64,000 nt of DNA from Escherichia phage vB_EcoM_Lh1B. The notes beneath the pieces were generated by a model. That model saw nothing but the letters and a program-made list of their open reading frames with translations, did no database searches and was not told where the DNA came from. The translations under genes were made by a program, and so were the position numbers. Positions 1 through 64,000 of the stretch are shown here, in pieces. Positions within the stretch are counted from its first letter, which is position 1; every line of letters begins with the position of its first letter. The DNA lies in the sequence record OK428535.1, one strand, 5' to 3'.

Positions 1-92
1 TAGCATCGATTACACCGAACGAGGGTGACTTCTTTGTTGCGCCGATAGGCGACCATCGCCACGGTCTGTTTAACATCACTGCCGTTACCCGA

Positions 93-977
93 ATGTCGAA
101 CAACAAAATTGCAACGTACCAGATACGTTACACGATGTTGTACGAGATTACACCGCAGATTGCAGAGACGATTCGTCTGTGCACTGTGAGAACGCTCCAT
201 TACGTCCGTGAGCGCGCGTGGACCGGTGGTGATACCTTACTGACCCCCAACGAGTATCGTACGTTCCTGGAGCTGGGAGACCGCATTAAGGACATTGAGA
301 CGACGTTTGTTCGCCGTTTCTACGATACCAGTTTAGAAACCCTCGCCTATCCACGTGACTGGAAACTCGACGGGTTAAAGGCGGGGGGTTATTACGACGT
401 TTTCTTGGCGATGTTTGTGAAGGCTATTGGTCTTCGAACCGTTGGTAAAGATATCCGTATTTACCCACACCCGCCGAAACCTGTGCAGGATATCGAAACA
501 CTGTTCACGGTGTTGTTAAATCAACAGCCAGAACTACTACCGTACGTCGAGAAAGAATGCAGCGCAGTTAACCCGCGCACATTCAGAACGATGCAGACCC
601 GCAACACCATTGCATGGTCACAGTTCAGTTCGACGCGTTACTTTACATCACAGATTCGTCAGTTGGCAACGTACGACGGGGAGTGGCCAGAGTTCGAAGC
701 ATTCGAACCGGTTATGTTCCCTGAGTATCAGGGCAACGCAGGCGAGGATATGGTGGCTTTTCTGCCGTTGACGTATAAACCCTACCTGTTAAGCGAAACG
801 TTCTATAGCGGCTCGTACAGCTCGGTTCTGGAGCATTGTTTGTACCTGTATCTGAACAAACAACCAGTACCTAGTGAAGTGGCTGCGCGTTTAGCAGAAT
901 TGGTACTGGCTTTACCGAAGGACAGTCAGTTCTATTACGTCCCGATGGTCTACGTGATTTTGAAATACGCGAGGTAG
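93..977 (+). CDS. hypothetical protein (294 aa)
   Basis: Long ORF; next gene starts 3 nt after its stop; no recognisable motif. Confidence 0.6.
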   Translation: MSNNKIATYQIRYTMLYEITPQIAETIRLCTVRTLHYVRERAWTGGDTLLTPNEYRTFLELGDRIKDIETTFVRRFYDTSLETLAYPRDWKLDGLKAGGYYDVFLAMFVKAIGLRTVGKDIRIYPHPPKPVQDIETLFTVLLNQQPELLPYVEKECSAVNPRTFRTMQTRNTIAWSQFSSTRYFTSQIRQLATYDGEWPEFEAFEPVMFPEYQGNAGEDMVAFLPLTYKPYLLSETFYSGSYSSVLEHCLYLYLNKQPVPSEVAARLAELVLALPKDSQFYYVPMVYVILKYAR

Positions 978-979
978 TA

Positions 980-1519
980 ATGTCGGAGAAGAAGCGCAGT
1001 GCAGCATTTATGCTGTTTAAAGCGTGGGTGTTCTTCCGGGTACCGGAATACGCAACCATCACAACCTACGCCAGTCAGGAACACGGATTGTTCTTGCCAG
1101 AAGACCCGAAGAAACGACAAGCGTTGTTACTGAACATGAAGCCTATCTATCTACACCCCTCAGAAGCTGCTGAGTATTTAGCGACAGGTGGTGCGTTGGA
1201 TGTACACGACCCGCATGACGGGATTAAAGTGTACGGGTGGATTATGGAACACCTTGCGGACTGGCTGAACTATCTGGAGAACCCGACGCTGATTTACCGG
1301 GAAGTCCCTATCGAAGGGTTGCGNCAGTTCAATGTGCNGGCTTCGAAACTNTTTCCTGTGGCTAACCGCTNNGGGTNTTTCAAAAAACCCCCCCCAAANA
1401 GGGCGGNCTGTGTTNANTNNTTNTTTGGGCAGGTCCNCCNGGAGTCTAAACTCCACCGTTTTAATGATACGATTATGAAACGTATTGAGTACGCTTATAG
1501 AGCCCGAGGAGGTCGCTAA
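980..1519 (+). CDS. hypothetical protein (~179 aa; frame uncertain)
   Basis: ORF follows upstream stop; N-rich stretch 1321-1440 makes the 3' half unreliable. Confidence 0.45.
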   Translation: MSEKKRSAAFMLFKAWVFFRVPEYATITTYASQEHGLFLPEDPKKRQALLLNMKPIYLHPSEAAEYLATGGALDVHDPHDGIKVYGWIMEHLADWLNYLENPTLIYREVPIEGLXQFNVXASKXFPVANRXGXFKKPPPXRAXCVXXXFGQVXXESKLHRFNDTIMKRIEYAYRARGGR

Positions 1520-2832
1520 TGTCGTTTGGTCGGTTACAACAGATGGCGAACGGTCACATCGCTAATGCTCGGGGGTTACCGGCTATCGACTACGGGATAT
1601 TCCTCACGGTACACGGTGCCCCAGTGACGGTGTTGAAGATGCTGTCTATCATTCACACCGGTCACTTTACGCGTGATATCTGTTTGTTGACACATCTCAC
1701 CCTGGCTATACCCTACAGCCACATGCGAATGATCACATCGTCCGCAGAAGGGGATTTGAAGGTAAAGCTGTTACTGCGTCGTGGACAGAAAATCGCGGGG
1801 GTCTTTAACTACCGCGGCATCGTGATAAATAACCGCGACCACAACGCGGAATCACCGACGATGTTCTTGAGTCAGTCTGATGAGAAATCTATCGCATTGG
1901 TAACATTGGAGCTGATGGATGAGTCGATGTGGTTCCTGCGTAATCGTCAAGTGGGCGGCATCTACCACGAAACAGATGGGTTAACAGTGGCTCGCTCGAT
2001 ATTGGCGGATACGTTGCCGGAAGGGGTGGCTGCAGAGGGGCAGTTGAAAGGGATTGAATATGATGAAGAAGAACAGCAGGCATATCGGGACATTGTCATA
2101 CCCGACTCCGAAGACTTCTTAAGCGTGTTTGATTATCTGCAGAACCATTACGGTGTTTACAGCAAAGGTATTGGAGTCTTCCAATACCTACAACGCTGGT
2201 ATCTGTATCGACCTTGGGACTCGTTGAAGTTTAATAACACAACTAAGCCTAAACTGGTCATCTATAATCTGCCTCGTGAACAGGCTGCTCACATTGACCG
2301 CACCACTGATATCGCGGGTAATGTTATCTATCTGATTTGTGGCGGCGACACCAGTAGTTTGGAATACCGTGACCAGGCCGCGCTTAACCAGGGTACGGGT
2401 TACCGGGTAGGGTCTGTACGTGTGTTGGATGGGCGTAGTAGTTCATTTACGCCTGGCGACATCAGTATGACCACACCTGATAAATTTGTGGCACAGGCCG
2501 ACCCTGCTGCGTATCCAGGTGGTGTGGTTAACGCACCAATCGATCCTGATAAGCACTTTAGCGATACCGATAAACCACAGCGGTCTAAACTGGAGATGAG
2601 TCTGGGTACGATTGTGCAAACAACCTGGAACCGTTCAACGCACGGCATCCTATATCCCGGTATGCCGGTAAAATACGTTTTTGCCAACGAGTATGGGGTC
2701 TATACCCGCTACGGCACGTTGGTGGGTGAAGTGTTCCAGTCTGCTGTCGACGGTCAAACGATGGCATCAGGACGCTATAACACCCAATCACAACTGAGTC
2801 TTTGGCTCAAAGATGAAAAATTTACAGCTTAG
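1519..2832 (+). CDS. hypothetical protein (437 aa)
   Basis: Long ORF; ATG overlaps upstream stop (TAATG), operon-like coupling. Confidence 0.6.
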   Translation: MSFGRLQQMANGHIANARGLPAIDYGIFLTVHGAPVTVLKMLSIIHTGHFTRDICLLTHLTLAIPYSHMRMITSSAEGDLKVKLLLRRGQKIAGVFNYRGIVINNRDHNAESPTMFLSQSDEKSIALVTLELMDESMWFLRNRQVGGIYHETDGLTVARSILADTLPEGVAAEGQLKGIEYDEEEQQAYRDIVIPDSEDFLSVFDYLQNHYGVYSKGIGVFQYLQRWYLYRPWDSLKFNNTTKPKLVIYNLPREQAAHIDRTTDIAGNVIYLICGGDTSSLEYRDQAALNQGTGYRVGSVRVLDGRSSSFTPGDISMTTPDKFVAQADPAAYPGGVVNAPIDPDKHFSDTDKPQRSKLEMSLGTIVQTTWNRSTHGILYPGMPVKYVFANEYGVYTRYGTLVGEVFQSAVDGQTMASGRYNTQSQLSLWLKDEKFTA

Positions 2833-2875
2833 TCATCTAGTATGACCCGTAAGTAACCTTAAGGAAAATATTGCA

Positions 2876-3673
2876 ATGAAAGCGATTCACACCTTTCGCA
2901 TGACCGGCCAAACTGTTCTCGACATTGATGCGTACGAAGCCGCTAACTTCACCAAACCGACCAAGCTCTGGGATCGCCTGGTTAAGGTACTGCCGCAAAG
3001 CGGTGAGGTGCAGTTGGATTTTGTCATGGCATCGACGTTGGATAAGACAGTGGCAGTTATTTATACTGCTGACGGTGTGCAGAGTAAGAAGGACCTGGCA
3101 ATCGAAGATAAAGGCGGGCTGGGTTATCACTTGTTCCTGCACTGCGTAACCACTGCACCGATTTCAGCTGCGCTGGCGGGACAGTACGGTTTCGCGAATG
3201 CGTATTTCCTGGCACAGAAACTCGCCGTGAATGTTATTCCGGGTGACGTGACCACTTACCCTGAATACGTACAGCGTATCCTGCCAGAGCACTTCGCTGC
3301 AGACGACTACGATTTCAACGTGTTCCGTTTCGCATTGATCGGCGAATCGCGCGATCCAGAATACACCGTTGGCTTGCGTGCCTGTCTGCGTCACTCCGTT
3401 ATCTCTTCGGATGAAGGGATGTCGAATAACGTGAACGAAGTGTTCCCGATGATGCAAGTCGGTCCGTATATCACTTTCAACTCGTACATTCCGTTCCCGG
3501 CACAGATTCTGCCGCCGCAGAACGATAACAGTGNACNGCCAATCGCCGACAAGTATTCACTGCGTGCGAGCGAAGCAGTCGAAGTGATTAACGATCGTCG
3601 CTTTACATTGTCAGTGACCAGCGGCATCAGTGAACCGGAAGTTGCGGTCTCTCAGAGCCTGGATTTGATGTAA
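2876..3673 (+). CDS. hypothetical protein (265 aa), codon-biased, probably well expressed
   Basis: RBS AAGGAAAA upstream of ATG; optimal-codon bias leaves antisense shadow ORFs; terminator immediately downstream. Confidence 0.65.
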   Translation: MKAIHTFRMTGQTVLDIDAYEAANFTKPTKLWDRLVKVLPQSGEVQLDFVMASTLDKTVAVIYTADGVQSKKDLAIEDKGGLGYHLFLHCVTTAPISAALAGQYGFANAYFLAQKLAVNVIPGDVTTYPEYVQRILPEHFAADDYDFNVFRFALIGESRDPEYTVGLRACLRHSVISSDEGMSNNVNEVFPMMQVGPYITFNSYIPFPAQILPPQNDNSXXPIADKYSLRASEAVEVINDRRFTLSVTSGISEPEVAVSQSLDLM

Positions 3674-3681
3674 AAGTGTGC

Positions 3682-3715
3682 CTGGTCTCCTTGTGAGACC
3701 AGGTCTCTTTATTTT
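3682..3715 (+). terminator. rho-independent terminator
   Basis: Hairpin CTGGTCTC-loop-GAGACCAG followed by T-rich run. Confidence 0.6.
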
Positions 3716-3839
3716 AGCCCTCTAAACGCACTCACAACCTTCTAAAGCCTCTCTAACGGTAGAACGACCCTCTAAAGTGATAAAAGCTCTCAAAACGCGT
3801 TTGAGAGCGTTATAGAGGGTGTACTCTGAATAAAAATAA

Positions 3840-3870
3840 TTTCAGATATATATTACCTAGGTGATAGAAG
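3840..3870 (+). promoter_or_regulatory. early-promoter-like element, copy A (TTTCAGATATATATTACCTAGGTGA)
   Basis: Near-identical copies at 32872 and 52662; contains TATATTAC; lies about 45 nt upstream of an ATG. Confidence 0.5.
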
Positions 3871-3915
3871 ACAATCTATCAACTCAATCGACTATTAATC
3901 TAAAGGAGTATTACC

Positions 3916-4059
3916 ATGTTAACTCGTAACCATAAACGTGCCATCTTCGCCATCGTTGCTGTTGTTGCTTTCGCGGTACTGTCTATCACTGTAACTCAAG
4001 ATTACAACAAGTGCATCGATAACGGTAACTCTGTTGCCATGTGTACAGGTCGCGGCTAA
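3916..4059 (+). CDS. small membrane protein (47 aa)
   Basis: Preceded by conserved leader and RBS AAGGAG; hydrophobic helix (AIFAIVAVVAFAVL). Confidence 0.45.
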   Translation: MLTRNHKRAIFAIVAVVAFAVLSITVTQDYNKCIDNGNSVAMCTGRG

Positions 4060-4241
4060 TGGACTTTTCTGATACGCAGTTTGCCGAGTTCTTATCTCAC
4101 CCGCGTGTTAAACGTGAGTGGGATAATCTCACTAACGGTGTTCGTCATCAGGACGAAGAAGAAATTGTTCACGTTACCGCGCAAGTCTTACTCGTCTCAC
4201 CGACAGGTAATGTGTTTCCAATGCAGCAGGAGATTTACTAA
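4059..4241 (+). CDS. hypothetical protein (60 aa)
   Basis: ATG overlaps upstream stop (TAATG); in frame with ORF-track entry 4041-4241. Confidence 0.4.
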   Translation: MDFSDTQFAEFLSHPRVKREWDNLTNGVRHQDEEEIVHVTAQVLLVSPTGNVFPMQQEIY

Positions 4242-4429
4242 TGGGTGTTTTAGTTAATTACGATGGTAAAAACGGAATNGTGCTTCGCGGCGTGGNAGAN
4301 AACTTATATGTAGNGGTGAATCCANAAACCNCAGAACGAACNTTTATNGTGGGGCCNAAAAGCGCTTTACCNAAGCCGGANTGGAAAGAAGAGNTGGNGA
4401 AGTTCCGTGGGGAANTNGGGAACAATTAG
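4241..4429 (+). CDS. hypothetical protein (62 aa; N-rich)
   Basis: ATG overlaps upstream stop; many ambiguous bases. Confidence 0.3.
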   Translation: MGVLVNYDGKNGXVLRGVXXNLYVXVNPXTXERXFXVGXKSALXKPXWKEEXXKFRGEXGNN

Positions 4430-4442
4430 TATAGATAATTTA

Positions 4443-4470
4443 ATACCACCTACGGGTGGTATTATTTTTT
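4443..4470 (+). terminator. rho-independent terminator
   Basis: ATACCACC-TACG-GGTGGTAT hairpin followed by TTTTTT. Confidence 0.6.
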
Positions 4471-4481
4471 GCCTAAGGAAC

Positions 4482-4904
4482 ATGAAAATGATTAATGAGA
4501 AGCTCCAAAAGTATTTAAAGAATGACACTGACTGGATGGTTCTTGACCAGTACGGACGATTTGTTCCGCTATCCAAGGATTCCCCTATACCCCGTGACAA
4601 GGCGATTTATATTCCTGACGGTAAGGGTGGCTATCGTTTCTGGGAAGGCCAGGAAGTAAAAGAGGAAATGTTCTACATGGAGCCGAAGTTCCGTGCAGCG
4701 TTCCCATCGAAAAATATTAACGGCTATGTTTACAACGCAATCCCGCCAATTACGCATCCTAACTTTGAGGTTGTGAACTACCCCGCAACTGTTCTGGATT
4801 GGCAACGTGCCATTAGTGAACACTACACGATTCCGCTTGAAGGTGTTTACTTCCCATTCCGTGATATTAGTTTGGACGACTTTATTAACTCTCTTAAGGA
4901 CTAA
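4482..4904 (+). CDS. hypothetical protein (140 aa)
   Basis: RBS AAGGAA upstream of in-frame ATG; 3' part of ORF-track entry 4407-4904. Confidence 0.55.
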   Translation: MKMINEKLQKYLKNDTDWMVLDQYGRFVPLSKDSPIPRDKAIYIPDGKGGYRFWEGQEVKEEMFYMEPKFRAAFPSKNINGYVYNAIPPITHPNFEVVNYPATVLDWQRAISEHYTIPLEGVYFPFRDISLDDFINSLKD

Positions 4905-4908
4905 AAAA

Positions 4909-5769
4909 ATGTACAGTATTACAGATTTCATCAAAAATGCGGATTTCCTCCTACCTTCCGACCACGAAGTATTGGCTAGCGATCCGTTAACCGATGCGGC
5001 CATTGTCCAGCTGGACCGCGACAAACGTCGTACTTATGTCGTGTTGGTCGAAGGGCAGAGCTACGGCCTGTCTTCTTACGACCTGGAGCAGCAAGAGCGT
5101 TTCCTCGATGAAAACCGCAAAACGTCAATGTATAGCGCTATCTCGCGCGCGTTGTGCAAGGTAATGGCGACGATCACAGACAGCAAAAAACGCATTGCCG
5201 TGCTACAGGGTATCAATGCGNTAACGACCAAAATCCAACAACTTGAAGGTTTCCATTGCCCACGATTGGAAGCCGCACAGAAGGATGCTAAGGGCGATGA
5301 GGCCATGGCACTGTTTGAAGGCAATACTGTCTTTGCAACAGCTGAAGCTTGTTATCTCACCTATCCAACTTTTAACTATACGCCAATCAGCGACACCGTA
5401 GACGGGATTAAAGTAGAGAACGTCGTGCAATGGGGTCGTGCAAATCTCAAGTTTGTGATGTCCCATGAAGAAGAAAATCAAGACGGACTTGGACAGAAGA
5501 TTCAACGTTGGTTCACGGCGCGTTTGGACGCCAACTGGGAAGCGCATGTTAACGCAGAGCTTCGTAAATTTCACGCGGTAGTCGCATTGTTAAAAGAAGA
5601 CACACCTGCCCAGAAACAATCGAAGGCACCCGTGGTTGGCNGGNNGNGNTCCGGNTGNAACCNCAACCANGTCNCTACAGTACCGAGAACTCATCGCTAC
5701 ACTTCGCAGACGATGAACATTGCTTGCCCGGCTTGCGGTAAGATCAACGAAGTTGATTATAAACCGTAG
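4909..5769 (+). CDS. hypothetical protein (286 aa) with C-terminal CPACG motif
   Basis: ATG 5 nt after upstream stop; terminator directly downstream. Confidence 0.6.
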   Translation: MYSITDFIKNADFLLPSDHEVLASDPLTDAAIVQLDRDKRRTYVVLVEGQSYGLSSYDLEQQERFLDENRKTSMYSAISRALCKVMATITDSKKRIAVLQGINAXTTKIQQLEGFHCPRLEAAQKDAKGDEAMALFEGNTVFATAEACYLTYPTFNYTPISDTVDGIKVENVVQWGRANLKFVMSHEEENQDGLGQKIQRWFTARLDANWEAHVNAELRKFHAVVALLKEDTPAQKQSKAPVVGXXXSXXNXNXVXTVPRTHRYTSQTMNIACPACGKINEVDYKP

Positions 5770-5774
5770 TAGTA

Positions 5775-5815
5775 CCCCCTCTTACCTTCGGGTAAGAGGG
5801 TTTTATATTTATTTT
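5775..5815 (+). terminator. rho-independent terminator (UUCG loop)
   Basis: CCCTCTTACC-TTCG-GGTAAGAGGG followed by TTTTAT. Confidence 0.7.
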
Positions 5816-5835
5816 CCGAAAAGAAAATAAAAGGC

Positions 5836-5857
5836 GCTCTCTCCCGAAGGAGAGAGC
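5836..5857. terminator. hairpin terminator, probably serving the minus-strand gene
   Basis: GCTCTCTCC-CGAA-GGAGAGAGC; read on the minus strand it has a UUCG loop and a T-run. Confidence 0.45.
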
Positions 5858-5883
5858 TTATTCACATCCACTTAGAGGTTAAC

Positions 5884-6030
5884 ATGAATACCTTTATACA
5901 ACAACTGCGTCAGCAACAGCTGAAACAAGTCGCTTTTCAACAACGTCTGCAAGAGGTTAGCCGCCAACCGCAGACTTCCACCCGTACCATTAAAGGACTA
6001 GGAGGTGACATCATCTTCAATAAGAAGTAA
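5884..6030 (+). CDS. small Gln-rich ORF (48 aa), doubtful
   Basis: ATG after GAGG; lies between terminators; short. Confidence 0.25.
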   Translation: MNTFIQQLRQQQLKQVAFQQRLQEVSRQPQTSTRTIKGLGGDIIFNKK

Positions 6031-6175
6031 CACTAACCNNNNNATGAAATAACTTTACCCGAGTGCTGGAAGCACTCGGGTAATTCCATGCATATAAATA
6101 GTTCGTCGTATTTTTTTTTGATCTCGGCAAGACGCATAAACTGCCCGTAGGGGAGCCTAAGCTCCCCAGTGCTCG

Positions 6176-7738
6176 TTAGAACAAATCATCACCCATTCCA
6201 CCGGTGAAGAAGTTGATAGACGACGCTGTTACGGTTTCTTCTTTATCACAATCCCAAGGCAGGATGCCAACATCCTGGAAAGGTATCACTGTGTAGTGAT
6301 AAGATTCTTTAGTATCGATAATGGTGCGGTGTTTACCGCGTTGAACTTCTAAGAAGCTATGGCCGTTGACCACACGCTTGTTAAAATACATTTCACCATC
6401 GGCCTCGTTATCAAGGCTCGAACAACTATCGTAAAGACCACGACCAGGTAAGTTCTTACAGAAGCCTACCGGGTCTAACGCTTTTAAGCGTTTACCTTCT
6501 GGGGAAATCTGGTGTGGGGCAATTAAGAACCCACGGTTGCGTACCACTTGGATGTTACGAGCAATACGATAAATTTCTTTGATATCACTCCCGGCAATGC
6601 CGTTGCCGTGTCCTGCTTTGCTGATTGTGCCTAAGTAGTCTGCGCGAATGCCAACAACATGATAACCGCGACGACGTAAGTCGAGAATAAGGTCGTTGAT
6701 GTAGTGCACTTTAAAATCGGAGTTGGTGTGCTTTTGGAAAACGTAGTCCCAACCGTTTGCGCGAATCTTACCACAGAGGTAATCAGACATTGCTGTTGTG
6801 TGTGCTAACTTCTCTTCAGCGGTTGCATCCTGTGCAATGGTCATCTGTGGAACTTGTCCTTCAAAATGACCGTACAGTGCTTGATAGCCGTAAGCTAAGT
6901 TAACGTCGAGTTCGTTTTCTAAACTCAAGTCAAGAATAATTGGTTGCAGTGTGCCCTTCACATCCGCCATTATTTTCTCAGGCGTGTTGAAGATAGGAAT
7001 CGACAAGCTCAGTAAGAGACTGAACAAAGACTTACAGTTAAAAGGCAACGCCGGCATAAGCCACAGTTCTTCGGTAATCCCTTTGTTACAACCGAGCATT
7101 TGGTTAATGGCTTTCCAGCCCGTCTGCAAACCATTACCTGCTGCTTTCTTGTTAATCGAGTCGAACACTTTAACAAACGGAGCCCGATTATCTGTAACCA
7201 GCTCACCGACCAGTGATGGAATCTTATTATGAGAGCGTTCACCGAACGTAGATAGCGCCTCTTTGAGTTCGAGCACTGCGGTGTTCAGATCAACACGTGT
7301 CTCAGTTCCATTCAATGCTCCGAACGCGCGACCCATTTTTGTTTTGAGTTCGACGCTCTGTAAACATTGACGTAATTGGAAATAATATTGAGACAGTTGT
7401 CGATTAAGATGCTCGGTACGTTTGTCTTCTTCCTCGGGCAAATCGTCTTCGAGGAATTTGGTAATCGTATCGTATAGAGGACGTACTTGAGTGGTGGCCA
7501 GCTTCAAGCGCTTCATAACGCTCGCGTGGTCGTATTCCATGCCGCCGTCTATGATAGATGTGATAATGTCCTTGATCTCGATGAGTGCAAAGCGCTCTTC
7601 GCCATCTTCCGCATATTCCGGAAGCTTGATCTGCATCAGAACTTTTCTTATGACATCATGATCCTTGCTAGGGTCCGTCAGCATAGATTCTGTATACAGT
7701 GCGGCTAAGGCGGTTATCAACATCATTTTACTATTCAT
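6176..7738 (-). CDS. hypothetical protein (520 aa), minus strand
   Basis: 1.5-kb ORF unlikely by chance; AAGGA RBS on the minus strand; hydrophobic N-terminus. Confidence 0.6.
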   Translation of the reverse strand: MNSKMMLITALAALYTESMLTDPSKDHDVIRKVLMQIKLPEYAEDGEERFALIEIKDIITSIIDGGMEYDHASVMKRLKLATTQVRPLYDTITKFLEDDLPEEEDKRTEHLNRQLSQYYFQLRQCLQSVELKTKMGRAFGALNGTETRVDLNTAVLELKEALSTFGERSHNKIPSLVGELVTDNRAPFVKVFDSINKKAAGNGLQTGWKAINQMLGCNKGITEELWLMPALPFNCKSLFSLLLSLSIPIFNTPEKIMADVKGTLQPIILDLSLENELDVNLAYGYQALYGHFEGQVPQMTIAQDATAEEKLAHTTAMSDYLCGKIRANGWDYVFQKHTNSDFKVHYINDLILDLRRRGYHVVGIRADYLGTISKAGHGNGIAGSDIKEIYRIARNIQVVRNRGFLIAPHQISPEGKRLKALDPVGFCKNLPGRGLYDSCSSLDNEADGEMYFNKRVVNGHSFLEVQRGKHRTIIDTKESYHYTVIPFQDVGILPWDCDKEETVTASSINFFTGGMGDDLF

Positions 7739-7752
7739 GGAGCATCCTTAAA

Positions 7753-8277
7753 ATGCAAATTCGTTTTAGTCCACCGTGGGAAGTTCAATCTAACATAGAT
7801 AAAGGGGCTGGCGTTAAAAAGTTGGAGGAACTCCAAGCAAGCTTCTTTAACTGGTTATATGACTGCTCGTCGGGCTTTAGTTCCATCATACTGCCAGTGA
7901 GTGACCCTATTTCGATTTATAAATCGATTATGGCACCACCTGCACTTCCGACTCTTTATTATGACCAGGTCTTAAACCTGGTTGAGAAAGGTACGAATGA
8001 AACCCTTGCTGATTTATATGGGGAATCATTCGACGGTCGTTTACGTTGGGTGTTCTCACAANGTGGCGATGTTGTTGTGGCGTCTTTTGCAGAAGCTAAA
8101 TCCGGNCNGGNTTTTTNTTTAAGTGAAGACCACGNTGCGAAAAAGATGTTCTGCGCAGAACTTTTTAAATATATGCGTCCCAAGACTCGTGTCGTGGATG
8201 ATACGTTCAGTACGTCGACGCAGTTTGCTGCGCACGAAGTGCTGACGCAGTTGTACGCATGTCATTTATCTAAATAA
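7753..8277 (+). CDS. hypothetical protein (174 aa)
   Basis: GGAG RBS 9 nt upstream of ATG 7753; contains Ns near 8062-8134. Confidence 0.5.
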   Translation: MQIRFSPPWEVQSNIDKGAGVKKLEELQASFFNWLYDCSSGFSSIILPVSDPISIYKSIMAPPALPTLYYDQVLNLVEKGTNETLADLYGESFDGRLRWVFSQXGDVVVASFAEAKSXXXFXLSEDHXAKKMFCAELFKYMRPKTRVVDDTFSTSTQFAAHEVLTQLYACHLSK

Positions 8278-8289
8278 GGTAAACTTGAA

Positions 8290-10590
8290 ATGAAAGATAC
8301 CCGTATCGCTAGTCTGGACCAGCTGGTTCAGCAGGGCAATGCTCTGGTCGCTGCTGCCAAGGCAGGCTCTTCCGCTAATGACGTATGGCNNNCCGTNGCC
8401 NTTGTCGCCTCTNTACNTNAAAATGCTGCCGGCTTCACCAACCTGCGTGACACTGCTCAGCAGCACTACGAAGCTGTAAACCCTGGCAAAACCATGAGCC
8501 ACGCTGCCCAGGTTGCTTCTGCGATGATTCTGGCTGCTGCCGGTCACGAAGACGACTTCATGACCCGTGTTGCTGCCGAGAGCGCGAAGCCGGAATACGC
8601 CAGCTATATGCCGATCGCTATTTCTGGTGCAGCATCTCTGGCTGCTGACTACGGTAAAACTCCGCTGGTCGCAACCGAATACTACACCAACAAAGACCTG
8701 GACAAAAACCTGGGTCTGACCTGGACGCTGAACGTGCGTGCTCTGGAAACTCAATCCAAGTTTGCAGAAACCCTGTTCCCGACCATCACTGTGGACACCA
8801 ACGACGTCGGCATCACCGTTCGTACCAAAGTTACTACTGTAACTCGTGGTATCCTGAACGCCCTGCTGACCAAAGACGTGGTTGAAGACAACCGTCAGCC
8901 GCTGCATAACGCGCTGTCTAACCACAAAGTCCTGCAGGACGATGCTATCCGTATCGTACCTTACGTGATGGAAACCGGTGAGAACGCGAAGTTCTTCGTA
9001 TCCGAAGACATCATCGAAAACGAAAACGTTCAGCTGGGTCGTGTGCCGGCGTATCCGACCAACTACCTGNGCTTCTCTGAGCGTCGTCTGAACCTGTTCC
9101 AGCTGTCTGCCCATCCGGGTATCGTGCAGGAAGGTTACGATGAAACCGACGAAATCGCACCGGGTGCAGCGCTGGGNAGCCTGCTGCTGTCTGTGCGTAA
9201 GCCGACCGAAGAAGCGAAAGATGGCGCGCTGATCAAACTGAACGTACGCGACATGCAGTTCGCTACCTTCCAGCGTCCTCCTGAAGGCGATGGCCGTGAG
9301 CTGGTCCTGCAGTTCCGTCGCACTGTGTTCTCCCTGAACGCCAAGTCTCTGGACTGGAAAGGTGCTGAAATCCCGGCACTGGCCGCTCTGGCACAGAACG
9401 ATTACACCATTCGTTATTCCATGAACATCAGCATGTCTCTGTTCACCAACGGTCAGTTCTCTGGTCGTGTTGACGTGACTGCACCGTCTCTGGAAATCGA
9501 AGGTCTGTACGATGCAACTGGTACTGCTGTTGATATCGAAAGCGGCACCGGCAAAGTCATCATCGACAACCTGAAACTGGAGCTGCTGGGCTGGCGCTTC
9601 GACGGTACTCGTACCAACGAGAACCGGAGAACCCAGGGCCTTCTGCTCGACCCGATTTGGGAACAAGAGAACTACAAACTGCAGTACGGTTCTCCGATCA
9701 TGACCAAATCTCCGGTTGGCGTTGAATACGACGACACCGAACGTCTGGACGACCTCGTTTCTGCGGTTAACATCCGTAACGAAATGCTGGCTATCACTCA
9801 GACTCTGTCTTACACCGAAGCGGTTAAGAACGCAGCTGCGTCCATGATCACTCCGTGGGACAAACCTGCTATCCGCGGCCTGGGCCGTCACTGGGTTGCT
9901 CCGTGGTACAGCGAAAGCGACTACGAAGTGGACAAAGTGATCCAGTCTCTGGATACCAAAGATGCGCTCATCAACGCCCGTCAGGGTCTGGTACAGCGTA
10001 TCGGCGACCAGGTAACTCGTGCTATCCAGGATTCTCGTTTCATGCCGGCTCTGCGCCTGCTGACTGCGGACCCGAACGCACTGCCGAAAGTTGTTATCGC
10101 AACTGACGAACCGACTGCTGCAATGCTGCTGCTGGTTCAGGGTGACCAGCGTCTGCTGGGCGATCGCTACGAGTACGAAGTTATCACCACCAACGATGAC
10201 CGCTGGCGTGTGAAGAACGAAGCTGACGGCAGCTGGACTCGCCGCCTGCAGTGGGTTCTGAAAGTTCCAACCGCTGATGACGGTTCTTACTGTGTTCTGA
10301 ACTGGGGTAACCACTTCTGGTCTCCGATCATGGTAACCAACATCAACATCCAGCGTAACGGCGCTACCAGCAAAGAGCTGGCAGTACAGCCTCGTAACGC
10401 GCACATCTGCCACTGCCCGATCACTGGTCTGATCTGGATTAAAGGTATCACCAAGTTCGTGGAAGAGAAACTGGCGTTCAACGTCACTACTACTTCCAAC
10501 GGTACTGGCGGTACTAATGGCGGTAATGCGGGTGATGTTGGCGGCGGCGCTACCCAGCCAGGGACGGGNGGTGATGGCGCTGGCGGCTAA
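8290..10590 (+). CDS. putative major capsid protein (766 aa), highly expressed structural protein
   Basis: Very strong optimal-codon bias leaving a 715-aa antisense shadow ORF; size fits the ~750-aa capsid proteins of phiKZ-like phages; product call from context only. Confidence 0.45.
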   Translation: MKDTRIASLDQLVQQGNALVAAAKAGSSANDVWXXXAXVASXXXNAAGFTNLRDTAQQHYEAVNPGKTMSHAAQVASAMILAAAGHEDDFMTRVAAESAKPEYASYMPIAISGAASLAADYGKTPLVATEYYTNKDLDKNLGLTWTLNVRALETQSKFAETLFPTITVDTNDVGITVRTKVTTVTRGILNALLTKDVVEDNRQPLHNALSNHKVLQDDAIRIVPYVMETGENAKFFVSEDIIENENVQLGRVPAYPTNYLXFSERRLNLFQLSAHPGIVQEGYDETDEIAPGAALXSLLLSVRKPTEEAKDGALIKLNVRDMQFATFQRPPEGDGRELVLQFRRTVFSLNAKSLDWKGAEIPALAALAQNDYTIRYSMNISMSLFTNGQFSGRVDVTAPSLEIEGLYDATGTAVDIESGTGKVIIDNLKLELLGWRFDGTRTNENRRTQGLLLDPIWEQENYKLQYGSPIMTKSPVGVEYDDTERLDDLVSAVNIRNEMLAITQTLSYTEAVKNAAASMITPWDKPAIRGLGRHWVAPWYSESDYEVDKVIQSLDTKDALINARQGLVQRIGDQVTRAIQDSRFMPALRLLTADPNALPKVVIATDEPTAAMLLLVQGDQRLLGDRYEYEVITTNDDRWRVKNEADGSWTRRLQWVLKVPTADDGSYCVLNWGNHFWSPIMVTNINIQRNGATSKELAVQPRNAHICHCPITGLIWIKGITKFVEEKLAFNVTTTSNGTGGTNGGNAGDVGGGATQPGTXGDGAGG

Positions 10591-10621
10591 TAATCCGTAA
10601 GGATTACGTTGCCTAAGATTA

Positions 10622-10662
10622 GCTTACTCCCTTNGGGGNGNNAGNTTTTTNNTTTTTTNTNA
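10622..10662 (+). terminator. probable terminator after the capsid gene (N-containing)
   Basis: CTTACTCCCTT...GGGG...AG stem followed by long T-run; Ns obscure detail. Confidence 0.4.
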
Positions 10663-10673
10663 AAATTTNTANN

Positions 10674-10694
10674 TAGATATTATCTTAGGGAGAG
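10674..10694 (+). promoter_or_regulatory. promoter-like palindromic element, copy H (TAGATATTATCTTAGGGAG)
   Basis: Member of the AGATA-N-TATCT-TAGGGA family seen eight times. Confidence 0.4.
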
Positions 10695-10866
10695 AGTCGT
10701 TCGGTTTTAACTTAAGGAGACAGTAATGGTAATCAATTTAGAGAGATCAAGACTAGTTGCACCGATGTTTGATGGGCGCGGTTTTATGGCGAACGGTCCC
10801 AACGTCTAATACCCTAAAGTTTTTTACGTTAAGGGCACTGGGTATGAACCCGTGCCCAAAGTAATC

Positions 10867-10889
10867 TGAGATAGATATTATCTACGTGA
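10867..10889 (+). promoter_or_regulatory. promoter-like palindromic element, copy G (GAGATAGATATTATCTACGTGAA)
   Basis: Same motif family; upstream of gene 10899. Confidence 0.4.
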
Positions 10890-10898
10890 ATAATTCTT

Positions 10899-11927
10899 TT
10901 GGTATTATTACTGGGATGTTCAATGAACCGTTATGATTTAGACGTTCAGCCAACGCTAACCCAGCGGCCCATGCACCGTGGTGCCGTGTCGAAGACTATC
11001 ACGTACGAAAATAATACCGGGTTTCCCATATNCNNNACNGAACTCAGTGGCGGGCATTTTGTTTTAGCCCCGTCGTCCACCACAGCGGCGGAATTTGGGN
11101 TTGTGATTTACGTGACCTATACGGTGTTTGCGAACGGTGCTAACCTATCTGGTTTGCGCGACGCACATTCGCCAAAGCAGTATGCGCAGATATGTAAGGA
11201 ATTAACTACGAACGGCGAAACAACGCTGATGTATGTAGTTGATGATATCGGTGCATTAATGCGAGGCGACTTGGTGGTGTTGAAGAAGCTAGGAATGGCT
11301 TTCTCTACTCAACCAGTAAAACTCGATTCTGAGGTTATTGGTAAGCCGGGAGGGGATCGTAAAGAATTTGCCTTGGGCGTGGTAGTTGTACAGAAGTACG
11401 AAGACCCAGCACCTTTAAAGTGGCTGAGGTTCTATACAACGATGTTGGAAGTCGAACCGATTCGATCGAAGTATTACGACGAGGGTATTTACATGGTAAT
11501 CGGTGGTGCGGAGTGCGTCGAAGGGGGTAAGATGATAATGTACTCTTTCGATGACCCGATGTCCCCGTTCCGGGCGTTTGCATCTGAAGATGAAGCGAGG
11601 CGTTATCGGTGGCTCGATAACATTCCAGAGTTGCGANNTGTTCGTGCGAAGCTGGAAGCCACGTATCAGGCCAAGTTGCAAGATCTCGATGAGAAAAAGA
11701 ATCGGCAAGACCTCGATTATCGTACACAACTTAATAATCTGGCGCTAGAGAAGGAGAGGATTAACACCCTTAACACAATCCAGACGAATGAGCTTAAGTT
11801 GCGTTCCGATGTTCGTAAAGACCAATACGAGTCCCGAGCTTATCAGCGAAAAGATAGCTCGGAGTTCTTGAAATCCATTCCCGCGTATTTGGCTGCAGGG
11901 GTAGCACTCGTTGGGATGATTCTCTGA
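10899..11927 (+). CDS. hypothetical protein (342 aa) with coiled-coil and C-terminal transmembrane segment
   Basis: Long ORF; start ambiguous (an in-frame ATG at about 10923 is an alternative). Confidence 0.55.
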   Translation: MVLLLGCSMNRYDLDVQPTLTQRPMHRGAVSKTITYENNTGFPIXXXELSGGHFVLAPSSTTAAEFGXVIYVTYTVFANGANLSGLRDAHSPKQYAQICKELTTNGETTLMYVVDDIGALMRGDLVVLKKLGMAFSTQPVKLDSEVIGKPGGDRKEFALGVVVVQKYEDPAPLKWLRFYTTMLEVEPIRSKYYDEGIYMVIGGAECVEGGKMIMYSFDDPMSPFRAFASEDEARRYRWLDNIPELRXVRAKLEATYQAKLQDLDEKKNRQDLDYRTQLNNLALEKERINTLNTIQTNELKLRSDVRKDQYESRAYQRKDSSEFLKSIPAYLAAGVALVGMIL

Positions 11928-11938
11928 GGGAGGCCGGT

Positions 11939-13717
11939 ATGTTTAAAGATGCGATTAGGAAGATTAAAGAGGCAGGCGAAATAGTGCCTTTTAATCGTGC
12001 AATTGCAGAAGGAGTTGGGTACACACAAGCTAAAGACGGGATACATGATCGTGTGGCAACCATTCTACGTCGTGAGTTGACGTATGATGAAATCGATAAC
12101 CCGAAATTACCAGAAGGGTTAACGGTGTTAGGCTGCCGTCAGATGTCCCCGTTTGAAGCTTTTATCTTTAAGTTATCGAAGTCGGATAACAATTCACGAA
12201 ACAATCGTGGCCGGTCAATTATTAACATCTCATCCACTGACACGTATATGGTAATGGCCTCGTTCCGAGTTCCAGGCGATCCTCGCCCGGTGCAACGACC
12301 AATGAGCCTGCCGTTTATTCGTCGTGGCGGCTTAATGAACTACTACGGTACAACGTACCACGTAGCACCTGTAATCCACCAACCTGGTATTTGTCGTGAG
12401 CACGGTGGTATCTTTATTAACTTTGACTTCACCCGCAAGGTGTCTATCAAGTTCTGTAAGAAACCAACGAAGATTCTGGTGAATGGTCGCCCTGAGCAGC
12501 TGTTCTTGCCAGGTACATCGAATCTGTTTGTCTCAACTGGACAGATTGGACACGACACCGATGAGAAACCACTGATGTATTGGCTCTTTGGGCGCTACGG
12601 CTTTAAACAAGCTGTGAAGCGTTATGCGGGCGTTGATGTGACGATTTGGCCAGCGATTAAAGTACGTGATGTGGACTTAACGAAGTATGTGGTGATTCAG
12701 TCCGGTGAGCCACAACTCGCGAAGACCATCCAGTACGTACTGTTGGTTAAACGTGAAGATATGCCTAACACCGATGCAGGGCGTTGGGATCAAAACGAAC
12801 ATCTGTTGCTGGTAGCGACTGCCGCATTCTTCAAAGCGGCGCACTATTACGCAGGTAAACAGAACAGTAAGAACGGTCGTGCACCAACACTGCCGGGGCT
12901 GTTTACACAGATTAACGAAATGGCAATGGACGAAGATATTGCGAACCTCAATTCTGCAGCCTCCTGGCGCGAAGTGTTGGGTCGTAGTATTCGCGGACTG
13001 AAGCCTTCGGATATCGAACTGAGTCGCAGTATGGACAGCCACTTCCAGGAATGTGAACGCTATGTCAACAGCACCTTCCGTGGTGAGCTGATGGCAAACG
13101 ATCCGTCCATCCCTGATGATTTGGATATGTTTGATTTCCTCTGGTACACCACGCAGCTGATGGTGCGTACTCGTCTTACCAAACAAGATGATATTCCGTC
13201 TATGTACGGAAAACGTCTCACGGTAACCGATTACTTACTGTTGGGCCAACGTGGCTTTACCACAACGATCTCGAAAATACGTTGGAAGCTGGGGCAGTTG
13301 GAACATCGGACTCCAGAGACAGCGGCGAAGTCTATTCGAGACGCACTGAACAAACAGATCGTGCTCAATCTGGTGATGCGCACCATTACGAGCAACGGCG
13401 GTATCAGTTTCTTCAATGCCTCTACAGAATCAATGGTATTGGCAGTGTCTACGCACGCCATCGGTCAAACCGAAACCGATGCTAAGCGTTCGAAGAAAGG
13501 AGGCAAGACCGTTAACTTGAACGACCGTACTAAGCACGCATCTGCGTCGCATCTGGAATGTGGTAACGTCTACTATATTCCTAAGTCGGCACCGTTTAAG
13601 GCGAACATCCTCAACCCGTACATGAAGACCAACCCAAGTTTGGTAATGATGCGGAATCCTAAACTGGACCCGTACATCAGACCGACCGAAGAAGACATTG
13701 CTAAAATCGGCCGCTAA
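11939..13717 (+). CDS. hypothetical protein (592 aa)
   Basis: GGGAGG RBS upstream; long ORF. Confidence 0.65.
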   Translation: MFKDAIRKIKEAGEIVPFNRAIAEGVGYTQAKDGIHDRVATILRRELTYDEIDNPKLPEGLTVLGCRQMSPFEAFIFKLSKSDNNSRNNRGRSIINISSTDTYMVMASFRVPGDPRPVQRPMSLPFIRRGGLMNYYGTTYHVAPVIHQPGICREHGGIFINFDFTRKVSIKFCKKPTKILVNGRPEQLFLPGTSNLFVSTGQIGHDTDEKPLMYWLFGRYGFKQAVKRYAGVDVTIWPAIKVRDVDLTKYVVIQSGEPQLAKTIQYVLLVKREDMPNTDAGRWDQNEHLLLVATAAFFKAAHYYAGKQNSKNGRAPTLPGLFTQINEMAMDEDIANLNSAASWREVLGRSIRGLKPSDIELSRSMDSHFQECERYVNSTFRGELMANDPSIPDDLDMFDFLWYTTQLMVRTRLTKQDDIPSMYGKRLTVTDYLLLGQRGFTTTISKIRWKLGQLEHRTPETAAKSIRDALNKQIVLNLVMRTITSNGGISFFNASTESMVLAVSTHAIGQTETDAKRSKKGGKTVNLNDRTKHASASHLECGNVYYIPKSAPFKANILNPYMKTNPSLVMMRNPKLDPYIRPTEEDIAKIGR

Positions 13718-13748
13718 TTATTACATCTCTTAAGGAGTATTATTTACA

Positions 13749-15419
13749 ATGAGCATTACTGTTGAACAAATCAAAAACGTCATCGTTAAACACCTCGATC
13801 AGGACGCGGTACTGTCGCAGTTGAATAACGTGATGCGTAGTCGTAGCATTCCGCCAGATCAGGCGTTAAAGATTGCGACGTATGTTGCGGCATGGGCAGC
13901 ATCCAAAGGGGGTAGTGAAGCACAGGTTATCGCATATGCAGTCGATGCGTATAAAGCAGCTGCCTATCAGCAGGTGCATAACGCAGGCGACGCGTATANN
14001 GACGATCGTCACACCAAACTGGTTAATGCTTGGGAACAAGTCGGTAAGATTCTTGCCGAAATTCGTTCTCAGCAGTCCGGCGGTTTGGGTGGCAGTGGTG
14101 GTTTAGGTGGTGGTAGCAACGCAGGCGGGTTACTGGGCGGTAACAGTTCTGGCGGTGTGCGTGTTACTGATGGCTTGACCATGNCTTCTGCGCCATCCGG
14201 TGGTGTTAAGATTGGTAACACGGATGCGGCACTAACCGTGATTGCTGGCGGCGCAGGTCTTAACCTGGTCAGTGATCCTATTCTGAACCCACAGCCAGCG
14301 CAAGTAGCCCCAGCACAACAGCCCCAGCCTGAACCAGCACCGGTGCCTGTACAACCAATGCCGGTGTCTAATGCTACAGTTAATAACCCAGTGCTTTCCC
14401 CACTCGGCGCAACAGAAGAAACCGAGAAGGACACTACCAATGGCCCAATTAACAACATTCTGCAGGAGATTGATTTGATGGAAGACTACGCACTTCACGA
14501 GCTNAAAACCCCCGAGCTTAAAATGTCNATTCCAGCGAAGGAAGCTAACAGTCGCATTAAGCAATCTGTTTACGCGGAAACGCGTGATTGGGCTACACCG
14601 TTGCAAGATATCTTTAACGGTAATGAAGAGGTTGTTTTCTACGACGGGGCTGACCTGATTGTGCGTGCACGGGATAGTTATCGCGCGTATCTGGTTGGTG
14701 TTAACACTGATATGTGCGAACGCATGAAGCAATTTGTTGCTAAGCACGACGCACTGAAATCCGATCTCGACAGCCTGGCGTTGGTAGAAGATGTTGAAAC
14801 TATCATGGCTAAGGTGAAACGTACGATCGATGAGCTGCGTAAGAACACGAAAGAACTGCACGATTATGCGATTGCGAACAGCAGCGAAGCAGAAGTGGTT
14901 ATCAGTGAAATTTCTCGCTTTGCTAATGCGTACCTGGCGAATATCACTTTCCTGGTACACAACGCGCTGTCGCTGGGCACTAAGCGTGGTAAAGATGTGC
15001 CGAAGTTCAAAGCCATCGATTTCGAACGGAAAATCAGCGATATTGATTTCTTCGTAAAAGATCTGTTCACTGCAACCGCTGGCGACAACGGCGTAAGTGA
15101 ATATGAAGACTGGTTCCGTGACCTGTTCCTGATGGTGGCGAACTCTCTGCGCAAACTGACTATCAAGCTGAGCGATTCTGGCAAGGTGGTTAATCTGATT
15201 CAGAGCCAGTTCACCATCGTGATTCCGGGCATGTACCATTCTGTTGATAAACACGACGTAGTTACGGTAGCGTCTCTGGGCAATACCGCAGACCCGGTTG
15301 TGTCTATCTACGAAGCAGTACAGGAAAACGTGCCACATGCAATTGTATTGATGCAGCTGCCGCAGCACACTTACTTGCTTCTGAGCAATGGTGAGAAAAC
15401 TGCACCAGTGTTGTACTAA
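13749..15419 (+). CDS. hypothetical protein (556 aa) with Gly-rich and Pro/Gln-rich linker
   Basis: AAGGAG RBS; the 378-aa antisense ORF is treated as a shadow. Confidence 0.65.
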   Translation: MSITVEQIKNVIVKHLDQDAVLSQLNNVMRSRSIPPDQALKIATYVAAWAASKGGSEAQVIAYAVDAYKAAAYQQVHNAGDAYXDDRHTKLVNAWEQVGKILAEIRSQQSGGLGGSGGLGGGSNAGGLLGGNSSGGVRVTDGLTMXSAPSGGVKIGNTDAALTVIAGGAGLNLVSDPILNPQPAQVAPAQQPQPEPAPVPVQPMPVSNATVNNPVLSPLGATEETEKDTTNGPINNILQEIDLMEDYALHEXKTPELKMXIPAKEANSRIKQSVYAETRDWATPLQDIFNGNEEVVFYDGADLIVRARDSYRAYLVGVNTDMCERMKQFVAKHDALKSDLDSLALVEDVETIMAKVKRTIDELRKNTKELHDYAIANSSEAEVVISEISRFANAYLANITFLVHNALSLGTKRGKDVPKFKAIDFERKISDIDFFVKDLFTATAGDNGVSEYEDWFRDLFLMVANSLRKLTIKLSDSGKVVNLIQSQFTIVIPGMYHSVDKHDVVTVASLGNTADPVVSIYEAVQENVPHAIVLMQLPQHTYLLLSNGEKTAPVLY

Positions 15420-15426
15420 GTAATAC

Positions 15427-15460
15427 GGAGACCTTCGGGTCTCCTATTATTATTTTTTAT
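15427..15460 (+). terminator. rho-independent terminator (UUCG loop)
   Basis: GGAGACC-TTCG-GGTCTCC followed by T-rich run. Confidence 0.7.
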
Positions 15461-15484
15461 TCTATCGTGAAAAGGAGTATTAAA

Positions 15485-15751
15485 ATGTCTAGTGTTGAAG
15501 CAGTAATCTATTTTGAAAACGATGGGGTCGCGGGGTGCGGCTTCCCGAAGACAGCTGGGGTTAAATTTCTGTTGGCAAAGTATAAAGAAGAGCTTAAGAA
15601 AACGGCAGGGCAGAACCCTGGCGTGCCACTGCGTAGTGTTTTTCCTGAGATGGAGAAGGCTGCAAAAGTTGATCCGGTGTTGGGTATGTTCTGCGGGATG
15701 ATCAAAGAGCGATTTCCTGACATTGATAAGTACCACATTACGCTGGCGTAA
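15485..15751 (+). CDS. hypothetical protein (88 aa)
   Basis: AAGGAG RBS upstream of ATG 15485. Confidence 0.5.
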   Translation: MSSVEAVIYFENDGVAGCGFPKTAGVKFLLAKYKEELKKTAGQNPGVPLRSVFPEMEKAAKVDPVLGMFCGMIKERFPDIDKYHITLA

Positions 15752-15785
15752 TTATTATAGAGTAGCTCTATAATGAGGTTCGAGC

Positions 15786-16088
15786 ATGGTAAAGTTCATT
15801 GTTGTCAACATGGATTTTGAGCGTNGTGTGNGTTTTNNCTTTGAGTTACCTGAAAACAAAGNGNCTGAATATTTATTACCCGGCTTCCAAAAATCCAAAA
15901 CAGCGATTAGACATGGACGTCGCCGGCAAATCTTCTACAACGCCCGTAAAGGCCTCCTGAAGGCGTTAAAAGCAGCAAAGGATACAAAGGTATTGGAAAA
16001 GCTAGAACCTTTCCAGAACGACCCTNTGGCGATTGGTATCATGCTCGACGAACTGGTTAATAAACCCAAAGCTGCTGCAGAAGATTAA
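15786..16088 (+). CDS. hypothetical basic protein (100 aa)
   Basis: ORF with Ns near the 5' end; Lys-rich C-terminus. Confidence 0.45.
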   Translation: MVKFIVVNMDFERXVXFXFELPENKXXEYLLPGFQKSKTAIRHGRRRQIFYNARKGLLKALKAAKDTKVLEKLEPFQNDPXAIGIMLDELVNKPKAAAED

Positions 16089-16098
16089 AAAAAGAAAA

Positions 16099-16150
16099 GG
16101 TACCTCTCCCCGAAGGGAGAGGTAAACCTTATTTCTTTTTCTTTTTTTTT
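16099..16150. terminator. bidirectional terminator between convergent genes
   Basis: ACCTCTCCC-CGAA-GGGAGAGGT flanked by an A-run upstream and T-run downstream. Confidence 0.65.
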
Positions 16151-18895
16151 TTAGAGGACGTTGTCTGGGTTNTCGTNGNTAGTTNNTTCACCACCTTCTG
16201 TGCCTTCCNTTCCCTCGGTAGTTNTTTCCGTGGTTTCGGTCGACTCAGTAGTTTCCTCTGTACTATCACCACCGGTGCCGTTATCCGTATCGAGATCGAG
16301 GTCTAAATCATCGTCACCCCCACCGCCGAGATCCCCATCGCCACCACCAGTGTCACCGCCCGCATCAAAACCACCACCGAATCCGCCGGAAGCATCATTA
16401 GGATCAAGGTCGGCATTCTTCGCTAACGTTTCCAGTCGCCCGGTGAAACGTTTCGCCAATTGAATCAGCGTTTTCGAAGCAGCCATCGCTTCATCAGTCA
16501 TCATGGTGATGTTGTCCTGACGAGAATCATCGTCGTAAACCAGATCGAAGAAGTCGGTTTCAATACCTTGTTTACGCAGCCAGTTGCGCGTATAGAAGGA
16601 CTTGATCATCGTCTTCAGATCGTTCGGGTCCATCGAGATGCCTTCTTGCTGGAGTTGCGCAGCAATGTCATCCGTTACAACCAGATCAGCCAGCTTCTCA
16701 AAGAACTCCGTACGTTTATCGAACAGCTCCATCTGCGAAGCTGCTGCCGATGTGTCGGGTGGTGGTAAGGTTACTTTCATACCGTTGATAAACGCAGCCA
16801 GATACTCAGAGACCTTTTTCGTAATCTGGTCAGTAGTCATCCCATTGCCGTTAGCATTGATGTACTCTGCAATGATTTTAATCATCGCTGATTGCAACGA
16901 CGGAGAGGCCAACATCCCATTAACTACGTAACGTGTCAGTGGCTTAGAGAGAATCTCTTGCTTCTTAACAACCTGCTGGGTGACCAGTAACGATTTAGAG
17001 AAGATCTGTGAAGCAAACTCGATGTTCTCGGGGGTCATTACCAGGTCAGGGTCAACACCTGCGATGTGACAAGTGCGACGTAACAGACCTTCGTCGAAAT
17101 CCTTATCCGGGTATTTATAATCCGGCGTAGTGTCCGACACAGACACTTTGGTACTACCGTAGTAGTCGTTACCAATAACGTTAAACGCAATACCTGCGTT
17201 TGTCGTCATTGCCCAGGTGTCGTTCATGTCCCCCCACATCGGTTGACGACGGTTATAGGAGTTCATGATGTCTGTTTTCAGCTGGTCAATTGTTTTCTGA
17301 CCGTTCATGTCATCTGGTGCCAACTCAATGTCGTACTGCATGTGACGTGCAGAGTTTAACACCGCAGAGTTCATGGTAGCGAACAACAGCGCCATACGGA
17401 CAGTAGAGATAACGAACGAGCGTTCGGTAATAGATACACCGATACCATCTTCATCAAAGTCCGTGGCAAAATAGCAAAGGTTTTCCGCAGGAATATAAAT
17501 AACCTGCGTATGGCGTTTTGCCAGATGGCGCGCCAGCATGATACGGCTGAACGTTTCGGTTACTGTCATGCTAATCTCAGCACCACCCAACGCCTCACCC
17601 AACGCTTTTGTCAGCTGGTCTTCAGCAATCTCACCATAACGCGCTGTTAAGCGGTTAGCAATGTCTGGTGTGATTCGGGTTGTGTTGCCCATCCCCAGAT
17701 TCGCGCGGTTGATTGTCGAATCTACCATACCGTCGTTGTTCAGGTAGTTCATGAAGTTCGCATCCCCGTAAAGTGTGGAACGCGAGTTAATGAAGTTACC
17801 CATTTCGTCAACGATGGCCAGATAACCTATGGGGTTACGAACATCGTCACCGATAACGAGTGGGAGTGTGGACTCTGCTGGCAGTAATCGTTCCGTGTAT
17901 TCGATTTTGTTGGCATCGGAGAAACTCATCTTCGGTACTTCGCCGTAAAGCTTTTGCTCAGGCGTTTTCTGGTACGCTTCGTTGAGGTCGCCGATGTTGA
18001 TTAAACCGAGTTTTGCCTTCTCTTGTTCGCTGTCTGTGAACTGGTCAGCGTTATACTCTGACGCACCTGTCGGCGTAGAAGGTTGTTCATATGCGTACTG
18101 CTCTAACTGACCGAACAGGCCGGTGCGAGCATTCTCCTGTGCCACACGGCGATAAGCCTCTGGTAGCAGGGTAATACGCGGGTTGTCGGTGATAACGATA
18201 TCCAGGGAAGCTAACATACCGTCTGCTTTAAACGGACTGTTAGGGGCTGATGCAAAGTTAAGTTTAATGGTTTGTGGCTTGGTGGGCTTGTCAGCGCCAC
18301 GTGCACGACCCAGAATACTTTCTACGCCAACCTTCGGTTTGTTTTCACCGCCAATCTTGCCCAGGATACCCAACTGACGTTCAAAGAAGTCAGATTGGCT
18401 ACGGCGCAACGATTCGGTTGCAACAGACGGCTTTAAGCCGAAGAGTTCATCGAATCCGGTATCTGAAATCAGCAACACCGGGCTCGCGCCTTTGGATTTC
18501 AGTGCATCGTAAATCCACTGATACAGTTTGTTGGGTAACTGGCGCGTGTGGTCATGGAATTCACGCACAGGTTCCAATAACTGCTGACGCAGGTCGATCG
18601 GGATATCAGCCACGTTGTCGTAAATCAGCGTGGTGTTAATCAAATCTTTTGTGGACAGGAGCGAGGAGGTCGCGATGGTAACAATGACCTCTAACTCAGG
18701 GAGCGCATCAAAGATACGTTCGGCATTTTTAACGGTGCGAATGCGGCTACTCGCAATGCCCGTGAGTTCTGTACGGGTTGGTGTAACGCCGCCATCTTCA
18801 CGCTTACCGCGTTGCTGCTGAGCCGACGGGCTCGTGGACTTACGCAGTATGGCAGCTACCGCGGGGTCGCCCGTTAATTTACTAATATCTTCCAT
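16151..18895 (-). CDS. large hypothetical protein (914 aa) with acidic Gly/Asp-rich C-terminal tail; possible portal
   Basis: 2.7-kb minus-strand ORF; GGAG RBS on minus strand; five genes away from putative capsid gene; portal call is speculative. Confidence 0.35.
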   Translation of the reverse strand: MEDISKLTGDPAVAAILRKSTSPSAQQQRGKREDGGVTPTRTELTGIASSRIRTVKNAERIFDALPELEVIVTIATSSLLSTKDLINTTLIYDNVADIPIDLRQQLLEPVREFHDHTRQLPNKLYQWIYDALKSKGASPVLLISDTGFDELFGLKPSVATESLRRSQSDFFERQLGILGKIGGENKPKVGVESILGRARGADKPTKPQTIKLNFASAPNSPFKADGMLASLDIVITDNPRITLLPEAYRRVAQENARTGLFGQLEQYAYEQPSTPTGASEYNADQFTDSEQEKAKLGLINIGDLNEAYQKTPEQKLYGEVPKMSFSDANKIEYTERLLPAESTLPLVIGDDVRNPIGYLAIVDEMGNFINSRSTLYGDANFMNYLNNDGMVDSTINRANLGMGNTTRITPDIANRLTARYGEIAEDQLTKALGEALGGAEISMTVTETFSRIMLARHLAKRHTQVIYIPAENLCYFATDFDEDGIGVSITERSFVISTVRMALLFATMNSAVLNSARHMQYDIELAPDDMNGQKTIDQLKTDIMNSYNRRQPMWGDMNDTWAMTTNAGIAFNVIGNDYYGSTKVSVSDTTPDYKYPDKDFDEGLLRRTCHIAGVDPDLVMTPENIEFASQIFSKSLLVTQQVVKKQEILSKPLTRYVVNGMLASPSLQSAMIKIIAEYINANGNGMTTDQITKKVSEYLAAFINGMKVTLPPPDTSAAASQMELFDKRTEFFEKLADLVVTDDIAAQLQQEGISMDPNDLKTMIKSFYTRNWLRKQGIETDFFDLVYDDDSRQDNITMMTDEAMAASKTLIQLAKRFTGRLETLAKNADLDPNDASGGFGGGFDAGGDTGGGDGDLGGGGDDDLDLDLDTDNGTGGDSTEETTESTETTEXTTEGXEGTEGGEXTXXXNPDNVL

Positions 18896-18906
18896 TGGGG
18901 TCTCCG

Positions 18907-21090
18907 ATGCAGAGATTTAACATTTTTCGTGACCAGGCTATCCAGTTAGCGAAATCCCTGATTGTCAAATCAGAGAGCATCGCACAACAGATGAACCTGG
19001 CAATAACCAAAAACGGCGGTTTCGTTTCCGAGAACCGTGAGACGTGGCGGTATTACCTACACTTAGCAGGTAAACGACATGCAATCGACAAGCCGATATA
19101 CATTACGTCACTCGACACGCAAGAGCAGATAGAGTTAACGACGCAGAACCTCTCCCGTCATAAAAAGACCTCAAACGTATATCGTTCTAACCCGGAGTAT
19201 ATCGACGACTTAATCGCCGAGTATCCGGACTACGCAGTATACATTCGCGGTACTTTCAATCCGATTGATATTGCATACGCGATACGTGTCGATGACTGCT
19301 CAATTTTGTATTACGATCCTGCTTTAGTTGAACCGCAGGAGACGTCGTTAATTACACATATTGAGAACTTTATTCGTGCAGCACATGTGCGTTTCATGGC
19401 TGATGGCTGGAAAGTTCACAACGACTGTTTCGTACTGGCCTTTTACATGCAGCAGTACCCGGTGTGGCCGGGGCTTATCATGTACATCCGCAAACGGTTA
19501 CAGTTTACGACCGAAACGCACTCCTACTACGTGACCGAGTTCTTGGCTTCGCACCAAGAACTGCACGAGTTCATGCCGTACCTGACCCTCAAGCAGAAAT
19601 TCACACTGTATCGCAATATCCGTTACTGGGAACGTAACTCTGGTAAGGAAGAAATCTTTACCTGGATGATTGACACCCTGCTGACGGGTTGGGGTATGCC
19701 TGCTGTTGGATATAAGGTCGCCCAGCAGATTCACGACCCGACGACGGGCAGTGACGATGACCTGACACCACTCCCGATCGGCTACCAGTCATCGCTTAAC
19801 TATACTGAACGTGACTCGGGCCGTGACCTGGACATTGTTAGCACAACTGACATCATCCAGAAAGAAATCAATCTGGCGTACAATAACCCAGTGCACGAAC
19901 CTGACTATCAGGAAGACCTCGATCGGCGTTTGAGCTTGACGCAGTATCCGAACCTGCCAACGAAGTTAGTTGAGGTAACGGCGATTGACCCAGAGGCCAT
20001 CGAACGTTGGGAATTTATGCATGGCTTGTTCAACGAGTGGATGCATATCGTGGCACGTGGACAGTACAACATTTACCACGAAATTCTTAACCCAACGAAC
20101 GGGGATACGCTAAAGCTCACTTCAAAAGAGCTGCTGGCACTGTTCTTGTATGCGAGCTTCAAAGGTTATTCGGGTGTAGCACTGGATAAAATCCCGGTGT
20201 GGAACGTGTTTGGTGTGCTAATCAAACGCTGGGTTGGTTTTGATGAGATGGAGCAGCATCTGCCAAGCTCATGGCCCGGCCGTTTTAATGCGTTGATTAA
20301 CTATTACACGGACACGCATCATGAAGTTATCGGTAATTTGATGTCTGCAGATGAGTTGTACGATGAAATCAGCGAAATCATGGTGCAGAAGCGTCGTCGT
20401 TACCGTTACTCGTATAATCGACACAAGCTAGCCGACCGTGCTGCTGGCACAATGCTGTTTACCTACCATTACCGTGACTATAAGTGCGATCTTGACCTAC
20501 CTTACCGCGATTACGACGAGTTCTTCAAAACGTTTGGTTTTGATTACGAGTTAGTCTCCGCGGAAACCTGGCAGGACATCGCCACCGACGCTTTAAACGT
20601 GGCCACTAATCTGGAAACACGTGCGTCTGTCTCACAAGCTGAAATACAACGCGCGATGGTGCGGTTAATGACGAAACTCTCGTCGTATACTGTCCATTTT
20701 GCCGCACGTATGGGTTCTGACACCTACGATGTCACCGACCCAGTCATCCCGATTCTGGATGATATTCTCGCAGAGGCTGCCGATACAACAAATATCATTT
20801 ACCCTCTGACAGACGTGCAGCGTGTGAGCCGTAGTTCATTCATGACGACGGATAAGCCCATCCCTGTCGCTCCCGTGATAAAGGAAATGGCAATCCCGCA
20901 ACGTATTAAGTTGCGGATGAATGTCTACCCTGGTATCCGCGTGAAGGTCGAGCAGGATGTTGTGATCGATATGGTACAGCCACCTATTGATGTTATCCGT
21001 GTGCGGACGTCATTTGAGGAGTGGACGCTTGCCGAGCGCGTGGCCGACCGTGACATGGATGGCTTCCGGCTAGACCAATTACCAAAGTGA
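18907..21090 (+). CDS. hypothetical protein (727 aa)
   Basis: Long ORF; first ATG at 18907 (ORF track begins at a TTG at 18895). Confidence 0.6.
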   Translation: MQRFNIFRDQAIQLAKSLIVKSESIAQQMNLAITKNGGFVSENRETWRYYLHLAGKRHAIDKPIYITSLDTQEQIELTTQNLSRHKKTSNVYRSNPEYIDDLIAEYPDYAVYIRGTFNPIDIAYAIRVDDCSILYYDPALVEPQETSLITHIENFIRAAHVRFMADGWKVHNDCFVLAFYMQQYPVWPGLIMYIRKRLQFTTETHSYYVTEFLASHQELHEFMPYLTLKQKFTLYRNIRYWERNSGKEEIFTWMIDTLLTGWGMPAVGYKVAQQIHDPTTGSDDDLTPLPIGYQSSLNYTERDSGRDLDIVSTTDIIQKEINLAYNNPVHEPDYQEDLDRRLSLTQYPNLPTKLVEVTAIDPEAIERWEFMHGLFNEWMHIVARGQYNIYHEILNPTNGDTLKLTSKELLALFLYASFKGYSGVALDKIPVWNVFGVLIKRWVGFDEMEQHLPSSWPGRFNALINYYTDTHHEVIGNLMSADELYDEISEIMVQKRRRYRYSYNRHKLADRAAGTMLFTYHYRDYKCDLDLPYRDYDEFFKTFGFDYELVSAETWQDIATDALNVATNLETRASVSQAEIQRAMVRLMTKLSSYTVHFAARMGSDTYDVTDPVIPILDDILAEAADTTNIIYPLTDVQRVSRSSFMTTDKPIPVAPVIKEMAIPQRIKLRMNVYPGIRVKVEQDVVIDMVQPPIDVIRVRTSFEEWTLAERVADRDMDGFRLDQLPK

Positions 21091-21097
21091 GAGACTT

Positions 21098-21625
21098 ATG
21101 GGATACCGTATAGATTTATCAAAAACCCCGAAACAGATTCTGGTTGAGAGAATCAATTACGTTTTTAAGTTATCGTATAGTGAAAATAACTACGAGTTTA
21201 ACCCACGNGGGGTGTGGCCGCNAACCNAAGNAGNGNGNCGCGNTAANGGTGTGGAGTNTAAAGTTGCGGNGCGCTTTGTAAATGGGGTACACGGCACTCA
21301 AGAGTTTTACCTGACTCGTGCGGACTTAAACAAGTTACTTAAAGACGTAACGGTTGAAGTCCCGAAGGGTGCGGCAGAATGGAGCCATGAATTAGTTCCG
21401 TATATTGTCGATGAGCTGGGTCTCCAGCTTGACACCTACGATATCATGGTTGAACCGATTACCCCAGAAATGGAATCGTATGAGGCGCGTTTAATCCCGC
21501 ACCATCTATCTTTCAAAGGCACGATTGCGATTACTTTTGTTGACCCAACTCCCCGTAAGCTGGCGCAGCTGGTAACTAAACGGGCACTCGACGGGTTTCG
21601 CCCAGGAGAATTTTTAAATGGCTAA
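21098..21625 (+). CDS. hypothetical protein (175 aa)
   Basis: ORF with Ns; overlaps the next start by 8 nt. Confidence 0.5.
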   Translation: MGYRIDLSKTPKQILVERINYVFKLSYSENNYEFNPXGVWPXTXXXXRXXGVEXKVAXRFVNGVHGTQEFYLTRADLNKLLKDVTVEVPKGAAEWSHELVPYIVDELGLQLDTYDIMVEPITPEMESYEARLIPHHLSFKGTIAITFVDPTPRKLAQLVTKRALDGFRPGEFLNG

Positions 21626-22505
21626 CACCAAAGTTTACGATGGTAAACTGTCAACAGTGACTCTTAACGCGATGCGACTTACGACCGCGTTATTGACAGG
21701 TGCTGACGTNCAGTACCCACAGAAATCCACGATGAACGAGTTTTATAAACTCATGACCTCGAAAGTTCCCGATGGCGCTACACGTCCGCATTTAGGATAC
21801 ATGTGCGTGGGTAACCGTGGTCACATCGTTGATCAGTCTGATGTTGTGGCAGACGTTGTTCCCGTCGCGAAATCCCCGATTGCGTCAGGGATGTTCTCGC
21901 GCGTTCCATTGGTACTGCGTACGTTGGATAATGACTTGTCTGATGAGCAACGTAAACAGTACGCTTTCCGTACTCGTGAAACTATCGGCGCGCGGGATTA
22001 CTGGGCGTATTNTCTGAAACGTATCGACATGCGCGCAGTGAAGACCACTGACCTGGATATCACTCGCGAAAACGGTGTTGAAACCGTCAAAGATTTCGTC
22101 TATACCGATGCGGAACTGAACCCGGTACCGAAAGAACTCCCAGACTACGATTACGACGATGATGGCACTGTAGAGATCCCCGACGGTCGTTATGTTGAAT
22201 CGGGCGCAGACCTGGTGATTCCATGGACTGAGTTTGATGTTCAGGAATACATGAACGTGACGGCGATTCTACGTGGTACGCCACGCAGTTCGATTATCTC
22301 TGAAATTGCGCTGTGCTCTGGCGTTGATACCCCTGAAACGGGTGAGTCGGCTACCGGTTCACAGTTCAGCTACGACGAAGCTATCGGTGTGCAGGCGTTG
22401 TACTACATCTCCCTGTTCACTAACCTGGCACAGACCAACGATCGTCTGTCGCTGACCATCCGTATCGGCCAGCCGGCACCGTGGTTCTTAGGGACAGCTA
22501 ACTGA
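21618..22505 (+). CDS. hypothetical protein (295 aa)
   Basis: ORF; stop overlaps next start (TGATG). Confidence 0.55.
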   Translation: MANTKVYDGKLSTVTLNAMRLTTALLTGADXQYPQKSTMNEFYKLMTSKVPDGATRPHLGYMCVGNRGHIVDQSDVVADVVPVAKSPIASGMFSRVPLVLRTLDNDLSDEQRKQYAFRTRETIGARDYWAYXLKRIDMRAVKTTDLDITRENGVETVKDFVYTDAELNPVPKELPDYDYDDDGTVEIPDGRYVESGADLVIPWTEFDVQEYMNVTAILRGTPRSSIISEIALCSGVDTPETGESATGSQFSYDEAIGVQALYYISLFTNLAQTNDRLSLTIRIGQPAPWFLGTAN

Positions 22506-23155
22506 TGCTGATTCCTGAGCCGAGGTTACCCGACAGTATGGTGAGGATTGCGGCTGTTGACCCCGGTACTGCCCATCTTGGGATGGCGGTTATCGACTGG
22601 GAATTTGGCCAACCTCAAGGTGAAGTTGTCTGGGCGGGCACGGCTCATGTTGCGGACCCTACNCACAATGGCTCTTTTNGTGAGTGCGTAGGGAAACGCG
22701 ANGCGNGTTTGGTAGAATTANAANAACNCTTTNGNGNNTTTTTAAAANTGGCAAGGCCGACTTTTGTCGCTACCGAAACTCCGTTCATGCGAAGAGCTAA
22801 GCTCTCAGCGTACGAATCTGGGGTGGAATTGCAACTGATGTTGCGGCGAACGCTTTGGGACGTGTTTCCCGAAAAATATCTCCATGGGTTTAATCCTATT
22901 ATTGTGAAGTCGTACGTTGGTGTGGAAGCAAAGGGTACAGATAAATCGCATATGCAACAAGCGGTGACCAAACTCTACGCGAACCATACCCGGTGCGACT
23001 TATCGGTATTGGATGAACACAGTATCGATGCCGTGGCGGTGGGTAATATNTTCGTCAGGGTCAACTTNTTAAACCTAAANAGTCTTNTTCCGCCCAAGGT
23101 TAAAGTTCCTAAAGCTAAGGCCGGTAAGCAGAAAGGAAGACGCCGGNGGAAATAG
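22505..23155 (+). CDS. RuvC-like Holliday junction resolvase
   Basis: IAAVDPGTAHLGMAV, ATETPF and DEHSIDAVAVG resemble the RuvC catalytic motifs; Ns inside. Confidence 0.5.
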   Translation: MLIPEPRLPDSMVRIAAVDPGTAHLGMAVIDWEFGQPQGEVVWAGTAHVADPXHNGSFXECVGKRXAXLVELXXXFXXFLKXARPTFVATETPFMRRAKLSAYESGVELQLMLRRTLWDVFPEKYLHGFNPIIVKSYVGVEAKGTDKSHMQQAVTKLYANHTRCDLSVLDEHSIDAVAVGNXFVRVNXLNLXSLXPPKVKVPKAKAGKQKGRRRXK

Positions 23156-23157
23156 CG

Positions 23158-23730
23158 ATGTCGCAGTCTTTGCAAGAAGCCTCGACGGATGTGTTGGATG
23201 TTCTTATCCAGGCGGGCACCAATAAATTAAGCCTGGAAGAGAGTAACCGACTAAAAACAGCCGCCCAGACCGCTTTGGGAAGNGATGTTGAAATTGATGT
23301 CACTAAACCTGCTAACGTGATTCTTACTTCTTTACGCCCCCTCATCCTTGNGCAGGNGGGGAACATGGCGAAAACGTTTGAATCGCAAGCAAAAGCCGCC
23401 GTAGAAAGCATGGATGAAAAGCTCGCCAAAGAAACGTTATTGACCCTGTGGCCAAATTTGAAAGGTCCGCAGAAAGTCCTTATCGTTTTGTTGGTGCTGA
23501 CCACTGTGGTGATTACTGGCGCGATGGCCTGGGACACGCACCTGCATTATCCACAGGAGTTAACGGATGTGCTGATTGTGGCGCTCTTACCTTTGTTTGC
23601 TCAGGCCGTGTTCTTTACATGGCCGATTAAGACGCTTGCTTACAATTCGATGGCCATTGGTGCCAAGGTTGTTGAATACAAGCTGAATAAGAGCAACGCG
23701 AAGCAACAGACTACCGCACCTAAAGAGTAA
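23158..23730 (+). CDS. membrane protein (190 aa, two predicted transmembrane helices)
   Basis: Hydrophobic segments VLIVLLVLTTVVITGAMAW and VLIVALLPLFAQAVFF; terminator downstream. Confidence 0.5.
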   Translation: MSQSLQEASTDVLDVLIQAGTNKLSLEESNRLKTAAQTALGXDVEIDVTKPANVILTSLRPLILXQXGNMAKTFESQAKAAVESMDEKLAKETLLTLWPNLKGPQKVLIVLLVLTTVVITGAMAWDTHLHYPQELTDVLIVALLPLFAQAVFFTWPIKTLAYNSMAIGAKVVEYKLNKSNAKQQTTAPKE

Positions 23731-23734
23731 TTAA

Positions 23735-23777
23735 GCCCTCTTCTCCTCCTGGAGAAGAGGCTTCTTATTTTTTTTAT
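23735..23777 (+). terminator. rho-independent terminator
   Basis: GCCCTCTTCTCC...GGAGAAGAGGC hairpin followed by long T-run. Confidence 0.7.
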
Positions 23778-23827
23778 TACGTCTACGTAAATTACTGTGT
23801 AAGCACGGCCCAAAAGGAATATAAAAA

Positions 23828-24466
23828 ATGCAATTACAATTTCGTCAACGGTCTGTACTACTACCGTTTAGCGCTATATTAGGTTCGTTTACCAAAATGC
23901 TGTCTGTGGATTTTACTGCAGCTGAGAAAGAAGCGCTGTTATTGGCGGCAGTCGAAGAAGTATTGTGGGAGGCGTTTTACGTAGTGCCGTTTCGTAGCTG
24001 CTTAAACGCCCCGTATGTTGAAGGGCAGTTTGTCAGCGCGCTTTCCGCTGCAATTACCAAACGTAAACTAAATGCCATGGCACACGTCAAAGAGATCACC
24101 GCGCAACGAGGACGGATATTCGCTACCGTCAGAAATGTGTTAATTAAAGAAGGGTTTCTTGCAGATGCGTTAGGTCCCGAAGTTCCTTGGGAACCAGGCC
24201 ATCCGCCGCGTCAGTTTGACCACGGGTACAAGTTAAGTATAATTATGCCACGCGGTAAGCGTGACGTCTCATTGGGGAAATGGTTACAGATAAGTTGGGT
24301 TCGTCCTACTATCGATTGGCAAGAAATGTCGGTCAATCGCTATCTGGAACACCTGGCAAAAACACCGGCACAGTTTCACCGTTCAACAATCCTGCCGCTA
24401 CACTTGCTGTTAAAACCGTCCCTGTCATTGGCAGAAGCCAGATACCTGCTTAGTGGAGAGAAGTGA
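23828..24466 (+). CDS. hypothetical protein (212 aa)
   Basis: ORF with AAGGAA RBS. Confidence 0.5.
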   Translation: MQLQFRQRSVLLPFSAILGSFTKMLSVDFTAAEKEALLLAAVEEVLWEAFYVVPFRSCLNAPYVEGQFVSALSAAITKRKLNAMAHVKEITAQRGRIFATVRNVLIKEGFLADALGPEVPWEPGHPPRQFDHGYKLSIIMPRGKRDVSLGKWLQISWVRPTIDWQEMSVNRYLEHLAKTPAQFHRSTILPLHLLLKPSLSLAEARYLLSGEK

Positions 24467-24948
24467 TGCTTGTTATTAATGTGGTCGAGGATAAGATTCC
24501 CGCGAATGTTTATCCTGAACTGGTTGAATGGGTGCGCGACTTAAACAGTATCCGCGAGGAGCCTATTAAACTCACGATGTTTGTTGAGGATGATATCGTG
24601 CGGGGAATCATGGCATGGGAACCTGGCCATTTGGTCTATATGGTTGTGCCCGAAGAATCGCGGCGGGGCGGTGTCGGCAGATTTATGCTTAAGTATCTTC
24701 AGCAGAACTCCGATCGTAAACACATCAGCTGTCGTGTTCACCCGACCAACATTCCCGCGCTAGGATTCTTTCACCAACAAGGCTTCCAGATTGACCGATG
24801 GTATATTGCTGCTGACGGCCAACGGTATTTTCGTATGACGAACTACAATGTTATTTCGTCACACACGCCGCCGGAGGAAAAGCTTTTAACTCATTACGCT
24901 GAAAGCGTTCCCATTTTTCTTTCGATGGCAGAAGGTCATTTCGTCTAA
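24466..24948 (+). CDS. GNAT-family N-acetyltransferase
   Basis: Motif A-like RRGGVGRFML and motif B-like ALGFFHQQGFQ; ATG overlaps upstream stop. Confidence 0.6.
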   Translation: MLVINVVEDKIPANVYPELVEWVRDLNSIREEPIKLTMFVEDDIVRGIMAWEPGHLVYMVVPEESRRGGVGRFMLKYLQQNSDRKHISCRVHPTNIPALGFFHQQGFQIDRWYIAADGQRYFRMTNYNVISSHTPPEEKLLTHYAESVPIFLSMAEGHFV

Positions 24949-24965
24949 ACGAGCGAGAGTGTATA

Positions 24966-25442
24966 ATGATACGTGTTGCTTACGAAACACGAGATACGGA
25001 TGGAACCCGTATAAACGTCATCCGCCGTGTGGAGCTTGTTCCTCAGCATGAACTGAATATTGCAGACAGTTCGCTTAGGGGCACTCCTGTTAAGATTCTG
25101 AATCTTACGAGATGTTCTTTTCATCACAGTAAGACATCACCAGCAATACGGTCCAGTAAAAGAAAAAGTTATGCCGATTTAAAACGTCGGTTGTCCCGGC
25201 ATTTTCGTCGGAGTGCCTGGAAGGCTTTAGTTGAGGTTTTGGTCGACGAGCACCTTNTCCAGAGGTTGGAGTGGGAAGAAGTTCTCAAGGAAGCGGGCTA
25301 TCCAACAAAACCTTTCTCTTATCACTGGCATCACTTCAAAAAACAGTTCCATGATGCCTTACAGGTATCGCCAAACACTCGCAACATGATTCACCGTTTG
25401 GAGAAAATGGACTGGCTTCTACCCTATCTGGAAGAGGACTAG
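24966..25442 (+). CDS. hypothetical basic protein (158 aa)
   Basis: ORF only. Confidence 0.45.
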   Translation: MIRVAYETRDTDGTRINVIRRVELVPQHELNIADSSLRGTPVKILNLTRCSFHHSKTSPAIRSSKRKSYADLKRRLSRHFRRSAWKALVEVLVDEHLXQRLEWEEVLKEAGYPTKPFSYHWHHFKKQFHDALQVSPNTRNMIHRLEKMDWLLPYLEED

Positions 25443-25444
25443 AT

Positions 25445-25834
25445 ATGATGCGTGCTGTATTAGCTGTGTTTATAATTTGCGTTACTACGTCAGTATACGC
25501 GTTTACTGTTCAGGACTTCCCGCAATACAAACCAATGTGGGAAACTGACGCACCTGTGAAATTCAGCGACAAAGATGAACCAGTCGTGTCGGTGGAGAAG
25601 GGTGAGTTTGCCGTGGTCAACTACGGACGTTCTGAACTGTGTCCAGGCGGTGGCTTTTATCTCATTAACACAAAGCGTAAGACGTACCAGCCGATAGATG
25701 CCGGTACGTGTTCGCCGAAAGTTAAAGCGACAATTGTCCCGTCAGTACGAACACATCGCAGCGTTAATACCCACCAGTTAACTTTTTGGGTAGGTAAAGA
25801 AATTTCCGCGCGGTATCCTTTGTACGATTACTAA
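25445..25834 (+). CDS. secreted or periplasmic protein (129 aa) with N-terminal signal peptide
   Basis: MMRAVLAVFIICVTTSVYA followed by a Cys-containing mature region. Confidence 0.55.
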   Translation: MMRAVLAVFIICVTTSVYAFTVQDFPQYKPMWETDAPVKFSDKDEPVVSVEKGEFAVVNYGRSELCPGGGFYLINTKRKTYQPIDAGTCSPKVKATIVPSVRTHRSVNTHQLTFWVGKEISARYPLYDY

Positions 25835-25842
25835 ACACAGCG

Positions 25843-25880
25843 TATAGGGGCTTCGGCCCCTATACTGTTTATTATTTTCC
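25843..25880 (+). terminator. rho-independent terminator (UUCG loop)
   Basis: TATAGGGGC-TTCG-GCCCCTATA followed by T-rich run. Confidence 0.65.
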
Positions 25881-25891
25881 TGTGAAGTATT

Positions 25892-26542
25892 ATGACCCCC
25901 TTAATCAAATACCAGGAGCGAGGCATGTCTTTTGTTATTGACTTTAACCNCCATCATAGTCAAACCTTGCTCGATTTAGTCAATGCTTTTAATGCTGAAA
26001 CCGTTTATACGCCCCTGACCACAGAACGTATCCGAGTGGAGAGTTATGGTCCACCGGAACCGGACGGTCGTGTAAGTGCTTTGCTGACTAATAAGAGTAA
26101 GCCAGATGACTATGTGGTTGTGCGTTACCGCAAATTGAGCTTAAATGATATAATCACGTTGAAGCCTGAACATCTCACATGGTTTGATTTGTCGAAAGGT
26201 AAACCGGCCGATTTGCGCGTATGGTCTGAACCTGCAATGGCCAGTTTTGAATCGGCGTGTGCAGAACGTGGCATCGTTGTAAGTAAGGCGTGGGAAAACC
26301 CCGCGCAATGCCACGTAGAGTACGACATCCCGACTGATCGATACGTCCTCGTCTATGAATGTGAATCATTTGTTTACGAATCGCGCACACGCATTACGCT
26401 ACCGTACCATATCGGCCAAGACTTAACCAAGACAACGTTGCCTGGTCTGGAATACGACTTGGCTGGTTTCTGGGGGCATAAGCTGTTAGAAGAAGTGACT
26501 ATCACGAAGCTTAACGGTTTTCGTTATCGTGAGTTTGTTTAA
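25892..26542 (+). CDS. hypothetical protein (216 aa)
   Basis: ORF; start uncertain. Confidence 0.5.
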   Translation: MTPLIKYQERGMSFVIDFNXHHSQTLLDLVNAFNAETVYTPLTTERIRVESYGPPEPDGRVSALLTNKSKPDDYVVVRYRKLSLNDIITLKPEHLTWFDLSKGKPADLRVWSEPAMASFESACAERGIVVSKAWENPAQCHVEYDIPTDRYVLVYECESFVYESRTRITLPYHIGQDLTKTTLPGLEYDLAGFWGHKLLEEVTITKLNGFRYREFV

Positions 26543-26547
26543 GACAC

Positions 26548-26590
26548 TACCCTCGCCCGTTTAGCGAGGGTAGGTATTTATTTTTTTCTT
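26548..26590 (+). terminator. rho-independent terminator
   Basis: CTACCCTCGC...GCGAGGGTAG followed by TTTATTTTTTT. Confidence 0.7.
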
Positions 26591-26623
26591 ACGAATCGTC
26601 CACTCCGTATAGGAGGTAAGTCC

Positions 26624-27223
26624 ATGAAAAAGATTTATAAAATTGCGGTAATCGGTTCTCGGAAGACTGATGAAGATACCATGTCTGAAATGTACATGCG
26701 ATTGTTACGTGGGTTTAATGCGCTGCACGCCAAAGATTACACGATTCATTTTTCTTCTGGCGGCTGCTGGTGTGGTCCAGACCAATTGCAATTCCGATTT
26801 GCCCGACAGTGGGCGAATACAATCGACCAAGATACCGGCAAGAAAGTGGTGTGGGATGATGAGTTCATTTGTTACCTACCCGATGAGAAAAAGCTCTGGC
26901 TCAAGAAACAGAATCCCAACGTAGAGTTCCGTGTAATCCCTCAGGATGACCGCTATCGTGAGATAGTAGGTAAGCTTCATCCCGCCCCACAAAAGCTCCA
27001 GGAGTTCGCCTGGGCGCTTCATGGCCGTAATCTGAATATAATTATGGGCGATGATTTAGCAACGCCTGTAGACGCAGTTTATTACTCTGCGCCTTTAGAT
27101 AAACAAGGTAATCCGACCGGCGGTACTGCCATGGGCGTGAAATACGCTAAGCAGTGTGGTATTCCTTGTTACCACCATGCGCTTGAAGGACATCTGTGGC
27201 TTGAGAGCTTGTGCTTATTATGA
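26624..27223 (+). CDS. SLOG / DprA(Smf)-like Rossmann-fold protein
   Basis: KIAVIGSR near the N-terminus, FSSGGCWCGPD and PTGGTAMG glycine motifs recall DprA/LOG/YpsA families. Confidence 0.45.
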   Translation: MKKIYKIAVIGSRKTDEDTMSEMYMRLLRGFNALHAKDYTIHFSSGGCWCGPDQLQFRFARQWANTIDQDTGKKVVWDDEFICYLPDEKKLWLKKQNPNVEFRVIPQDDRYREIVGKLHPAPQKLQEFAWALHGRNLNIIMGDDLATPVDAVYYSAPLDKQGNPTGGTAMGVKYAKQCGIPCYHHALEGHLWLESLCLL

Positions 27224-27253
27224 CCACGTTGCCTTTAATCAGAGGTCGCTATT

Positions 27254-27526
27254 ATGCAAACTACCAGTTTAGCTNGTCGTTTGTGGGAAGCATTNTTCCC
27301 TACNCCGNCAAAACCCATTAAGAAGGTGACTAGCCTTCGCTTGTTCCCAGGCACCGAGGATGAGTTCTTCGATTACCTGGAACNCCNCGGTTTTGATTCG
27401 AAAGTCNCACCACAAGAAAATGACCCAATTCAGACAGTTTACACCACGCCGGATACGGGAGAGATATTTGCCTTGTGTGTTCGATGGCCACATCGCAACT
27501 ACTACTATACTTTGACGCAGATGTAA
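27254..27526 (+). CDS. hypothetical protein (90 aa; N-rich)
   Basis: ORF only. Confidence 0.4.
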   Translation: MQTTSLAXRLWEAXFPXPXKPIKKVTSLRLFPGTEDEFFDYLEXXGFDSKVXPQENDPIQTVYTTPDTGEIFALCVRWPHRNYYYTLTQM

Positions 27527-27536
27527 GGAGCAGGGG

Positions 27537-28670
27537 ATGTCGACGCTCGATTTAGATTTAGAAGTCCTGACTGACGACTACGATCGCCTGGTCGCACTCG
27601 AAGGTCTGGGAGTTAAGCCCGACTTCCCTGCGGTTTGCGCGATCCGTCAGCGTTGGTGCTTAACCGACGACGGTGAAGATATGTTGGTTGCTCGTGAATC
27701 GCGCGAAGCGANGGAGCGTGCTCAGTTTATGACTGATACTGACCCGCGGGCTGGCATCCATCGCGCAGCAGGGCGCATTACTGCGAAAGCTGTTAAAGGT
27801 ACTGGAAAGTTAGTGGGTGCTGGACTAGGTGCAACCGCAAAGGGCGCGGGTAAACTTTCGAAAAAGCTCGCATTACGCTTTTACGATTTCGCGGAAGCGC
27901 TAGCGAAAGAACAAGCCGACCGTTTGAAAGAAATAACTTCGAAAGCTGCTTTCATGGAACGTAAGCTCAATAAGCTTAAAACGCGAATGTCGCTGCTAGA
28001 TGACCACAAAACACTCGCTGCGGTCGACGTTCACACGAGTAGCTGGACGTCTAAAATTTGCTTTGAAGATCGACCCGATTTTGAAGCGTGTGTTAAGTTT
28101 TCTAAACAAACAAACGCGTACGAAGGCGTCGTGCAAAAGTACACGGTTTACACACGCACCGCTCTGAAGAAAAGCAAAGCATTCGAAGGGCCGGGCTTAA
28201 AACAAATCAGCAAGTCCACGAACTGGGCAGTTAAGCGTGCTGCTGGGTTGCTTGGCATCATCGATCCCTTTAAAAAGGTGGAAGCTTTTCCTGTCCCTGG
28301 AAATATCGTTGTGGTTGAGCACCATAGTGGTAAAGTCAGTTGGGCAATTGCGCGTGACGGTGAGTATGGTGAAACCATTAAATCGCTGGATATGCATCAG
28401 TGTGGGAAAGCATTAGAGGCTGTGGAAGCACTTATCAAATCTATTGCTGCACGTGGAACAAAGAACCGTGTTGTGGGCTACACCGGCATTTACGAAGAAG
28501 TGGAAGCGATGAAGTCCGAGCTTAAGAACCTAGAAGGGGATGAGCTGAAGGAGGCCACGTTACGTTACCGTAATGCAATGGCGATGGAAGACGCTTTCAC
28601 CACGGCATTGGTACGTGTGGCGGAGGGTCTAATGGAATGGACGAAGCAATCGCTGGCCGAGGTGAACTGA
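27537..28670 (+). CDS. hypothetical protein (377 aa)
   Basis: Long ORF; GGAG RBS. Confidence 0.6.
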   Translation: MSTLDLDLEVLTDDYDRLVALEGLGVKPDFPAVCAIRQRWCLTDDGEDMLVARESREAXERAQFMTDTDPRAGIHRAAGRITAKAVKGTGKLVGAGLGATAKGAGKLSKKLALRFYDFAEALAKEQADRLKEITSKAAFMERKLNKLKTRMSLLDDHKTLAAVDVHTSSWTSKICFEDRPDFEACVKFSKQTNAYEGVVQKYTVYTRTALKKSKAFEGPGLKQISKSTNWAVKRAAGLLGIIDPFKKVEAFPVPGNIVVVEHHSGKVSWAIARDGEYGETIKSLDMHQCGKALEAVEALIKSIAARGTKNRVVGYTGIYEEVEAMKSELKNLEGDELKEATLRYRNAMAMEDAFTTALVRVAEGLMEWTKQSLAEVN

Positions 28671-29131
28671 TGAAGATTATTACCATAGTGGGGCCAGACA
28701 CGGCTAACGGCAGGAAATATTCCACAGATATCCTCGCGCTTTATAACGAGCTGGACAAAAGCGAAATAGAAAGCTATCGAAAAGAGACGGGTATTAATGT
28801 CCGTTTTACGCCGGCTAAATCGTTAGCCGAGCGCTTCCGGGGTCGTTTACTGGCGGTCGTGGACGACGGTGTCTTGTATGGCTTTGCGCAATACCGCACG
28901 ATGACTGAAGAGGGTGTGACGATGATGTCGGTATCCTCACTGGTCGTTAGCAGCAGCGCACGTGGTAAAGGTTACGGCACCGCGTTGATGGATGCGGTAA
29001 AGAAATCCGCAACGGAAAAAGGGTGTACAGTTGTTCACCTGTCCGTGAACGCCGGTAACGCTGCCGCGAAGTCGCTCTACGACAAAGCTGGCTTTAAGGT
29101 AGGTGCTTACCAGATGTATTGGAGGGTGTGA
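28670..29131 (+). CDS. GNAT-family N-acetyltransferase (tandem paralogue 1)
   Basis: SARGKGYGTALMDAV and SLYDKAGFKV motifs; ATG overlaps upstream stop (TGATG). Confidence 0.65.
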   Translation: MKIITIVGPDTANGRKYSTDILALYNELDKSEIESYRKETGINVRFTPAKSLAERFRGRLLAVVDDGVLYGFAQYRTMTEEGVTMMSVSSLVVSSSARGKGYGTALMDAVKKSATEKGCTVVHLSVNAGNAAAKSLYDKAGFKVGAYQMYWRV

Positions 29132-29595
29132 TGAAAATTGTTTTTGTCACCAAGCCCAACTCTCCGTATGGAAAGAAATACTACGCGGACTTGTTAGGAC
29201 TACACAACAAGTTATACGACGATCAGAAAATAAAACTTGCCGACTTAAACGGTCGTGAAGGGTTTAATCAAATCTCAAAACTGGAGGAGGTTTGGGGTGA
29301 AGGTACGCTGTGCGCTTGCGCCGTTGATGACCGTGGTGTGGCTGTTGGTTTCATCACCTTTGGCTACACCAAAAAGGGACAACGTTTCCTCTGGGTATAT
29401 AACTTTTTTGTAGATGAATCGGTTCGTTCACAAGGCGTTGGCCATGAACTGATCGAAGCCGTAGAGAACTATGGCAAATCAAAAGGCTGCGCATGGATGC
29501 AGCTTAACGTGCTCGGTAATAACGACCGTGCTATTGCGTTTTATGAACGTTTCGGATTCCGAACTGAATACCAGGATATGGTAAAGGAGCTTTAA
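29131..29595 (+). CDS. GNAT-family N-acetyltransferase (tandem paralogue 2)
   Basis: VRSQGVGHELIEAV and AFYERFGFR motifs; N-terminus MKIVFVTKP parallels MKIITIVGP of the neighbour. Confidence 0.65.
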   Translation: MKIVFVTKPNSPYGKKYYADLLGLHNKLYDDQKIKLADLNGREGFNQISKLEEVWGEGTLCACAVDDRGVAVGFITFGYTKKGQRFLWVYNFFVDESVRSQGVGHELIEAVENYGKSKGCAWMQLNVLGNNDRAIAFYERFGFRTEYQDMVKEL

Positions 29596-29596
29596 C

Positions 29597-30205
29597 ATGG
29601 TGGCTGTCCGCAGCGTGCCACATCAGACTGGCTCGCGATATACTTTTTGTGTAAAGCGTTTCGGGGCAAGAAATCGCCCTGGTTGGAAGGTGGTACGTGC
29701 GATGGGACAGTTCTGGCAATTACCACCTGGCACGTTAAAATATTTTTCAGTAGACAGAATAACCCGGTTCTTAAACGCGGCTGACCCAAGTCAACGCTCC
29801 AGTTTTATGGCAGGGATCGTTTGTCGTCCCGATGGGAAAACACGCGATGCAACCACTCGTGGAATCTACTGGACAGGACAGAACGCGTTTCAGGTTGGCT
29901 TACCTTGCCTGAAGTGTGAAGTGACACCGTTTAATGGTCCCTACGCCGATGCGCACTTCACCGGTATCTTTGTGTCGTTCCCAGACGACCCGTCTTTAAA
30001 CTACTTTTTATCAGTGGACAAAGACGTCAGTATTGATACCTTTTACAAATACTTGTTGTTTTACAGCCGGTATATCCGCGTGACTCCTGTGCATGAAGAT
30101 TGGTATTATAAAAATCCCTTGAACTATGGGAGGGACAGGAGACTAGAAGGATGTTCTATCGAGAGCTTCAACTCTGTACCGCAGCGCTCCATGGCGCTAA
30201 TGTGA
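29597..30205 (+). CDS. hypothetical protein (202 aa)
   Basis: ORF; start uncertain. Confidence 0.45.
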   Translation: MVAVRSVPHQTGSRYTFCVKRFGARNRPGWKVVRAMGQFWQLPPGTLKYFSVDRITRFLNAADPSQRSSFMAGIVCRPDGKTRDATTRGIYWTGQNAFQVGLPCLKCEVTPFNGPYADAHFTGIFVSFPDDPSLNYFLSVDKDVSIDTFYKYLLFYSRYIRVTPVHEDWYYKNPLNYGRDRRLEGCSIESFNSVPQRSMALM

Positions 30206-30522
30206 GCAAGAACGGGGACCTGGAAGACGTCGCGCAAGCCTTACGGGCTGTGTCGGAGGTTGACCAGGTCGACATCGACGCTAAGTATTTAGGCGGCGGT
30301 GTAAAGCGTATTCAGTTGACCGTGCGAGCCAAACATGGCAGCTGCTCGTTACATTTTCGAGTCAGTGCGGATTATTTCCTGGTACTGCGCTCCACATTCA
30401 GTCACGATGGTCGGACTCACCGGGTTCGGTGGATGCACGACATTACTAAATTTGGCTACCCGCTTGCAGAACAACGTAAAGTCGTACATGACTTTATGGC
30501 TGCAGTCGTTGCGGGGTTTTAA
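30151..30522 (+). CDS. hypothetical protein (123 aa)
   Basis: ORF overlapping the upstream gene by 55 nt. Confidence 0.4.
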   Translation: MFYRELQLCTAALHGANVSKNGDLEDVAQALRAVSEVDQVDIDAKYLGGGVKRIQLTVRAKHGSCSLHFRVSADYFLVLRSTFSHDGRTHRVRWMHDITKFGYPLAEQRKVVHDFMAAVVAGF

Positions 30523-30531
30523 GGGGAGACT

Positions 30532-31131
30532 GTGATGTCTGAGATGATTCTCGATTCGCTGTTTTTGATTACGGTTGCAAACATCAATAAAAACGGCAAT
30601 CTTCCAGAATACGTAGACATAAGTCGTCATGGCTTTAAGCGTCGTTATCAAATCGGTAAGGTACTAGAGATTGCCTGCTTAGTAACGAACATGCGTAGAC
30701 CGGTGGAAGGCTGTAGCGTTAAACATGCACAGATGATACTCGGGCGTGCTATTTCAGAAGTACGTCGTAAGCGTCGTCGTGCACCGTATCGCTTTTATCC
30801 TAACTCCACCAAACAGGTGGTCGGTGAGGGGGAAGGTGTGGTTGATTTGCGTGAGGCCAGTTGTAATGTAGGCGGTATTGCACGTGACTGGTTAATGAGC
30901 ATTATCAGTAAGCATCCACGTACACCTACGCCGCAAGAAGGACAGGCGGTACTCGCACTTATGCGTAAGACCCATTTGGTGATTACTGATACACCAAACC
31001 AGGCAGCACGAATGCAGCACTATTTGGCATGTCGTGGCTTCACCACACTTGCAGTACCTTCTGAATACACAGCTGATATTAAACTTCCGCCAGTCCCAGA
31101 TTGGTCTGAACCGACAGTTGATCATCAGTGA
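30532..31131 (+). CDS. hypothetical protein (199 aa)
   Basis: ORF; terminator downstream. Confidence 0.5.
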   Translation: MMSEMILDSLFLITVANINKNGNLPEYVDISRHGFKRRYQIGKVLEIACLVTNMRRPVEGCSVKHAQMILGRAISEVRRKRRRAPYRFYPNSTKQVVGEGEGVVDLREASCNVGGIARDWLMSIISKHPRTPTPQEGQAVLALMRKTHLVITDTPNQAARMQHYLACRGFTTLAVPSEYTADIKLPPVPDWSEPTVDHQ

Positions 31132-31137
31132 GTTATA

Positions 31138-31175
31138 CCCACTCCTTCGGGAGTGGGTCGACTCTATTTTTTTTG
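31138..31175 (+). terminator. rho-independent terminator (UUCG loop)
   Basis: CCCACTCC-TTCG-GGAGTGGG followed by T8. Confidence 0.7.
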
Positions 31176-31197
31176 GATAGATGTTATCTTAGGGAGA
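31172..31197 (+). promoter_or_regulatory. promoter-like palindromic element, copy D (GGATAGATGTTATCTTAGGGAG)
   Basis: Same motif family; upstream of gene 31292. Confidence 0.45.
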
Positions 31198-31291
31198 CGT
31201 GCAAAAATTACGTTTCATCCTTAGCATATGCTAGAAGCCGTTGTGAGTCGGTTAAAACTCACCAACTTAAACTTAAAAGCGAGTAAACAAA

Positions 31292-32056
31292 ATGTCAAAA
31301 CTCAATAAAGCAGCAACCAAAGAATGGCTTTCCGTACCTACCGCAGATGGTCAGTATCGCTACGTATTCACGTATGACGAAAATGACCTGACGGCAAAAG
31401 GTATTCCGCACATGTTAAGTCACAAACTGATTAACAGCGTGACCGGTGCCACCTTAGTAGGTTCCGGCGGAAGGACAATCTTTTGTGCCCCCAGTTGGGA
31501 TCAAACTGAACTGACCAAGAAAATGCTCGGTGAACTCCGGGCGGTTTCCGCACGTCTGTTCTTTAAGCTGATTGCCAGAAAACCGGCGCTATGGGATGCA
31601 TGGTCTCAACACAATCTCGAGGCATTGCGTGGGGAGTGTCTGAATTACGTATTGGTCGAAGAAGTGATTGATAACTTCTTCGCTAACGTGATGAAAACCG
31701 AACGACTGCGTAAGCCGAACACCGACGGTTATTCGTTTGTCTCCGTTAAGAGCAGCGAACTGATTCGGGGTGAGTTTGCAGGGCATGTCCTTTCGGTAAC
31801 TCGGAACCTGAGTTTCTTTGGCCAGCCTTTCAGTGAGCCAGTTGTTCAGGTAACTTATGATTTCCGTTTACCGTTTACTGTTCGGAATGAGTTTGACCCA
31901 GGTCAAGTTTCGTTGAAGTTTTTATATCCTCTCCAGTCATGGCCGTTATTGAAGAGGTTCTTAGCTGAGCCCCGTGTAGCTGCGGTGCTGCAAGCGTGGA
32001 TTGATTCATGGCCAGAAGGCATTGAGGAAAAATCGAAAACGCGAGTTGACTTCTAA
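31292..32056 (+). CDS. hypothetical protein (254 aa)
   Basis: ORF; terminator downstream. Confidence 0.55.
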   Translation: MSKLNKAATKEWLSVPTADGQYRYVFTYDENDLTAKGIPHMLSHKLINSVTGATLVGSGGRTIFCAPSWDQTELTKKMLGELRAVSARLFFKLIARKPALWDAWSQHNLEALRGECLNYVLVEEVIDNFFANVMKTERLRKPNTDGYSFVSVKSSELIRGEFAGHVLSVTRNLSFFGQPFSEPVVQVTYDFRLPFTVRNEFDPGQVSLKFLYPLQSWPLLKRFLAEPRVAAVLQAWIDSWPEGIEEKSKTRVDF

Positions 32057-32062
32057 GTAAGC

Positions 32063-32098
32063 TAGGCACTCTTCGGAGTGCCTATTATTTTTTTTCTT
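32063..32098 (+). terminator. rho-independent terminator (UUCG loop)
   Basis: TAGGCACTC-TTCG-GAGTGCCTA followed by T-run. Confidence 0.7.
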
Positions 32099-32159
32099 TA
32101 CGTATGCTCGCTATATTGTGACACCACTACAATTAATTAAACTTTTGGGGAAGAATAAA

Positions 32160-32783
32160 ATGTTAAACTCAGTGGCGCTGGATGGTCCAGATTTTTCTGG
32201 CAAATCAACACTCGCGAAAATGATTCAAGCGATGTTGCGCTCCGCTGGCGTTAATGTCATCATCGTCAATCACCCGACGAATACCACTGAAGCCGGTATT
32301 AGTGCACGTTCTCTGGTTATCCAGCACGCTTCTAACGAACGCATTGCTAAAGCGATGTGTCTGGATTTCCAATACACGATGGATTTCGTTGTACCAGAGC
32401 ACGATGTCGTTATTTTTGACCGTTTTTGTCAATCGACTATTGTCTACCAGGGCGTCGATGGTAAAGGGGAAGTTTTCCGTTCGCGGGTATTAGACCACAT
32501 TAACGCACCAAAGCTTTACGTGGCAACCGATGTATCTTACGAAACCGCCACAGAACGCTTTAAGAAGCGCGTAGAGGCACAAGGTAAGAACTGGGATGAT
32601 GAGGTACTGACAGCGAAGTATCTGCGCTCACAGACCGATTGGGACGCCTTACGCGACCATTACCGTTTTGCTTTCCACATCACCACAGATGGCGGCGATA
32701 AGTTCCCGCTGATGCGTGTTACGGCTGACGACGATATAGCCTTACAAGCCGCCCGTATCGTTGAACGTATTCTGGCAGGTTAG
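32160..32783 (+). CDS. thymidylate kinase-like P-loop nucleoside monophosphate kinase
   Basis: P-loop GPDFSGKST and DRF...STIVYQG resemble Tmk Walker A and DRY/LID region; ATG 32160 preferred over the GTG at 32118. Confidence 0.5.
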   Translation: MLNSVALDGPDFSGKSTLAKMIQAMLRSAGVNVIIVNHPTNTTEAGISARSLVIQHASNERIAKAMCLDFQYTMDFVVPEHDVVIFDRFCQSTIVYQGVDGKGEVFRSRVLDHINAPKLYVATDVSYETATERFKKRVEAQGKNWDDEVLTAKYLRSQTDWDALRDHYRFAFHITTDGGDKFPLMRVTADDDIALQAARIVERILAG

Positions 32784-32789
32784 TTGTAC

Positions 32790-32828
32790 CCCTCTTACCT
32801 TCGGGTAAGAGGGCATTGTCTTTTTTTA
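32790..32828 (+). terminator. rho-independent terminator (UUCG loop)
   Basis: CCCTCTTACC-TTCG-GGTAAGAGGG followed by T7; same hairpin as at 5777. Confidence 0.7.
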
Positions 32829-32871
32829 CAGATCAGAACAGTCCTATGCTTTTTGCTTCCAGTCCACTAAA

Positions 32872-32902
32872 TTTCAGATATATATTACTTAGGTGAGAGT
32901 TG
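32872..32902 (+). promoter_or_regulatory. early-promoter-like element, copy B
   Basis: TTTCAGATATATATTACTTAGGTGA plus conserved leader into the RBS. Confidence 0.5.
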
Positions 32903-32947
32903 CTCGTAAACTCTCTAATCGACTATTAATCTAAAAGGAGTATTCTA

Positions 32948-33313
32948 ATGCGTTTTAAACATCAAACCGTTGTGTTGGCAAAGAAAGCATTTCTGGTTCG
33001 TCTCTCTTACATTATTNCTCGTGTCACTGCGAAGGATGTTACGCAGAAAGACATTGCATTGTTGGTAGGCNGNTNNCCNNCACAAANNTNTGNGNTTAAA
33101 AATGAACGCGAGAAAGCCGTGACTATCGAAACTCTGATGCGTGTTGCCGATACACTGCGCCTGAATTACGAAATCGTTTACCGTTCCATCAACGGCAAAT
33201 GCCGCCATAGCTTCAAAATTGAATCCTGCATCGACTACATGAATAACTGTCCTATCCGGGTACGAGAAACAGGACTTAAAGTCATGGCACGTAAACCTTC
33301 TGCAGTGATGTAG
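32948..33313 (+). CDS. XRE-family helix-turn-helix transcriptional regulator
   Basis: VTQKDIALLVG ... TIETLMRVADTLRLNYEIV fits the Cro/C1-type HTH pattern; N-containing. Confidence 0.5.
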   Translation: MRFKHQTVVLAKKAFLVRLSYIIXRVTAKDVTQKDIALLVGXXXXQXXXXKNEREKAVTIETLMRVADTLRLNYEIVYRSINGKCRHSFKIESCIDYMNNCPIRVRETGLKVMARKPSAVM

Positions 33314-33324
33314 GGAGCAAACGT

Positions 33325-33711
33325 ATGAATTGGTATGTGAGCGGTATCACCCGTCGTGTAATGACGGAAGAGGATGATCGATGTAAACATCTTAAAGTGG
33401 GGTCTATAGCTCCACGTTATACGGCAGAGTGCGACCCATGGGGCCGCGAAACGTATTACATGTGCGAGAACTGCTGGGAAAAANTGCNGGNNNAAATNGN
33501 NGNTGAAGAAGTGGTNTGCGNCGATTGCAAAGGTACCTTCCCGAAACGGGATACTGTTGNGNGGAAATGGCACGACTTTGACCCCAGTCAAGGGGATAAA
33601 GAACTTTGTATCTGTAATAACTGCGTGTCTTTACCGACACATTTAAACCGTGTAGAGAATGACCGTCGGGCATTTGAACACGACTTTCCAGAAGCAGCTT
33701 TCTGGGATTAA
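33325..33711 (+). CDS. Cys-rich putative zinc-binding protein (128 aa)
   Basis: Several CxxC-like pairs (CENCW, CxDC, CICNNC); Ns present. Confidence 0.45.
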   Translation: MNWYVSGITRRVMTEEDDRCKHLKVGSIAPRYTAECDPWGRETYYMCENCWEKXXXXXXXEEVXCXDCKGTFPKRDTVXXKWHDFDPSQGDKELCICNNCVSLPTHLNRVENDRRAFEHDFPEAAFWD

Positions 33712-34247
33712 CTAGTATAACCCTTAAGGAGTATATCATGGCGAAGGCCCCTAAAACTGTAGCAAAAGATTCAATGGCAAGCAACGCGATTAAAGCCACA
33801 AAAACGCGTACTACCGAATTTCCACGTTCACCTACCATTCCTAAACCGGATGTAATTGTACCAATCAGTGAACGTCTGAAAACGATTCACATCGAACGTG
33901 AATTTCCGATTGACCTTGGTCAGGAAATCGTTGCGGTTAATCTTGGTAGTGATGTCCGCTTTACTATCTACAAGGGATTAACTAGTGTAAACCTTAAGGA
34001 GTATATCATGGCGAAGGCCCCTAAAACTGTAGCAAAAGATTCAACGGCAAGCACCGCGACTAAATCTGCAAAAACGTCTACTACAGAATTTCCACGTTCA
34101 CCTACCATTCCCAAACCGGATGTAATTGTACCAATCAGTGAACGTCTGAAAACAATTCACATCGAGCGCGAATATCCGATTGACCTTGGTCAGGAAATCG
34201 TTGCGGTTAACCTTGGTAGCGACGTACGCTTTACCATCTATAAAGGC
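33708..34247 (+). repeat. tandem direct duplication, 2 x 270 bp
   Basis: Units 33708-33977 and 33978-34247 are near-identical, each including RBS, ATG and first 80 codons. Confidence 0.85.
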
Positions 34248-34664
34248 GCGCATCTGAACAACATGGTGCTAACCCGTGGTGATGAAGTTATCGGTCTGTC
34301 TCGTTACGACACGCAAATCGAAAACATCTATCCGGTGTTTGCAGTAGCGATGTTGCGTTTGTTCATGCAGGATAAAGCCGACCTTTGTGGTCAGCTTGCG
34401 GGTATGGCGGATCGTGTTGGTCATATTCTGCCGACGCTGGTGAAACTGTACCCAGTTACGATTGACGTGGCGTTTACTACTGTAGACAACAACCACGGTT
34501 ATATCGTGCTGACCAAAGACGGTAAAGTTATCGCTGGTAATCTGACTGATAACGAAGTGCAGAAGCATATGGACAAATTTGCGTTCATGGTGAATCGCTT
34601 GGCGCACGTCAGTGTCAAACATTCTGAAACTTGGACGACGCTTGTCTCCAAACCTGAACTGTAA
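33738..34664 (+). CDS. hypothetical protein with duplicated N-terminal 80-aa module (308 aa; alternatively 34008-34664)
   Basis: Copy 1 reads in frame through the duplicated RBS into copy 2. Confidence 0.5.
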   Translation: MAKAPKTVAKDSMASNAIKATKTRTTEFPRSPTIPKPDVIVPISERLKTIHIEREFPIDLGQEIVAVNLGSDVRFTIYKGLTSVNLKEYIMAKAPKTVAKDSTASTATKSAKTSTTEFPRSPTIPKPDVIVPISERLKTIHIEREYPIDLGQEIVAVNLGSDVRFTIYKGAHLNNMVLTRGDEVIGLSRYDTQIENIYPVFAVAMLRLFMQDKADLCGQLAGMADRVGHILPTLVKLYPVTIDVAFTTVDNNHGYIVLTKDGKVIAGNLTDNEVQKHMDKFAFMVNRLAHVSVKHSETWTTLVSKPEL

Positions 34665-34668
34665 TCAT

Positions 34669-34698
34669 TAAGGGGTCTTCGGACCCCTTAATTTTTTG
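34669..34698 (+). terminator. rho-independent terminator (UUCG loop)
   Basis: TAAGGGGTC-TTCG-GACCCCTTA followed by TTTTTT. Confidence 0.7.
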
Positions 34699-34723
34699 TC
34701 TTTTTACGCGTTATCCTCATGTT

Positions 34724-35752
34724 GTGACAGCATTACCTTTTGAGGGCATTACAATGAAAACTGTGGCTAAATTGTTCCGCAGCAGCATTCGCTCTGCCGA
34801 GTTCCAAAATAACGTCGGTACCGATACTGTACGAGCACGCCGCCTAAAAGAGTTTCTAAAGGACGAGACTTATTCTGTTTACGTGGTACGGAATAAAGAA
34901 ACCTGGGAGGGTTATTTAGTGGCCACCTATCGACACGGTGACCCTACACTAACCTGTCACTATTTTGAGGAGTTTGTACCTGGGGCATTCGATAAAGTTG
35001 GTTTAGCCCTTGTGCTCGACCACACAGGCTTCGAATATATGTCGTGCCCGGCACCTACTGGCGATGTTGAACAAAAACTGGTCGAAAAAGGGTTTGTTCT
35101 TTCAGATATCGTCTGGGCATGTCATTCTAAACTGTTTGATAAAGTAATAACTGCATCGGAAATCAAGATTATTTCTGGTGACGCATACGCAGAACTTTCC
35201 AAGGACGACAAAGACGTTATCCTGAATCTGGTCAGTGGTGCAATTTGCGAAGAGCTAGAGTACGATGTGCGCGGCCACTATACGCACATTGGTCCGTTAG
35301 CAGAAACAGTAATAGCAAGAATTCAGCACGCTAATGTGGAAACCGCGATTNGGCNNNACGGGCGTGATATCGTCGGCATTGCCCAAATGCGTTTGGTCGC
35401 GCCAGGCGTCGTTGAACTTTCTGGCTTGACGGTTGCACCTACGCATCGTAAACGTGGCATTGGTCGCCGGTTAATGGGCGCGCTATTCGATTTCGCACAA
35501 CGTCACTCCGACCAAGTCTATATTGAAACAGCTGCTGATAATAATCCGGCAAATCATCTGTATGGCAACATTCTGCGTTGCAAACAGGTACTGCGTACGC
35601 TAACGTTGAAACGCGACCCNGAGCTTATNAGNTGGAAANGNGNAAAAGGGAACCGCGCCGACCGAGTGCTGAAAGAAGAACCTNGCCTCCCGGTGGAGAC
35701 CAACCCCAGACCAACGATTAATGACATGTTTCAATCTGGCATGAGAGGATAG
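34724..35752 (+). CDS. two-domain protein with C-terminal GNAT acetyltransferase domain
   Basis: HRKRGIGRRLMGALFDFA and NNPANHLYGN in the C-terminal third. Confidence 0.55.
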   Translation: MTALPFEGITMKTVAKLFRSSIRSAEFQNNVGTDTVRARRLKEFLKDETYSVYVVRNKETWEGYLVATYRHGDPTLTCHYFEEFVPGAFDKVGLALVLDHTGFEYMSCPAPTGDVEQKLVEKGFVLSDIVWACHSKLFDKVITASEIKIISGDAYAELSKDDKDVILNLVSGAICEELEYDVRGHYTHIGPLAETVIARIQHANVETAIXXXGRDIVGIAQMRLVAPGVVELSGLTVAPTHRKRGIGRRLMGALFDFAQRHSDQVYIETAADNNPANHLYGNILRCKQVLRTLTLKRDXELXXWKXXKGNRADRVLKEEPXLPVETNPRPTINDMFQSGMRG

Positions 35753-35758
35753 TAACGG

Positions 35759-36577
35759 ATGATAAGACCAATTTTAAAATGGATGGGTGGTAAGAGTCGT
35801 GTACTGTCCGAGCTTCTACAGGTGCTTCCGGATGCTGAGTATTTCGTTGAACCGTTTGTGGGTGCAGGGTCAGTGTTTTTAAACACTAAATACCCGAACT
35901 ATATTCTCGGCGNCACGAACCCGGACTTAATCGAGTTACTAACCATGGCGCGCGATCGTCCGGAAGCATTGATACTGGAAGCAAAGGCGCTCTTTGCAAA
36001 TGGGCTGGACCGCGGTCTGTACATGAAACGGNGNGNNGAAAAAAACAANGAGACAACCNCGGGGAAACCTAATNTCCAGCGCGCTGCGATGTTCCTGTAT
36101 CTTACACGTCATGGTTACAACGGCTTGTGCAGATACAATCAGTCGGGTGGGTTTAACGTNCCCTATGGTCAACATCCGAACGGTGTCTATTTCCCTGAAG
36201 AGGAAATTCTGGCGTGGGCAAAACGTTGTTCGGAAACTAACGTNGAGCNGCTCTGCGCCGACTTCCGCGACATCCTAAATAAGTGCCCATCTAACGCAGT
36301 GATATACGCTGACCCGCCATACATCCCACTTTCGGATACGGCTAAACATGCGCAGTATCACAGCAAGGAATTTTCACAAGCTGACCACCGCGAGTTAGCG
36401 AAACTTTTAAAACAACAAGCTGCCGATGGCAATAAGGTCGTTCTGTCAAACGCAGATACGTTACTCACACGTGACATCTACTACGGTTTTACCTGGCGTG
36501 AAGTTCAGGTGGGCCGATATATGTCCGCCGATGCGAATAAACGTAAAGCGGTGACAGAGCTAATCGGCACCTTATAA
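35759..36577 (+). CDS. dam: DNA adenine (N6) methyltransferase, Dam family
   Basis: VEPFVGAGSVFLNT (AdoMet site), GYNGLCRYN and catalytic DPPY all present and collinear with E. coli Dam. Confidence 0.88.
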   Translation: MIRPILKWMGGKSRVLSELLQVLPDAEYFVEPFVGAGSVFLNTKYPNYILGXTNPDLIELLTMARDRPEALILEAKALFANGLDRGLYMKRXXEKNXETTXGKPNXQRAAMFLYLTRHGYNGLCRYNQSGGFNXPYGQHPNGVYFPEEEILAWAKRCSETNXEXLCADFRDILNKCPSNAVIYADPPYIPLSDTAKHAQYHSKEFSQADHRELAKLLKQQAADGNKVVLSNADTLLTRDIYYGFTWREVQVGRYMSADANKRKAVTELIGTL

Positions 36578-36586
36578 GGTACCAAC

Positions 36587-37390
36587 ATGCAACTATTTAA
36601 TCTATACGGTATGGACAAAAATGACCTGACCGTAGAGTTTAGTGGTCGATTGACCACCTTGGGGCAACTCCGTGAACGGATTCAAGATTTGCGACCCGTC
36701 GCAGACCAAGAAGATGATCATTGGTTAGTGTTGAGCAATAGCGGTCGTGCGCAAATGTATTTTCGTGGATGTCGTTCAGGTATTGTTTACTACATCTACG
36801 AGTTGCACGTGCTTTCCGAGCCCCTGTTCCACGAGTGGAAGCGTTTAACGCGACTCCTGGAAGTGCAGATGCTTGATATTACCTGTTTTCCGCATGACAC
36901 CGAACATGCGGCATTGTACCAACGTCTGGGGTTCGAAGCTGTAACGAAGCGTGTGGAGATTACTGTCAGTCCGAAATACGGTTTTACGTCAGACCCATCG
37001 GTTGTCCCGTTGGAGACATTGTCATTAGAACAAACCCAAGATGTTTGCTATCTAATGCGACCCNCNCTAAAAGACGCAGGAACGCGTGAGATGTTGGGTG
37101 AATTAGCAAATGGTTTTGTCTCTGCGTTCGTGGGGTTGCGCGGTCAGAAACCGTTTTCATTAATGCTTTATAAGGAGTTCCCGAAGAGCATCATTACTGA
37201 GCAATTCTGCTGCCAAACTTTTGACCCGATTGCCTACTCGGTAGAGTTTCTAAAACACCACCACGCCATTTTGCATTTGGCGGGACAGAAAGGTAAGAAG
37301 GTCAACATGGGTGTTGCGATAGAGCACGAGTTTCCTTCTATCGAAGGGTTAGAGTATCGTGTAATCACGCATCACTACACCCTTGCGTAA
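36587..37390 (+). CDS. hypothetical protein (267 aa), possible acetyltransferase-like fold
   Basis: ORF; weak LYQRLGFE motif only. Confidence 0.5.
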   Translation: MQLFNLYGMDKNDLTVEFSGRLTTLGQLRERIQDLRPVADQEDDHWLVLSNSGRAQMYFRGCRSGIVYYIYELHVLSEPLFHEWKRLTRLLEVQMLDITCFPHDTEHAALYQRLGFEAVTKRVEITVSPKYGFTSDPSVVPLETLSLEQTQDVCYLMRPXLKDAGTREMLGELANGFVSAFVGLRGQKPFSLMLYKEFPKSIITEQFCCQTFDPIAYSVEFLKHHHAILHLAGQKGKKVNMGVAIEHEFPSIEGLEYRVITHHYTLA

Positions 37391-37399
37391 GGAGAGAAT

Positions 37400-38212
37400 A
37401 TGCTGAGAGTTATCGAACGCACGGAGAGGATTCTGGACCGAACGTGGTTGGAAGACCGTAAAGCGTTATCGTTGTTAAATGATATCGATCCTTCCACGTT
37501 ACAAGATGAACGTCGTCTTTACTACCGAATCTTTGAAGTGTTCAGTCGGGACACAGTTGCGCCTGATGCGATTGTGCTCTGTCTGGACCACGGATACATG
37601 TTAGAAGTTATCAACATGGTTCGTGCTTTAGACGCCCAGTTAACCTCGCTTGCGGATGCTTTACTCCGCTCGGCGGGGTGTAACTACGCGATGCATTTTA
37701 CTCGTTCGGAAGGGGACGAATATGCTCGCATGGGCTTTTGTTGCGAAACGATAAACTACCGCAAAATTAATACATCGGTGCCTAGCCACGATGAGGATTT
37801 CTGTGGGGATGTCAGTTCGTTGTTCGATAGTAAGAAAGCGTTCTTGGATTGGGTTAGAATGCTTTACGGTACAAGCTCTATCTACTCAACGCTCGTTATG
37901 GGTGGGAGGCTGATGTCGTGGCGGAACGCCGATAGCTACAAGTTGACAGTGCTCTCACATCGTGGACAACGCTGGGTTATTGGTGGATGGTTTACCGCAG
38001 AAGGGGTGGTTACCCTAAGCCGTGAGGAGTTCGGACTGTTGATGCATTGTATCCAATCCGAATTACCGGTGGGGGATGAATTAGTTTACACTTACCACCA
38101 ATATACTGGGGGACCAGCCGCAATGTGGTTATTAGAAAACGGTTGGCTACCCGAAAGTTATGTGTACGGACGTGCCCTGAAAACTACTAATGGAGAAAAT
38201 AATGCAAATTAA
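37400..38212 (+). CDS. hypothetical protein (270 aa)
   Basis: ORF. Confidence 0.55.
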   Translation: MLRVIERTERILDRTWLEDRKALSLLNDIDPSTLQDERRLYYRIFEVFSRDTVAPDAIVLCLDHGYMLEVINMVRALDAQLTSLADALLRSAGCNYAMHFTRSEGDEYARMGFCCETINYRKINTSVPSHDEDFCGDVSSLFDSKKAFLDWVRMLYGTSSIYSTLVMGGRLMSWRNADSYKLTVLSHRGQRWVIGGWFTAEGVVTLSREEFGLLMHCIQSELPVGDELVYTYHQYTGGPAAMWLLENGWLPESYVYGRALKTTNGENNAN

Positions 38213-38480
38213 TCGTACAGTGTCGAAGTCTAAAGAAGTCGTTTACAACGTTGAGGACGGCGACGTAATGCAGTTCCGTGCCGTTATTGACGAACAGCAC
38301 GTACTCCAAGTTGTTTATTCGAAAGAAGAGATGACTCGTGCACATAGTCGCGTGTTGGAAAAGCTCGTCGCGAAAGCCAAACAACGCGACGGCATTAAAT
38401 CCTACAACGTTATGTACGGTTATCAGTTACGTGAGGTGGAAGGGGAGCTGTTAATCACCCCTGTTCCGGTAACGGCGTAA
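38190..38480 (+). CDS. hypothetical protein (about 92-96 aa)
   Basis: ORF overlapping upstream gene end; alternative ATG at 38202. Confidence 0.45.
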   Translation: MEKIMQINRTVSKSKEVVYNVEDGDVMQFRAVIDEQHVLQVVYSKEEMTRAHSRVLEKLVAKAKQRDGIKSYNVMYGYQLREVEGELLITPVPVTA

Positions 38481-38508
38481 TTCGCCATTGTATGACCCTT
38501 AAACACCG

Positions 38509-39003
38509 TTGAGGTTAACTATGGATATGATCGAATTAGGTCAGCTCCCTCAGCACGATTTCGATTTAGGCGTGCGTCATGAGGAAGGGGCCGACGCGAA
38601 CACACTAATGGCCCGCTACTACGAGCTACTGACCGGTCAACCGTTGGACGATGAACACATCAACCGTTTTGAAAAACTGTTGGCACAACTCATCACCTCT
38701 AACGCAGAACGCATTGGCATGTTGAACGAAATGAACTTTGCCGATGTAGAGCCATCAGACGCTCAGAAGATTCTTATCGATGGTCCTGTGCCAAGCGATG
38801 AAGTACAAGACCTTCTGGCAGGTATCCGTGCAGGCTTCGATGAAGCTGCTGAGAAATACGCGGAAGAGCTGGCAGATGTCGATTTGGCTGCGCCGGTTGA
38901 CCCGAATCCGTCTGCAGAGGAGACGGCAGCTGCGAAATTGAAACTCGCACGCTTTATCTGTGCTGCTGTCCTGACAGACGACCGCGAAGAAAACCAACTG
39001 TAA
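38509..39003 (+). CDS. acidic hypothetical protein (164 aa)
   Basis: Asp/Glu-rich ORF; terminator downstream. Confidence 0.5.
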   Translation: MRLTMDMIELGQLPQHDFDLGVRHEEGADANTLMARYYELLTGQPLDDEHINRFEKLLAQLITSNAERIGMLNEMNFADVEPSDAQKILIDGPVPSDEVQDLLAGIRAGFDEAAEKYAEELADVDLAAPVDPNPSAEETAAAKLKLARFICAAVLTDDREENQL

Positions 39004-39007
39004 GGTT

Positions 39008-39045
39008 TGCCTCCTTGCCCACGGGTAAGGAGGTCCCTTTTTATT
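39008..39045 (+). terminator. rho-independent terminator
   Basis: CCTCCTT...AAGGAGG hairpin followed by TTTTTATTT. Confidence 0.6.
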
Positions 39046-39099
39046 TACATCAGTCCACTAACTTATGTGAAACAACCCACGTAAAGAGGAATTAAGAGA

Positions 39100-39417
39100 A
39101 TGTGGTTAAGTGCTATTCATCGTGACCTGCCGAAACGTAAAGTAACTATTAATGTCGATGCGGAACCGATTGAAGTCGGTATGGCTAAGTTCGATCGTAT
39201 GGAAGAAGGTCAGTTCGTCGTTGTGGATAATGATGAAAACGAATTCATGTTATTCCATCCCGAAGTTGATGCGTCTGAAATCCGCGAGGGTTCTATCTTG
39301 TTTTCTTGGCAAGACAAAGAAACTAAACAGTGGATGTGGTGCGTTGCTAACACAACCAATGAAAAAGGTACCGCGTATGCCCCAGGACAGCTTCATGTCG
39401 AACCTAAACCCCATTGA
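39100..39417 (+). CDS. hypothetical protein (105 aa)
   Basis: GAGG RBS; ORF. Confidence 0.5.
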   Translation: MWLSAIHRDLPKRKVTINVDAEPIEVGMAKFDRMEEGQFVVVDNDENEFMLFHPEVDASEIREGSILFSWQDKETKQWMWCVANTTNEKGTAYAPGQLHVEPKPH

Positions 39418-39709
39418 GCCCACGCTGACGCACCAGGAACTGCACGTCCGTTTTATTCGGGCGTTCACACCCCCGTTAGGTGGTGAGGTACACGATCGTT
39501 CCGTGGTTGCAGAAGTTAAAGGTATCGGCGAAGAACTAATGACACTGTCTAATATTGTGACGGGTGTTGAGTTCACGTTACCGTTAAACGTATTTCGGTT
39601 TATTCCGCGCGTAAACGAAACGCTGCTCATCGACCGTGTACATCATCGGATTATGGCGCAGGTACATCCTAGCCGTAAAGAGTATGTGCGCTTAGAGATG
39701 ATGGTCTAA
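39395..39709 (+). CDS. hypothetical protein (104 aa)
   Basis: In-frame ATG at 39395 within ORF-track entry 39152-39709; overlaps upstream gene by 23 nt. Confidence 0.45.
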   Translation: MSNLNPIEPTLTHQELHVRFIRAFTPPLGGEVHDRSVVAEVKGIGEELMTLSNIVTGVEFTLPLNVFRFIPRVNETLLIDRVHHRIMAQVHPSRKEYVRLEMMV

Positions 39710-39716
39710 CGCACGA

Positions 39717-39746
39717 CTTTTCAGATAGATGTTATTTTACTGAACC
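39717..39746 (+). promoter_or_regulatory. promoter-like element, copy E (TTTTCAGATAGATGTTATTTTACTGAACC)
   Basis: Same motif family; 26 nt upstream of gene 39772. Confidence 0.45.
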
Positions 39747-39771
39747 TAACTGTAAAGAAAGGAAAAAGTAG

Positions 39772-40077
39772 ATGGCTAAACAATACACAATTGTCAAACG
39801 TGCAGGTACGACTCTGCTGTACGTGGAGAAAGGTTGTGAGAACACTGCAACCGCCAAGAAACTGAATCTGCAAGGGTTTCTGTATCAAGGTCTCCGCGCG
39901 GGTTTGACCATCACTTTTAAAGGCTTACCACAGGCGAAGAATCTGCGCGTCGTACGTGCAGACGGTGTAGAGCGTGCCTTGGTAGCCGACACCCCGGTTG
40001 ATACTATCCCTGCCACTAAGAAGGCAGCGAAAGCAACCAAGAAAGTCGTCGATAAACGCAAACGCGTTGTCGCTTAA
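39772..40077 (+). CDS. small basic protein (101 aa), possibly DNA-binding
   Basis: Lys-rich C-terminus (KKAAKATKKVVDKRKR); terminator downstream. Confidence 0.5.
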   Translation: MAKQYTIVKRAGTTLLYVEKGCENTATAKKLNLQGFLYQGLRAGLTITFKGLPQAKNLRVVRADGVERALVADTPVDTIPATKKAAKATKKVVDKRKRVVA

Positions 40078-40082
40078 GTAGT

Positions 40083-40123
40083 CCCCTACCTAACTTCGGT
40101 TAGGTAGGGTTCTTTTTATTTTT
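40083..40123 (+). terminator. rho-independent terminator (UUCG loop)
   Basis: CCCTACCTAAC-TTCG-GTTAGGTAGGG followed by T-run. Confidence 0.7.
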
Positions 40124-40143
40124 AACCCTCTGGGGGATATACC

Positions 40144-40596
40144 ATGTTTCAATGTTCAGTCGTCAATGATGCGGAATTGGCCGTGTACAAGCAGCGCACA
40201 ATCCGGGCGCTGGATGCTGAAAAACCAGTCGATCTTAAAACGCGTGCAATCATTAGGGCATTTAGCGAATGGCCGAACATCGCAACCGTTTGGGCATTCA
40301 CGGGAGAAGTTCGCAAAGACGGAGACAAGCTTCGTACACGTAGACACCACAGCTTAACATTTGTGGCAACCGTGGCGGGTCTTAAAGACATTAACCATTT
40401 ATTAGAAGGATGGCAGCCGCACGAGTACGGGAAACGTTTTCAGTTAAACTTTACTTGGCTGCGTCAAGAAGGCAATGCGAATCTCTGTTATCCAAGCTGG
40501 ACGTTTAGACTCAACTATCGACCCGACCCAGATGTGATGGAAAGTGTGATGGAGCACTGGCTCGCACTCGCAATTTTTACAGAACACAACCATTAA
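40144..40596 (+). CDS. hypothetical protein (150 aa)
   Basis: ORF. Confidence 0.5.
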   Translation: MFQCSVVNDAELAVYKQRTIRALDAEKPVDLKTRAIIRAFSEWPNIATVWAFTGEVRKDGDKLRTRRHHSLTFVATVAGLKDINHLLEGWQPHEYGKRFQLNFTWLRQEGNANLCYPSWTFRLNYRPDPDVMESVMEHWLALAIFTEHNH

Positions 40597-40624
40597 ATGA
40601 AGACAACCTTAAGGAGAATTAAAG

Positions 40625-41095
40625 ATGCCAGTTTTATACGGCGGCGTGGACCTGGATGTTCTGGGTCGGTTTAAACTACGAACGTCTAAGGCGCTCGTAA
40701 ACGGTTGGGTTGAGAAAGGCGTACGGGATGCGTGTGAGGTCATTTGTAGTTATCCTGGTGCCACGACAATGTGGTCGTGTCACGGACACGGACCGTATTC
40801 TAAAAAGAACACACCGGGGGAATTTCATGTGGTGTTCGTTCTTGGCATCGGCTTTGAACACAAAGCACATGAGCTTGTCGCTGAGTTAATGAAAGCGGAT
40901 ATTCCGCCACTGTGGGATTTGTGCATGGCGAGACTCTTGTACCCTGATGAGGATTTCGTCTACGACCTCAGCGAGATCACCCTAAAGAACACGTATAACG
41001 CATGGAAAATAACGTATCGGCATCTGCATACCGAACAAACTCTTCGCGAAATTCGTAAAGTATTCCACACTGTCTGTAAAAAGGTTTTTAAGTAA
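40625..41095 (+). CDS. hypothetical protein (156 aa)
   Basis: AAGGAG RBS; ORF. Confidence 0.5.
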   Translation: MPVLYGGVDLDVLGRFKLRTSKALVNGWVEKGVRDACEVICSYPGATTMWSCHGHGPYSKKNTPGEFHVVFVLGIGFEHKAHELVAELMKADIPPLWDLCMARLLYPDEDFVYDLSEITLKNTYNAWKITYRHLHTEQTLREIRKVFHTVCKKVFK

Positions 41096-41793
41096 TGGCT
41101 AAGCAAAAGAAACCCCGTAACAAAAAGTATAACCCAAAAGCTGCTACAGAGCGTACAGCGCACACCATCGCTGAAAACGCACTGAACCGCATCACCTTTA
41201 TTGGCAGCTCCATTCGCCGCCTCGGCCCGTACGCGGGCCGCGGTTTTCACTTTACAGCAAGTCCACGTATTCGTGCTATCGCCNCAGACATGTTAGTCGG
41301 CGGATTGTTCGACCAACCGCGCCCATGGCACCTGTGGGTGATGCACCTCACCGAACTCGACAGCGGTGAGGTTGTGACTGAATCTGCCGTCGCCACGCTT
41401 GACGATTATACACTGGCTGATTTCTGCGAACATGCCGAAGAGCTGGTTAAATCGCTACGTCCTGAACAGGAAGAAGGGAAATATTTCGGTTATGCGTTTG
41501 TGGCCGCCCCGAACGAGCGGTACGACTTCAAAGCGGAAGAAGACCAACTCATTGAAAACTTCATGCATTCTGGACTACTTGATACGTCGTTACATCTGTC
41601 GGAAGAACAGCAGTTCGTTAGTCGTGCAGATATGGCAAAGTTACTTGTTGGTTATACTCGGAAGTTTGACGTGACCGTTGAACATGTCAAAGAAGTACCA
41701 GAGATTNTNANCNAGAAAGACGAGGTGGTGCTTCCGGTTGACGAGGTTGTCAGTAAAGTAGCGACTGCGATAGGGGCAACGGGGGATTACTGA
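41095..41793 (+). CDS. hypothetical protein (232 aa)
   Basis: ATG overlaps upstream stop; ORF. Confidence 0.5.
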   Translation: MAKQKKPRNKKYNPKAATERTAHTIAENALNRITFIGSSIRRLGPYAGRGFHFTASPRIRAIAXDMLVGGLFDQPRPWHLWVMHLTELDSGEVVTESAVATLDDYTLADFCEHAEELVKSLRPEQEEGKYFGYAFVAAPNERYDFKAEEDQLIENFMHSGLLDTSLHLSEEQQFVSRADMAKLLVGYTRKFDVTVEHVKEVPEIXXXKDEVVLPVDEVVSKVATAIGATGDY

Positions 41794-42002
41794 TGAATCT
41801 ACGTTGGCCGATCGTGGCTGCTGTGTTGTTTTGTATTTATATCGCCATCAGCACCAGTACCCGCACTGCAGAACGTCGCGAGACCGCAACCAGTACGTTC
41901 AGAATGTGCATTGACCGCGTAGACCCGAACAGTACCACTTATCCTGACGCGGTGAATGCGTGCCGTAAAGCAGTTGCTGAGATATTGAAAGAGGAAAATT
42001 AA
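41793..42002 (+). CDS. small membrane-anchored protein (69 aa)
   Basis: Hydrophobic N-terminus WPIVAAVLFCIYIAI; translationally coupled. Confidence 0.45.
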   Translation: MNLRWPIVAAVLFCIYIAISTSTRTAERRETATSTFRMCIDRVDPNSTTYPDAVNACRKAVAEILKEEN

Positions 42003-42229
42003 TGGAAAACCTCACGCCGGTTGAGATAGTGGCGCTATTCGATCGTTACGTATATGGACAAACGCAGGCAAAGAAAATGNTGGCGATTGCGCTACGTAAT
42101 CGATACCGTGCCAATAAACTTAACGTAGTGGACCGTATGTCGGTCCACAAACAGAACCTTTTAATAGAAGGTCCAACAGGCACGGGTAANNCNNAGTTGA
42201 TGCGTGAAGAAAAACAGAAACAAAAGTGA
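42002..42229 (+). CDS. HslU (ClpY) N-terminal fragment: AAA+ unfoldase N-domain truncated after Walker A
   Basis: LTPVEIVALFDRYVYGQTQAKK..AIALRNRYR...NLLIEGPTGTG matches the HslU N-terminus motif for motif; stop follows at 42227-42229. Confidence 0.6.
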   Translation: MENLTPVEIVALFDRYVYGQTQAKKMXAIALRNRYRANKLNVVDRMSVHKQNLLIEGPTGTGXXXLMREEKQKQK

Positions 42230-42237
42230 GGTAAAGG

Positions 42238-43245
42238 ATGACGAAGCTCGTTTCGTTTTCAGCAGGGTTGGATTCCACCTGGATAATGTATCAGCTGCTA
42301 TGCAAAGCACCGGCCAATGAAGCACGACATGTCCGTCCTGCGTATTTCTCCATGTGGAATGGAGGTAACGCGAACTTCATGGAAATTCTTTGTAGCGTGG
42401 CCATTGTTGAACGGTTGATGGATAGACACCATGCACAAACCGATCATGTTACATGGGCGGTGCTCGGGGAAGAGAACTTCCCGCCTGTCGTTACCGCTGG
42501 ATATGCTAACGGCTGGTCGCCTCTGGTTCAGCAGGGCAATGTTGTTAATGGTCTCGCTAAACTGATGTGTGGTATTACGCGCAAACAGCACCACGCCTAT
42601 GCAGTTGTTGGTTGGAATAAGCTAGATGCGTTGGAGAATAGTCTAGAGCTGGGAGATTGGACATTAGACGAGTACGCTCGCTTAAAGAACCTCTATAGCG
42701 AATTGATGTATTTCCAAGATCATGCCGGTCGCGTTCCACCGCTTCTAACACCTGCGTGGGATAAAGAGAAACTGGAAATGTGGCAGGAGTTGCCGGAAGA
42801 TGTTCGTAGGTTGGTACAGGTCAGTAACTACAACAACTACGAATTCGCGATAGACCGTGGGAATAACGTGCTCATCGTTTATGCCAATCCGTCAGCAAAG
42901 TCGCAGAATTATCGTAGTCTTGGTATTACACCGTCAGTGGGATGGGAGATTAAAATCAACGATGCTTACAGACGGGTATGGTGTTCTGCTCTTGGTAGTG
43001 CTATTTCTGCTATGGGTTTGGGCGTACCGGCTTTTGCTAACTTTAAGGACCCGGAAAGAAACCACACGNCCTTTACGGTAAGNGAAGATACTGACCGGTT
43101 ATGCATCACATCGTTTACCGCGGAAGAGTGGTGCGAGTATGCGCCACATTTTAAAGCGCTTCAGGAGAAAGAAAAAGAGANAGNNAAAAATGCCAAAGCA
43201 AGTAAAGCTGNGGACGCCCCAACTGGCGAAGNGGCGGATAGCTGA
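42238..43245 (+). CDS. hypothetical protein with N-terminal PP-loop-like motif (335 aa)
   Basis: LVSFSAGLDST resembles the SGGxDS PP-loop of ATP pyrophosphatases; 3' end N-containing. Confidence 0.4.
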   Translation: MTKLVSFSAGLDSTWIMYQLLCKAPANEARHVRPAYFSMWNGGNANFMEILCSVAIVERLMDRHHAQTDHVTWAVLGEENFPPVVTAGYANGWSPLVQQGNVVNGLAKLMCGITRKQHHAYAVVGWNKLDALENSLELGDWTLDEYARLKNLYSELMYFQDHAGRVPPLLTPAWDKEKLEMWQELPEDVRRLVQVSNYNNYEFAIDRGNNVLIVYANPSAKSQNYRSLGITPSVGWEIKINDAYRRVWCSALGSAISAMGLGVPAFANFKDPERNHTXFTVXEDTDRLCITSFTAEEWCEYAPHFKALQEKEKEXXKNAKASKAXDAPTGEXADS

Positions 43246-43573
43246 AAAACGGAATTTGCCAAAGCTGGATATAACGGTTAAGTCGGGGCTGAAATATTTG
43301 GCACCCGACTGGGACTTTCTGATGGACTACAAGAAGTCTGACAAAGGCCCCGACGCAGAAGCTGCGTATACCAAACGCTACCTGCAGAAACTTAGTCGGT
43401 TGTTTGATGAAGACACCGATAAGTTGATAGAGATTCTCCGCCAGGGCGAGGTCGTACTAATGTGTTATTGCCCACCGGGGAAATTCTGTCATCGCCACTT
43501 GCTAGTTTCCTACCTTATTGAAATCGGTGAGTGGTTCGGTTATGAAGTAATTTACATGGGCGAGTTATCGTAA
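43190..43573 (+). CDS. DUF488-like protein (127 aa)
   Basis: C-terminal VVLMCYCPPGKFCHRHLL resembles the conserved Cys...CHR motif of DUF488; overlaps upstream ORF across Ns. Confidence 0.4.
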   Translation: MPKQVKLXTPQLAKXRIAEKRNLPKLDITVKSGLKYLAPDWDFLMDYKKSDKGPDAEAAYTKRYLQKLSRLFDEDTDKLIEILRQGEVVLMCYCPPGKFCHRHLLVSYLIEIGEWFGYEVIYMGELS

Positions 43574-43584
43574 GGAGAGTCCTC

Positions 43585-43980
43585 ATGAAATTGATTATGC
43601 CTAAAACCGTTCCTAATCAGGATATGGTTACGACTACACTGTTTTCTGAATCATTACGCAACTCTGTACGTCAGACCGCTTCACGTCTAGACGTGGCAGT
43701 TGAAGAACTCGACCCNGAAGTCTTCATGAAGTATGCGTTTATTGCAGAAGGTTACGCGATCGCCCTGAGTTATGCGCGGTATGTCGATGACGTGACAGAA
43801 GCTAAACGTTATTTAGAAGGCTGTTGTCAAGTTTTCCGTGAAGAAATCACCGAGATGGAGATGGTTGACCGCGGCTTACCTGAATTTGTAAAGGTGGGTT
43901 ACGATAAGCTGTTGCAATCCATCGCGGATGAAATCGGACGTCGCGGGTTAACTGTAGTGCACAGCGCTACACTGCACTAA
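43585..43980 (+). CDS. hypothetical protein (131 aa)
   Basis: GGAG RBS; terminator downstream. Confidence 0.5.
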   Translation: MKLIMPKTVPNQDMVTTTLFSESLRNSVRQTASRLDVAVEELDXEVFMKYAFIAEGYAIALSYARYVDDVTEAKRYLEGCCQVFREEITEMEMVDRGLPEFVKVGYDKLLQSIADEIGRRGLTVVHSATLH

Positions 43981-43992
43981 CACCGTACGAGT

Positions 43993-44033
43993 AGGCTACC
44001 ACACGATCATATGTGTGGTAGCTTATTTTTTTG
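43993..44033 (+). terminator. rho-independent terminator
   Basis: GCTACCACAC...GTGTGGTAGC hairpin followed by TTATTTTTTTG. Confidence 0.65.
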
Positions 44034-44048
44034 TTTCTGGAGGCGTTA

Positions 44049-44588
44049 ATGGCAGACCGCTATCAGCCCGACCTAACACTCTCGTCGAAAGCGCTTGTCG
44101 TGGCGCTTATCAATCATGACAATAATCTGTCACTTACTGATAAAGAGATTGTGATTAGGGATATTGATGCGAACGCTTCACCAGACATCATCCCGAAGAA
44201 CACACAGGCAAGCGTGGCCAAAGCACGTAAGCCAAATGGGAAAACCGTGACAGTCTATTATGACCGGTTAAGTGCGTCTACCGTGCTAGACAGTTTTCAG
44301 CCGCTATTGGTGTCCTTAGACGGAACCGAAACGGACATTCAGCAAATTGCCAGTGTGATTAACGGTTACTGCGGTACAAACTTGTCAGCAGCAGACTTAC
44401 AGTCTGCGCCAATCGTGGTCAGCGACGATTTTACCCTGGTGAATATCACTGGCGATTCCCCAGCATGGCTTGGGACATTTATCGCAACCCTGTTTACCAA
44501 AAATGAGTACGTTCTTTCAACTGACACTGACACGGTGCTGTGTCTGGATGAGAACACTGTGCTCGTACTGACTGACGAGGAAGAGTAA
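44049..44588 (+). CDS. hypothetical protein (179 aa)
   Basis: GGAGG RBS before ATG 44049. Confidence 0.5.
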   Translation: MADRYQPDLTLSSKALVVALINHDNNLSLTDKEIVIRDIDANASPDIIPKNTQASVAKARKPNGKTVTVYYDRLSASTVLDSFQPLLVSLDGTETDIQQIASVINGYCGTNLSAADLQSAPIVVSDDFTLVNITGDSPAWLGTFIATLFTKNEYVLSTDTDTVLCLDENTVLVLTDEEE

Positions 44589-45073
44589 TGGCCAGCCCAG
44601 TTAAAAAGCAAACATTTGAGAGCTTACCATTTTATACCGATATCACCAACGTGAAAGATGGGATGTTCTTGTTTATCAAAGATGGGAAAGCGTATCAGTA
44701 CCCGCTCGAGATGTTGGGTGTCCAGAAGGTTGCTCAGGGTGTCGTTATTCGTGATGCGGCGTATGAGTTGGAAGCGGCAGCAGCCACTGATTGGTACCTA
44801 GGACTGTCGCAACCGGAAACCGATCTCACTATTAAACCTGATGGAGTATTGGGGGCATTTCGGTACACGCTCAACCTGACTATTCTTCAGGGAACGGGAG
44901 CCAACAAAATTAACTGGCCTTCCAACGTGAAGTTCCCCCATGATGCATACCCGGTGCTGTCGTACCAGAAAGGGAAATCGGACATGATTACCCTGACTAC
45001 AATCGACGGCGGTTACACCTGGAAAGGTGGCGTTAGTGGAACAGGATATACAGAATGGGTAGAAACTCCTTAA
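44588..45073 (+). CDS. hypothetical protein (161 aa)
   Basis: ATG overlaps upstream stop; operon with the large downstream gene. Confidence 0.5.
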   Translation: MASPVKKQTFESLPFYTDITNVKDGMFLFIKDGKAYQYPLEMLGVQKVAQGVVIRDAAYELEAAAATDWYLGLSQPETDLTIKPDGVLGAFRYTLNLTILQGTGANKINWPSNVKFPHDAYPVLSYQKGKSDMITLTTIDGGYTWKGGVSGTGYTEWVETP

Positions 45074-48072
45074 TCGCAGTACGGACAGGGATTAACTACG
45101 CACTGTCGCTGGCTTACGGACATCAGGACTTTGTTCGTCGAAACACCGGCTTAACTAACGACGCCCACAATGACCATTATCTGATTAACCCAGAAGGGGT
45201 GCTATCTAATAACCGGCATTTCATTGCTGACTCCATGGCAGTGTATCAACCTAATGGTGACGCCACCACAGAAGGTCAATCGTTGCTGATTATTGGCTAC
45301 TGTCACATGTACATTGCTACCAAAAACCAGATGTGGTTAGATGCGGCGATTCATGCATGGGAAGCGTACGCTACCTACTATTACGCAGGTCAGGCCATTC
45401 CCGATTCACCACAACGTTGGATTTGTAACTGGCTAGTTAACGGTAAAGAGCCAGTGCTGGCAGACTATCCGGTGCATCCGACCGAGCCAACCCACGGTGG
45501 TTATAAGTGTGTACCGGTAACGTTTACGAACGGGCGTTGCCAGATACCCCAAGGCGCACCATTCTTTGGTGAATATCTGAACAATTTCTTTTCTGCGCAT
45601 CGTGGCCATCCTACTTGGGGTGCGGTTAATGCCGACGTACAGAAAATTAAGGAATCGGAAGACGGGTTAATTGACTGGTCTAAAGTCCCTGATTACTTAA
45701 TCGTCAATCCAGAGAAACCTTACGATGTAAAAGCGTGGGTGGACTGGAACACGATGCTAAACGACCCAACCGGATATACACCAATATGGGGCGGTTCTAC
45801 CTCGAAAGGTCCGCGGTACGAACCTGACTGGTTTGTTGTGTGGACGGGTGAGAAGGTTCAAGACGGCGATGTCATCGAATCCGGTTTACCTGATGCCCAG
45901 AAAGGAACCGTACAATTAAAGGACACTAGTATTAACGGTGTGTATTTGATTAACTACGCTTCCCAGGTACCTGTAGAGCACGGCGGATATTTGTTTGACC
46001 GCAATGAGCCGTGGCACAACCGTCCGGTTCATACCCCGTTAAAAGGGTCTGTTAACCAGATGGGTAACGCGGCAGATGCGGAAGTGTGGTTTATTGATGC
46101 CTGTTATCTGCTCTGGCGTATCACAGGTGAACCGCGCTATAAAGCCGCATTAGACTCCGTGTTCTATACAGCGCACGAGTACACGTATATCGATGCGAAG
46201 GACAAGTTTTTCCGTCGTTCTAAGCTAGCCGAAACACCATTTACAGATGGTATCTCGTACGACTATAAATACCCCAGCACCGTTGAGGTCGCTTACAGTC
46301 GTGATGAAAATGGTGATATTGTGTTCCGTTCTGAGGAAGCTGTGCAGAACTTTATGGAACAGCAAGCCGTGCGTTTCAGGATAAACAGTCAATCGAAGTT
46401 ACGTGTGACATATGGCGGTGTTTGTGACAACGGTGATGCACTTGCGTGTAAAGTGATGGTGGATATTAACCCCGTCAAAGCGGATACTGAAGAAGTAAAC
46501 TGGTACGGCTGTACGCTCCCGGGATCAACATCGATGGAAGTAGAACAGCATGACATCGATTTAGGGCATCTGGCCAGAATGACCAATCCGGCCAACGGCG
46601 AAGATTACATCATTGCCGATGCGCGAGCATGTTCGGACTACGGTGGGTGTACGTGGCAGGAGAAGTTTGAGAACAACATTTACGATGGTCGTTCAGGGAC
46701 AATCGTAGAAGCGTTATTCCCGAACGACGATGCGGGTTTCATTATCGGTTTCTGGTTAACCGATGCCGGTGTTGCACCCCCACAGTCAATTGTCTATCGT
46801 GCCGATGCTGATTTCAACTTCCGTTTCGAAGATACCGACAAGTGGCGTTGGTGGTGGATGTTGCCCGCGACTAACGGGGAATGGAAACAGGTTATTATTC
46901 GCCCTGAAGACGCAACACTCTCGGGCTATCAACCTGACCACGATACCGACGTCGAACCAAAACCGGCTGCGCCAAACTATACAACTATCGATCAGGTAAC
47001 CATACTGCCCGATTCGGCTGTGGAGAATGCGCACTTTAGCTGGTATTGCGTAAACGATGTTCCGCCCCTGTTTAATGCAGACGACGGTTGGACGTTAACG
47101 TTCCGTATTGTAATTCGGGGAGGTTCTGCATTTACGGGTAAGGTGGGCGATTGTACGATAAAAGATTACCGTCTTGACTCGCTCGCGTATTGTCCAGGTA
47201 CGATACCGTTCTCGAACATTTATTCGGAAGGAACGTATCAGCTAGGTGCATGGCACGGGATGCCGTATCCCGGCTATCAGTATCCGTTTATGTACACCAT
47301 ACACACCGATGATCGCTACAAAGACTGGCTCTTAAATCAGATTCGGTTTATGCACGATTCACAAACCAACTACCAAACGCAGATAGGTGAGTTAGGTCCA
47401 GGTTGTGCGGCGTATATTTGGAACCGTTGGGATAACTACTCTTACGGCCCGGCAGATACGTGGACAACGTTCCATTGGGGCGATGGACATCCGTGGGCAG
47501 GTTATCAGCCGCGCGCGTATAACGCCGCTGCGCGTTGTTGGTACGAATTAGTTGTGCGTGGTAAAGAGGTTCCACCTGAGCTAGTAGTGTACGTTGAAAA
47601 TTGGGCTAAGTGGCTCGTAGGGTTCTTAGACCGCTTTGACAACCACACCCCGAATGAATTCCCTACGGCACCAAATAAACCGGTATGGGTAGAGAATGAT
47701 TTCACAGCACATATGTGTGCGCTCTGGATAGCAGGCAGTGCTTATGCGGCAATGGCCGGCTGTACAGTGGAAGGGTTGAGCCGTATTATGGATATGGGGA
47801 TGAAGGAGATGGGTGACAACTTCACCGTCACCGACATTCCAGGAAAAGCCATTAACGGTGCCTGGTCTCCATGGGCAAATCCCACCACGGATAACGGTCA
47901 GGCTTTTGGGTTTTATACTGGAGAAGCGATGCGTGCAATCGGGTTGTATCTCCTCTATAAAGAACACGGCGCAGGACATGATATTTATCGTGACTTGGCA
48001 ATCCCCGACCACACAACAGCCTCGCTCGATATAACGTTTACTATCCCAGACGATCCGCTCGAAACTAATTAA
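45055..48072 (+). CDS. large Trp/Tyr/Gly-rich protein (1005 aa), possible virion or tail-associated protein
   Basis: 3-kb ORF coupled to two upstream genes; terminator downstream; function not recognisable. Confidence 0.6.
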   Translation: MGRNSLIAVRTGINYALSLAYGHQDFVRRNTGLTNDAHNDHYLINPEGVLSNNRHFIADSMAVYQPNGDATTEGQSLLIIGYCHMYIATKNQMWLDAAIHAWEAYATYYYAGQAIPDSPQRWICNWLVNGKEPVLADYPVHPTEPTHGGYKCVPVTFTNGRCQIPQGAPFFGEYLNNFFSAHRGHPTWGAVNADVQKIKESEDGLIDWSKVPDYLIVNPEKPYDVKAWVDWNTMLNDPTGYTPIWGGSTSKGPRYEPDWFVVWTGEKVQDGDVIESGLPDAQKGTVQLKDTSINGVYLINYASQVPVEHGGYLFDRNEPWHNRPVHTPLKGSVNQMGNAADAEVWFIDACYLLWRITGEPRYKAALDSVFYTAHEYTYIDAKDKFFRRSKLAETPFTDGISYDYKYPSTVEVAYSRDENGDIVFRSEEAVQNFMEQQAVRFRINSQSKLRVTYGGVCDNGDALACKVMVDINPVKADTEEVNWYGCTLPGSTSMEVEQHDIDLGHLARMTNPANGEDYIIADARACSDYGGCTWQEKFENNIYDGRSGTIVEALFPNDDAGFIIGFWLTDAGVAPPQSIVYRADADFNFRFEDTDKWRWWWMLPATNGEWKQVIIRPEDATLSGYQPDHDTDVEPKPAAPNYTTIDQVTILPDSAVENAHFSWYCVNDVPPLFNADDGWTLTFRIVIRGGSAFTGKVGDCTIKDYRLDSLAYCPGTIPFSNIYSEGTYQLGAWHGMPYPGYQYPFMYTIHTDDRYKDWLLNQIRFMHDSQTNYQTQIGELGPGCAAYIWNRWDNYSYGPADTWTTFHWGDGHPWAGYQPRAYNAAARCWYELVVRGKEVPPELVVYVENWAKWLVGFLDRFDNHTPNEFPTAPNKPVWVENDFTAHMCALWIAGSAYAAMAGCTVEGLSRIMDMGMKEMGDNFTVTDIPGKAINGAWSPWANPTTDNGQAFGFYTGEAMRAIGLYLLYKEHGAGHDIYRDLAIPDHTTASLDITFTIPDDPLETN

Positions 48073-48078
48073 GTGTAT

Positions 48079-48120
48079 ACCAGCTATCCTTCGGGGTGGC
48101 TGGTACGCTTTATTTTATTT
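48079..48120 (+). terminator. probable rho-independent terminator
   Basis: Imperfect hairpin CCAGCTATCC-TTCG-GGGTGGCTGG followed by TTTATTTTATTT. Confidence 0.5.
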
Positions 48121-48146
48121 CAGATAGATGTTATCTCAGTGAACCT
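48118..48146 (+). promoter_or_regulatory. promoter-like element, copy F (TTTCAGATAGATGTTATCTCAGTGAACC)
   Basis: Same motif family; about 55 nt upstream of gene 48200. Confidence 0.45.
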
Positions 48147-48199
48147 CTGAAATTTACGTTTCAATCAGAGCTTATGTCATGTATTAAGGAGCACTTAAA

Positions 48200-48532
48200 A
48201 TGTCTAAAGTCTATCACATTGCGGTATTGCGTCAGGCAACTGACCTTGAAGGCGACGGTGAACTTCGAATGCAGGAAGCCATTCTGAGCACTGTTAAAGA
48301 ACTTAACCAAGCAAACAATTTCGATGCACGATTCGAAGCGCTGCCTGTAAGCCGTGGTGCTTTCTACGGCAGTCAAATACTGGCAACCCAGTATGCGATG
48401 GCTTTAAGTGAATTGCGCAATAACCCTAGCCCAGAGACCGCAGCGAAGATGAACAAGCTGTCGCTATGGATGAATAACCTGGATGTCCCCGCAGCATCCA
48501 CTGTAAGTGGTTTGGGGGTGGTCAATGAGTAG
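48200..48532 (+). CDS. hypothetical protein (110 aa)
   Basis: AAGGAG RBS; ORF. Confidence 0.5.
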   Translation: MSKVYHIAVLRQATDLEGDGELRMQEAILSTVKELNQANNFDARFEALPVSRGAFYGSQILATQYAMALSELRNNPSPETAAKMNKLSLWMNNLDVPAASTVSGLGVVNE

Positions 48533-48860
48533 AGTAATCGGTGTTGCCAGACCAATGCGTCTCAATAGGACACCGATGATAAATCGTGATATCGGTGAAG
48601 CTGTAAAACAGTTGTCGAATATCGACGGTTACACCTTTAAAGTGATAACACTGTACGACTACCCAGAAGGTAAAGTTCCGCAAGAGGCGCTGGATAAATT
48701 CGTTAATGTATTAGACGATTGCCTTAAGAGTCCAACGGACGTAAATCTTATCAAACTAAACACCATGTCCCTTGAACTGTACCGGCTGCGTAAAATGGGC
48801 ATTCATGCTCGCATCGGTAAAGGTGACCAAACGTTAGCCGAATACTGGGCTAAACAGTAA
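48525..48860 (+). CDS. hypothetical protein (111 aa)
   Basis: In-frame ATG overlapping the upstream stop by 8 nt. Confidence 0.45.
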   Translation: MSRVIGVARPMRLNRTPMINRDIGEAVKQLSNIDGYTFKVITLYDYPEGKVPQEALDKFVNVLDDCLKSPTDVNLIKLNTMSLELYRLRKMGIHARIGKGDQTLAEYWAKQ

Positions 48861-48887
48861 GCTATTTTAAATCCTAAGGAGCATTAA

Positions 48888-49406
48888 ATGAATATTATCA
48901 TGAACCTGTATACCAAACGGGAACGTAACGTTTTAGAATCGGGCGTTGCCCCGGAAGTATTGGCTGCGGGGGATATTAGTATCGACCCATTGAAAGTGAA
49001 AGTCGCAGAACTGTTCCCTCGTGATGAATGGGACATCTGGTATTTCCGTTGTTCGTCGGTATTAAATGCAATCAAACAACTGTCTGATTATCAGCCTGGT
49101 CCGTATATCGGTACTTGGCACTGGTACGTTCCACGCACACCAAACTTCCTTTACCTGCACGACGATGATAAACGTACTCATATTCGCACTGTAGCGACGC
49201 CTGCGCGTTTGGAGCGTTATCTGGAGCTAATCCACGACCGGCCTCGTAACGAGCTGCAGAGCATCGTAGAGGTGCTCAGACAGGTACCTTTAGACGGTAT
49301 ACTGGAACTGGACATGAAAATCGCCGATCGTCCGAGACATTACTGGGAATTTTCCTGGGTAGACGCGAAGTACGAAAACCATAACGTTATCTATCTGAAG
49401 CGTTAA
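48888..49406 (+). CDS. hypothetical protein (172 aa)
   Basis: AAGGAG RBS; ORF. Confidence 0.5.
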   Translation: MNIIMNLYTKRERNVLESGVAPEVLAAGDISIDPLKVKVAELFPRDEWDIWYFRCSSVLNAIKQLSDYQPGPYIGTWHWYVPRTPNFLYLHDDDKRTHIRTVATPARLERYLELIHDRPRNELQSIVEVLRQVPLDGILELDMKIADRPRHYWEFSWVDAKYENHNVIYLKR

Positions 49407-49416
49407 GGGGGACAGG

Positions 49417-49737
49417 ATGTTGAACTGGTTACTGGCGCTGATTAACAAGCGACAAAAACAACTGTACGAAGAAAACCGAGAATTAGCTGCCGCTAACCGT
49501 NGTGTNNAGGNCCATAACTTGCAGTTAAGACACGACCTCGCGAAACTGGACGTTAATGCGAGTAGGCTCTGCACGCACATAAGTCGCTGTCACGACATTA
49601 TCGAACGTATTGGGCACTACCATCTTACGTCCCCTGCCCGGCGTGCCTATGACGCGGCCGTTCAGGGATTAAAAGATACCAGGAGTGCGTACGACGAGAT
49701 GTTAGAAGAATTTAGTAAACGTGAGGATAAAGACTAA
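49417..49737 (+). CDS. hypothetical coiled-coil protein (106 aa)
   Basis: ORF; Ns near 49501. Confidence 0.45.
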   Translation: MLNWLLALINKRQKQLYEENRELAAANRXXXXHNLQLRHDLAKLDVNASRLCTHISRCHDIIERIGHYHLTSPARRAYDAAVQGLKDTRSAYDEMLEEFSKREDKD

Positions 49738-50120
49738 TGGAAACACCACCGAACACCGATTTAGCACTGGCTATCGAGCACATGAAAAATCATCAGCTGA
49801 CGTTACTGAACGCAGACATAGATGGACAACGTCAAGGGTACGCGCTCGTTGCAAAAGCAGCGTTAGAACTTAACAAAATCCTGCTCGCTAAACTCTACGG
49901 CCTGGAGAATAGCGTGCTTCACGCAACGCATCTGGGTGAGGCCAGCGAGCTGGTTACAGACGTGCGCCTATATGCATCGCGCGAAATGGAGCGCTTAGTC
50001 AACGAGTGGAATGTTCAGTGTAACAGTGAGCGTGCTGATAACGATCCACGTAAAGTTGCACTGACGCCAGGCGTGTATATCAAGGACGGTAGCATCAACG
50101 AATATACCGGATTTAACTGA
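49737..50120 (+). CDS. hypothetical protein (127 aa)
   Basis: ATG overlaps upstream stop. Confidence 0.5.
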   Translation: METPPNTDLALAIEHMKNHQLTLLNADIDGQRQGYALVAKAALELNKILLAKLYGLENSVLHATHLGEASELVTDVRLYASREMERLVNEWNVQCNSERADNDPRKVALTPGVYIKDGSINEYTGFN

Positions 50121-50143
50121 TCGGTAGATAAGGGTAATTGATA

Positions 50144-50569
50144 ATGTTAACCATAGACGTAGCTATCTCTATCGAGCTTCAACGCATCGGTGTAGGTACA
50201 CTAAAACTTCGTTATCGTGATTTACCGCATTACAACAAGATGTTTGATGTTGGGGTGATAAAGTTTTATAACCGGTACGGGCCAAGAGAACTGTGTCTAT
50301 GGTTTGTTGAGTTAGCGATAACCTACGGCGAGTTTTATCATCCTAACATACCGCATGTCAGACACGTGTCAAGNGGGCACCTGGAAACTTCCAGAGAGTT
50401 CTGTCAGCGATTGTATAGCGCGATGGAGGAGTCCGCACCCATCGACTTTGACGTACCACCTGAACCGTTATTAATCGACCATGAAGGAGAAGCCGATGTC
50501 TATTTCATTACAGGGATTGACCATTCACGAGATTCAGAAATATTTACTCGAGGGCGGGAAACTGACTGA
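50144..50569 (+). CDS. hypothetical protein (141 aa)
   Basis: First ATG of ORF-track entry 50138-50569. Confidence 0.45.
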   Translation: MLTIDVAISIELQRIGVGTLKLRYRDLPHYNKMFDVGVIKFYNRYGPRELCLWFVELAITYGEFYHPNIPHVRHVSXGHLETSREFCQRLYSAMEESAPIDFDVPPEPLLIDHEGEADVYFITGIDHSRDSEIFTRGRETD

Positions 50570-50801
50570 CGACTATCAAACCGCAGATATGTTGCTGCAG
50601 TCATTTGTGCCGCTACGCGCTGAGTATTACGAAATCGCGTTTCTGGGCGATGAGTATTGTGTCCGTACACAAAGTCGCGAGTACGAAGCAGTTCGCGTAC
50701 CACGAACACTCGGCGGGGTGATGATACTTATCGCTAATATCGAAGCACTCAATGCGAAATGTGCGTTATACATCGCACAGGGAGGTCGCAATGGATTTTA
50801 A
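50496..50801 (+). CDS. hypothetical protein (about 101 aa)
   Basis: ORF in alternate frame overlapping upstream gene by about 74 nt; GAAGG upstream of ATG 50496. Confidence 0.35.
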   Translation: MSISLQGLTIHEIQKYLLEGGKLTDDYQTADMLLQSFVPLRAEYYEIAFLGDEYCVRTQSREYEAVRVPRTLGGVMILIANIEALNAKCALYIAQGGRNGF

Positions 50802-50866
50802 GTGGGAACCGTTAACGTTAGCAGAAATTCGTAACAGAATCGACAGGGCTATTGNAAGGAGAAAAC

Positions 50867-51268
50867 ATGTTCGGCCTGTTTCAGGAGAAAAAACAGATGC
50901 GTCGCCAATTAGAAATACTGGAATTGGAACTCAGCCTATCAAAGACTGAGTTGGAAATTTCGAAAGAAGCGTGGAAAAGAAATCTCGANGAATCTTTCGA
51001 AGAACGCCGTAAGCTTACGCGATTACTTTCTGAGGAACAGTCTAAGAACCGGAAACTCGAAGACGAGCTACGGGATGCCCGACGAGATGCGGATCTGCGT
51101 GACAAGATGTTAGGATGGAACCTGGGTGCCCTAATCTATTTCATAGAGCAGCGTTGGGAACCAAAGACACTCCTTGAGTTACTCTATGAAAAACTCTCCT
51201 GTGTAGGTAAACGTTCTGCGGCCATCGAGTATTTTCGTAGTCATGGATACGAGGTAAAAGATGAGTAA
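50867..51268 (+). CDS. hypothetical coiled-coil protein (133 aa)
   Basis: AAGGA RBS before ATG 50867; heptad-like ELELSLSKTELEISKEAWK. Confidence 0.45.
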   Translation: MFGLFQEKKQMRRQLEILELELSLSKTELEISKEAWKRNLXESFEERRKLTRLLSEEQSKNRKLEDELRDARRDADLRDKMLGWNLGALIYFIEQRWEPKTLLELLYEKLSCVGKRSAAIEYFRSHGYEVKDE

Positions 51269-51346
51269 ATTAGAGGTTGGCAGGCTGTTCGTTAATCCTT
51301 AAAAAACAACAGTTTCAAATTAGTTACGACCATAAGGAGTATTAAA

Positions 51347-52150
51347 ATGTTAAAGCCACGCAAACAGAAAAGATTACAGTTTGTCAAAATAGTACATCCA
51401 CAGTCCCGTCGTGTTACAGGTGGACGTCTCTACGTGGGTAAACACCGTAGTCGTCTTATCACCTGGTCGGCAATGGCCAACGTAGCCACCCAACTCCAGG
51501 CAATGGTTGAAGACCGTTGCCAGTTAAAAGGGGATTTCTTTCAAGAGAAGAAACCCTATCGTGATATCTTCCGTACACTAAAAGCGTGCTGGGTACTCAG
51601 CTGGGTGCCTGGCCGCGAACAACTTTATTTTCTGCGTAAGTTCCCACGCCCTATGCCGAAGGAAAACATTAGCGTTTTCTTAGACAAACTAAAACGCTTT
51701 AATGACATCGGCATAAACGCTAATAAAGAGCAGGTTTCTGCTACAGTAGCAGCCCGAAAACACTTACGCGATTATGTGGCCGATCGAGATGTTGAGTTCG
51801 CTTATATGACGCCGACTGTACCGCTGCTAAACGGTGATGCATCGAAAGCGAAGATGGAAGAGATCGCGTTGAAGTTTCCTAACATCAGACACATCGCACC
51901 AGACGCGGTACTACAGCTGAACACTGAAGGCTGCACGCGTTTACCGACAGTCTCTGACACGGTGTTAGTATCAACACCTGATGTTCCTGATGGAAAGTCG
52001 TTCCTTGAAATGATAAAGAAACGTACAGAGGGTGGATATCAACCGATCTTTCTGGATTCCCTTTCACAACATCCTGAAGTAGAACAAGAATTTAACATGA
52101 ACACTAACAGCCCTTACGACTCCCTATACAAGGACGATAATGATGCTTAA
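51347..52150 (+). CDS. hypothetical protein (267 aa)
   Basis: AAGGAG RBS; ORF. Confidence 0.55.
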   Translation: MLKPRKQKRLQFVKIVHPQSRRVTGGRLYVGKHRSRLITWSAMANVATQLQAMVEDRCQLKGDFFQEKKPYRDIFRTLKACWVLSWVPGREQLYFLRKFPRPMPKENISVFLDKLKRFNDIGINANKEQVSATVAARKHLRDYVADRDVEFAYMTPTVPLLNGDASKAKMEEIALKFPNIRHIAPDAVLQLNTEGCTRLPTVSDTVLVSTPDVPDGKSFLEMIKKRTEGGYQPIFLDSLSQHPEVEQEFNMNTNSPYDSLYKDDNDA

Positions 52151-52532
52151 GCCTAAGAAACGTAAAGATGGTGCGGTCATTTTCTCTCCGAGAATCGCTG
52201 TAGCAGTTGGTAAGAAATTACTGGTCCAGGACGGTAAGTGGGTCAGTGACGGATTCAGTCAGTACACCTCGCTATGCATCTCTTCCGAGATGAATCAGAT
52301 GCACGGGAAGAAAGTACGTGACCGACGATCTCAGATGCCAAAAGTTATCCGTGTTGTGGCCGGCTGGTATAAGCGATACATGAAAAAGAACTTCCCACAC
52401 GCAGCGCCGCCGTTTGAAGAAGGGTCTTTTGTTCGTACAGAACCCACCGAAGCGGGTGGCGAATTACCGGTGCGTACCGGCACGGCGTATTCGACGCTGA
52501 CTTCCTTGTGTCGTCAGTCGTACGAAAAGTAG
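52140..52532 (+). CDS. hypothetical protein (130 aa)
   Basis: Start overlaps upstream gene end. Confidence 0.5.
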   Translation: MMLKPKKRKDGAVIFSPRIAVAVGKKLLVQDGKWVSDGFSQYTSLCISSEMNQMHGKKVRDRRSQMPKVIRVVAGWYKRYMKKNFPHAAPPFEEGSFVRTEPTEAGGELPVRTGTAYSTLTSLCRQSYEK

Positions 52533-52605
52533 AAGGCGTTGAAGGACACTCTACTCCACATCAACTAGGATGACGCTTATCCCAAGGGTAGCGAATAAAG
52601 CAGCA

Positions 52606-52642
52606 CCCTACTCCCGAAGGAGTAGGGTTTCTTCTTTTTTGT
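52606..52642 (+). terminator. rho-independent terminator
   Basis: CCCTACTCC-CGAA-GGAGTAGGG followed by TTTCTTCTTTTTTG. Confidence 0.7.
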
Positions 52643-52661
52643 CTAGTGTGATTACAATTAT

Positions 52662-52692
52662 TTTCAGATATATATTACTTAGGTGAGAGTTA
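52662..52692 (+). promoter_or_regulatory. early-promoter-like element, copy C
   Basis: TTTCAGATATATATTACTTAGGTGA plus conserved leader into the RBS. Confidence 0.5.
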
Positions 52693-52738
52693 ACCATTAA
52701 CTCTTATCTAATCGACCATTATCTTAAGGAGTTTTAAC

Positions 52739-53185
52739 ATGTACATTCTGAATAACGAACTTACTAAGTACGCTAGCAAAAACCCGANTATGATTTNTTT
52801 NCTAATCGTGATGGCGGCCAACAAACAAGACCCTAGCGAATTCACTACTGAGGTCTTCGAAGAGATTATCGCTAACGCCAAAGAAGCCACGTTCCAGACC
52901 ACAGNGCCTACTCGCGACGAGTTCCCCCTAGGTGAAGCCGGCGATGTAATGTTTAACGACATGGTTGCTTCGTACTACATCAATAGACGTGGTATGGAAA
53001 TCGAATACGATGAACTTCCTACTAGCAGCTTTGCTGAAATGATTCGTGATTATCGTCGTCAAGTTGTCTCTGACGATATCGTAAAGAAATACATGGCACA
53101 AATCAGCCCATTCAGTCTTGAATTCGAAAACCGCGCGGTTGCCTTAGCAACACATCGCCTGCGTTTAGAAAAAGAAGTACACTAA
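52739..53185 (+). CDS. hypothetical protein (148 aa)
   Basis: Driven by conserved leader and AAGGAG RBS. Confidence 0.55.
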   Translation: MYILNNELTKYASKNPXMIXXLIVMAANKQDPSEFTTEVFEEIIANAKEATFQTTXPTRDEFPLGEAGDVMFNDMVASYYINRRGMEIEYDELPTSSFAEMIRDYRRQVVSDDIVKKYMAQISPFSLEFENRAVALATHRLRLEKEVH

Positions 53186-53246
53186 TAATAACCCGGCGGG
53201 CAAAGTCCCGCCAATCAACCTGCAATCTACAAAAAAGGAATATCCC

Positions 53247-53465
53247 ATGCGCAACCTCTTCTCCAAATCTGAAATCAAACCTGTTGTTGAAACCGCAGCC
53301 AAACGTAAACCTGACANGNNTGANCTGNNGCTGAAAANGTNTGNAGCAGAAGCCAAAGCGTTNCNGNAAACAATGAAAGACGGNGATAAAATGATTGACA
53401 ATGTTGAAGTAACCTACGGTGTTAAAGACCGCCCAAAGAATAACGGCCTCGTGTGGGTCTGTTAA
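53247..53465 (+). CDS. hypothetical protein (72 aa; N-rich)
   Basis: AAGGAA RBS; many Ns. Confidence 0.35.
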   Translation: MRNLFSKSEIKPVVETAAKRKPDXXXLXLKXXXAEAKAXXXTMKDXDKMIDNVEVTYGVKDRPKNNGLVWVC

Positions 53466-53643
53466 TCGACGATTGAGGATAAAGTCATGAAGAACAAAAA
53501 GCTTCGGCTCCCCTTCTTTTTTTGTTTCCTTTTCTTTTTTGTTTGCTCTTGTTCGGATTCTGGTACGCACTACGCTTTTAATATGCTGGCAGGGGGTCTA
53601 AAAATCTTACGACCTCAATAATCCCTTAACTCGAGTTAACGCG

Positions 53644-54441
53644 ATGTCTTTTACTTCAAAACAGAATCTGCTAAAACTCATCAACGAAGAGAATAAGATA
53701 AGCCCACCGCTTACCTTTGACGATGTTGATATCGGACTGCCGGAGGTTGTGTCAGTAGACGGTCGTGATTCGGAGGTAGTCCTTACCTCGAAGATGCGCG
53801 GTGATGAAGGTACGCAAGTGATTGTGGACTACCATCGTCGTCCATTAGAGGACTACCTTAAAGGCGATGTTGCCTTTGGAGACGAGGACGTGCAAACCAC
53901 GCACGACTTACTCGCGGCGATTAACGAGCGTTTTAATCTGTCTATCTTACCTGAGGATATCGAAGATAACCCCATTGATGGACAGACGCACACAGTCGTT
54001 GCTGTTGAAACTTCCCACGAGTGGCGAAGTCAAGCGGTCATCGAGCTGAAACCTGCTACACCTCTGGCAGAAGTAGTAACCAATACAGAGTTGAGCGGTC
54101 TTCTGTACCCGGATCACCAGGACATCCAGTTGGGTCAGGCGTATATCTATTCGCGTGACATCGATTGTAGCCACATCTCTCGTTTCCTGAGCCTCTTAGC
54201 GGTCGGTATCGAGGTAGATGACACGGCGTTGGCAATCGAACTCAACAAATGTGTTCCTGAGATTTGGGTAGCTGAAGATACCCCATCCCCGTATAACCTG
54301 CGTGGTGCCACTGTCGTATTCGACGGCGTACCTGCAGACTTGCCGGGAGCAAATACGGCGTTCGCGAAAGTCGTGTCAGTGCAACTGACCGATAAATGTA
54401 CGAACTTCCAGGGCAGCCTCAACCTACACTTTAACAACTAG
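53644..54441 (+). CDS. tandem-array paralogue P1 (265 aa), putative tail-fibre/receptor-binding-like family
   Basis: Shares N-terminal module and C-terminal L-x-L-H-F/Y-N motif with P2-P8; no obvious RBS. Confidence 0.6.
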   Translation: MSFTSKQNLLKLINEENKISPPLTFDDVDIGLPEVVSVDGRDSEVVLTSKMRGDEGTQVIVDYHRRPLEDYLKGDVAFGDEDVQTTHDLLAAINERFNLSILPEDIEDNPIDGQTHTVVAVETSHEWRSQAVIELKPATPLAEVVTNTELSGLLYPDHQDIQLGQAYIYSRDIDCSHISRFLSLLAVGIEVDDTALAIELNKCVPEIWVAEDTPSPYNLRGATVVFDGVPADLPGANTAFAKVVSVQLTDKCTNFQGSLNLHFNN

Positions 54442-54451
54442 GAGGGTATAG

Positions 54452-55294
54452 ATGTCTATTTACGATAAGCCCTCGAAAGAGATGTTGTTAGATGCTATTA
54501 ACCGACAGAACGGATTAACGGCCAATCCACTCACATGGGAGCAGGTTGCAACTGGCTTCCCTGAGTCTGTCCAAACGCCTGGCGCTGACCGGAATACGCG
54601 TGTGCTCTTATACGGGTTGAACGGCAAGGGCTACAAAGGCAACGTTACGCTCGAATACGACCGTATCGAAATGGAAATTCTGTTCAGGAACGTAATACCG
54701 GTAGTCGTTGCCGACCCGGTAAATAAACTCTCTGAGTTGTTGCCGTTTCTGAATGCGAAATACGGCTTGTCTTTAGTTGCCGACGATATCGTTGACCAGT
54801 CAGTAAAAGATTTGGGAGAAAGCTGGTTAATCGATGTGACTATTAAGCCTGGTTGCTTGGCCTGGCAAGGTGGTTTCCGTTTACGCTTTGCGAAGTTCTT
54901 CCCGAACTTGGCGGATGTGGTGACGGATGTTGACCTCAGCGCAATTATCGCGCCGTTCGTGGTTGCTAGTAAACCACAGGCTGAGTATGTGGCGTATGGT
55001 TACGATTGGACTGAACTGCAAAAACAGTTCACTACCGATTGGGCTTACAACCGCGCAATCACCGCGGCGGATGTTGAATTGCTTAACGAAGTGGTGCCAT
55101 TAAAGTTTGCATATGTGACGGGGGCGACTGCGCAACCTGAACAAATTGCGCTTCAAGGTGCACGATATATGGGGATAACTTCAGTCACACCGAACGATAG
55201 TTACAACCCCGATTATCAGCGTGTGGCGATTATCAAGCTAGCTGCGGACAGCAACTACGCCGGTAATCTCATCCTTCACTATCTCCCGATATAA
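54452..55294 (+). CDS. tandem-array paralogue P2 (280 aa)
   Basis: N-terminal LLDAINRQN...ADRNT...G..G..YDR module; GGAGG RBS. Confidence 0.7.
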   Translation: MSIYDKPSKEMLLDAINRQNGLTANPLTWEQVATGFPESVQTPGADRNTRVLLYGLNGKGYKGNVTLEYDRIEMEILFRNVIPVVVADPVNKLSELLPFLNAKYGLSLVADDIVDQSVKDLGESWLIDVTIKPGCLAWQGGFRLRFAKFFPNLADVVTDVDLSAIIAPFVVASKPQAEYVAYGYDWTELQKQFTTDWAYNRAITAADVELLNEVVPLKFAYVTGATAQPEQIALQGARYMGITSVTPNDSYNPDYQRVAIIKLAADSNYAGNLILHYLPI

Positions 55295-55304
55295 GGATTT
55301 TGAC

Positions 55305-56150
55305 ATGCCACTTTTAGCCACTGCTGAAAAGATTATTATCGCGGAGGTTAACGTCGAAAACAATCTCGATTTAAAAGTCGAAGATGTGGTTTTCGGTGTC
55401 CCTGCGATTCCGACGTCTGACGAAGACCTGGCAAAAGCCAATGGTCATAACGCGATGGTGCGCATTCAGGCATTGGCCACCGCTAATGCTATCGGTGCCA
55501 CTACCGTGTATTACGATCGTGTTGACTTCGCAGACATGTTTACCGACCCAGACGGGATTCAACCTTTACGTGTTCCTGCACGTCTCGATGCTGTTTACCA
55601 GATGCATGACGTGGTCGGGTTAATTAACCAGTATTACGGTCTCAGTCTTAAACCTGCAGATGTGGTGAATACCGAAATCGACAGGAAGACATGGCGTGTG
55701 GATCTGATTGCCACGCCCACTTCTTTAGGTTGGATAGGGCAACAACAGGTACAGCTGTTACCAGGCGATGCGTTGCTTCCTGCAAACTTCGAACCCTTAA
55801 CAGTAACACCTTACGAGTATCCGTATTTTAACATCAAGGTCGGTCAAGGTGCAGTTTATTCGTATCCCTGGCGCTTTGATAATTTCGCGGAGGAATTTCA
55901 ACGACTAGGTGCTGCGATAACCGCAGAACGTCTGGCACAGATTCTCAAAACGGTCACCGGTGATAACTGGACAACGTACCGTAACCCAATCGACTTTAAC
56001 CTTCGTGAAGCCGTCGTCGTCTATAACGGGCGTAACAAAGCGGAATTACCAACCAACCCAGCAGTCGACAACGTGCTGATTGTGGAGCTGTCGTTGTACT
56101 GTCTGAATTTTGGCGGGCGTTTGTATTTGCACTACAACGACCCTGATTAA
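55305..56150 (+). CDS. tandem-array paralogue P3 (281 aa)
   Basis: Divergent family member (YYDRVDF, C-terminal LHYNDPD); AAGGA RBS. Confidence 0.65.
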   Translation: MPLLATAEKIIIAEVNVENNLDLKVEDVVFGVPAIPTSDEDLAKANGHNAMVRIQALATANAIGATTVYYDRVDFADMFTDPDGIQPLRVPARLDAVYQMHDVVGLINQYYGLSLKPADVVNTEIDRKTWRVDLIATPTSLGWIGQQQVQLLPGDALLPANFEPLTVTPYEYPYFNIKVGQGAVYSYPWRFDNFAEEFQRLGAAITAERLAQILKTVTGDNWTTYRNPIDFNLREAVVVYNGRNKAELPTNPAVDNVLIVELSLYCLNFGGRLYLHYNDPD

Positions 56151-56171
56151 TCCTGAGTAAAGGAAGTAAGA

Positions 56172-57083
56172 ATGAAACCTTTAAACAAAACGTCCGATCA
56201 GCTGGTTCTGGATTTTATTAATGAGAAAAACCCAGACGCAGAACTGGAACTTTCTAAAATAACGCTCGGCACACCGACCCCTATTATCGATGAAGGTGCC
56301 GATCGCAATACCAGCATGACCCTGACTGCGAAAAAGAACTCCGGGTACATCGGTACTCAGGACGTGACTTATAATCGCCTGGAAGGCGGTGCGCTGTTCC
56401 GNAACGTAACGGCATACCTCGACGTTAAACTGCCGAAAACCACCACAGACCTGCTGACGACCCTGAACACCCAATACGGATTGAAGCTGACCGAAGACGA
56501 TATCGTTCCGGCGGCTATTCCGGAAAATACCAACCCGCCGCTGACTAACCCGAACGATCCGGACCCAGCACCGGTTGACCATGTCATTACCTTCAAAGAA
56601 GACTGCTACGCTTATCTGGGCAGCATCCCGGTTAAAATCGGTGCTAAGCCTCAGGTTGGTGAACGTCTGAGTCTGGTGGTAACACAAACCAAGCTCGACG
56701 GCCTGGTTTACCCAGATGGTCCAAGCGAAGCGAAGGGTCAGGGCTACATCTACTCTTACGGTGTAGACTGCACAGCAATCGCAGCATTCCTGAAAGTACA
56801 GGCGAAAGGTGTTATCGCTGGCGACTCTGCATTCCCGGTTGAGCTGAATAAAGTTGTGCCGGAACTGTGGGTTGCATCTGATGAGCCTGCGGATTATAAC
56901 CTGAAAGGTGCTAACGTGTTGTACGTTGGTTCTACTACTGACGATGGCACTGCTTCAGGCGACGATCCTAAGAAACCGGTTGAAGGTGCAAACACTGCTT
57001 ACAACCAGGTTCTGCTGCTGCAGCTGGATGACACTCTGTGCACCAACTTCCAGGGCGTCATGTACCTGCACTTTAATGCCTAA
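56172..57083 (+). CDS. tandem-array paralogue P4 (303 aa), codon-optimised
   Basis: INEKNP...ADRNT...YNRLEGGALF and C-terminal YLHFNA; strong optimal-codon bias; terminator downstream. Confidence 0.7.
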   Translation: MKPLNKTSDQLVLDFINEKNPDAELELSKITLGTPTPIIDEGADRNTSMTLTAKKNSGYIGTQDVTYNRLEGGALFXNVTAYLDVKLPKTTTDLLTTLNTQYGLKLTEDDIVPAAIPENTNPPLTNPNDPDPAPVDHVITFKEDCYAYLGSIPVKIGAKPQVGERLSLVVTQTKLDGLVYPDGPSEAKGQGYIYSYGVDCTAIAAFLKVQAKGVIAGDSAFPVELNKVVPELWVASDEPADYNLKGANVLYVGSTTDDGTASGDDPKKPVEGANTAYNQVLLLQLDDTLCTNFQGVMYLHFNA

Positions 57084-57095
57084 TTAGGCCTCGCT

Positions 57096-57137
57096 GGGAG
57101 GAGGAAATCCTCCTCCTGGCTACTCCTTTCTTTTTTG
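57096..57137 (+). terminator. rho-independent terminator inside the paralogue array
   Basis: GGAGGAGG-AAAT-CCTCCTCC followed by T-rich run. Confidence 0.6.
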
Positions 57138-57152
57138 GCCGAGGAGGCTATT

Positions 57153-57992
57153 ATGGCTTTATATAGTCTGTCTCAGCGACAATATCTGTACGATGCGATT
57201 AATGCCGAAAACCCGGATGCTGTTCTACCGATGGGTTTAGACAATGCTATCATCGGTACGCCGAAAGCAATCACACCGACAGCAAGCGGTGCCAATACTG
57301 AGATTATCATTCGTGGTCGTCAAGGTCGTGGCTATATCGGTCCTCAGACGTTCCGTTATAAGCGCTTGTCGCTGAACGACTTATTTAAGAACATGACACC
57401 TCAGGTAACTGCACCGAATGCCTACGGTTGGTTGAACGTGGAGTCGAAACGTACTGCGTTTGCGCAGAACCTGAACGGTCGTTATGGATTAAACCTGGTT
57501 GCAGACGATATCCCAGAACAATACGTTTATCTGAACGTAAACAACACGATGCGTATTAACGCTAGCTGTATCCAATACACTGGCAGCATCACCTTTATGT
57601 CTATCCGGGGTAAGAATAGTCTCGAAGACCTCGTGGTAAACGACATCTTGTCGGCTTTGAACCACCCTGCAGCAGCAAGCACTGGTAAGAAATACATGGG
57701 CTTCTTGACGTACGGGGAAGACTTTACTGATGAAGTGCAGGTTATGGCCTCGTTTAAGAACGGGCGAATGGACGTAGGAAGTAACTTTGATTTGGGTTAC
57801 ACGTCCAATCTGATGGCCACATTGGTCGCACGTGGGGTACCGTCGTTTGATCCGACGAACTGCACAATTACCCGCTACAAAACGAGTGAGTTGGCGACCG
57901 CCAATAAAGCGTACGATAACGTATTGCTGATTACCGGCATTCAGAACGACCCGAAAGTAATCGGCGAGTGTATGTTGCACTACAACAACTAG
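57153..57992 (+). CDS. tandem-array paralogue P5 (279 aa)
   Basis: GAGGAGG RBS before ATG 57153; C-terminal MLHYNN. Confidence 0.7.
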   Translation: MALYSLSQRQYLYDAINAENPDAVLPMGLDNAIIGTPKAITPTASGANTEIIIRGRQGRGYIGPQTFRYKRLSLNDLFKNMTPQVTAPNAYGWLNVESKRTAFAQNLNGRYGLNLVADDIPEQYVYLNVNNTMRINASCIQYTGSITFMSIRGKNSLEDLVVNDILSALNHPAAASTGKKYMGFLTYGEDFTDEVQVMASFKNGRMDVGSNFDLGYTSNLMATLVARGVPSFDPTNCTITRYKTSELATANKAYDNVLLITGIQNDPKVIGECMLHYNN

Positions 57993-58002
57993 GAATTAGC
58001 GA

Positions 58003-58890
58003 ATGGCTATTTATCAACCTTCTAAAGACGTCCTGTTGGCAGCAGTGAACGCACAGAACTCGCTTGCTGTTAAGATGACTGACATCATCTGGTCCTCGCC
58101 AAAGGACATCCGTGGTACGGAGAAGGAAACGCTGACTAACCGTAACACGCAAATTAAAATTACGGCAGATGGGGTAACGGGCTCTACCTGGTCGGGTAAG
58201 AAAAATGTCTTCTACAACCGCATGAAGGTCGAAGACTTGTTAGTGTTGATTGGTGACACGTTGGCGATCGGCCCATCCAACGAAACCTTGTATGCGGCCA
58301 TTCCTGGACTGAACCAACGTTACGGTTTTGTTCTGGAAGAAGCTGACCTGCAGGACGCAGATATCGAATGGAACGGTGATAAGACCGAAGGTACTGTGCG
58401 TGTTGTTGCACATCCAGAGTCTATCGGTTGGGTTGGACAGGCGACATTTAAAGTCGTGAAAGGCGATGAGTCGTTAGTCTCTGCAGTCACCACTAACGTC
58501 CTGACCGGTCTGAAATACCCGAACGGTCAGATGGGTTCCGAAACCGTTACTGCGGTCATTGCAGAGGTTTATTCCTACCCGTACAACTTCACTAAGTACC
58601 GAGATGCTCTGCTGGCATACAAGCCGGGNATTCTGTCTGGNCAGCCGTTAACGGATATGGTTAACCTGCTGAAAGATATCACGGGTACTGCATGGGTAGC
58701 GACCACTTCCGCTTCCTACGGTTTGGCGGGCGCGGAGGTTATCAGCGTTGGTCTGAATGACCCTGTTGCAATGCCGACAAACGCGAAGTACAAGTATGCG
58801 CTGGTGTTGAAACTGCCTGTTACCTGTACCACCATCGTCGGAACGTTGTATCTCCAGTTCAACGATCTGGACGATCCAAGCGAGGTATAA
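58003..58890 (+). CDS. tandem-array paralogue P6 (295 aa)
   Basis: LLAAVNAQN...NRNT...YNRMKVEDLL; C-terminal YLQFND. Confidence 0.7.
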   Translation: MAIYQPSKDVLLAAVNAQNSLAVKMTDIIWSSPKDIRGTEKETLTNRNTQIKITADGVTGSTWSGKKNVFYNRMKVEDLLVLIGDTLAIGPSNETLYAAIPGLNQRYGFVLEEADLQDADIEWNGDKTEGTVRVVAHPESIGWVGQATFKVVKGDESLVSAVTTNVLTGLKYPNGQMGSETVTAVIAEVYSYPYNFTKYRDALLAYKPXILSXQPLTDMVNLLKDITGTAWVATTSASYGLAGAEVISVGLNDPVAMPTNAKYKYALVLKLPVTCTTIVGTLYLQFNDLDDPSEV

Positions 58891-58893
58891 TTG

Positions 58894-59721
58894 ATGATCA
58901 ACTATGCTAAGCCGTCAAACGAGTTGGTCTTTGACCTCATTAACCGGGATAACCCAAACCTACCTATTAAAGCGTCGCCGGCAAACTGCTACGTGGAGAA
59001 AGTGACGCAGGTTCCCGTTAATGCAGCTTCCAACAACCGCAATACGTCGGCACGCTTGCGCGGTATTCAGGGTTCCGGATTTCGAGACGCAATCACCGTT
59101 TACTACGACCGTGTGAACTTAGCGCGGTTATTGCCGTGGGGTCCTTCTGTCCAGGCGCAGTTCGTCACGTTTGACGCGCCCAACCTCCACTCAGCCTTTT
59201 CGGTGCTCTTGGATACTTACGGAGTAAACTTCTCCGCAATCGATATCCAAAACTACTCACTGTTTGGTGCCAATACCCCAAATTACACCAATACACAGAC
59301 CATTGCAGCGCTATCGACATCTCCGGCTTATATCGGTTCTGCGACGTTGCGTTATAACCGTGGTTTACCGGTACTAGACACTTCGGTGAAATCAGATGTC
59401 TTGAATGCGATTCAAGAGCCTATTTCACCGTCTCTCGGTAAGAAGTGTATTGATTTGTTGACGTACGGTATTGACTTTACCGCGTATAAAAACCTACTGA
59501 CAGTAGATGCTTCTGGCCTACCGCAGTGGGCTGGTTTGCGTAAGGTGTTGGATGACCTGGGTATTCCGAACTACGCGGGGCCACTGAACAGTAACACCGT
59601 TCAGGATGTGCCGACTTCCACCGCTCAGTTCGCTAACAAATCGTACGACCGCGTGGTTATCCAAACGGGCATCGATGAGGAAGGCGTGAAAGGCGTGGCG
59701 TACTACCACTATAACAGCTAA
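58894..59721 (+). CDS. tandem-array paralogue P7 (275 aa)
   Basis: DLINRDNP...NNRNT...YYDRVNLARLL; C-terminal YYHYNS; terminator downstream. Confidence 0.7.
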   Translation: MINYAKPSNELVFDLINRDNPNLPIKASPANCYVEKVTQVPVNAASNNRNTSARLRGIQGSGFRDAITVYYDRVNLARLLPWGPSVQAQFVTFDAPNLHSAFSVLLDTYGVNFSAIDIQNYSLFGANTPNYTNTQTIAALSTSPAYIGSATLRYNRGLPVLDTSVKSDVLNAIQEPISPSLGKKCIDLLTYGIDFTAYKNLLTVDASGLPQWAGLRKVLDDLGIPNYAGPLNSNTVQDVPTSTAQFANKSYDRVVIQTGIDEEGVKGVAYYHYNS

Positions 59722-59725
59722 GTGT

Positions 59726-59750
59726 AGGGGCTCTTCGGAGCCCCATCTTT
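59726..59750 (+). terminator. rho-independent terminator (UUCG loop)
   Basis: GGGGCTC-TTCG-GAGCCCC followed by ATCTTTTGG. Confidence 0.55.
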
Positions 59751-59768
59751 TGGCGATGCGGAGTCCCT

Positions 59769-61181
59769 ATGCTATTTTACTCGAAGGAGTCGGCACTGCT
59801 TGTATACGACCAAGTCAATCGGGATAATCCTGATTTAGTTGTTAAGCTGACGCCGGCTATCGCTGCTTTAACCAGCGGCCCAACTTCAGTTACGTTAAAC
59901 CAGCGTAACACCAAAGCTGTTTTCACCGGGTATCCAGGGACAGGTGTACAAGGTAATGTTACCGTGTACTACGACCGGATTAACCTGGCCACTTTATTTA
60001 ATTTTGTGCCGACTGTGGCTATCAAAGATACAGTCTTAACGGTACGAGACGCGCTACCTGCAATAAACGACGCATTGGGGCTTACATTAGTTGCTTCTGA
60101 TTTGCAGTCACCTGACGCAAGTTTACCTAAACCGAGCGCTTCGCCGCAGACGTTGAAATTAAATATCTCAGGTAATTGCCCTGCGTTTACAGGCAGCTTA
60201 ACGATACGTTATACCGTCCCGAGTGGTGCAATTTACCCCGATTCTGGACCTGGCCCTAAAACGTTGCTGCAAGGTAACACTATCGCGGGTTATTTCGGAA
60301 CAACCACAATTGCAGAGTTGTTTACACACTCTCAACTTCTTAATGCCACTATATCGGCCGGTGCGTTACCACCGGTACATTCTGGTGCCGAAGGTTGGTA
60401 CAAGTTCTTTTACCAGGGTAGGGTTATTTACCTCCCGATTAGTCCTGTCGCTAGCTCCATCTCCTGGAATACGTTATATACAAACGGACTCGTTTACGGA
60501 ACAGACGATAATGGTAAATACCCTGCGGCGACGCCCGTTAACCAGGGACGCATCATTAGCTTTACAGGCGCAGACAACAAAAGGTTTTACTTCCGCGTTC
60601 GTCTACCTAGTGCCGGGAAAGACCCATACGTCAGCGGCACCCCAACTGCCGCTGAGTTAGCAGGTAGTGAGTTTGAGATGTTCAACTTTCTGTATAATGG
60701 AACGTGGGACAAACCGATTAACAGTTACTGGACGCTGTTCTGTTTATTGAAAGATACACTGAACACCAACGTCGCCAATCATCGCATGGCGACGTTGTCT
60801 GGAGCCAGTTGGACAAACTTAGGAAAATCATCGAGCGCAGGCAACTACTACTGGTTCCCGGTGCTAGAGTTGGTGGATAAGTCCACAGTTACCTTGGGTT
60901 TAGAAGATATCCATGGTGCGGTAGATTACAGTCTCCAACCGNNCAGNGTGTCCGCAGAAAANNCNTTTAGNCTCANNCCNTTGGTNCTCGGTAATCCAGA
61001 TACTACCGATTTCGAACCGGTAGTTGTTACTTCAGAAAACAGTTTCGCACNGCATCCGCCTGCTTTAATGCTGCCGAAGACAGTCGACTTCCAACCCATT
61101 GCGGCTACCGCTGAAATGTATACGCCACCCGACAAGACATCGTTAACGTCACTTAACGGTGAACTGGACGGCTTTAAGTAG
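59769..61181 (+). CDS. tandem-array paralogue P8 (470 aa): N-terminal family module plus GPGPK-motif distal domain
   Basis: YYDRINLATLF module, then YPDSGPGPKTLLQGN...GYFG domain shared with P10 and P11; Ns near 3' end. Confidence 0.7.
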   Translation: MLFYSKESALLVYDQVNRDNPDLVVKLTPAIAALTSGPTSVTLNQRNTKAVFTGYPGTGVQGNVTVYYDRINLATLFNFVPTVAIKDTVLTVRDALPAINDALGLTLVASDLQSPDASLPKPSASPQTLKLNISGNCPAFTGSLTIRYTVPSGAIYPDSGPGPKTLLQGNTIAGYFGTTTIAELFTHSQLLNATISAGALPPVHSGAEGWYKFFYQGRVIYLPISPVASSISWNTLYTNGLVYGTDDNGKYPAATPVNQGRIISFTGADNKRFYFRVRLPSAGKDPYVSGTPTAAELAGSEFEMFNFLYNGTWDKPINSYWTLFCLLKDTLNTNVANHRMATLSGASWTNLGKSSSAGNYYWFPVLELVDKSTVTLGLEDIHGAVDYSLQPXXVSAEXXFXLXXLXLGNPDTTDFEPVVVTSENSFAXHPPALMLPKTVDFQPIAATAEMYTPPDKTSLTSLNGELDGFK

Positions 61182-61192
61182 AGGTATCATCC

Positions 61193-62191
61193 ATGTCTTT
61201 TACTTTGCGTTGGAAAAATCCAAACGTAATCTCTACGGTAGTAAAAATCTACCGTGACGTTAAAGATATCACACCGAGCGCTTTGCCTGAACCGATTGCA
61301 ACGCTCTCAAATGGCGAGACAGAATGGCGTGATACCACCGCCGCACCAGGCGCAACCTATTATTACCTTCTGACGGTAACCGCCAACGGTAAAACAGTGG
61401 CATCGTCTAGCCAGAAATACACCATTGAGATAAAGCGTGGGATTGGCCCAATGACTATTCTAAACGGTAACGACCGTTTAGGGTTTATGGGTGCGGTTCC
61501 TTACGACGAACAATGGCTTCCGTCGCAAATGCCACCTGCATTTTTGGCGATGTTCCCTAATCTATTAACCGATCGTGTGGCGTTGTATAAATTTACCCGA
61601 AACGGGAAAATCTATTACATGCTATCTAACACGTCGCAGTTCCCGAATACGCCTGTGGACTGGGCTTCCCTCTATCAAGCTGGTTTAGTCTATGGTACGG
61701 GCGATGCTGGTCCAGAGAACGGCCATGGAACGCTACCGGCCACTCCACAAGACGCTAAGATAGTCCACAAAGGGGATACGTACATTATGCGTCTTCCTCG
61801 CGGCCTGACGACGTCTAGCGAGCCTCCTGCGTATCCTTTCGTAGCTGACTATAATGGGAAAACCCATGATGAAATCGCTTCTCTAACCAACCCGTGTGAG
61901 TATAACGATTTACTTTACACGATGGTTAACGAGGTGCCGAAGAAACAGCGTTGGGCTAACTGGGCAACGTACAGTTATAATTATCTGGGGCAGGGTACTT
62001 TGGGAACCTCGGCAACGTATTTCGGCGGTGGTGTTCTCTGTATGGAACACGACACCACGGAAGACCGTGTGCTCCATCGTGGTATTTTTAACAATGCCGG
62101 TGGAACACCCGTATCCGCGATTCAGCGTATAAACTATTTATCACCCACCACGAAAGGGCGTTACTACCCTATCTTTGAACTGGTTGAGTAA
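61193..62191 (+). CDS. tandem-array protein P9 (332 aa) with N-terminal FN3-like domain
   Basis: LRWKNP...IYRD...TYYYLLTVTANGK fits a fibronectin-III-like pattern; C-terminal YYPIFELVE parallels P8 WFPVLELVD. Confidence 0.65.
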   Translation: MSFTLRWKNPNVISTVVKIYRDVKDITPSALPEPIATLSNGETEWRDTTAAPGATYYYLLTVTANGKTVASSSQKYTIEIKRGIGPMTILNGNDRLGFMGAVPYDEQWLPSQMPPAFLAMFPNLLTDRVALYKFTRNGKIYYMLSNTSQFPNTPVDWASLYQAGLVYGTGDAGPENGHGTLPATPQDAKIVHKGDTYIMRLPRGLTTSSEPPAYPFVADYNGKTHDEIASLTNPCEYNDLLYTMVNEVPKKQRWANWATYSYNYLGQGTLGTSATYFGGGVLCMEHDTTEDRVLHRGIFNNAGGTPVSAIQRINYLSPTTKGRYYPIFELVE

Positions 62192-62200
62192 GGGGCAGTC

Positions 62201-63124
62201 ATGACTATACGGTTAAGCTGGCCGTCTCAAGCCAGTAAAGGTCTTACCGCGATTGAAATCTATCGCAAAGAAGGCTGGAACGCAACTATAGACGTTTACA
62301 ATCCAGGCACGCCCCACGCAACTTTATCTGGCAACGCGGTAGAGTTTGTAGATAATATCGATACCCTGACGAAGAATACAACCTATCGTTACTGGGTAGC
62401 TGCTGTAAAAGACAGTGAACGACTTATCGGCAATCCGATTACGCAAGGATTCTATCCGGACACCGGGCCGGGTCCGCAAACTATTTTGCGTGGTGACTGG
62501 GCTTCAGGTTATTTCGGTACAGTACCGAATACAGAGTTCTTTAATACAGCCGAGTTAAAACTCATGTTAACTGCGCAGCAGGGAAACATGTTTATCTACG
62601 ACCCTCAGGAATGGCACAAGTTTATTTTCCGTGGGCGAATTGTGTTCTTCCCAGCGTCGATGCATTCGAAAACCAACTCGGTACAAATGGCGTATCAGTA
62701 CGGTATGATGTACGGGACCGATGATGTCGGAAGTATTGTTCCGCTGGGAGCCACGGCCACCAAACAAGATTGTAAGGTCACGAAGGATGGTCGTACGTAC
62801 CGTATCCGGTTACCTTACGCAGTCCCGTACGATGCGACTCTCTCAGGACAGGATTACAACAACGGCGAATGGCGAAACACAATGGGCCGTTTGTATCCTG
62901 TCAGTGCACAGTTCCCAGCCCTTGGTCTTGGTGCCATCGATTCAATACCGGCGCAAGGTTCAACTTCCCAGCCTAACGAAACAGGTGCTGCTGCATTAGC
63001 CCCTTTATGGAGCAACAACATTTTCGCTTATGCGTACGGTTATGCGCCTATAGGGATTAGTAACACCTCAGGTGTCGGGAACTCGACCACGATGTTCTTT
63101 GCTTTTGAATTAGTCTTACCGTAA
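62201..63124 (+). CDS. tandem-array protein P10 (307 aa): FN3-like domain plus GPGPQ-motif domain
   Basis: LSWPS...IYRKEGW...TYRYWVAAV then FYPDTGPGPQTILRGDWASGYFG. Confidence 0.65.
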   Translation: MTIRLSWPSQASKGLTAIEIYRKEGWNATIDVYNPGTPHATLSGNAVEFVDNIDTLTKNTTYRYWVAAVKDSERLIGNPITQGFYPDTGPGPQTILRGDWASGYFGTVPNTEFFNTAELKLMLTAQQGNMFIYDPQEWHKFIFRGRIVFFPASMHSKTNSVQMAYQYGMMYGTDDVGSIVPLGATATKQDCKVTKDGRTYRIRLPYAVPYDATLSGQDYNNGEWRNTMGRLYPVSAQFPALGLGAIDSIPAQGSTSQPNETGAAALAPLWSNNIFAYAYGYAPIGISNTSGVGNSTTMFFAFELVLP

Positions 63125-63137
63125 CGGAGTAAAAGCC

Positions 63138-64000
63138 ATGGGGTTGTATACAGAACCTTCAATGGAACTGCTCTGCCAACAAATTGTGCGTGACAATCCC
63201 GGTTTAGCAGGAAAAATCACCGCTGACTCCATTGGGGTCAGGGGNGTTCCTGTTGCGAAAAACGTTAACGGACGAAACACACAGATTACGTTGGTAGGAA
63301 AACCCGGTAAAGGATTTGCTGGGGAAATAACGGTATATTACGACCGGTTGAATCTGGCCAGTCTATTTAAGTCTGGCCCAAATATGGTGAGTATTCCACG
63401 TAGCGNACAAACCCATGCGGAAGNGTTACCGGCGTTCAATGAATTGAACGGGTTNAACTTAACCGCGAGTGATATCACCAGTCCAAACGTTGCATTAATG
63501 AAATACGCTACGCCGGAAACTGTAACTCTGACGGCGCACGCTAACTCCTTGTGTTATACCGGGTCATGCAAGATGACCTATGTTTACGAACCGATTGCGA
63601 TGTATCCGAAGTCGGGTCCTGGGCCAAAAGGATTAATGGCTGGTAATGAGTTATACGGATTCTTTGGGCTGGTAAGCGCGGAAGAGTTATTCACATCTGA
63701 TGAAATGGTGTATGCCCTCTATAACGGCACCACCTGGCCTAACCGCTACGCTATCAAGTGGCTCAAATTCTTTCTGAATGGGGNGGTAGTGTTTGTTCCG
63801 ACCCGTGCGNTTTGCAACGTTACCTGGGCAGACCTGTACAACAAGGGTGCAATATTTGATTCCGGAGACGCAGGACCTCGCCCGAAGTCGACTTACACAC
63901 CTGTCGATGTTGAACAGTTGAAATACATGGTAAAACGGGATGATGAAGGAACGCATTATTTCAGAATGTCTATCCCGTATTACACCGAGAACGCCGCCGC
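63138..64000 (+). CDS. tandem-array paralogue P11 (partial, runs off window end): N-terminal module plus GPGPK-motif domain
   Basis: IVRDNPGL...GRNT...YYDRLNLASLF then YPKSGPGPKGLMAGN...GFFG; no stop within window. Confidence 0.65.
   Translation, partial: MGLYTEPSMELLCQQIVRDNPGLAGKITADSIGVRXVPVAKNVNGRNTQITLVGKPGKGFAGEITVYYDRLNLASLFKSGPNMVSIPRSXQTHAEXLPAFNELNGXNLTASDITSPNVALMKYATPETVTLTAHANSLCYTGSCKMTYVYEPIAMYPKSGPGPKGLMAGNELYGFFGLVSAEELFTSDEMVYALYNGTTWPNRYAIKWLKFFLNGXVVFVPTRAXCNVTWADLYNKGAIFDSGDAGPRPKSTYTPVDVEQLKYMVKRDDEGTHYFRMSIPYYTENAA

Follow-up and report, generated by a model that had tools for sequence, protein, structure and literature searches.

Genomic setting and features of the locus

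The window is the whole 64,000-nucleotide stretch of Escherichia phage vB_EcoM_Lh1B that was analysed (OK428535.1). DNA comparison identifies its source as an SPN3US-like phage (Seoulvirus), a jumbo phage related to phiKZ, and the window has 97.1% DNA identity to Escherichia phage vB_EcoM_EC001 and 95% to Salmonella phage SPN3US. The stretch is a conserved non-structural gene block of SPN3US-type jumbo phages that has been annotated before, and the acetyltransferase annotation of the genes discussed here already exists in public phage genomes in GenBank, at 92-100% protein identity. The genes and signals of the region are as follows.

24466..24948, + strand: gp88 orthologue, single-domain GNAT of 160 aa, motif A RRGGVG, PF00583 26.2 bits
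25842..25865, + strand: intrinsic terminator with a 10-bp stem, TTCG loop and T-run, end of the gp87-gp88-gp89-gp90 operon
27537..28670, + strand: gp94 orthologue, internal head protein of 377 aa (RefSeq name; weak Pfam phiKZ_IP match)
28670..29131, + strand: gpX, extra small GNAT of 153 aa, motif A RGKGYG, PF00583 63.7 bits
29131..29595, + strand: gp95 orthologue, small GNAT of 154 aa, motif A RSQGVG, Pfam 65.0 bits
about 31139-31174: hairpin with T-run after gp98, end of the gp94-gpX-gp95 operon
32063..32084, + strand: intrinsic terminator after gp99
32160-32783: thymidylate kinase gene
34667..34692, + strand: intrinsic terminator just before gp104, with an 11-bp stem and then TTTTTTG
34754..35752, + strand: gp104 orthologue, two-domain protein with a C-terminal GNAT, motif A RKRGIG, Pfam 49.5 bits
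35759..36577, + strand: gp105, Dam-type N6-adenine DNA methyltransferase (PF02086, E 2.4e-48; PADLOC orphan methyltransferase, E 1.4e-79)
36587..37390, + strand: gp106 orthologue, predicted from a structure model to have two GNAT-fold domains, neither with the acetyl-CoA motif
37400..38212, + strand: gp107 orthologue, possible third two-domain GNAT-fold protein (weak evidence)
39009..39034, + strand: intrinsic terminator, end of the gp104-gp109 operon

GNAT domains and operons

Pfam searches and motif reading identify real GNAT domains in four genes, namely gp88 (24463/24466-24948), gpX, gp95, and the C-terminal half of gp104, where the match covers residues 211-280 of the 34724-35752 frame. 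All four exceed the gathering cutoff of PF00583 (Acetyltransf_1), which is 20.7 bits, and all four translations contain motif A in the form R-x-x-G-x-G. Motif A, Q/R-x-x-G-x-G/A, is the acetyl-CoA pyrophosphate-binding loop. The fold assigned to these proteins is that of the GNAT superfamily. The original prediction of GNAT motifs in at least five genes thus holds for four of them, and the candidate at 36587 (gp106) has neither a match nor the motif. The region is rich in GNATs as described, and Dam and a nucleotide-metabolism gene, the thymidylate kinase, do lie near them. The clustering is modest: three of the four acetyltransferases in SPN3US RefSeq are located within 10.5 kb and the fourth at 172.5 kb, for which a rough estimate of random placement gives p ~0.03.

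Every NCBIfam match of the four GNATs is far under its curated cutoff, and no specific enzyme family is therefore established for them. The RimI model TIGR01575, with a cutoff of 86.4 bits, gives 23.2, 47.6, 43.2, and 33.7 bits, and the best score to any NCBIfam aminoglycoside or streptothricin acetyltransferase model reaches 32.4 bits where the cutoff is 140, so that neither of these suggested relationships is borne out. In PADLOC, no GNAT hits a defence model; Dam alone does, with matches to methyltransferase models.

Strong terminators and tight gene junctions divide the GNATs among three operons, which does not support the proposal of a single module. The terminator at 34667..34692 is followed by a T-tract and a TTACG motif, and the gp104-Dam-gp106-gp107-gp108-gp109 operon begins beyond it.

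The crystallized GNAT gp88

The gp88 orthologue matches phrog_7861 (E 2.7e-78) and is 50-61% identical to its counterparts in other genera. It shares its family and genomic position with SPN3US gp88, deposited as the "Putative acetyltransferase" PDB 7DQG, and is identical to it at 158 of 160 residues over the full length (E 3e-108), the two differences being conservative substitutions (I/V and H/Q). A crystal structure of the SPN3US N-acetyltransferase with acetyl-CoA is reported by Ki et al. (J Microbiol 2022, PMID 35781628). The window protein would be this acetyl-CoA-binding, dimeric GNAT, the structure of which is already solved.

The tandem pair gpX and gp95

The tandem pair lies directly downstream of the gp94 orthologue, whose Pfam phiKZ_IP match (E 1.3e-3) is under the cutoff; gp94 peptides have been found by mass spectrometry of SPN3US heads (PMC10052503). 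The stop codon of gp94 overlaps the start of gpX (TGATG), which points to translational coupling of gp94 to the GNAT pair. Both the gp94/gpX and the gpX/gp95 junctions read TGATGAA(A/G)AT, and a Shine-Dalgarno sequence precedes each. The description of the two GNATs as adjacent paralogues of 153 and 154 aa with parallel N-termini is confirmed, as they have 34% identity over 149 residues (E 1e-20) and both begin with MKI.

gpX is missing in SPN3US and most Seoulvirus strains. It occurs at 99% identity or more in three phage records, 1252, JN03, and EC001 (100% in the last). In other SPN3US-like contigs the tandem arrangement is retained with versions of 85% and 76% identity, and further contigs have a cluster of relatives with 47-49% identity. 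Outside its own subfamily, the nearest full-length relatives match residues 1-143/144 with an identity of 32-36%, similar to gp95, and also align with gp95 orthologues. The identity of gpX to the phiEaH2 and Caitlin enzymes is only 26-32%. Judged from these comparisons, gpX appears to be an old paralogue. The pair would be the product of an old duplication, after which gpX was presumably lost in most Seoulvirus strains including SPN3US. As a second, strain-variable subfamily, gpX remains a lead.

Polyamine acetylation by gp95 orthologues

The gp95 orthologue is 100% identical to SPN3US YP_009153389. It has 72% identity to YP_007237670 of Erwinia phage phiEaH2 and 53% to gp103 (YP_009292176) of Erwinia phage vB_EamM_Caitlin, and is the positional, syntenic orthologue of both, each of them a biochemically verified spermidine N-acetyltransferase. 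The phiEaH2 and Caitlin proteins cause N-acetylspermidine to build up in speG-deficient E. coli (Li et al., PNAS 2023, PMC9992855). In the same assay, SPN3US YP_009153389 did not raise N-acetylspermidine above background (PMC9992855), so the Seoulvirus gp95 may use another acceptor or may have failed to express. gp95 resembles the Erwinia phage spermidine N-acetyltransferases in its intact motif A and conserved motif B tyrosine. SPN3US gp95 is set apart from the two active orthologues by 12 positions, H90Y and D129G among them. The contrast between an enzyme inactive on spermidine and an active orthologue of 72% identity yields a short candidate list of specificity residues.

In the family profile search of gp95, the best PDB match is Dpa, a 1,3-diaminopropane/polyamine acetyltransferase (PDB 8a9n/8a9o), at E 2.5e-16, an E-value only slightly ahead of those of many other GNATs. 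The same profile also lists PaiA, SSAT2, and thialysine acetyltransferases. None of the curated NCBIfam SpeG, PaiA, and SSAT models is above its cutoff, and the sole match is PaiA with 23.6 bits against 250. gpX and gp95 are placed in a family of small GNATs found specifically in jumbo phages, in which the Erwinia phage members act on spermidine. The most likely substrates of the pair are polyamines, diamines, or small amines of a similar kind in the infected cell, and the two enzymes would differ in acceptor preference.

Predicted two-domain GNAT-fold proteins around Dam

The likely start of gp104 is the ATG at 34754 rather than 34724, since all orthologues begin there. No sequence match exists for its N-terminal half, and the structure model of gp104 is poor. 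In pairing a domain of no known sequence family with a catalytic GNAT, gp104 is reminiscent of MshD, in which one GNAT domain is degenerate and the other active. gp104 is predicted to consist of two domains, one of them an active-looking GNAT, and to be co-transcribed with Dam and gp106.

gp106 and gp107 have no family or Pfam match, and acetyl-CoA motif A is missing from both proteins in all orthologues. A model of gp106 with medium confidence, low in the N-terminal half, has a two-domain GNAT fold that resembles gp104 orthologues. It aligns with MshD, MAB_4324, and VipF over 149-170 residues at a sequence identity of 7-9%, and also matches the 256-aa phiEaH2 protein J7KKF1 (E 4.7e-5). In contrast to tandem-GNAT proteins such as MshD, MAB_4324, VipF, clavulanate ORF14, and Eis, gp106 is motif-less in both halves. 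It would have the predicted two-domain GNAT architecture of gp104 with the acetyl-CoA motif lost; gp106 is therefore probably either non-catalytic or dependent on a different donor, and is probably not an acetyl-CoA enzyme. gp107 may be similar: J7KKF1 has the length of the gp107 orthologue G173_gp030 and may be that protein, and a weak profile-profile match (E 4e-3) connects GNAT motif B with the N-terminal half of gp107. gp107 is possibly a third two-domain GNAT-fold protein. A series of such proteins (gp104, gp106, and possibly gp107) around Dam is a modest new point, and gp106 and gp107 are "hypothetical" in all public records.

Possible roles of the acetyltransferases

The best explanation, with a probability of roughly 0.55, is that three operons of a conserved block code for four N-acetyltransferases that depend on acetyl-CoA and are independent of one another, the tandem pair likely acting on polyamines or other small amines. 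Each enzyme would acetylate a primary amine on an acceptor of its own, with acetyl-CoA as the donor. The domain identities, the presence and absence of motifs, the synteny, the operon boundaries, and the identity to characterised proteins are direct observations; we infer the acceptors, the expression timing, and the benefit to the phage.

The region was originally viewed as an accessory island; on a related reading, recent acquisition of an accessory or mobile island would have brought the GNATs in together. Strain differences lend this some colour: gpX varies in presence, gp99 is a different allele with 40% identity to SPN3US and 100% to EC001, and gp103 contains a 270-bp duplication. Nevertheless, the gene order of the block gp84-gp109 is kept in Seoulvirus, Machinavirus, Erskinevirus, and Wellingtonvirus, the GC content of 0.44-0.49 is uniform and the same as in the rest of the window, and no integrase, transposase, other mobility gene, or flanking tRNA was found in the region. 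The relatives of gpX are confined to SPN3US-like contigs at a constant position. The only indels within the block are single-gene ones, gpX and, in phiEaH2, gp103-gp104, and among the GNATs of the window only gpX is strain-variable. For the complete block, within which only gene-sized indels are seen, a recent island is refuted, and it is very improbable as the origin of the GNATs. Even more improbable is that they are toxins of the TacT/AtaT/ItaT type, which would acetylate aminoacyl-tRNA and stop host translation. These toxins and the phage GNATs share the fold and a similar size, and the points in favour are limited to that size (153-160 aa) and to membership of the GNAT superfamily. TacT, AtaT, KacT, and ItaT are not among the PDB sequence matches at E<1e-3, nor among the best 60 family-profile matches listed, all of E<=2e-9. 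No neighbour gene, including those for the 377-aa head protein and for proteins of 202, 212, and 158 aa, has a Pfam match to an antitoxin family (ribbon-helix-helix or DUF1778), and a toxin-antitoxin context is thus lacking. Moreover, E. coli BL21 served as the expression host for gp95 orthologues in metabolite assays, and these genes are conserved in strictly lytic phages. With no specific similarity and no antitoxin partner, the toxin-like character that had been suggested is largely refuted.

A part in host takeover or anti-defence, with at least one GNAT acetylating host RNA polymerase, ribosomal proteins, or a defence protein, is plausible for individual GNATs, though on balance unlikely. 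The models for such action are phiKMV Rac on RNA polymerase and the anti-CRISPR AcrVA5 on a defence protein. RimI is among the best NCBIfam matches of gpX, gp95, and gp104, and N-terminal acetyltransferases are among the PDB matches, but the RimI scores of 33-48 bits fall well short of the cutoff. The fast divergence of gp104, gp106, and gp107 between genera (24-48% identity vs 52-67% for Dam) fits host-driven selection. A comparative study predicts jumbo-phage GNATs to be Rac-like or similar to ribosomal-protein acetyltransferases (PMC7824862), and the authors of the spermidine study suggest that CRISPR and restriction systems could be weakened when polyamines are depleted (PMC9992855). On the other side stand the lack of any PADLOC match to a GNAT, the distribution over three operons, and the fact that no GNAT gene is among the 13 SPN3US genes newly found essential by amber mutants. 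A further and less probable role of the pair is the acetylation of head proteins such as gp94, at the N-terminus or at lysines, which would assist assembly or ejection. In all four SPN3US-like genera gp94 and gp95 lie side by side with an overlap or close to one, and the TGATG coupling is present in the window; according to a citing paper, the report of the gp88 structure proposes that N-terminal acetylation contributes to assembly of the capsid or to phage proliferation. Against this, the homologous small GNAT of the more distant jumbo phages FBKp24 and Moabite lies among small genes and tRNAs with no head-protein neighbour, spermidine is a substrate of gp95 orthologues, and gp88, gp95, and gp104 go unmentioned in the SPN3US virion proteome papers searched.

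The reading as four independent N-acetyltransferases corrects the earlier picture: the region holds conserved jumbo-phage gene content in three operons and is neither an island nor a toxin set, nor one module. It has little weight as a discovery, since the genes are annotated, one has a crystal structure, and the family of another has been tested for polyamine acetylation. The apparent expansion of two-domain GNAT-fold proteins in gp104, gp106, and gp107 is the other remaining lead.

GNAT genes of the region

The stretch 24466-37390, in which the original prediction counted at least five GNAT genes, contains four clear ones, each placed in the GNAT superfamily by Pfam above the gathering thresholds. 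The gp numbers are those of the orthologues in Salmonella phage SPN3US, and gpX denotes the additional small gene that SPN3US lacks.

24466-24948, + strand: gp88, 160 aa
28670-29131, + strand: gpX, 153 aa
29131-29595, + strand: gp95, 154 aa
34724-35752, + strand: gp104, with the GNAT match at residues 211-280 of the product; the start in all orthologues is the ATG at 34754

The acetyl-CoA-binding motif R-x-x-G-x-G is present in the translations of all four. The proposed pair of adjacent paralogues is confirmed, as gpX and gp95 are 34% identical (E 1e-20) and share the start MKI. The possible sixth member, gp106 (36587-37390), has no Pfam or NCBIfam match, whole or as halves, and lacks motif A in every orthologue; on sequence it therefore does not qualify, and the count stands at four. 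The window contains 259 N bases, singly or in short runs over 64 kb and with none in some 2-kb bins, which give X residues in many translations, those of gp104, Dam (gp105), and gp106 among them.

The observation of GNAT richness is nevertheless largely right. In the SPN3US RefSeq genome, this region holds three of the four genes annotated as acetyltransferases, within 10.5 kb, and the fourth is at 172.5 kb, a clustering estimated to be mildly non-random (p near 0.03). This fourth gene (NC_027402, 172536-173024; 162 aa) is ~75 kb off, near a macro-domain protein gene. The block is of low importance as a discovery. Public phage genomes already carry annotations for its content, some of which has been characterised, and the GenBank records of EC001, SPN3US, JN03, and Proteus phage 7 list these genes as GNAT or acetyltransferase.

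Conservation and organisation of the block

Over its full length, the region shares 97.1% DNA identity with Escherichia phage vB_EcoM_EC001; identity is 95-97% to ~30 further Seoulvirus records including SPN3US, and 60-80% to Erwinia jumbo phages. SPN3US belongs to the giant phages related to phiKZ; it has its own RNA polymerases and a chimallin homologue that has diverged. All genes of the region are on the + strand and span gp84 to gp109. A gene-by-gene comparison shows that the order of this block is kept in Seoulvirus, Machinavirus, Erskinevirus, and Wellingtonvirus, and the sole differences are local indels, namely gpX itself, the loss or lack of gp103-gp104 in phiEaH2, and additional small genes in Wellington. 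The GC content (0.44-0.49) is that of the flanks and no mobility gene was detected in the region; an accessory island is thus not supported. Strong intrinsic terminators with 9-11-bp stems and mostly TTCG loops divide the region into the following units.

Terminator-bounded units, all on the + strand
gp87-gp88-gp89-gp90
gp91
gp92-gp93-gp94-gpX-gp95-gp96-gp97-gp98
gp99
Tmk
gp101-gp103
gp104-Dam-gp106-gp107-gp108-gp109

The GNAT genes are therefore spread over three different operons, which speaks against the single module envisaged before.

Each of the strong hairpins listed below is followed directly by a T-tract and then by (T/A)TAC(G/A), e.g. TTTTTTTCTTACG.

Terminators followed by a T-tract and (T/A)TAC(G/A)
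23737-23782
26547-26593
32063-32102
32790-32830
34667-34707 (spotted by eye, missed by the pattern)
39009-39049

A search with the T-tract/TTACG-type pattern gave six copies on the + strand, five of them directly after terminators, and one on the - strand, where shuffled sequence leads to an expectation of ~1 per strand. The + strand copies are all confined to the interval from 23.7 to 39 kb. The motif may represent a class of phage-polymerase promoter fused to terminators; if so, the operons concerned would share one temporal class. The sigma-70 promoter scan returned fewer matches than shuffled sequence (19 against 23.4), a shortfall to be expected since the phage has its own RNA polymerases.

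The additional copy gpX

Most Seoulvirus strains, like SPN3US, have gp95 only. The gpX protein occurs at 99% identity or more in three phage records, with 1252 and JN03 named, and the EC001 copy is 100% identical. Versions at 85% and 76% identity are found in other SPN3US-like contigs at the same position and with gp95 still next to them, and in one such contig the neighbouring genes are just ~70-80% identical to those of the window. On these comparisons, gpX appears to predate the species. Deeper relatives form a cluster of 47-49% identity that shares the C-terminal signature FKVGxYxMYW with gpX, for which a scan of viral contigs gave no match, and an exhaustive HMMER search found no closer relatives of gpX anywhere. 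Beyond this subfamily, the next full-length HMMER matches cover residues 1-143/144 at 32-36% identity, similar to gp95. GpX is accordingly read as a putative ancient tandem paralogue of gp95 that was repeatedly lost. Both junctions, before gpX and before gp95, consist of TGATGAA(A/G)AT behind a Shine-Dalgarno sequence; this would permit a precise deletion, a possible route to the loss of gpX. As a second subfamily of predicted acetyltransferases, gpX constitutes a lead.

Characterised relatives and possible acceptors

Each of the four enzymes would move an acetyl group from acetyl-CoA onto a primary amine. For gp88, 158 of 160 residues are identical to PDB 7DQG, 'Putative acetyltransferase', and a 2022 crystal structure of an SPN3US N-acetyltransferase with acetyl-CoA is described as a novel dimer (PMID 35781628, as cited in PMC12328618). 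The best solved relative of the gp95/gpX family profile is the Dpa polyamine acetyltransferase (E 2.5e-16), with PaiA, SSAT2, and thialysine acetyltransferases likewise ranking high. The Erwinia phages phiEaH2 (YP_007237670, 72% identity) and Caitlin (YP_009292176, 53%) carry positional orthologues of gp95 that were active when assayed as spermidine N-acetyltransferases, whereas SPN3US YP_009153389, which is 100% identical to gp95, did not produce N-acetylspermidine in the same assay (PMC9992855). The biochemistry of the orthologues and the nearest solved relatives make polyamines or related small amines the best-supported class of acceptors for the gp95/gpX family, and the negative assay on the identical protein limits confidence in this reading to moderate.

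Substitutions at 12 positions set Seoulvirus gp95 apart from both active enzymes, H90Y and D129G among them. Residue 90 is Y or S in Seoulvirus-lineage proteins and H in the two spermidine-active enzymes, while residue 129 is G (VLGNN) in the Seoulvirus lineage and D (VLDNN) in all four Erwinia-phage genera. These substitutions may explain the negative spermidine assay and are candidate determinants of specificity.

The main rival to polyamine acetylation is the acetylation of host proteins, which has been suggested for jumbo-phage GNATs in general (PMC7824862). The conserved adjacency of gp95 to gp94, an internal head protein gene, suggests phage head proteins as acceptors instead, a reading weakened by FBKp24 and Moabite, whose distant homologues do not adjoin head genes. 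Gp88, gp95, and gp104 are unmentioned in the SPN3US virion papers covered and in one supplement, which suggests, without proving it, that they are not virion proteins. A toxin set, as originally proposed, finds no support: tRNA-acetylating toxins are absent from the PDB sequence matches and from the best 60 profile matches, and Pfam reveals no antitoxin family among the neighbouring genes. The RimI and aminoglycoside acetyltransferase families fare no better, as these and the other NCBIfam models (streptothricin, arsinothricin, PaiA, and others) all score far below their curated cutoffs. None of the GNATs matched a PADLOC defence model.

Predicted two-domain GNAT-fold proteins around Dam

Gp104 and gp106 are present in 58 and 63 phage records, respectively, and both are confined to SPN3US-like phages. 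Together with gp107, the gene after gp106, they diverge fast between genera compared with Dam (28-29% identity for gp104, 26-43% for gp106, 24-48% for gp107, and 52-67% for Dam). Pfam searches at E<=10, run with gp106 and gp107 split into halves and with the N-terminal half of gp104, gave nothing relevant, and BLASTP detects no similarity between gp106 and gp107. In profile-profile comparisons of domain alignments of 5-9 orthologues each, known GNATs alone matched each other; the N-terminal halves of gp106 and gp107 gave motif-B-like matches too weak to count as evidence alone (E 2e-3 to 8e-3, probability <15%).

The AlphaFold model of gp106 has a mean pLDDT of 60.7, with ~80 in the C-terminal and 30-50 in the N-terminal half. 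Its full-length Foldseek matches among viral models are gp106 orthologues, then gp104 orthologues of the Erwinia phages Kwan and Derbicus (E 4e-10 and 4e-9), and a 256-aa phiEaH2 protein (E 4.7e-5) equal in length to the gp107 orthologue. The gp104 model is poor (pLDDT 49), so its N-terminal domain, with a GNAT-like order of secondary structure, is assigned by analogy with gp106 only. With moderate confidence, the models suggest a two-domain GNAT architecture common to gp104 and gp106, with the acetyl-CoA loop retained in just one domain, the C-terminal one of gp104; weak evidence hints at gp107 as a further such protein. Degenerate two-domain GNAT-fold proteins around Dam thus constitute a lead.

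Mom-family GNATs can occur in jumbo phages (PMC7824862). A Mom-like DNA modification by gp104 beside Dam is unsupported, as gp104 matches generic acetyltransferase models only. The C-terminal end of gp104 in Seoulvirus-lineage orthologues is a conserved SG-x-RG.

Local mosaicism

Gp104 (34754-35752) is 97.3% identical to its counterparts in SPFM and SPLA3 phages and 91.9% to those in EC001 and SPN3US, and is thus mosaic, although the region as a whole is nearest to EC001. At the gp99 position (31292-32056), the protein matches that of EC001 at 100% identity and that of SPN3US at 40%, with flanking genes at 97-100% to both, a pattern that looks like allelic replacement. The gp103 orthologue (33738-34664) carries a 270-bp tandem duplication at 33704-34240 (2.0 copies, 92% match) covering the first ~90 codons and the ribosome-binding site, and the protein has 308 aa in the window and EC001 versus 218 aa in SPN3US. 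Between gp93 and gp94, related phages have additional small genes, including one with a BubE (PF20137) match in Logan contig SRR17247030_36169 (8535-8858) and one annotated 'putative ammonia monooxygenase' in Machina (5029-5388). A second gp94-like internal head protein is present in phiEaH2, pEa29, and Wellington.

Follow-up and report, generated by a model that had tools for sequence, protein, structure and literature searches.

gp92 of Escherichia phage vB_EcoM_Lh1B belongs to a phage-specific family sister to the DprA Rossmann domain and is a candidate ssDNA-docking protein

Introduction

About 31% of jumbo phages are reported to carry SLOG domains (PMC9503650), and two incompatible predictions of their function have been published by one group. 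In the first, a jumbo-phage DprA/Smf ssDNA binder was proposed as a substitute for UvsY (Iyer et al., 2021; PMC7824862). In the second, fusions of SLOG domains to NADAR, Macro and DUF4326 domains led to the proposal that viral SLOGs sense or cleave ADP-ribose-derived immune signals (Iyer et al., 2022; PMC9503650). The same question is raised by a gene in the stretch of 64,000 nucleotides from Escherichia phage vB_EcoM_Lh1B (OK428535.1) that was analysed here and is referred to as the window: does its product, the orthologue of gp92 of Salmonella phage SPN3US, dock single-stranded DNA for the phage, or does it destroy a host immune signal? Nucleus-forming giant phages have a genetically tractable model in SPN3US. 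The role of gp92 bears on recombination-dependent replication or DNA-lesion repair inside the phage nucleus, and its function bears on a whole widespread phage family with about 1,900 detectable relatives.

The gene and its sequence features

The upstream neighbour of gp92 is gp91, which encodes a tail protein and whose gene is closed by a terminator-like hairpin. The features of the locus, in window positions, are as follows:

26547-26573, plus strand: terminator-like hairpin between gp91 and gp92, stem of 10 bp (7 GC pairs) followed by a T-run
26612-26616, plus strand: Shine-Dalgarno sequence GGAGG, 7 nt 5' of the gp92 ATG, read directly from the sequence
26624-27223, plus strand: coding sequence of gp92, a single-domain SLOG protein of 199 aa with an ATG start; orthologue of SPN3US gp92
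26654-26662, plus strand: codons of G11-S12-R13, DprA signature motif 1 (G-[STA]-R)
26756-26782, plus strand: codons of S45-G-G-C-W-C-G-P-D53, SGxAxGxD loop, located where helix 2 starts
26978-26983, plus strand: codons of H119-P120, a family-specific motif conserved in 98% and 95%, respectively, of 191 relatives and without a counterpart in canonical DprA
27017-27031, plus strand: codons of L132-H133-G134-R135-N136, DprA signature motif 2 ([FLY]-x-x-R-[ND])
27119-27127, plus strand: codons of G166-G167-T168, phosphate/nucleotide loop, aligned with S-G-S of Smf

The open reading frame is real, and those in other frames that overlap it are all short (at most 84 aa). A sequence-only reading of the window had pointed to IAVIGSR at the N-terminus and to glycine-rich motifs further on, and both are found, the former at residues 7-13 and the latter as SSGGCWCGPD (44-53) and TGGTAMG (165-171). 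In 25 orthologues with 42-99% identity, the residues G11, S12, R13, S45, G46, G51, D53, H119, L132-N136 and G166-T168 are invariant. Across 191 relatives, whose median identity to gp92 is 28%, the signature residues are conserved at 93-100%, so that the motifs are to be regarded as non-random and strongly selected.

Terminator-like hairpins are enriched in this part of the window in general, with 15 observed between positions 23500 and 30500 as opposed to 6.6 +/- 2.9 expected. Strong examples lie at 23737-23760, at 25842-25865, where a palindrome scores on both strands, and at 26547-26573. The enrichment suggests that the block is divided into short transcription units. A separate observation concerns ambiguous bases (N) in the window, which occur at 27254-27526 and at scattered sites (for example 27276, 27295, 27304, 27308, 27385, 27387 and about 25230) and put X residues into gp93, gp89 and further ORFs. 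Through the same trait, several SPFM phage assemblies give BLAST matches that are fragmented into 40 pieces. These bases are a matter of assembly quality and have no biological meaning.

Phage relatives and family membership

At the DNA level, the window region shows 95.6-98.7% identity to SPN3US-like giant phages among the full-length matches listed, which belong to the genus Seoulvirus and comprise Proteus phage 7, the SPFM series, SPN3US and SEGD1. The orthologue in SPN3US is SPN3US_0092 (YP_009153386), labelled "hypothetical" in the original GenBank record and now "DprA-like DNA recombination-mediator protein" in RefSeq. The PHROG 768 profile of the same name matches residues 4-189 of gp92 with E=2.3e-47, and this full-length match, together with the GSR / SG-G-D / HP / LH-RN / GGT signature found in gp92, places the protein in that family. 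Since RefSeq, PHROGs and published comparative genomics all contain the DprA-like classification, it is already known and not a new result of this study.

Homologues of gp92 are present in 380 phage records (tblastn), and an exhaustive profile search returned 1,927 relatives at E<=1e-3. Most of these relatives stand alone, with about 180-190 aa, and are located on phage-sized contigs. In the plasmid collection the family was found in 3 records only, one of them probably a jumbo phage, and a tie to plasmid leading regions was rejected because of this small number. As a side observation, the 222 kb Enterobacter ludwigii "plasmid" NZ_CP134650.1 encodes a 58%-identical homologue at 171198-171746 and is probably an SPN3US-related jumbo phage or phage-plasmid and not a conventional plasmid. 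The family of gp92, with Phi92 gp047 as its type member, is described here as large and almost exclusively phage-borne, and it stands closest to the Rossmann domain of bacterial DprA/Smf.

Relationship to DprA

DprA/Smf is the ssDNA-binding RecA loader of natural transformation, and it dimerises. That gp92 is a DprA/SLOG-type Rossmann protein was the main claim of the sequence-only reading, which named the lack of any SLOG or DprA match above threshold in profile searches as the outcome that would speak against it. The claim holds, because the PHROG 768 match is accompanied by matches of a family profile, built from 49 diverse members, to solved DprA structures with E=1.6e-4 to 1e-3. The structural check that it had proposed points in the same direction, as Foldseek independently puts H. 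pylori DprA first for gp92 (E=1.4e-4).

The link is a distant one at the level of the single sequence. Pfam, NCBIfam and PADLOC give zero matches to gp92 itself, even at E<=10, and a narrow profile of orthologues returned only noise against PDB sequences. For Pfam DNA_processg_A (PF02481), with a gathering threshold of 29.6 bits, gp92 does not reach the threshold and gives no match even at E<=10, while 31 of the 49 relatives touch the model at sub- or near-threshold level, the best with E=3.3e-8. Ten relatives tabulated singly scored at most 21 bits and covered only profile positions 43-95 of 212. Significant sequence matches of the family to DprA are thus confined to the N-terminal half, and the C-terminal register rests on low-probability alignments together with the structural match. 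The C-terminal half was judged by the published motif definitions.

In three separate profile-profile alignments to E. coli Smf, the elements GSR, SGxAxGxD, I-Y-x-P, LHxRN and GGT stand in the DprA register. G11-S12-R13 lies opposite G50-T51-R52 of H. pylori DprA (HpDprA) in the family-profile alignment and on G-S-R of Smf in the HMM alignment, the S45-D53 loop is aligned with SGLA-GID of Smf and of HpDprA/SpDprA, and L132-N136, inside the helix 127-141, is aligned with F-P-R-R-N of E. coli Smf. According to Wang et al., G-[STA]-R and [FLY]-x-x-R-[ND] are the ssDNA-binding signatures of the DprA domain (Wang et al., 2014; PMC3950713). The first is present as G11-S12-R13, which is invariant in the orthologues and conserved at 94-98% in the 191 relatives, and the second as L132-H-G-R135-N136. 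In the structure of HpDprA with ssDNA, one base is held in a small basic pocket formed by R52, F140, R143, N144 and G164, and the exchanges R52E and R143E reduce the ssDNA affinity 315-fold and 173-fold, respectively (PMC3950713). The counterparts of these five residues in gp92 are R13, L132, R135, N136 and G167.

Judged by its motifs, gp92 qualifies as a DprA domain. It differs from a canonical DprA in that it lacks the SAM and winged-helix domains that Smf adds to the Rossmann domain (E. coli Smf and its orthologues contain PF25317, PF02481 and PF17782), stays under the Pfam threshold and has a His119 that is invariant and specific to its family. The isoelectric point and the charge are no guide to DNA binding in this case, as the pI within the family ranges from 4.4 to 10.7 and the DprA domain of Smf is itself acidic.

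Structural comparison within the SLOG superfamily

gp92 has the three-layer alpha/beta Rossmann-like fold of the SLOG superfamily (Pfam clan CL0349), in which three loops build the ligand site: one that follows strand 1 and two Gly-rich ones, located behind strand 2 and ahead of the last helices. In the fold comparison, the figures for DprA of three species were 12.6, 12.0 and 11.4, beside those for the DprA-like antitoxin ShosA (11.9), YpsA (11.8), a molybdenum-cofactor carrier protein (11.7) and TM1055 (11.4). LOG/PpnN enzymes, the TRPM2 SLOG and the cADPR-binding ThsA SLOG reached 9.0-10.1. Among predicted viral structures (BFVD), proteins of the Phi92 gp047 type are closest to gp92 (TM about 0.70), and other phage SLOG clades (YspA, cpYpsA, DUF2493) are far from it (TM 0.38-0.45). 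Within the SLOG superfamily, we place gp92 in a separate family that is phage-specific and sister to the DprA Rossmann domain.

One rival idea is that gp92 mimics the antitoxin ShosA and neutralises the toxin of the ShosTA defence system. We regard this as extremely unlikely: ShosA has a SAM domain, which gp92 lacks, and a partner toxin, ShosT; gp92 has no significant sequence match to ShosA, the PADLOC ShosA model gives no match, the family profile scores ShosA at E of about 1 only, and the gp92 family extends much further than the occurrence of ShosTA would call for. Similarly, gp92 does not qualify as a ThsA-type SLOG or a known defence or anti-defence component, as PADLOC finds no match and ThsA is not the closest structure.

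The motif P-G-G-x-G-T-x-x-E was proposed to discriminate LOG enzymes from DprA domains (Wang et al., PMC3950713). This catalytic motif of LOG (PF03641) is absent from gp92, which has P164-T-G-G-T168-A-M-G171 at this site and no Pfam match. The catalytic glutamate is lacking, because position 171 is Gly in gp92 and Ala in most relatives (162 of 191).

Genomic context

The sequence-only reading had assigned the gene to an accessory island, which is contradicted by synteny across genera, uniform GC and virion genes as neighbours. The GC content is flat across the region (0.44-0.51), and the order gp84-85-86-88-89-91-92-93 is kept in Erwinia phage pEa_SNUABM_38 of the genus Derbicusvirus, with proteins that are 30-68% identical. 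By mass spectrometry of SPN3US virions, gp84 and gp91 were assigned to the tail and gp83, gp94, gp95 and gp97 to the head, and SPN3US_0092 and SPN3US_0093 are missing from these tables, although trace non-virion proteins were recorded (PMC10052503, supplement). Since gp92 is missing from tables that list gp91, gp94 and gp95, it is an intracellular, non-packaged protein encoded in a conserved block.

Two observations on the neighbours are added here. The gp94 orthologue (27537-28670) is an internal head protein of the phiKZ type (PHROG 2497, E=1.5e-87; Pfam phiKZ_IP weak with 18.5 bits, under the cut-off). It begins 11 nt beyond gp93 and shares 34 nt with the next gene, a GNAT acetyltransferase gene; gp94 has been detected in SPN3US heads and is possibly a substrate of the prohead protease. 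Furthermore, three GNAT acetyltransferase paralogues flank gp92 (24463-24948, 28637-29131 and 29119-29595), one of which, the orthologue of SPN3US gp95, appears to be packaged in the capsid, because gp95 is a head protein according to the published mass spectrometry. In H. pylori, the GNAT HP0935 acetylates K133 of DprA, a residue important for DNA binding (PMC12273574).

Outside the SPN3US-like phages, the homologue is located in variable clusters of small genes. It lies near a phosphatase, methylases and a Sir2 gene in phi92 and near a MazG-like pyrophosphohydrolase in Acinetobacter phages, and it adjoins GreA-like and AAA genes in two metagenomic phages. No recurrent partner gene was found in four phage genomes and four metagenomic contigs; no recombinase or SSB adjoined the homologue in the contexts examined, nor were Macro or NADAR recurrent there.

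In Karamvirus, T4-like phages of Enterobacter and Klebsiella, the homologue lies directly 3' of RNA ligase 2, and its start codon overlaps the stop codon of the ligase gene, for example in Enterobacter phage vB_ECC_CW742 (L004 3006-4555, RNA ligase 2 followed by the PHROG 768 gene), which suggests translational coupling of the two genes. This arrangement would agree with gp92 being a single-stranded RNA-binding or RNA-repair accessory factor. We consider this role very unlikely, as the adjacency is limited to one genus, the locus in T4-like genomes is a hotspot of small unrelated genes, and the homologue has no RNA-repair gene beside it in the SPN3US-like phages, in phi92, in Acinetobacter phages or in the metagenomic contigs.

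Domain fusions and their interpretation

Recognisable partners in 51 multidomain relatives, which include giant "polyvalent" proteins of 1,000-4,300 aa, are SF1 helicase of the RecD/Pif1 type (6), NADAR (5), AlkB-like 2OG-Fe(II) oxygenase (2), DUF7831 (2), Macro (1) and DUF4326 (1). The combination of SLOG with a RecD/Pif1-like SF1 helicase occurs in the giant relatives P0064, P0071, P0101, P0104 and P0128 (1,100-4,300 aa), and the SLOG-NADAR fusions P0065, P0380 and P0390 have about 300-360 aa and the sequence LMARN. Besides His119, the family has a further specific histidine at position 133. The multidomain and NADAR-fused subgroup has Met at this position, whereas His119 is invariant there as well.

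Repair of bases in ssDNA is the task of AlkB-type oxygenases, and SF1 helicases move along ssDNA. Guanine or thymine of ssDNA is the target of ADP-ribosylation by DarT toxins, a modification reversed by NADAR and Macro domains, and orphan NADARs are carried by phages as counter-defence (PMC11825919, PMC11125620). Because NADAR/Macro, AlkB and SF1 helicase all act on ssDNA or its bases, the fusions fit ssDNA docking, and every identifiable partner would be compatible with SLOG as a module that docks a flipped base of ssDNA. With partners active on ssDNA, most of the specific support for a soluble signal would be removed, and the helicase, NADAR, AlkB and Macro fusions fit either of the two published predictions.

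If the later of these predictions applied to gp92, its SLOG pocket would sequester ADP-ribose-derived immune messengers or toxic ADPr metabolites, or cleave them at the ribosyl-adenine bond, with the products of host TIR, SIR2 or ART systems, e.g., the cADPR isomers of Thoeris, as targets. Exactly such a role of viral SLOGs is predicted by Iyer et al. (2022; PMC9503650), and it would agree with the fusions to NADAR (5), Macro (1) and DUF4326 (1), with two conserved family-specific histidines that could be catalytic, with homologues in early or accessory-type clusters that contain MazG, Sir2 and phosphatases and not recombination genes, and with a separate macro-domain protein that is also present in SPN3US. 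However, the ThsA SLOG and the LOGs are structurally clearly further from gp92 than DprA is, PADLOC gives no match, the PGGxGTxxE motif of LOG is not formed and residue 171 is Ala or Gly, and His133 is changed to Met in precisely the NADAR-fused subgroup. In addition, the fusions are no longer specific for soluble signals, because ADP-ribosylated DNA bases are substrates of NADAR and Macro, and nucleic acid is indicated by the fusions to helicase and AlkB. Taken with these objections, a counter-defence role, although the main rival of ssDNA docking, appears rather doubtful for gp92.

A related possibility is that gp92 is an enzyme similar to N-glycosidases or phosphoribohydrolases, with His119, Asp53, Arg135 and Asn136 as a catalytic set different from that of LOG and with free (deoxy)nucleotides, or a damaged or modified base flipped from ssDNA, as the substrate. 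Bona fide N-glycosidases (LOG, PpnN/YgdH) belong to the SLOG superfamily and are among the structural matches, the polar residues that line the ligand site show almost absolute conservation, with 98% each for Asp53 and the family-specific His119, and relatives are fused to the base-repair enzymes AlkB, NADAR and Macro. Moreover, the pocket of HpDprA already takes up a single flipped base (PMC3950713). Nevertheless, the arrangement of the catalytic Glu and Arg of LOG is absent and His133 is dispensable in one subgroup, which makes catalysis of this kind decidedly unlikely. To this may be added that we know of no SLOG of the DprA clade that is catalytic.

There is also a more speculative and, in our estimation, unlikely proposal, in which the PHROG 768 SLOG would be a dedicated reader of flipped bases in ssDNA, neither a recombination mediator nor a sponge for soluble signals. 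Alone or fused to NADAR, Macro, AlkB or helicase, it would find and clear host-inflicted lesions, such as ADP-ribosylation of the DarT type, on replicating phage ssDNA. In the boldest version, the invariant His119/Asp53/Arg135/Asn136 site would excise the modified base and thus act as an ssDNA N-glycosidase. If true, such a reader would reconcile the two conflicting predictions published for viral SLOGs.

Proposed role in ssDNA docking

In our assessment, the evidence leans to ssDNA docking over the destruction of an immune signal, and we give a probability of roughly one half to gp92 being an intracellular ssDNA-docking protein of phage DNA replication, recombination or repair. Inside the infected cell, gp92 would dock ssDNA through the pocket formed by R13, L132, R135, N136 and G167 and act in one of these processes. 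In the simplest case it would be a minimal ssDNA-binding or recombination-mediator factor that serves either a diverged RecA-like protein of the phage or the RecA of the host, and would in this way fill the role that UvsY plays in T4. In relatives, the same putative docking module is fused to enzymes that act on ssDNA or its bases. The proposal is supported by the retained residues of the base pocket, the family profile, the fusions, the suggestion of Iyer et al. (2021; PMC7824862) and the non-virion location.

On the other side, the pocket motifs are equally suited to a free nucleotide, and the near-invariant His119 together with His133 is unusual for a pure DNA binder and hints at catalysis or a specific ligand. 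gp92 also lacks the SAM and winged-helix domains of DprA, the contexts examined show no recombinase or SSB neighbour, and the authors of the UvsY proposal later favoured a role of viral SLOGs in ADP-ribose signalling (PMC9503650).

With regard to ssDNA docking, a partner recombinase for gp92 is plausible, because the phage nucleus of nucleus-forming phages takes up a RecA-related protein. A candidate in SPN3US is the orthologue of phiKZ ORF152, which we take to be the "RecA-like" protein of phiKZ. It is encoded at NC_027402.1 187951-189444 (L015 39052-40545), has 497 aa and 30% identity (E=5e-52), is unannotated and contains a deviant P-loop-like sequence, GRGNTFKST. RecA was not recognised in it by Pfam or by a PDB sequence search, and it is a possible candidate for the diverged, RecA-like nuclear protein of these phages. 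Separately, the sole direct match to E. coli RecA in SPN3US, a weak one (E=0.041; NC_027402.1 236780-238156, L016 37981-39357), was rejected, as it proved to be gp262, a head protein, and the match is without support from Pfam, PHROG function or PDB.

Comparison with known systems

The more distant SLOG clades share the superfamily fold with gp92. This applies to LOG/PpnN and the ThsA SLOG, whose ligand site is formed by the same loops. With respect to the YpsA, YspA (YAcAr, DUF2493) and MCP clades and the viral "YpsA-like" SLOGs of Iyer et al. (2022), gp92 has no match to Pfam DUF1273, and 5 of the 49 relatives weakly touch YAcAr.

Compared with bacterial DprA/Smf, which consists of a SAM domain, the Rossmann domain and a C-terminal winged-helix domain (DML1-like), gp92 with its 199 aa comprises the Rossmann domain only. 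It has an extra helix (109-118) and the His-Pro motif before the RN helix, both of which DprA lacks. Moreover, the gp92 family is carried by phages, whereas DprA/Smf is found in cellular competence loci.

The closest known system is PHROG 768 with Phi92 gp047, which shares every signature residue with gp92 and provides the structural matches in BFVD mentioned above. Nothing substantive distinguishes gp92 from this group, of which it is an ordinary member. Within it, the subgroup of SPN3US and Erwinia jumbo phages is characterised by Cys48, where most PHROG 768 members have Ala, and by a short insertion at residues 65-79.

What the first reader, a model, noticed from the sequence alone, without database searches (positions are those of the whole stretch)
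32948..33711. HTH regulator plus Cys-rich protein pair expressed from an early-promoter leader
Promoter copy B drives an XRE-type HTH protein followed 11 nt later by a 128-aa protein with several CxxC-like pairs, likely a zinc ribbon. A DNA-binding regulator and zinc-finger partner under an early promoter is a candidate switch for the transition from early to middle transcription.
Basis: partly seen in the sequence, partly recalled or inferred. Interest (0 to 1): 0.45.

Follow-up and report, generated by a model that had tools for sequence, protein, structure and literature searches.

The report
Jumbo-phage HTH and zinc-protein operon
This is an ordinary early-region operon of an SPN3US-like giant Salmonella phage: it encodes a small Cro/C1-type DNA-binding protein, already annotated as a putative regulator, and an unrelated two-zinc-site protein from a large unnamed giant-phage family, and nothing shows that the two work together as a transcription switch.

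Summary
ORF A (32948-33313, 121 aa) and ORF B (33325-33711, 128 aa) are real, conserved genes 11 nt apart. They are orthologues of Salmonella phage SPN3US gp101 and gp102.

- **The unit** is a three-gene operon (A, B, gp103 homologue) between two intrinsic terminators. Two tandem phage-type promoter motifs precede it. One is an early-type motif, AGATATATATTAC-N6-G, close to the phage AR9 early consensus. Just upstream lies a second, TTTAC-N15-TATG, which resembles phiKZ non-virion RNA polymerase promoters.
- **The pairing** is confined to three related genera. Nine distant B loci have no A-like neighbour, and A occurs without B in Klebsiella and Aeromonas phages.

The early-to-middle switch idea is untested and weakened. 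Interest is low to moderate. The closest category is a new member of a known kind.

The parts
32790..32828 (+). Intrinsic terminator of the upstream thymidylate kinase gene: stem CCCTCTTACC / GGTAAGAGGG, loop TTCG, then a T-run.
   Evidence: The same hairpin sequence is kept in the Parshik and pEa_SNUABM_29 loci and reused at window 5776.
32825..32848 (+). Promoter-like motif TTTAC-N15-TATG. The predicted start is G 32848. It resembles phiKZ non-virion RNA polymerase promoters.
   Evidence: 7 copies on the + strand and 0 on the - strand, against a shuffle mean of 0.23 and maximum of 2. TTTTTTAC-N13-CCTATGC is kept with exact spacing upstream of A in EC001, Parshik, pEa_SNUABM_9 and pEa_SNUABM_29. 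The analogy is to TATG at the start site and a TAC/AT-rich element near -22 in phiKZ (PMC7598289; PMC8244752).
32872..32895 (+). Early-type promoter motif TTTCAGATATATATTAC-N6-G ('copy B'). The predicted start is G 32895.
   Evidence: It is close to the AR9 early consensus AAATATATATTAT-N6-G. The same motif lies upstream of A orthologues in Stratton, Parshik, pEa_SNUABM_9, pEa_SNUABM_29 and Aeromonas phage ZPAH34.
32895..32915 (+). Hairpin at the predicted 5' end of the transcript: GAGAGTT, loop GCTCGTA, AACTCTC.
   Evidence: Folds at -8.8 kcal/mol starting at the first base after N6. The stems differ but still pair in the other copies and in orthologous loci.
32916..32947 (+). Conserved leader TAATCGACTATTAATCTAAAAGGAG, including the ribosome-binding site AAGGAG at 32935-32940.
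   Evidence: Shared by the copies at 3846 and 52668 and by the Stratton and pEa_SNUABM_29 A loci.
32948..33313 (+). ORF A, 121 aa: an XRE/Cro-C1 helix-turn-helix protein with a C-terminal extension of about 45 aa. Orthologue of SPN3US gp101.
33325..33711 (+). ORF B, 128 aa: predicted two-zinc-site protein (C20, H22, C47, C50 and C65, C68, C97, C100, plus H106 and R109). Orthologue of SPN3US gp102.
33738..34664 (+). Third gene of the operon, 308 aa, a homologue of SPN3US gp103 (phrog_32024, unknown function). A 270-nt tandem duplication lies at its 5' end (33704-33973 / 33974-34243).
34667..34700 (+). Intrinsic terminator that closes the three-gene unit: 11-bp stem, loop TTCG, T-run.

Best explanation
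The window comes from an SPN3US-like (Seoulvirus) nucleus-forming jumbo phage. The finding is the first two genes of a terminator-bounded three-gene operon, the orthologues of SPN3US gp101, gp102 and gp103.

Shown here:
- A is a strongly conserved Cro/C1 (XRE) helix-turn-helix protein.
- B is a member of a large unnamed jumbo-phage family with eight invariant Cys/His residues.
- The two genes are 11 nt apart, and B has its own ribosome-binding site.
- Two phage-specific promoter-like motifs lie in tandem upstream.

Inferred by analogy with AR9 and phiKZ:
- The AGATATATATTAC-N6-G motif is read by the injected virion RNA polymerase in the first minutes of infection. The transcript starts at G 32895 with a protective 5' hairpin.
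- The TTTAC-N15-TATG motif lets the phage's second (non-virion) polymerase keep expressing the unit later.

Inferred from the family:
- A binds DNA sequence-specifically, probably as a dimer, and most likely acts as a repressor-type regulator. Negative feedback on early-type transcription units is the most ordinary role for such a promoter-proximal XRE protein. Its target was not identified here.
- B folds around two zinc ions as two sequential modules, residues 1-60 and 61-125. It acts independently of A through a protein or nucleic-acid contact that remains unknown.

The two proteins are operon neighbours by shared ancestry, not an obligate pair.
For: - **Identity of the phage and genes:**
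- **B:** H22, C47, C65, C68, C97, C100, H106 and R109 are invariant, and C20 and C50 are at least 90% conserved, in 63 members of about 30-45% identity. AlphaFold pLDDT is 82. The family has 230 representative clusters.
- **B's modules:** the C-terminal half occurs alone, and after insertions of about 170 aa. This argues for two sequential modules.
- **Operon limits:** terminators.
- **Promoter motifs:** strongly over-represented and strand-specific, and conserved at orthologous loci in three genera and in ZPAH34.
- **Independence of A and B:**
Against: - No transcript, DNA-binding or metal data exist for this phage in the literature searched.
- The promoter classes are assigned only by resemblance to AR9 and phiKZ.
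- No conserved operator-like inverted repeat was found at A's own promoter apart from the terminator and leader hairpins. The dyad AGATA-N5-TATCT, seen in other copies, is poor at A's own copy.
- In nucleus-forming phages the DNA is enclosed in a vesicle and then in a protein shell (PMC13282480). A cytoplasmically made HTH protein would need import to reach phage DNA, and nothing here shows that.
- The C-terminal 45 residues of A are modelled poorly.
- A-to-B adjacency with 3-11 nt gaps persists down to about 32-35% identity. That still allows a functional link within that clade.
Confidence: 0.55

Rival explanations
1. One reading: A and B together form a regulatory switch. They are made early, bind phage promoters, and turn transcription from the early to the middle class.
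For: - The promoter is early-type and A has a DNA-binding fold.
- What recognises phiKZ middle promoters is unknown, because the purified non-virion polymerase does not use them in vitro (PMC7598289).
- A-to-B adjacency is kept in three genera.
- A middle-like motif lies next to several early-type motifs in the window.
Against: - No A homologue was detected in phiKZ or any other Pseudomonas phage.
- A and B have different phyletic distributions.
- None of 9 distant B loci has an A-like neighbour.
- The change of polymerase and of compartment already explains much of the temporal switch.
- Nothing links B to transcription beyond a non-significant Rpb12-like match at E 0.09.
Confidence: 0.1
2. 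Aca-like arrangement: A is an autorepressor that damps a very strong early promoter. The downstream genes, B and the gp103 homologue, are host-takeover or anti-defence effectors.
For: - A is the promoter-proximal gene in 6 of 7 lineages examined.
- Structural neighbours include HipB-type autorepressors, restriction-modification controller proteins and Aca10.
- Many B-family members carry long acidic C-terminal tails.
- One distant B locus lies near a Tad2-like anti-defence gene.
Against: - No conserved operator dyad was found at A's own promoter.
- B and gp103 have no match to known anti-defence or defence families.
- The window's own B lacks the acidic tail.
Confidence: 0.2
3. A acts on host DNA rather than phage DNA. 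It would repress or retarget host or prophage genes in the cytoplasm while the phage genome is shielded.
For: The phage genome is enclosed in a vesicle and then a protein nucleus, whereas early proteins are translated in the cytoplasm (PMC13282480). A is restricted to phages of enterobacteria, Aeromonas and Stenotrophomonas, which fits a host-specific target.
Against: No host target motif was sought or found. The very strong conservation of A across phages infecting Salmonella, E. coli, Proteus and Erwinia fits a phage-encoded target at least as well.
Confidence: 0.15

Closest known systems
XRE / Cro-C1 family helix-turn-helix regulators (Pfam HTH_3 PF01381, HTH_37 PF13744; for example PDB 2a6c, 2o38, HipB, P22 c2, 434 repressor)
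   Different: A carries a conserved C-terminal extension of about 45 residues with no detectable relative and low model confidence. No operator was identified. It is encoded by a strictly lytic nucleus-forming phage that does not use the host RNA polymerase.
Zinc ribbons and treble-clef zinc fingers (Pfam DZR_2, Zn_ribbon_8; Rpb12/RPABC4; CxxC-X29-CxxC domains of papillomavirus E6)
   Same: B has CxxC knuckles at 47-50 and 65-68, and a CxxC-X28-CxxC module at 65-100. Weak profile matches fall on exactly these stretches.
Early promoters of virion RNA polymerases of jumbo phages (AR9 AAATATATATTAT-N6-G; phiKZ AT-rich element at about -10)
   Same: The core ATATATATTA(C/T), 6 nt, then G. The copies are strand-specific, intergenic, and placed at the head of clusters of non-structural genes.
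   Different: The class is assigned here by resemblance only. This phage has two sub-types, ATATATATTAC and ATAGAT(G/A)TTATC. Some copies have a 5' hairpin and a shared leader.

Membership tests
XRE / Cro-C1 HTH (Pfam HTH_3, PF01381) | Sequence match to the family profile above the curated gathering score | tested here: met
   The unmasked orthologue, identical to the window protein at all unmasked residues, scores 31.4 bits against a cut-off of 23. HTH_26 scores 27 against 22 and HTH_37 scores 27 against 27. The window protein itself, with the HTH masked by N's, scores below cut-off.
XRE / Cro-C1 HTH (Pfam HTH_3, PF01381) | Lambda-repressor-like helical bundle fold | tested here: met
XRE / Cro-C1 HTH (Pfam HTH_3, PF01381) | Sequence-specific binding to a DNA operator | not testable with these tools
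   No conserved operator-like dyad was found at its own promoter. This needs EMSA, footprinting or ChIP.
Classical zinc ribbon (for example Pfam DZR_2, Zn_ribbon_8, Rpb12) | Profile match above the curated cut-off | tested here: not met
   DZR_2 scores 15.5 bits against a cut-off of 27, and Zn_ribbon_8 scores 12.9 against 34.4. The best among 63 members is E 3e-4, in 7 members only. Rpb12 is matched at E 0.09.
Classical zinc ribbon (for example Pfam DZR_2, Zn_ribbon_8, Rpb12) | Two CxxC knuckles on beta-hairpins that share one zinc ion | tested here: inconclusive
   C47xxC50 and C65xxC68 are invariant or nearly so. In the model, however, C47/C50 sit at the start of a helix. Large insertions between C50 and C65 in P0081 and P0054 argue that these two knuckles belong to different modules. 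Coordinates could not be inspected.
Zinc-binding protein (general) | Four conserved Cys/His ligands per site | tested here: met
   C20, H22, C47, C50, C65, C68, C97 and C100 are invariant or at least 90% conserved over 63 members at about 31% mean column identity. Metal content itself is not testable here.
Virion-RNA-polymerase early promoter of jumbo phages | Over-represented AT-rich motif centred near -10, upstream of early operons | tested here: met
   6-7 copies on the + strand, none on the - strand, against 0.005-0.055 expected. They lie ahead of non-structural gene clusters. The core is close to the AR9 consensus.
Virion-RNA-polymerase early promoter of jumbo phages | Transcripts start there within minutes of infection and without new protein synthesis | not testable with these tools
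   No transcript data for SPN3US-like phages were found in the library.
Obligate two-gene module (A with B) | Co-occurrence and adjacency across the whole range of both families | tested here: not met
   The genes are adjacent in Seoulvirus, Erskinevirus and Machinavirus. B occurs without A in Ralstonia, Vibrio and Shewanella phages and in six metagenomic loci. A occurs without B in Klebsiella and Aeromonas phages.

The most novel reading that the evidence does not exclude
The B family, which is widespread in giant phages that encode their own multisubunit RNA polymerases, could be a zinc-binding accessory factor of the phage transcription machinery. It might be Rpb12-like or a promoter-class specificity factor. 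In the SPN3US/Erwinia clade it might work with the HTH protein A to recognise the TTTAC-N15-TATG (middle-type) promoters, whose recognition factor is still unknown even in phiKZ.
Probability: 0.06. Interest if true: 0.75.

Novelty: new member of a known kind. Interest (0 to 1): 0.3.

Why it matters
How nucleus-forming jumbo phages time their gene expression is only partly understood. In phiKZ the factor that reads middle promoters is unknown (PMC7598289). An early-made DNA-binding protein is a reasonable candidate to test, and SPN3US is a genetically tractable model. The more useful result here concerns gp102. It belongs to a large, completely unannotated zinc-protein family found on jumbo-phage-sized contigs, and that family could be defined and studied. 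As it stands, A is already annotated as a putative regulator in GenBank, and no evidence ties either protein to a switch. The finding is therefore mostly a tidy annotation rather than a surprise.

Tried and rejected
- **Pfam, NCBIfam and PADLOC scans of B and the gp103 homologue:** nothing at or near any cut-off.
- **Sequence and profile searches of B against PDB chains:** only non-significant zinc-finger matches.
- **Foldseek of the B model against viral models:** only uncharacterised jumbo-phage homologues.
- **AlphaFold-database fold search:** the library was not available.
- **Fusion partners in long B-family proteins:**
  - No Pfam domain was found, apart from a borderline GAAD hit in P0166 (23.2 bits against a cut-off of 23.6).
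  - P0133 has a fragmentary HTH_17-like N-terminus (E 0.049, 18 of 51 profile positions). Both were judged too weak to use.
- **A conserved operator dyad at A's promoter:** none found. The leader inverted repeat was considered as an operator. It was rejected because its sequence differs between close orthologues that have the same recognition helix (pEa_SNUABM_29 against the window) while pairing is kept. That fits an RNA hairpin better.
- **Rfam scan of 32700-34800:** nothing.
- **Literature searches for SPN3US gp101 or gp102, or an SPN3US transcriptome:** nothing relevant.
- **Minus-strand ORFs overlapping A and B** (87, 118 and 144 aa): disregarded, because the substitution pattern and family matches support the + strand frames.

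Full report
**What the window is**

The 1.3 kb around the finding matches 39 phage records. All are about 240-kb SPN3US-like jumbo phages of Salmonella, E. coli, Proteus and Erwinia, at 91-97% identity. The scattered N's in the window count as mismatches in those figures. In Salmonella phage SPN3US the two ORFs are SPN3US_0101 ('putative transcriptional regulator') and SPN3US_0102 ('hypothetical protein'). In E. coli phage EC001 they are MGA_104 and MGA_105. SPN3US is one of the phages shown to build a phage nucleus and to encode its own virion and non-virion multisubunit RNA polymerases (PMC13282480; PMC7598289).

**Checking the observation**

ORF A is 32948-33313 (121 aa) and ORF B is 33325-33711 (128 aa), both on the + strand. 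The gap is 11 nt and holds GGAG 7 nt before B's ATG.

Both are genuine genes. They match PHROG families at E 2e-41 and 1.8e-52. Against EC001 and SPN3US, A has 19-23 synonymous and no non-synonymous differences. B has 12-13 synonymous and 6 non-synonymous.

The window carries 259 N's in 63 small clusters. One cluster falls on the turn and recognition helix of A, and another on the helix after C50 of B. That explains why the window's own A scores only E 0.025 against Pfam.

**ORF A**

The orthologue, identical at every unmasked residue, passes Pfam HTH_3 (31.4 bits, cut-off 23), HTH_26 and HTH_37.

- An AlphaFold model built from six orthologues has modest confidence (pLDDT 63; 73-88 over the HTH). 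It shows the expected helices at 2-29, 33-40, 44-51 and 60-73.
- The C-terminal 45 residues or so are conserved among orthologues. They are poorly modelled and match nothing.
- The three cysteines in that tail are not conserved outside Seoulvirus.

**ORF B**

No Pfam, NCBIfam or PADLOC family is matched. The PHROG family it matches has unknown function.

- A profile search of 1.8 billion representative proteins finds 230 clusters at E of 1e-3 or better, and 195 at 1e-10 or better.
- A second database search returns only 'hypothetical protein' names. Many hits lie on contigs of 80-240 kb.
- Over 63 diverse members with a mean column identity of 31%, the invariant residues are H22, C47, C65, C68, C97, C100, H106 and R109. 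C20, C50, M1, N2, W3, E35, D37, G40, D67, W80, G90, D91 and D113 are at least 90% conserved.
- C36 and C95 of the window protein are not conserved.

Eight ligand-type residues fit two zinc sites.

The C-terminal half (C65...R109) occurs alone in 80-91-aa proteins. In P0081 and P0054 it follows insertions of about 170 aa placed after the C50 helix. This suggests two sequential modules, C20/H22/C47/C50 and C65/C68/C97/C100, rather than a single ribbon formed by the two central CxxC pairs. That assignment is an inference, because model coordinates could not be inspected.

B is therefore very probably a zinc protein. It is not a member of any named zinc-ribbon family.

**The transcription unit**

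A terminator follows the upstream thymidylate kinase gene (stem 32790-32813, T-run to 32828). Another follows the third gene (stem 34667-34692). Between them lie A, B and a 308-aa homologue of SPN3US gp103 (phrog_32024, unknown function). The unit has three genes, not two.

TTTCAGATATATATTACTTAGGTGAGAG occurs at about 3840, 32872 and 52662. A wider family, AGATA[TG]AT[AG]TTA[CT], has 6-7 copies on the + strand and none on the - strand, against 0.005-0.055 expected.

The core ATATATATTAC-N6-G is very close to the experimentally mapped early consensus of phage AR9, AAATATATATTAT-N6-G (PMC5312081). It also fits the general description of jumbo-phage early promoters as an AT-rich block of about 10 nt near -10 (PMC7598289). 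The copies sit ahead of clusters of small non-structural genes, often just after structural genes.

The same motif lies upstream of A's orthologues in Stratton, Parshik, pEa_SNUABM_9, pEa_SNUABM_29 and Aeromonas phage ZPAH34. The early-promoter reading is thus well supported by analogy, though not demonstrated.

A hairpin begins exactly at the predicted start (32895-32915, -8.8 kcal/mol). Its stem sequence differs but still pairs in other copies and in orthologous loci.

**A second promoter-like motif**

Directly upstream, TTTAC-N15-TATG (32825-32848) overlaps the terminator's T-run.

- The pattern occurs 7 times on the + strand and never on the - strand. The shuffle mean is 0.23 and the maximum is 2.
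- TTTTTTAC-N13-CCTATGC is kept with exact spacing, but with a free spacer sequence, upstream of A in EC001, Parshik, pEa_SNUABM_9 and pEa_SNUABM_29.
- It combines two features described for phiKZ non-virion polymerase promoters: TATG at the start site, and a TAC/AT-rich element near -22.

I infer that the operon is also expressed after the early phase. PHIKZ054 has been reported to have both an early and a middle promoter.

**Are A and B partners?**

In the phage collection, tblastn finds each gene in a different set of records:

| Gene | Records | Hosts or genera (number of records) |
|---|---|---|
| B | 67 | Salmonella 33, Erwinia 22, Ralstonia 5, Vibrio 2; one each for Escherichia, 'Enterobacteria', Proteus, Bacillus and Shewanella |
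| A | 84 | Salmonella 33, Erwinia 27, Aeromonas 12, Klebsiella 5, Serratia 2; one each for five further genera |

- The order thymidylate kinase, A, B is kept in Seoulvirus, Erskinevirus (Stratton) and Machinavirus (Parshik, pEa_SNUABM_9), with gaps of 3-11 nt down to about 32-35% identity. In pEa_SNUABM_29 a 151-aa gene is inserted between them.
- RSF1, pVp-JHP1101, FishSpeaker and six metagenomic loci carry B with no A-like gene within 1.5-5 kb.
- Klebsiella KPN8 and Aeromonas ZPAH34 carry A with no B next to it.

The adjacency is a shared-ancestry feature of one clade with conserved local synteny. It is not a module that travels together.

**Mechanism and its limits**

The best-supported account is as follows.

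- The operon is transcribed from the first minutes by the injected polymerase, and probably later by the second polymerase.
- A is a sequence-specific DNA binder, most plausibly a repressor-type regulator.
- B is an independent two-zinc protein that acts through a protein or nucleic-acid contact.

The target of A is unknown. No conserved operator dyad lies at its own promoter. The dyad AGATA-N5-TATCT lies within five other promoter-family copies, perfect at two of them (6 matches in the window with up to one mismatch, one of them outside the family, against 1.2 expected). It is poor at A's own copy.

Any action on phage DNA requires entry into the vesicle or nucleus, which is untested.

The switch hypothesis remains possible. 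It gains no support here, and phiKZ runs the same programme without a detectable A homologue.

**Comparison with what is known, and novelty**

Overall this is a new member of known kinds. Interest is low to moderate and rests mainly on the size and anonymity of the B family, and on the tandem promoter arrangement.

Noticed in passing
window 2446, 2821, 10823, 32825, 39044, 48153, 57723 (+ strand): A second promoter-like motif, TTTAC-N15-TATG, has 7 copies on the + strand and none on the - strand (shuffle mean 0.23). Three copies lie next to an early-type motif (10823/10871, 32825/32878, 48124/48153). It resembles phiKZ non-virion polymerase promoters.
   Followed up: partly
window 3863-3880, 32895-32915, 52685-52705; L012-L015 and L010 upstream of the A orthologues: A hairpin begins at the predicted first transcribed base of the ATATATATTAC-type promoters. 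Its stem sequence differs between copies and between phages but stays paired: GATAGA/TCTATC, GAGAGTT/AACTCTC, GACATTGA/TCAATGTC, GAGCATT/AATGCT. This is probably a stabilising 5' stem-loop on early mRNAs.
   Followed up: partly
window 3886-3905, 32918-32940, 52712-52735: The three ATATATATTAC-type copies share a conserved leader, AATCGAC(T/C)ATTA(A)TCT(A/T)AAGGAG, ahead of unrelated first genes: a 47-aa membrane-like protein, the HTH protein, and a 148-aa protein. The same leader is kept at the A locus of Stratton and pEa_SNUABM_29. Its function is unknown.
   Followed up: no
window 33704-33973 and 33974-34243: A 270-nt tandem duplication (92% identity) starts in the last codons of ORF B. It duplicates the ribosome-binding site, the ATG and the first 90 codons of the gp103 homologue, in frame. 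The gene is 308 aa here and in EC001 but 218 aa in SPN3US. The internal copy keeps its own start signals.
   Followed up: partly
whole window; for example 33017-33095 and 33484-33562: 259 N's lie in 63 small clusters scattered through the window. Within the finding they mask the HTH turn and recognition helix of A, and residues 54-60, 66, 79 and 80 of B. Family scans on the window proteins alone therefore under-score.
   Followed up: yes
window 5776-5825 and 32789-32838; L013 1360-1383: The same terminator hairpin, CCCCTCTTACC-TTCG-GGTAAGAGGG, is used after two different genes in the window. It is identical after the thymidylate kinase gene of Erwinia phage Parshik, although the flanking genes are only about 35% identical.
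   Followed up: no
proteins P0081, P0054, P0051, P0133, P0166 (B-family relatives from metagenomes): Several relatives have unusual architectures. P0081 and P0054 have an insertion of about 170 aa between the C50 helix and C65. P0051 is a 929-aa protein with the domain at its C-terminus. Some proteins of 80-91 aa carry the C-terminal module alone. P0133 has an HTH-like N-terminal fragment. P0166 has a borderline GAAD adaptor domain. Many members have long acidic C-terminal tails.
   Followed up: partly
L015 2181-2636 (Erwinia phage pEa_SNUABM_29): A 151-aa gene of unknown function is inserted between the A and B orthologues in this Seoulvirus relative, so the 11-nt junction is not obligatory.
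   Followed up: no
window 10869-10883 and 48122-48136 (perfect); 3844, 31175, 39723 (one mismatch): The ATAGAT(G/A)TTATC sub-type of the early-type motif contains the dyad AGATA-N5-TATCT. The window holds 6 matches with up to 1 mismatch (one, at 37039, lies outside the promoter family), against 1.2 expected. A dimeric DNA-binding protein could recognise this symmetry. The copy in front of the HTH gene itself fits it poorly.
   Followed up: partly

Follow-up and report, generated by a model that had tools for sequence, protein, structure and literature searches.

The 64,000-nucleotide stretch of DNA from Escherichia phage vB_EcoM_Lh1B analysed here (sequence record OK428535.1; referred to as the window) contains a 75-aa open reading frame on the plus strand (42002-42229, ATG start, TGA stop), which is very probably a chimeric gene remnant produced by a microhomology-mediated deletion and drifting without a function of its own. 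The frame consists of codons 1-65 of a phage hslU-like gene, followed in frame by the 3' end (last 10 codons and stop codon) of a gene for a 110-aa signal-peptide protein. The features of the locus are as follows.

41793-42002, plus strand: upstream gene of 69 aa, hydrophobic N-terminus (phrog_28359, E 5e-50)
41990-41995, plus strand: Shine-Dalgarno-like AGAGGA, 6 nt before the ATG, read from the sequence
42002-42195, plus strand: hslU-like-derived part, codons 1-64 and the first two bases of codon 65
42130-42146, plus strand: perfect hairpin GGACCG-TATGT-CGGTCC inside the remnant, read from the sequence
42170-42193, plus strand: codons 57-64 with the Walker A motif (P-loop; GPTGTGKT in the relatives), in part hidden by Ns here
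42196-42204, plus strand: deletion junction with the 9-bp microhomology GTTGATGCG, a single copy in the window
42205-42229, plus strand: tail EEKQKQK and TGA stop, from the 3' end of the 110-aa signal-peptide gene, the rest of which was deleted
42238-43245, plus strand: downstream gene of 335 aa (phrog_8825), conserved in all relatives on the 3' side of the locus

The start codon of the remnant and the TAA stop codon of the 69-aa gene share one base (TAATG), and in Salmonella phages 1252, SPLA3 and MET_P1_082_240 the 69-aa gene directly precedes the intact hslU-like gene. The context of the AGAGGA motif is identical upstream of the intact gene in SPLA3, and the motif is the original ribosome-binding site of the hslU-like gene, kept in the remnant. 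The segment from 42002 to 42195 spans the N-terminal helices, strand β1 and Walker A; with the masked residues filled from the copy in Escherichia phage vB_EcoM_EC001, the peptide reads MENLTP(I/V)EIVALFDRYVYGQTQAKKMLAIALRNRYRANKLNVVDRMSVHKQNLLIEGPTGTGKTALMREEKQKQK. The TGA stop codon is followed after 8 nt by the start of the 335-aa gene, the ribosome-binding site of which (GAGG, 42228-42231) is located within the kept tail of the 110-aa gene. A scan of the region 40500-43600 for promoters and terminators yielded nothing above chance. Because its ribosome-binding site, the coupled start and the ribosome-binding site of the downstream gene are all retained, the stump peptide is probably still transcribed and translated.

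The N-terminal part of the frame was compared with bacterial HslU (ClpY, the ATPase of HslUV; PDB 1g4a, 1do0; TIGR00390). Residues 1-69 aligned colinearly and without gaps with residues 1-69 of E. coli HslU (E 4.9e-14, phmmer against the PDB with masked residues taken from EC001), the shared motifs being AIALRNR.R and GPTG.GKT. Positions 1-65 of the 441 positions of the NCBIfam model for hslU, TIGR00390, were aligned with an E-value of 1.9e-16 and 60 bits, and the curated whole-protein cut-off of this model, 362.45 bits, was not reached by the stump. The coverage of the 552 positions of phrog_4339 was confined to positions 2-70 for the stump (E 1.9e-31) and extended over positions 2-529 for the intact protein of phage 1252 (E 1.8e-148). 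Judged from these alignments, the HslU likeness of residues 1-65 or 1-69, respectively, clearly lies far beyond chance, and the view of the initial annotation that the frame is a free-standing N-terminal piece of HslU was borne out by the matches to the PDB, TIGR00390 and phrog_4339. Both the N-terminal helical segment and the Walker A motif (GPTGxGKT) of HslU were found, the latter being complete in the unmasked relatives. Searching the 75-aa ORF against Pfam gave no match with the masked residues in place and only generic P-loop matches below the threshold after unmasking; because Pfam holds no model for the segment preceding the P-loop, NCBIfam, the PDB and PHROGs were used in its place.

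The remaining parts of the ATPase are absent, as had been claimed before. A tblastn search of all six frames of the 64-kb window with an intact relative of 586 aa only recovered aa 1-68, at 42002-42205. The stump represents only 15% of a bacterial HslU protein, and it lacks the GYVG pore-1 loop, Walker B, sensor 1, the arginine finger, sensor 2 and the C-terminal α-helical subdomain, as well as the I domain and the HslV-docking C-terminal tail. It is predicted to be unable to bind or hydrolyse ATP, form a hexamer or dock on HslV. Compared to the intact phage HslU-like proteins (phrog_4339), codons 69-586 are missing, including an insert of about 290 aa which replaces the I domain, and the tail is foreign. 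Details of the initial annotation had to be corrected here. The reading frame does not stop directly after Walker A, but continues for 11 residues to its end, an alanine followed by LMREEKQKQK, with the tail originating from another gene. Furthermore, the motif TPxEIV..GQ..AKK..AIALRNR had been taken for the substrate-recognition region, but it belongs to the N-terminal helical segment of the AAA+ large subdomain close to the nucleotide site; substrate recognition by HslU is the task of the I domain and the GYVG pore loop.

To identify the parents of the frame, we turned to the relatives of the phage. The window showed 93-97% identity to SPN3US-like jumbo phages of the genus Seoulvirus in megablast comparisons. 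A word-index protein search with the 75-aa query only returned near-identical short proteins, and the intact protein was used as a second query. An intact hslU-like gene of 586 codons is present in Salmonella phages 1252, SPLA3 and MET_P1_082_240 (annotated as hslU in the last), starting at the same TAATG after the 69-aa gene, and codons 1-65 of the stump are 97-100% identical to these Seoulvirus copies, with which it shares the start position, the ribosome-binding site and the upstream neighbour. In the ORF of phage 1252, the first 68 residues equal those of the stump and are followed by GKTALMRVLKTKFGLPVLELDMTAFTESGYVGREV. The gene for the 110-aa signal-peptide protein is located farther downstream in the relatives, and its versions in SPN3US, 1252 and Proteus phage 7 all end with LNAKLMREEKQKQK before the stop codon; the tail of the stump, LMREEKQKQK plus stop, is identical to its last 10 codons.

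The 9-bp sequence GTTGATGCG occurs exactly twice in each intact locus, in codons 65-68 of the hslU-like gene and in codons 100-103 of the 110-aa gene. The repeat starts at 1697 and 3653 in 1252 (L003), at 2695 and 5123 in SPLA3 (L008) and at 2695 and 5122 in MET_P1_082_240 (L009), corresponding to spacings of 1956 bp in 1252 and 2427-2428 bp in MET_P1_082_240 and SPLA3. The megablast breakpoints between the window and these loci overlap by exactly the 9 bases of GTTGATGCG. Thus, both parent genes are found intact at the same place and in the same order in relatives, and the same repeat is present at both breakpoints with one copy at the junction. With one copy of GTTGATGCG in the window and two in the intact loci, the frame is a fusion left by a deletion, and the join is in frame because both repeats are positioned in the same codon phase.

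The course of events was the following. The ancestor contained the 69-aa gene, the intact 586-aa hslU-like gene, the 110-aa secreted-protein gene and the 335-aa gene, with a 161-aa gene between the hslU-like and the 110-aa gene if it was of the SPLA3 type. An illegitimate deletion between the two 9-bp direct repeats, by either replication slippage or annealing, then removed the stretch from codons 66-68 of the hslU-like gene through codons 100-103 of the 110-aa gene. The loss amounts to 1956 bp from a 1252-type or to about 2428 bp from an SPLA3-type ancestor, destroying the hslU-like and the 110-aa genes and, in the latter case, also the 161-aa gene. It is generally well known that genes of phages and bacteria decay through microhomology-mediated deletions which leave in-frame fusions, and the case described here is of this kind in having short direct repeats (9 bp) at both parental sites, one of them kept and the intervening sequence gone. 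Its only oddity is that the fusion is in frame and therefore resembles a small gene.

The intact relative allowed us to trace the ancestry of the stump. The protein of phage 1252 (L003, 1503-3263) aligned with residues 1-109 and 242-414 of E. coli HslU (E 9e-49) and scored 209 bits with TIGR00390. It contains the GYVG pore-1 loop, Walker B, sensor 1, the arginine finger, sensor 2 and the C-terminal subdomain, and is thus predicted to be a complete HslU-type ATPase. In place of the I domain, it carries the insert of about 290 aa (residues ~110-401), which has no detectable similarity to HslU, and the alignment stops at HslU residue 414, before the HslV-docking C-terminal tail. Because of these two properties, the intact phage protein may not work with HslV at all.

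The order of a 232-aa gene, the hslU-like gene and the 335-aa gene is also kept in phage SPAsTU (72% identity of the hslU-like proteins) and in Erwinia phage Machina (50%), which belongs to a different genus; therefore, the intact arrangement is ancestral. Further intact members of the family are encoded by Erwinia phages Huxley and Kwan, and a more distant one is gp116 of Erwinia phage RAY, an HslU-like accessory protein which is reported to localise in the phage nucleus (PMC10299810). For Salmonella phage pSal-SNUABM-04, it was stated that no HslU subunit was detected in the genome (PMC7823757). We observed that this phage (MT710307.1) encodes a homologue of 577 aa at 106144-107871 with 50% identity to the HslU-like protein, which is annotated as 'putative DnaA protein'.

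These comparisons also bear on whether the stump might derive from a recent capture of the 5' end of a host hslU gene. Enterobacterial HslU is indeed the closest characterised homologue, but over 65 codons, the stump and the phage's own gene show 97-100% identity, whereas the intact phage protein shares only about 40% identity with Salmonella HslU, and this only over the roughly half of the protein that aligns. Moreover, the versions of this gene in Salmonella and Erwinia phages have diverged so far as to share 50% identity, with the synteny kept. A host origin is therefore hardly credible, and the low identity to host HslU together with the conserved synteny identifies the stump as a derivative of a long-standing phage gene. 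From the earlier proposal of a possibly decayed captured host gene, the decay holds, and the capture does not, as the gene belongs to the phage lineage itself, sister phages having an intact copy and Erwinia phages a syntenic one.

Because several Ns are located within the reading frame, a frame artefact had to be excluded, as had already been pointed out. The affected positions are 42080, 42190, 42191, 42193 and 42194, rather than 42189-42193 as previously listed; 42190, 42191 and 42193 are within the Walker A codons, and 42194 is the first base of codon 65. Four other copies of the remnant are available at the DNA level, three in complete genomes (Escherichia phage EC001, Salmonella phages SPLA1a and JN03) and one in an assembly contig (Logan), all of which are of the same length and encode GKTA at the masked site. 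At the masked P-loop positions, the three phages read AA.GG. Because the unmasked copies are equal in length, the Ns hide no frameshift, and the suspected artefact is excluded. The window contains 259 Ns in total, which occur singly or in small clusters (e.g. 41707-41713 and 43181-43185) at sites which are invariant among the relatives; this indicates that they represent low-quality base calls, as in several records of SPFM phages. We also considered that the four Ns at the junction might reflect a mixed population of two junction variants, since they cover exactly the four bases which differ between the parents, and rejected this because Ns occur at invariant sites elsewhere.

The same data speak against a sequencing or assembly artefact hiding a full-length hslU-like gene. 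Such an error might be suspected in a window with 259 low-quality calls, four of them inside the P-loop codons, but the missing part amounts to about 2 kb instead of a few bases, the Ns elsewhere are single-base replacements at invariant positions which leave the length unchanged, and three independently sequenced complete genomes as well as the Logan contig show the identical length and junction without any Ns. We consider the chance of such an artefact to be negligible.

The base directly 5' of the junction repeat, 42195, is an A in the window and a C in all other copies of the remnant, and A is the base present in the 110-aa gene copy. In addition, the flanks of the window differ from those of SPLA3, which carries the intact gene, by only 5 and 7 differences per 1300 bp, compared to 17-118 differences from the other remnant phages (region 40700-43500), and the nearest flank markers (-75, +45, +248) are of the intact type. 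Because of this A and the flanks almost identical to those of SPLA3, the sequences suggest that the deletion in the window was a second event at the same repeat, independent of that in EC001, JN03 and SPLA1a. Recombination within a single deletion origin is a possible alternative, because in the Logan contig, the left flank resembles that of SPLA3, the right one has the usual remnant markers, and position -1 is a C. The four Ns mask the bases diagnostic for one or two deletions: GGTAAAACGGAG (GKTE) at the masked site would correspond to a point change after the usual deletion, whereas either GGTAAAACTAAG (GKTK) or GGTAACGCTAAG (GNAK) would correspond to a different crossover point and thus to an independent deletion event.

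Copies of the remnant are found in public sequences, alongside 135 intact alleles. The same 75-codon ORF is present in the three complete genomes, and about 116 public contigs encode an ORF of 74-77 aa of the remnant family, which is open in nearly all of them. An open frame is expected anyway for an ORF of 228 nt at such a low divergence. Among the 16 full-length remnant variants, 10-13 of the first 65 positions are variable, with the changes L4H, A11S/T, L12P/S, Q22P, D44Y, M46T, M46H with S47T, T59R (in most alleles), T64A and T64M. All of 27 intact homologues from phages and bacteria keep T59 and T64 of Walker A, and among 14 distinct intact proteins only one of the first 65 positions changes (I7V). 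This comparison of alleles carries a bias, because short proteins which are distinct from one another can only differ inside the 75 aa.

Several of the alleles can be traced to defined mutations. The loop of the hairpin at 42130-42146 is present as its reverse complement, ACATA, in some alleles (L012, about 3129-3145; P0002, P0005, P0018), resulting in M46H/S47T, and this loop inversion is a textbook quasi-palindrome template-switch mutation. Variants of 77 aa ending with EEKTETKVR (L012, 3001-3234; among P0008, P0011 and P0014) are due to slippage in the A-run of the tail, which added one A, and one 77-aa variant ending with QKQKVR has lost the stop codon. In one contig (P0012), a second deletion joined the P-loop codons of the stump out of frame to the 335-aa gene at GCACG, and the protein sequence is the outcome expected from joining two GCACG motifs.

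The dN/dS values among the three intact Seoulvirus hslU-like genes were 0.11-0.12. Counting lineage-specific DNA changes, we obtained 4 non-synonymous and 2 synonymous changes for the five remnant copies vs. 2 and 9 for the intact genes, a difference which is not significant at these small counts (Fisher p = 0.11). The pattern seen in the remnants, with changes at invariant sites, a proline in helix 1, frameshifts in the tail and a further deletion, would fit a relaxed constraint but does not prove it.

The hslU-like gene was also lost by another route. In SPN3US, the SPFM phages and Proteus phage 7, the deletion involved a different repeat of 8 bp, GCGCTATT, the copies of which are located in codons 11-13 of the hslU-like gene and in a hairpin after the stop codon of the intact gene. 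In SPN3US (NC_027402; L002, 4003-4090), an unannotated stub of 12 codons is left, MENLTPIEIVAL, followed by read-through into the intergenic region. The neighbouring 161-aa gene, present in SPLA3 (L008, 4342-4824), was lost in phage 1252 (L003, 3263-3354) and Proteus phage 7 (L005, 1503-1604) at the short repeat AACCC(C)A. Thus, short-repeat deletions of at least two kinds have eliminated the hslU-like gene, and a third one of this type took a neighbouring gene. The HslU-like ATPase is dispensable in SPN3US-type nucleus-forming jumbo phages, and the locus represents an accessory, deletion-prone region which provides natural knock-outs for the study of the intact protein.

The fold of the stump peptide was modelled with AlphaFold2, using the peptide alone (P0001 sequence). 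No confident fold was obtained (pLDDT 69.6, pTM 0.34), and the native β1 strand was not predicted, whereas residues 1-40 formed N-terminal helices of moderate confidence (pLDDT 74-82). In HslU structures, residues 1-65 make up no more than a portion of the first α/β-subdomain segment, with one central β strand without its sheet. The low-confidence model agrees with this known structure, and the stump does not appear to be an autonomous domain or fold.

Because of its accidental origin, the foreign tail, the allele pattern and the absence in sister phages, we infer that the stump is a pseudogene-like leftover without a function of its own. A functional micro-protein acting as a poison subunit or decoy, directed either against host HslUV or against the intact HslU-like protein of a co-infecting phage, appears very improbable. 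It would agree with the retention of the original ribosome-binding site and the coupled start, with the ORF being open in almost all of the ~116 contigs and with the predicted helices in residues 1-40 (pLDDT 74-82). On the other hand, the fusion is the product of an accidental deletion, its tail is foreign, residues 1-65 are not an autonomous domain, the alleles vary at conserved sites (L12P, T59R, T64A/M) as well as in the tail, and no such ORF is present in SPN3US, the SPFM phages, Proteus phage 7 or the phages with an intact gene, which makes it dispensable. The same points leave nothing in favour of the purpose-made decoy or dominant-negative N-domain which had been proposed in the initial annotation.

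In the most specific form of such a function, to which we assign a marginally lower probability still, the translated stump would insert its two N-terminal helices into HslU-type hexamers or cap them, either those of host HslU or, in mixed infections, those which a competing Seoulvirus forms from its intact HslU-like protein, and the allele would have spread as a dominant-negative poison subunit. If this were true, the deletion allele would be common because it is dominant-negative, and not merely because the gene is dispensable. Small phage inhibitors of host AAA+ proteases are known, such as PinA of phage T4 acting on Lon and CIII of phage lambda acting on FtsH. The stump resembles them in being a small phage polypeptide which could in principle target an ATP-dependent protease of the host. 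To our knowledge, inhibitors of the PinA and CIII type are not fragments of the ATPase itself.

We regard the stump as an ordinary gene remnant, and the finding is otherwise ordinary as well. Its copies carry labels such as 'putative heat shock protein' (EC001) or 'ATP-dependent protease HslVU ATPase subunit' (JGI/IMG); the remnant should rather be flagged as a truncated fusion and not be counted as a phage chaperone or protease gene. Literature searches on HslU in combination with SPN3US or 'jumbo phage' yielded no account of the stump. Many of the ~116 contigs with the stump are phage contigs of ~240 kb in assemblies of Salmonella and E. coli isolates. Jumbo phage contigs of this kind and size are present in well over a hundred assemblies of Salmonella enterica and E. 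coli isolates from surveillance sequencing, which suggests that Seoulviruses are frequently carried by, pseudolysogenic in, or contaminating such isolates.

Some observations concern the neighbouring genes. The downstream 335-aa gene had been described as PP-loop-like, for which Pfam, the PDB and PHROGs gave no support: its product has no Pfam match and no significant sequence match in the PDB. It contains an N-terminal SAGLDS motif and shares 31% identity with the homologue of Erwinia phage Machina. The 161-aa gene belongs to phrog_7478, labelled 'head maturation protease', and its match to Pfam Peptidase_S80 only reached an E-value of 0.013, so this protease label looks weakly founded. Finally, a 144-aa ORF at 43139-43573, which overlaps the end of the 335-aa gene, encodes a DUF488 protein (PF22751 DUF488-N3a, E 1.1e-11); it is annotated with a length of 127 aa in the relatives.
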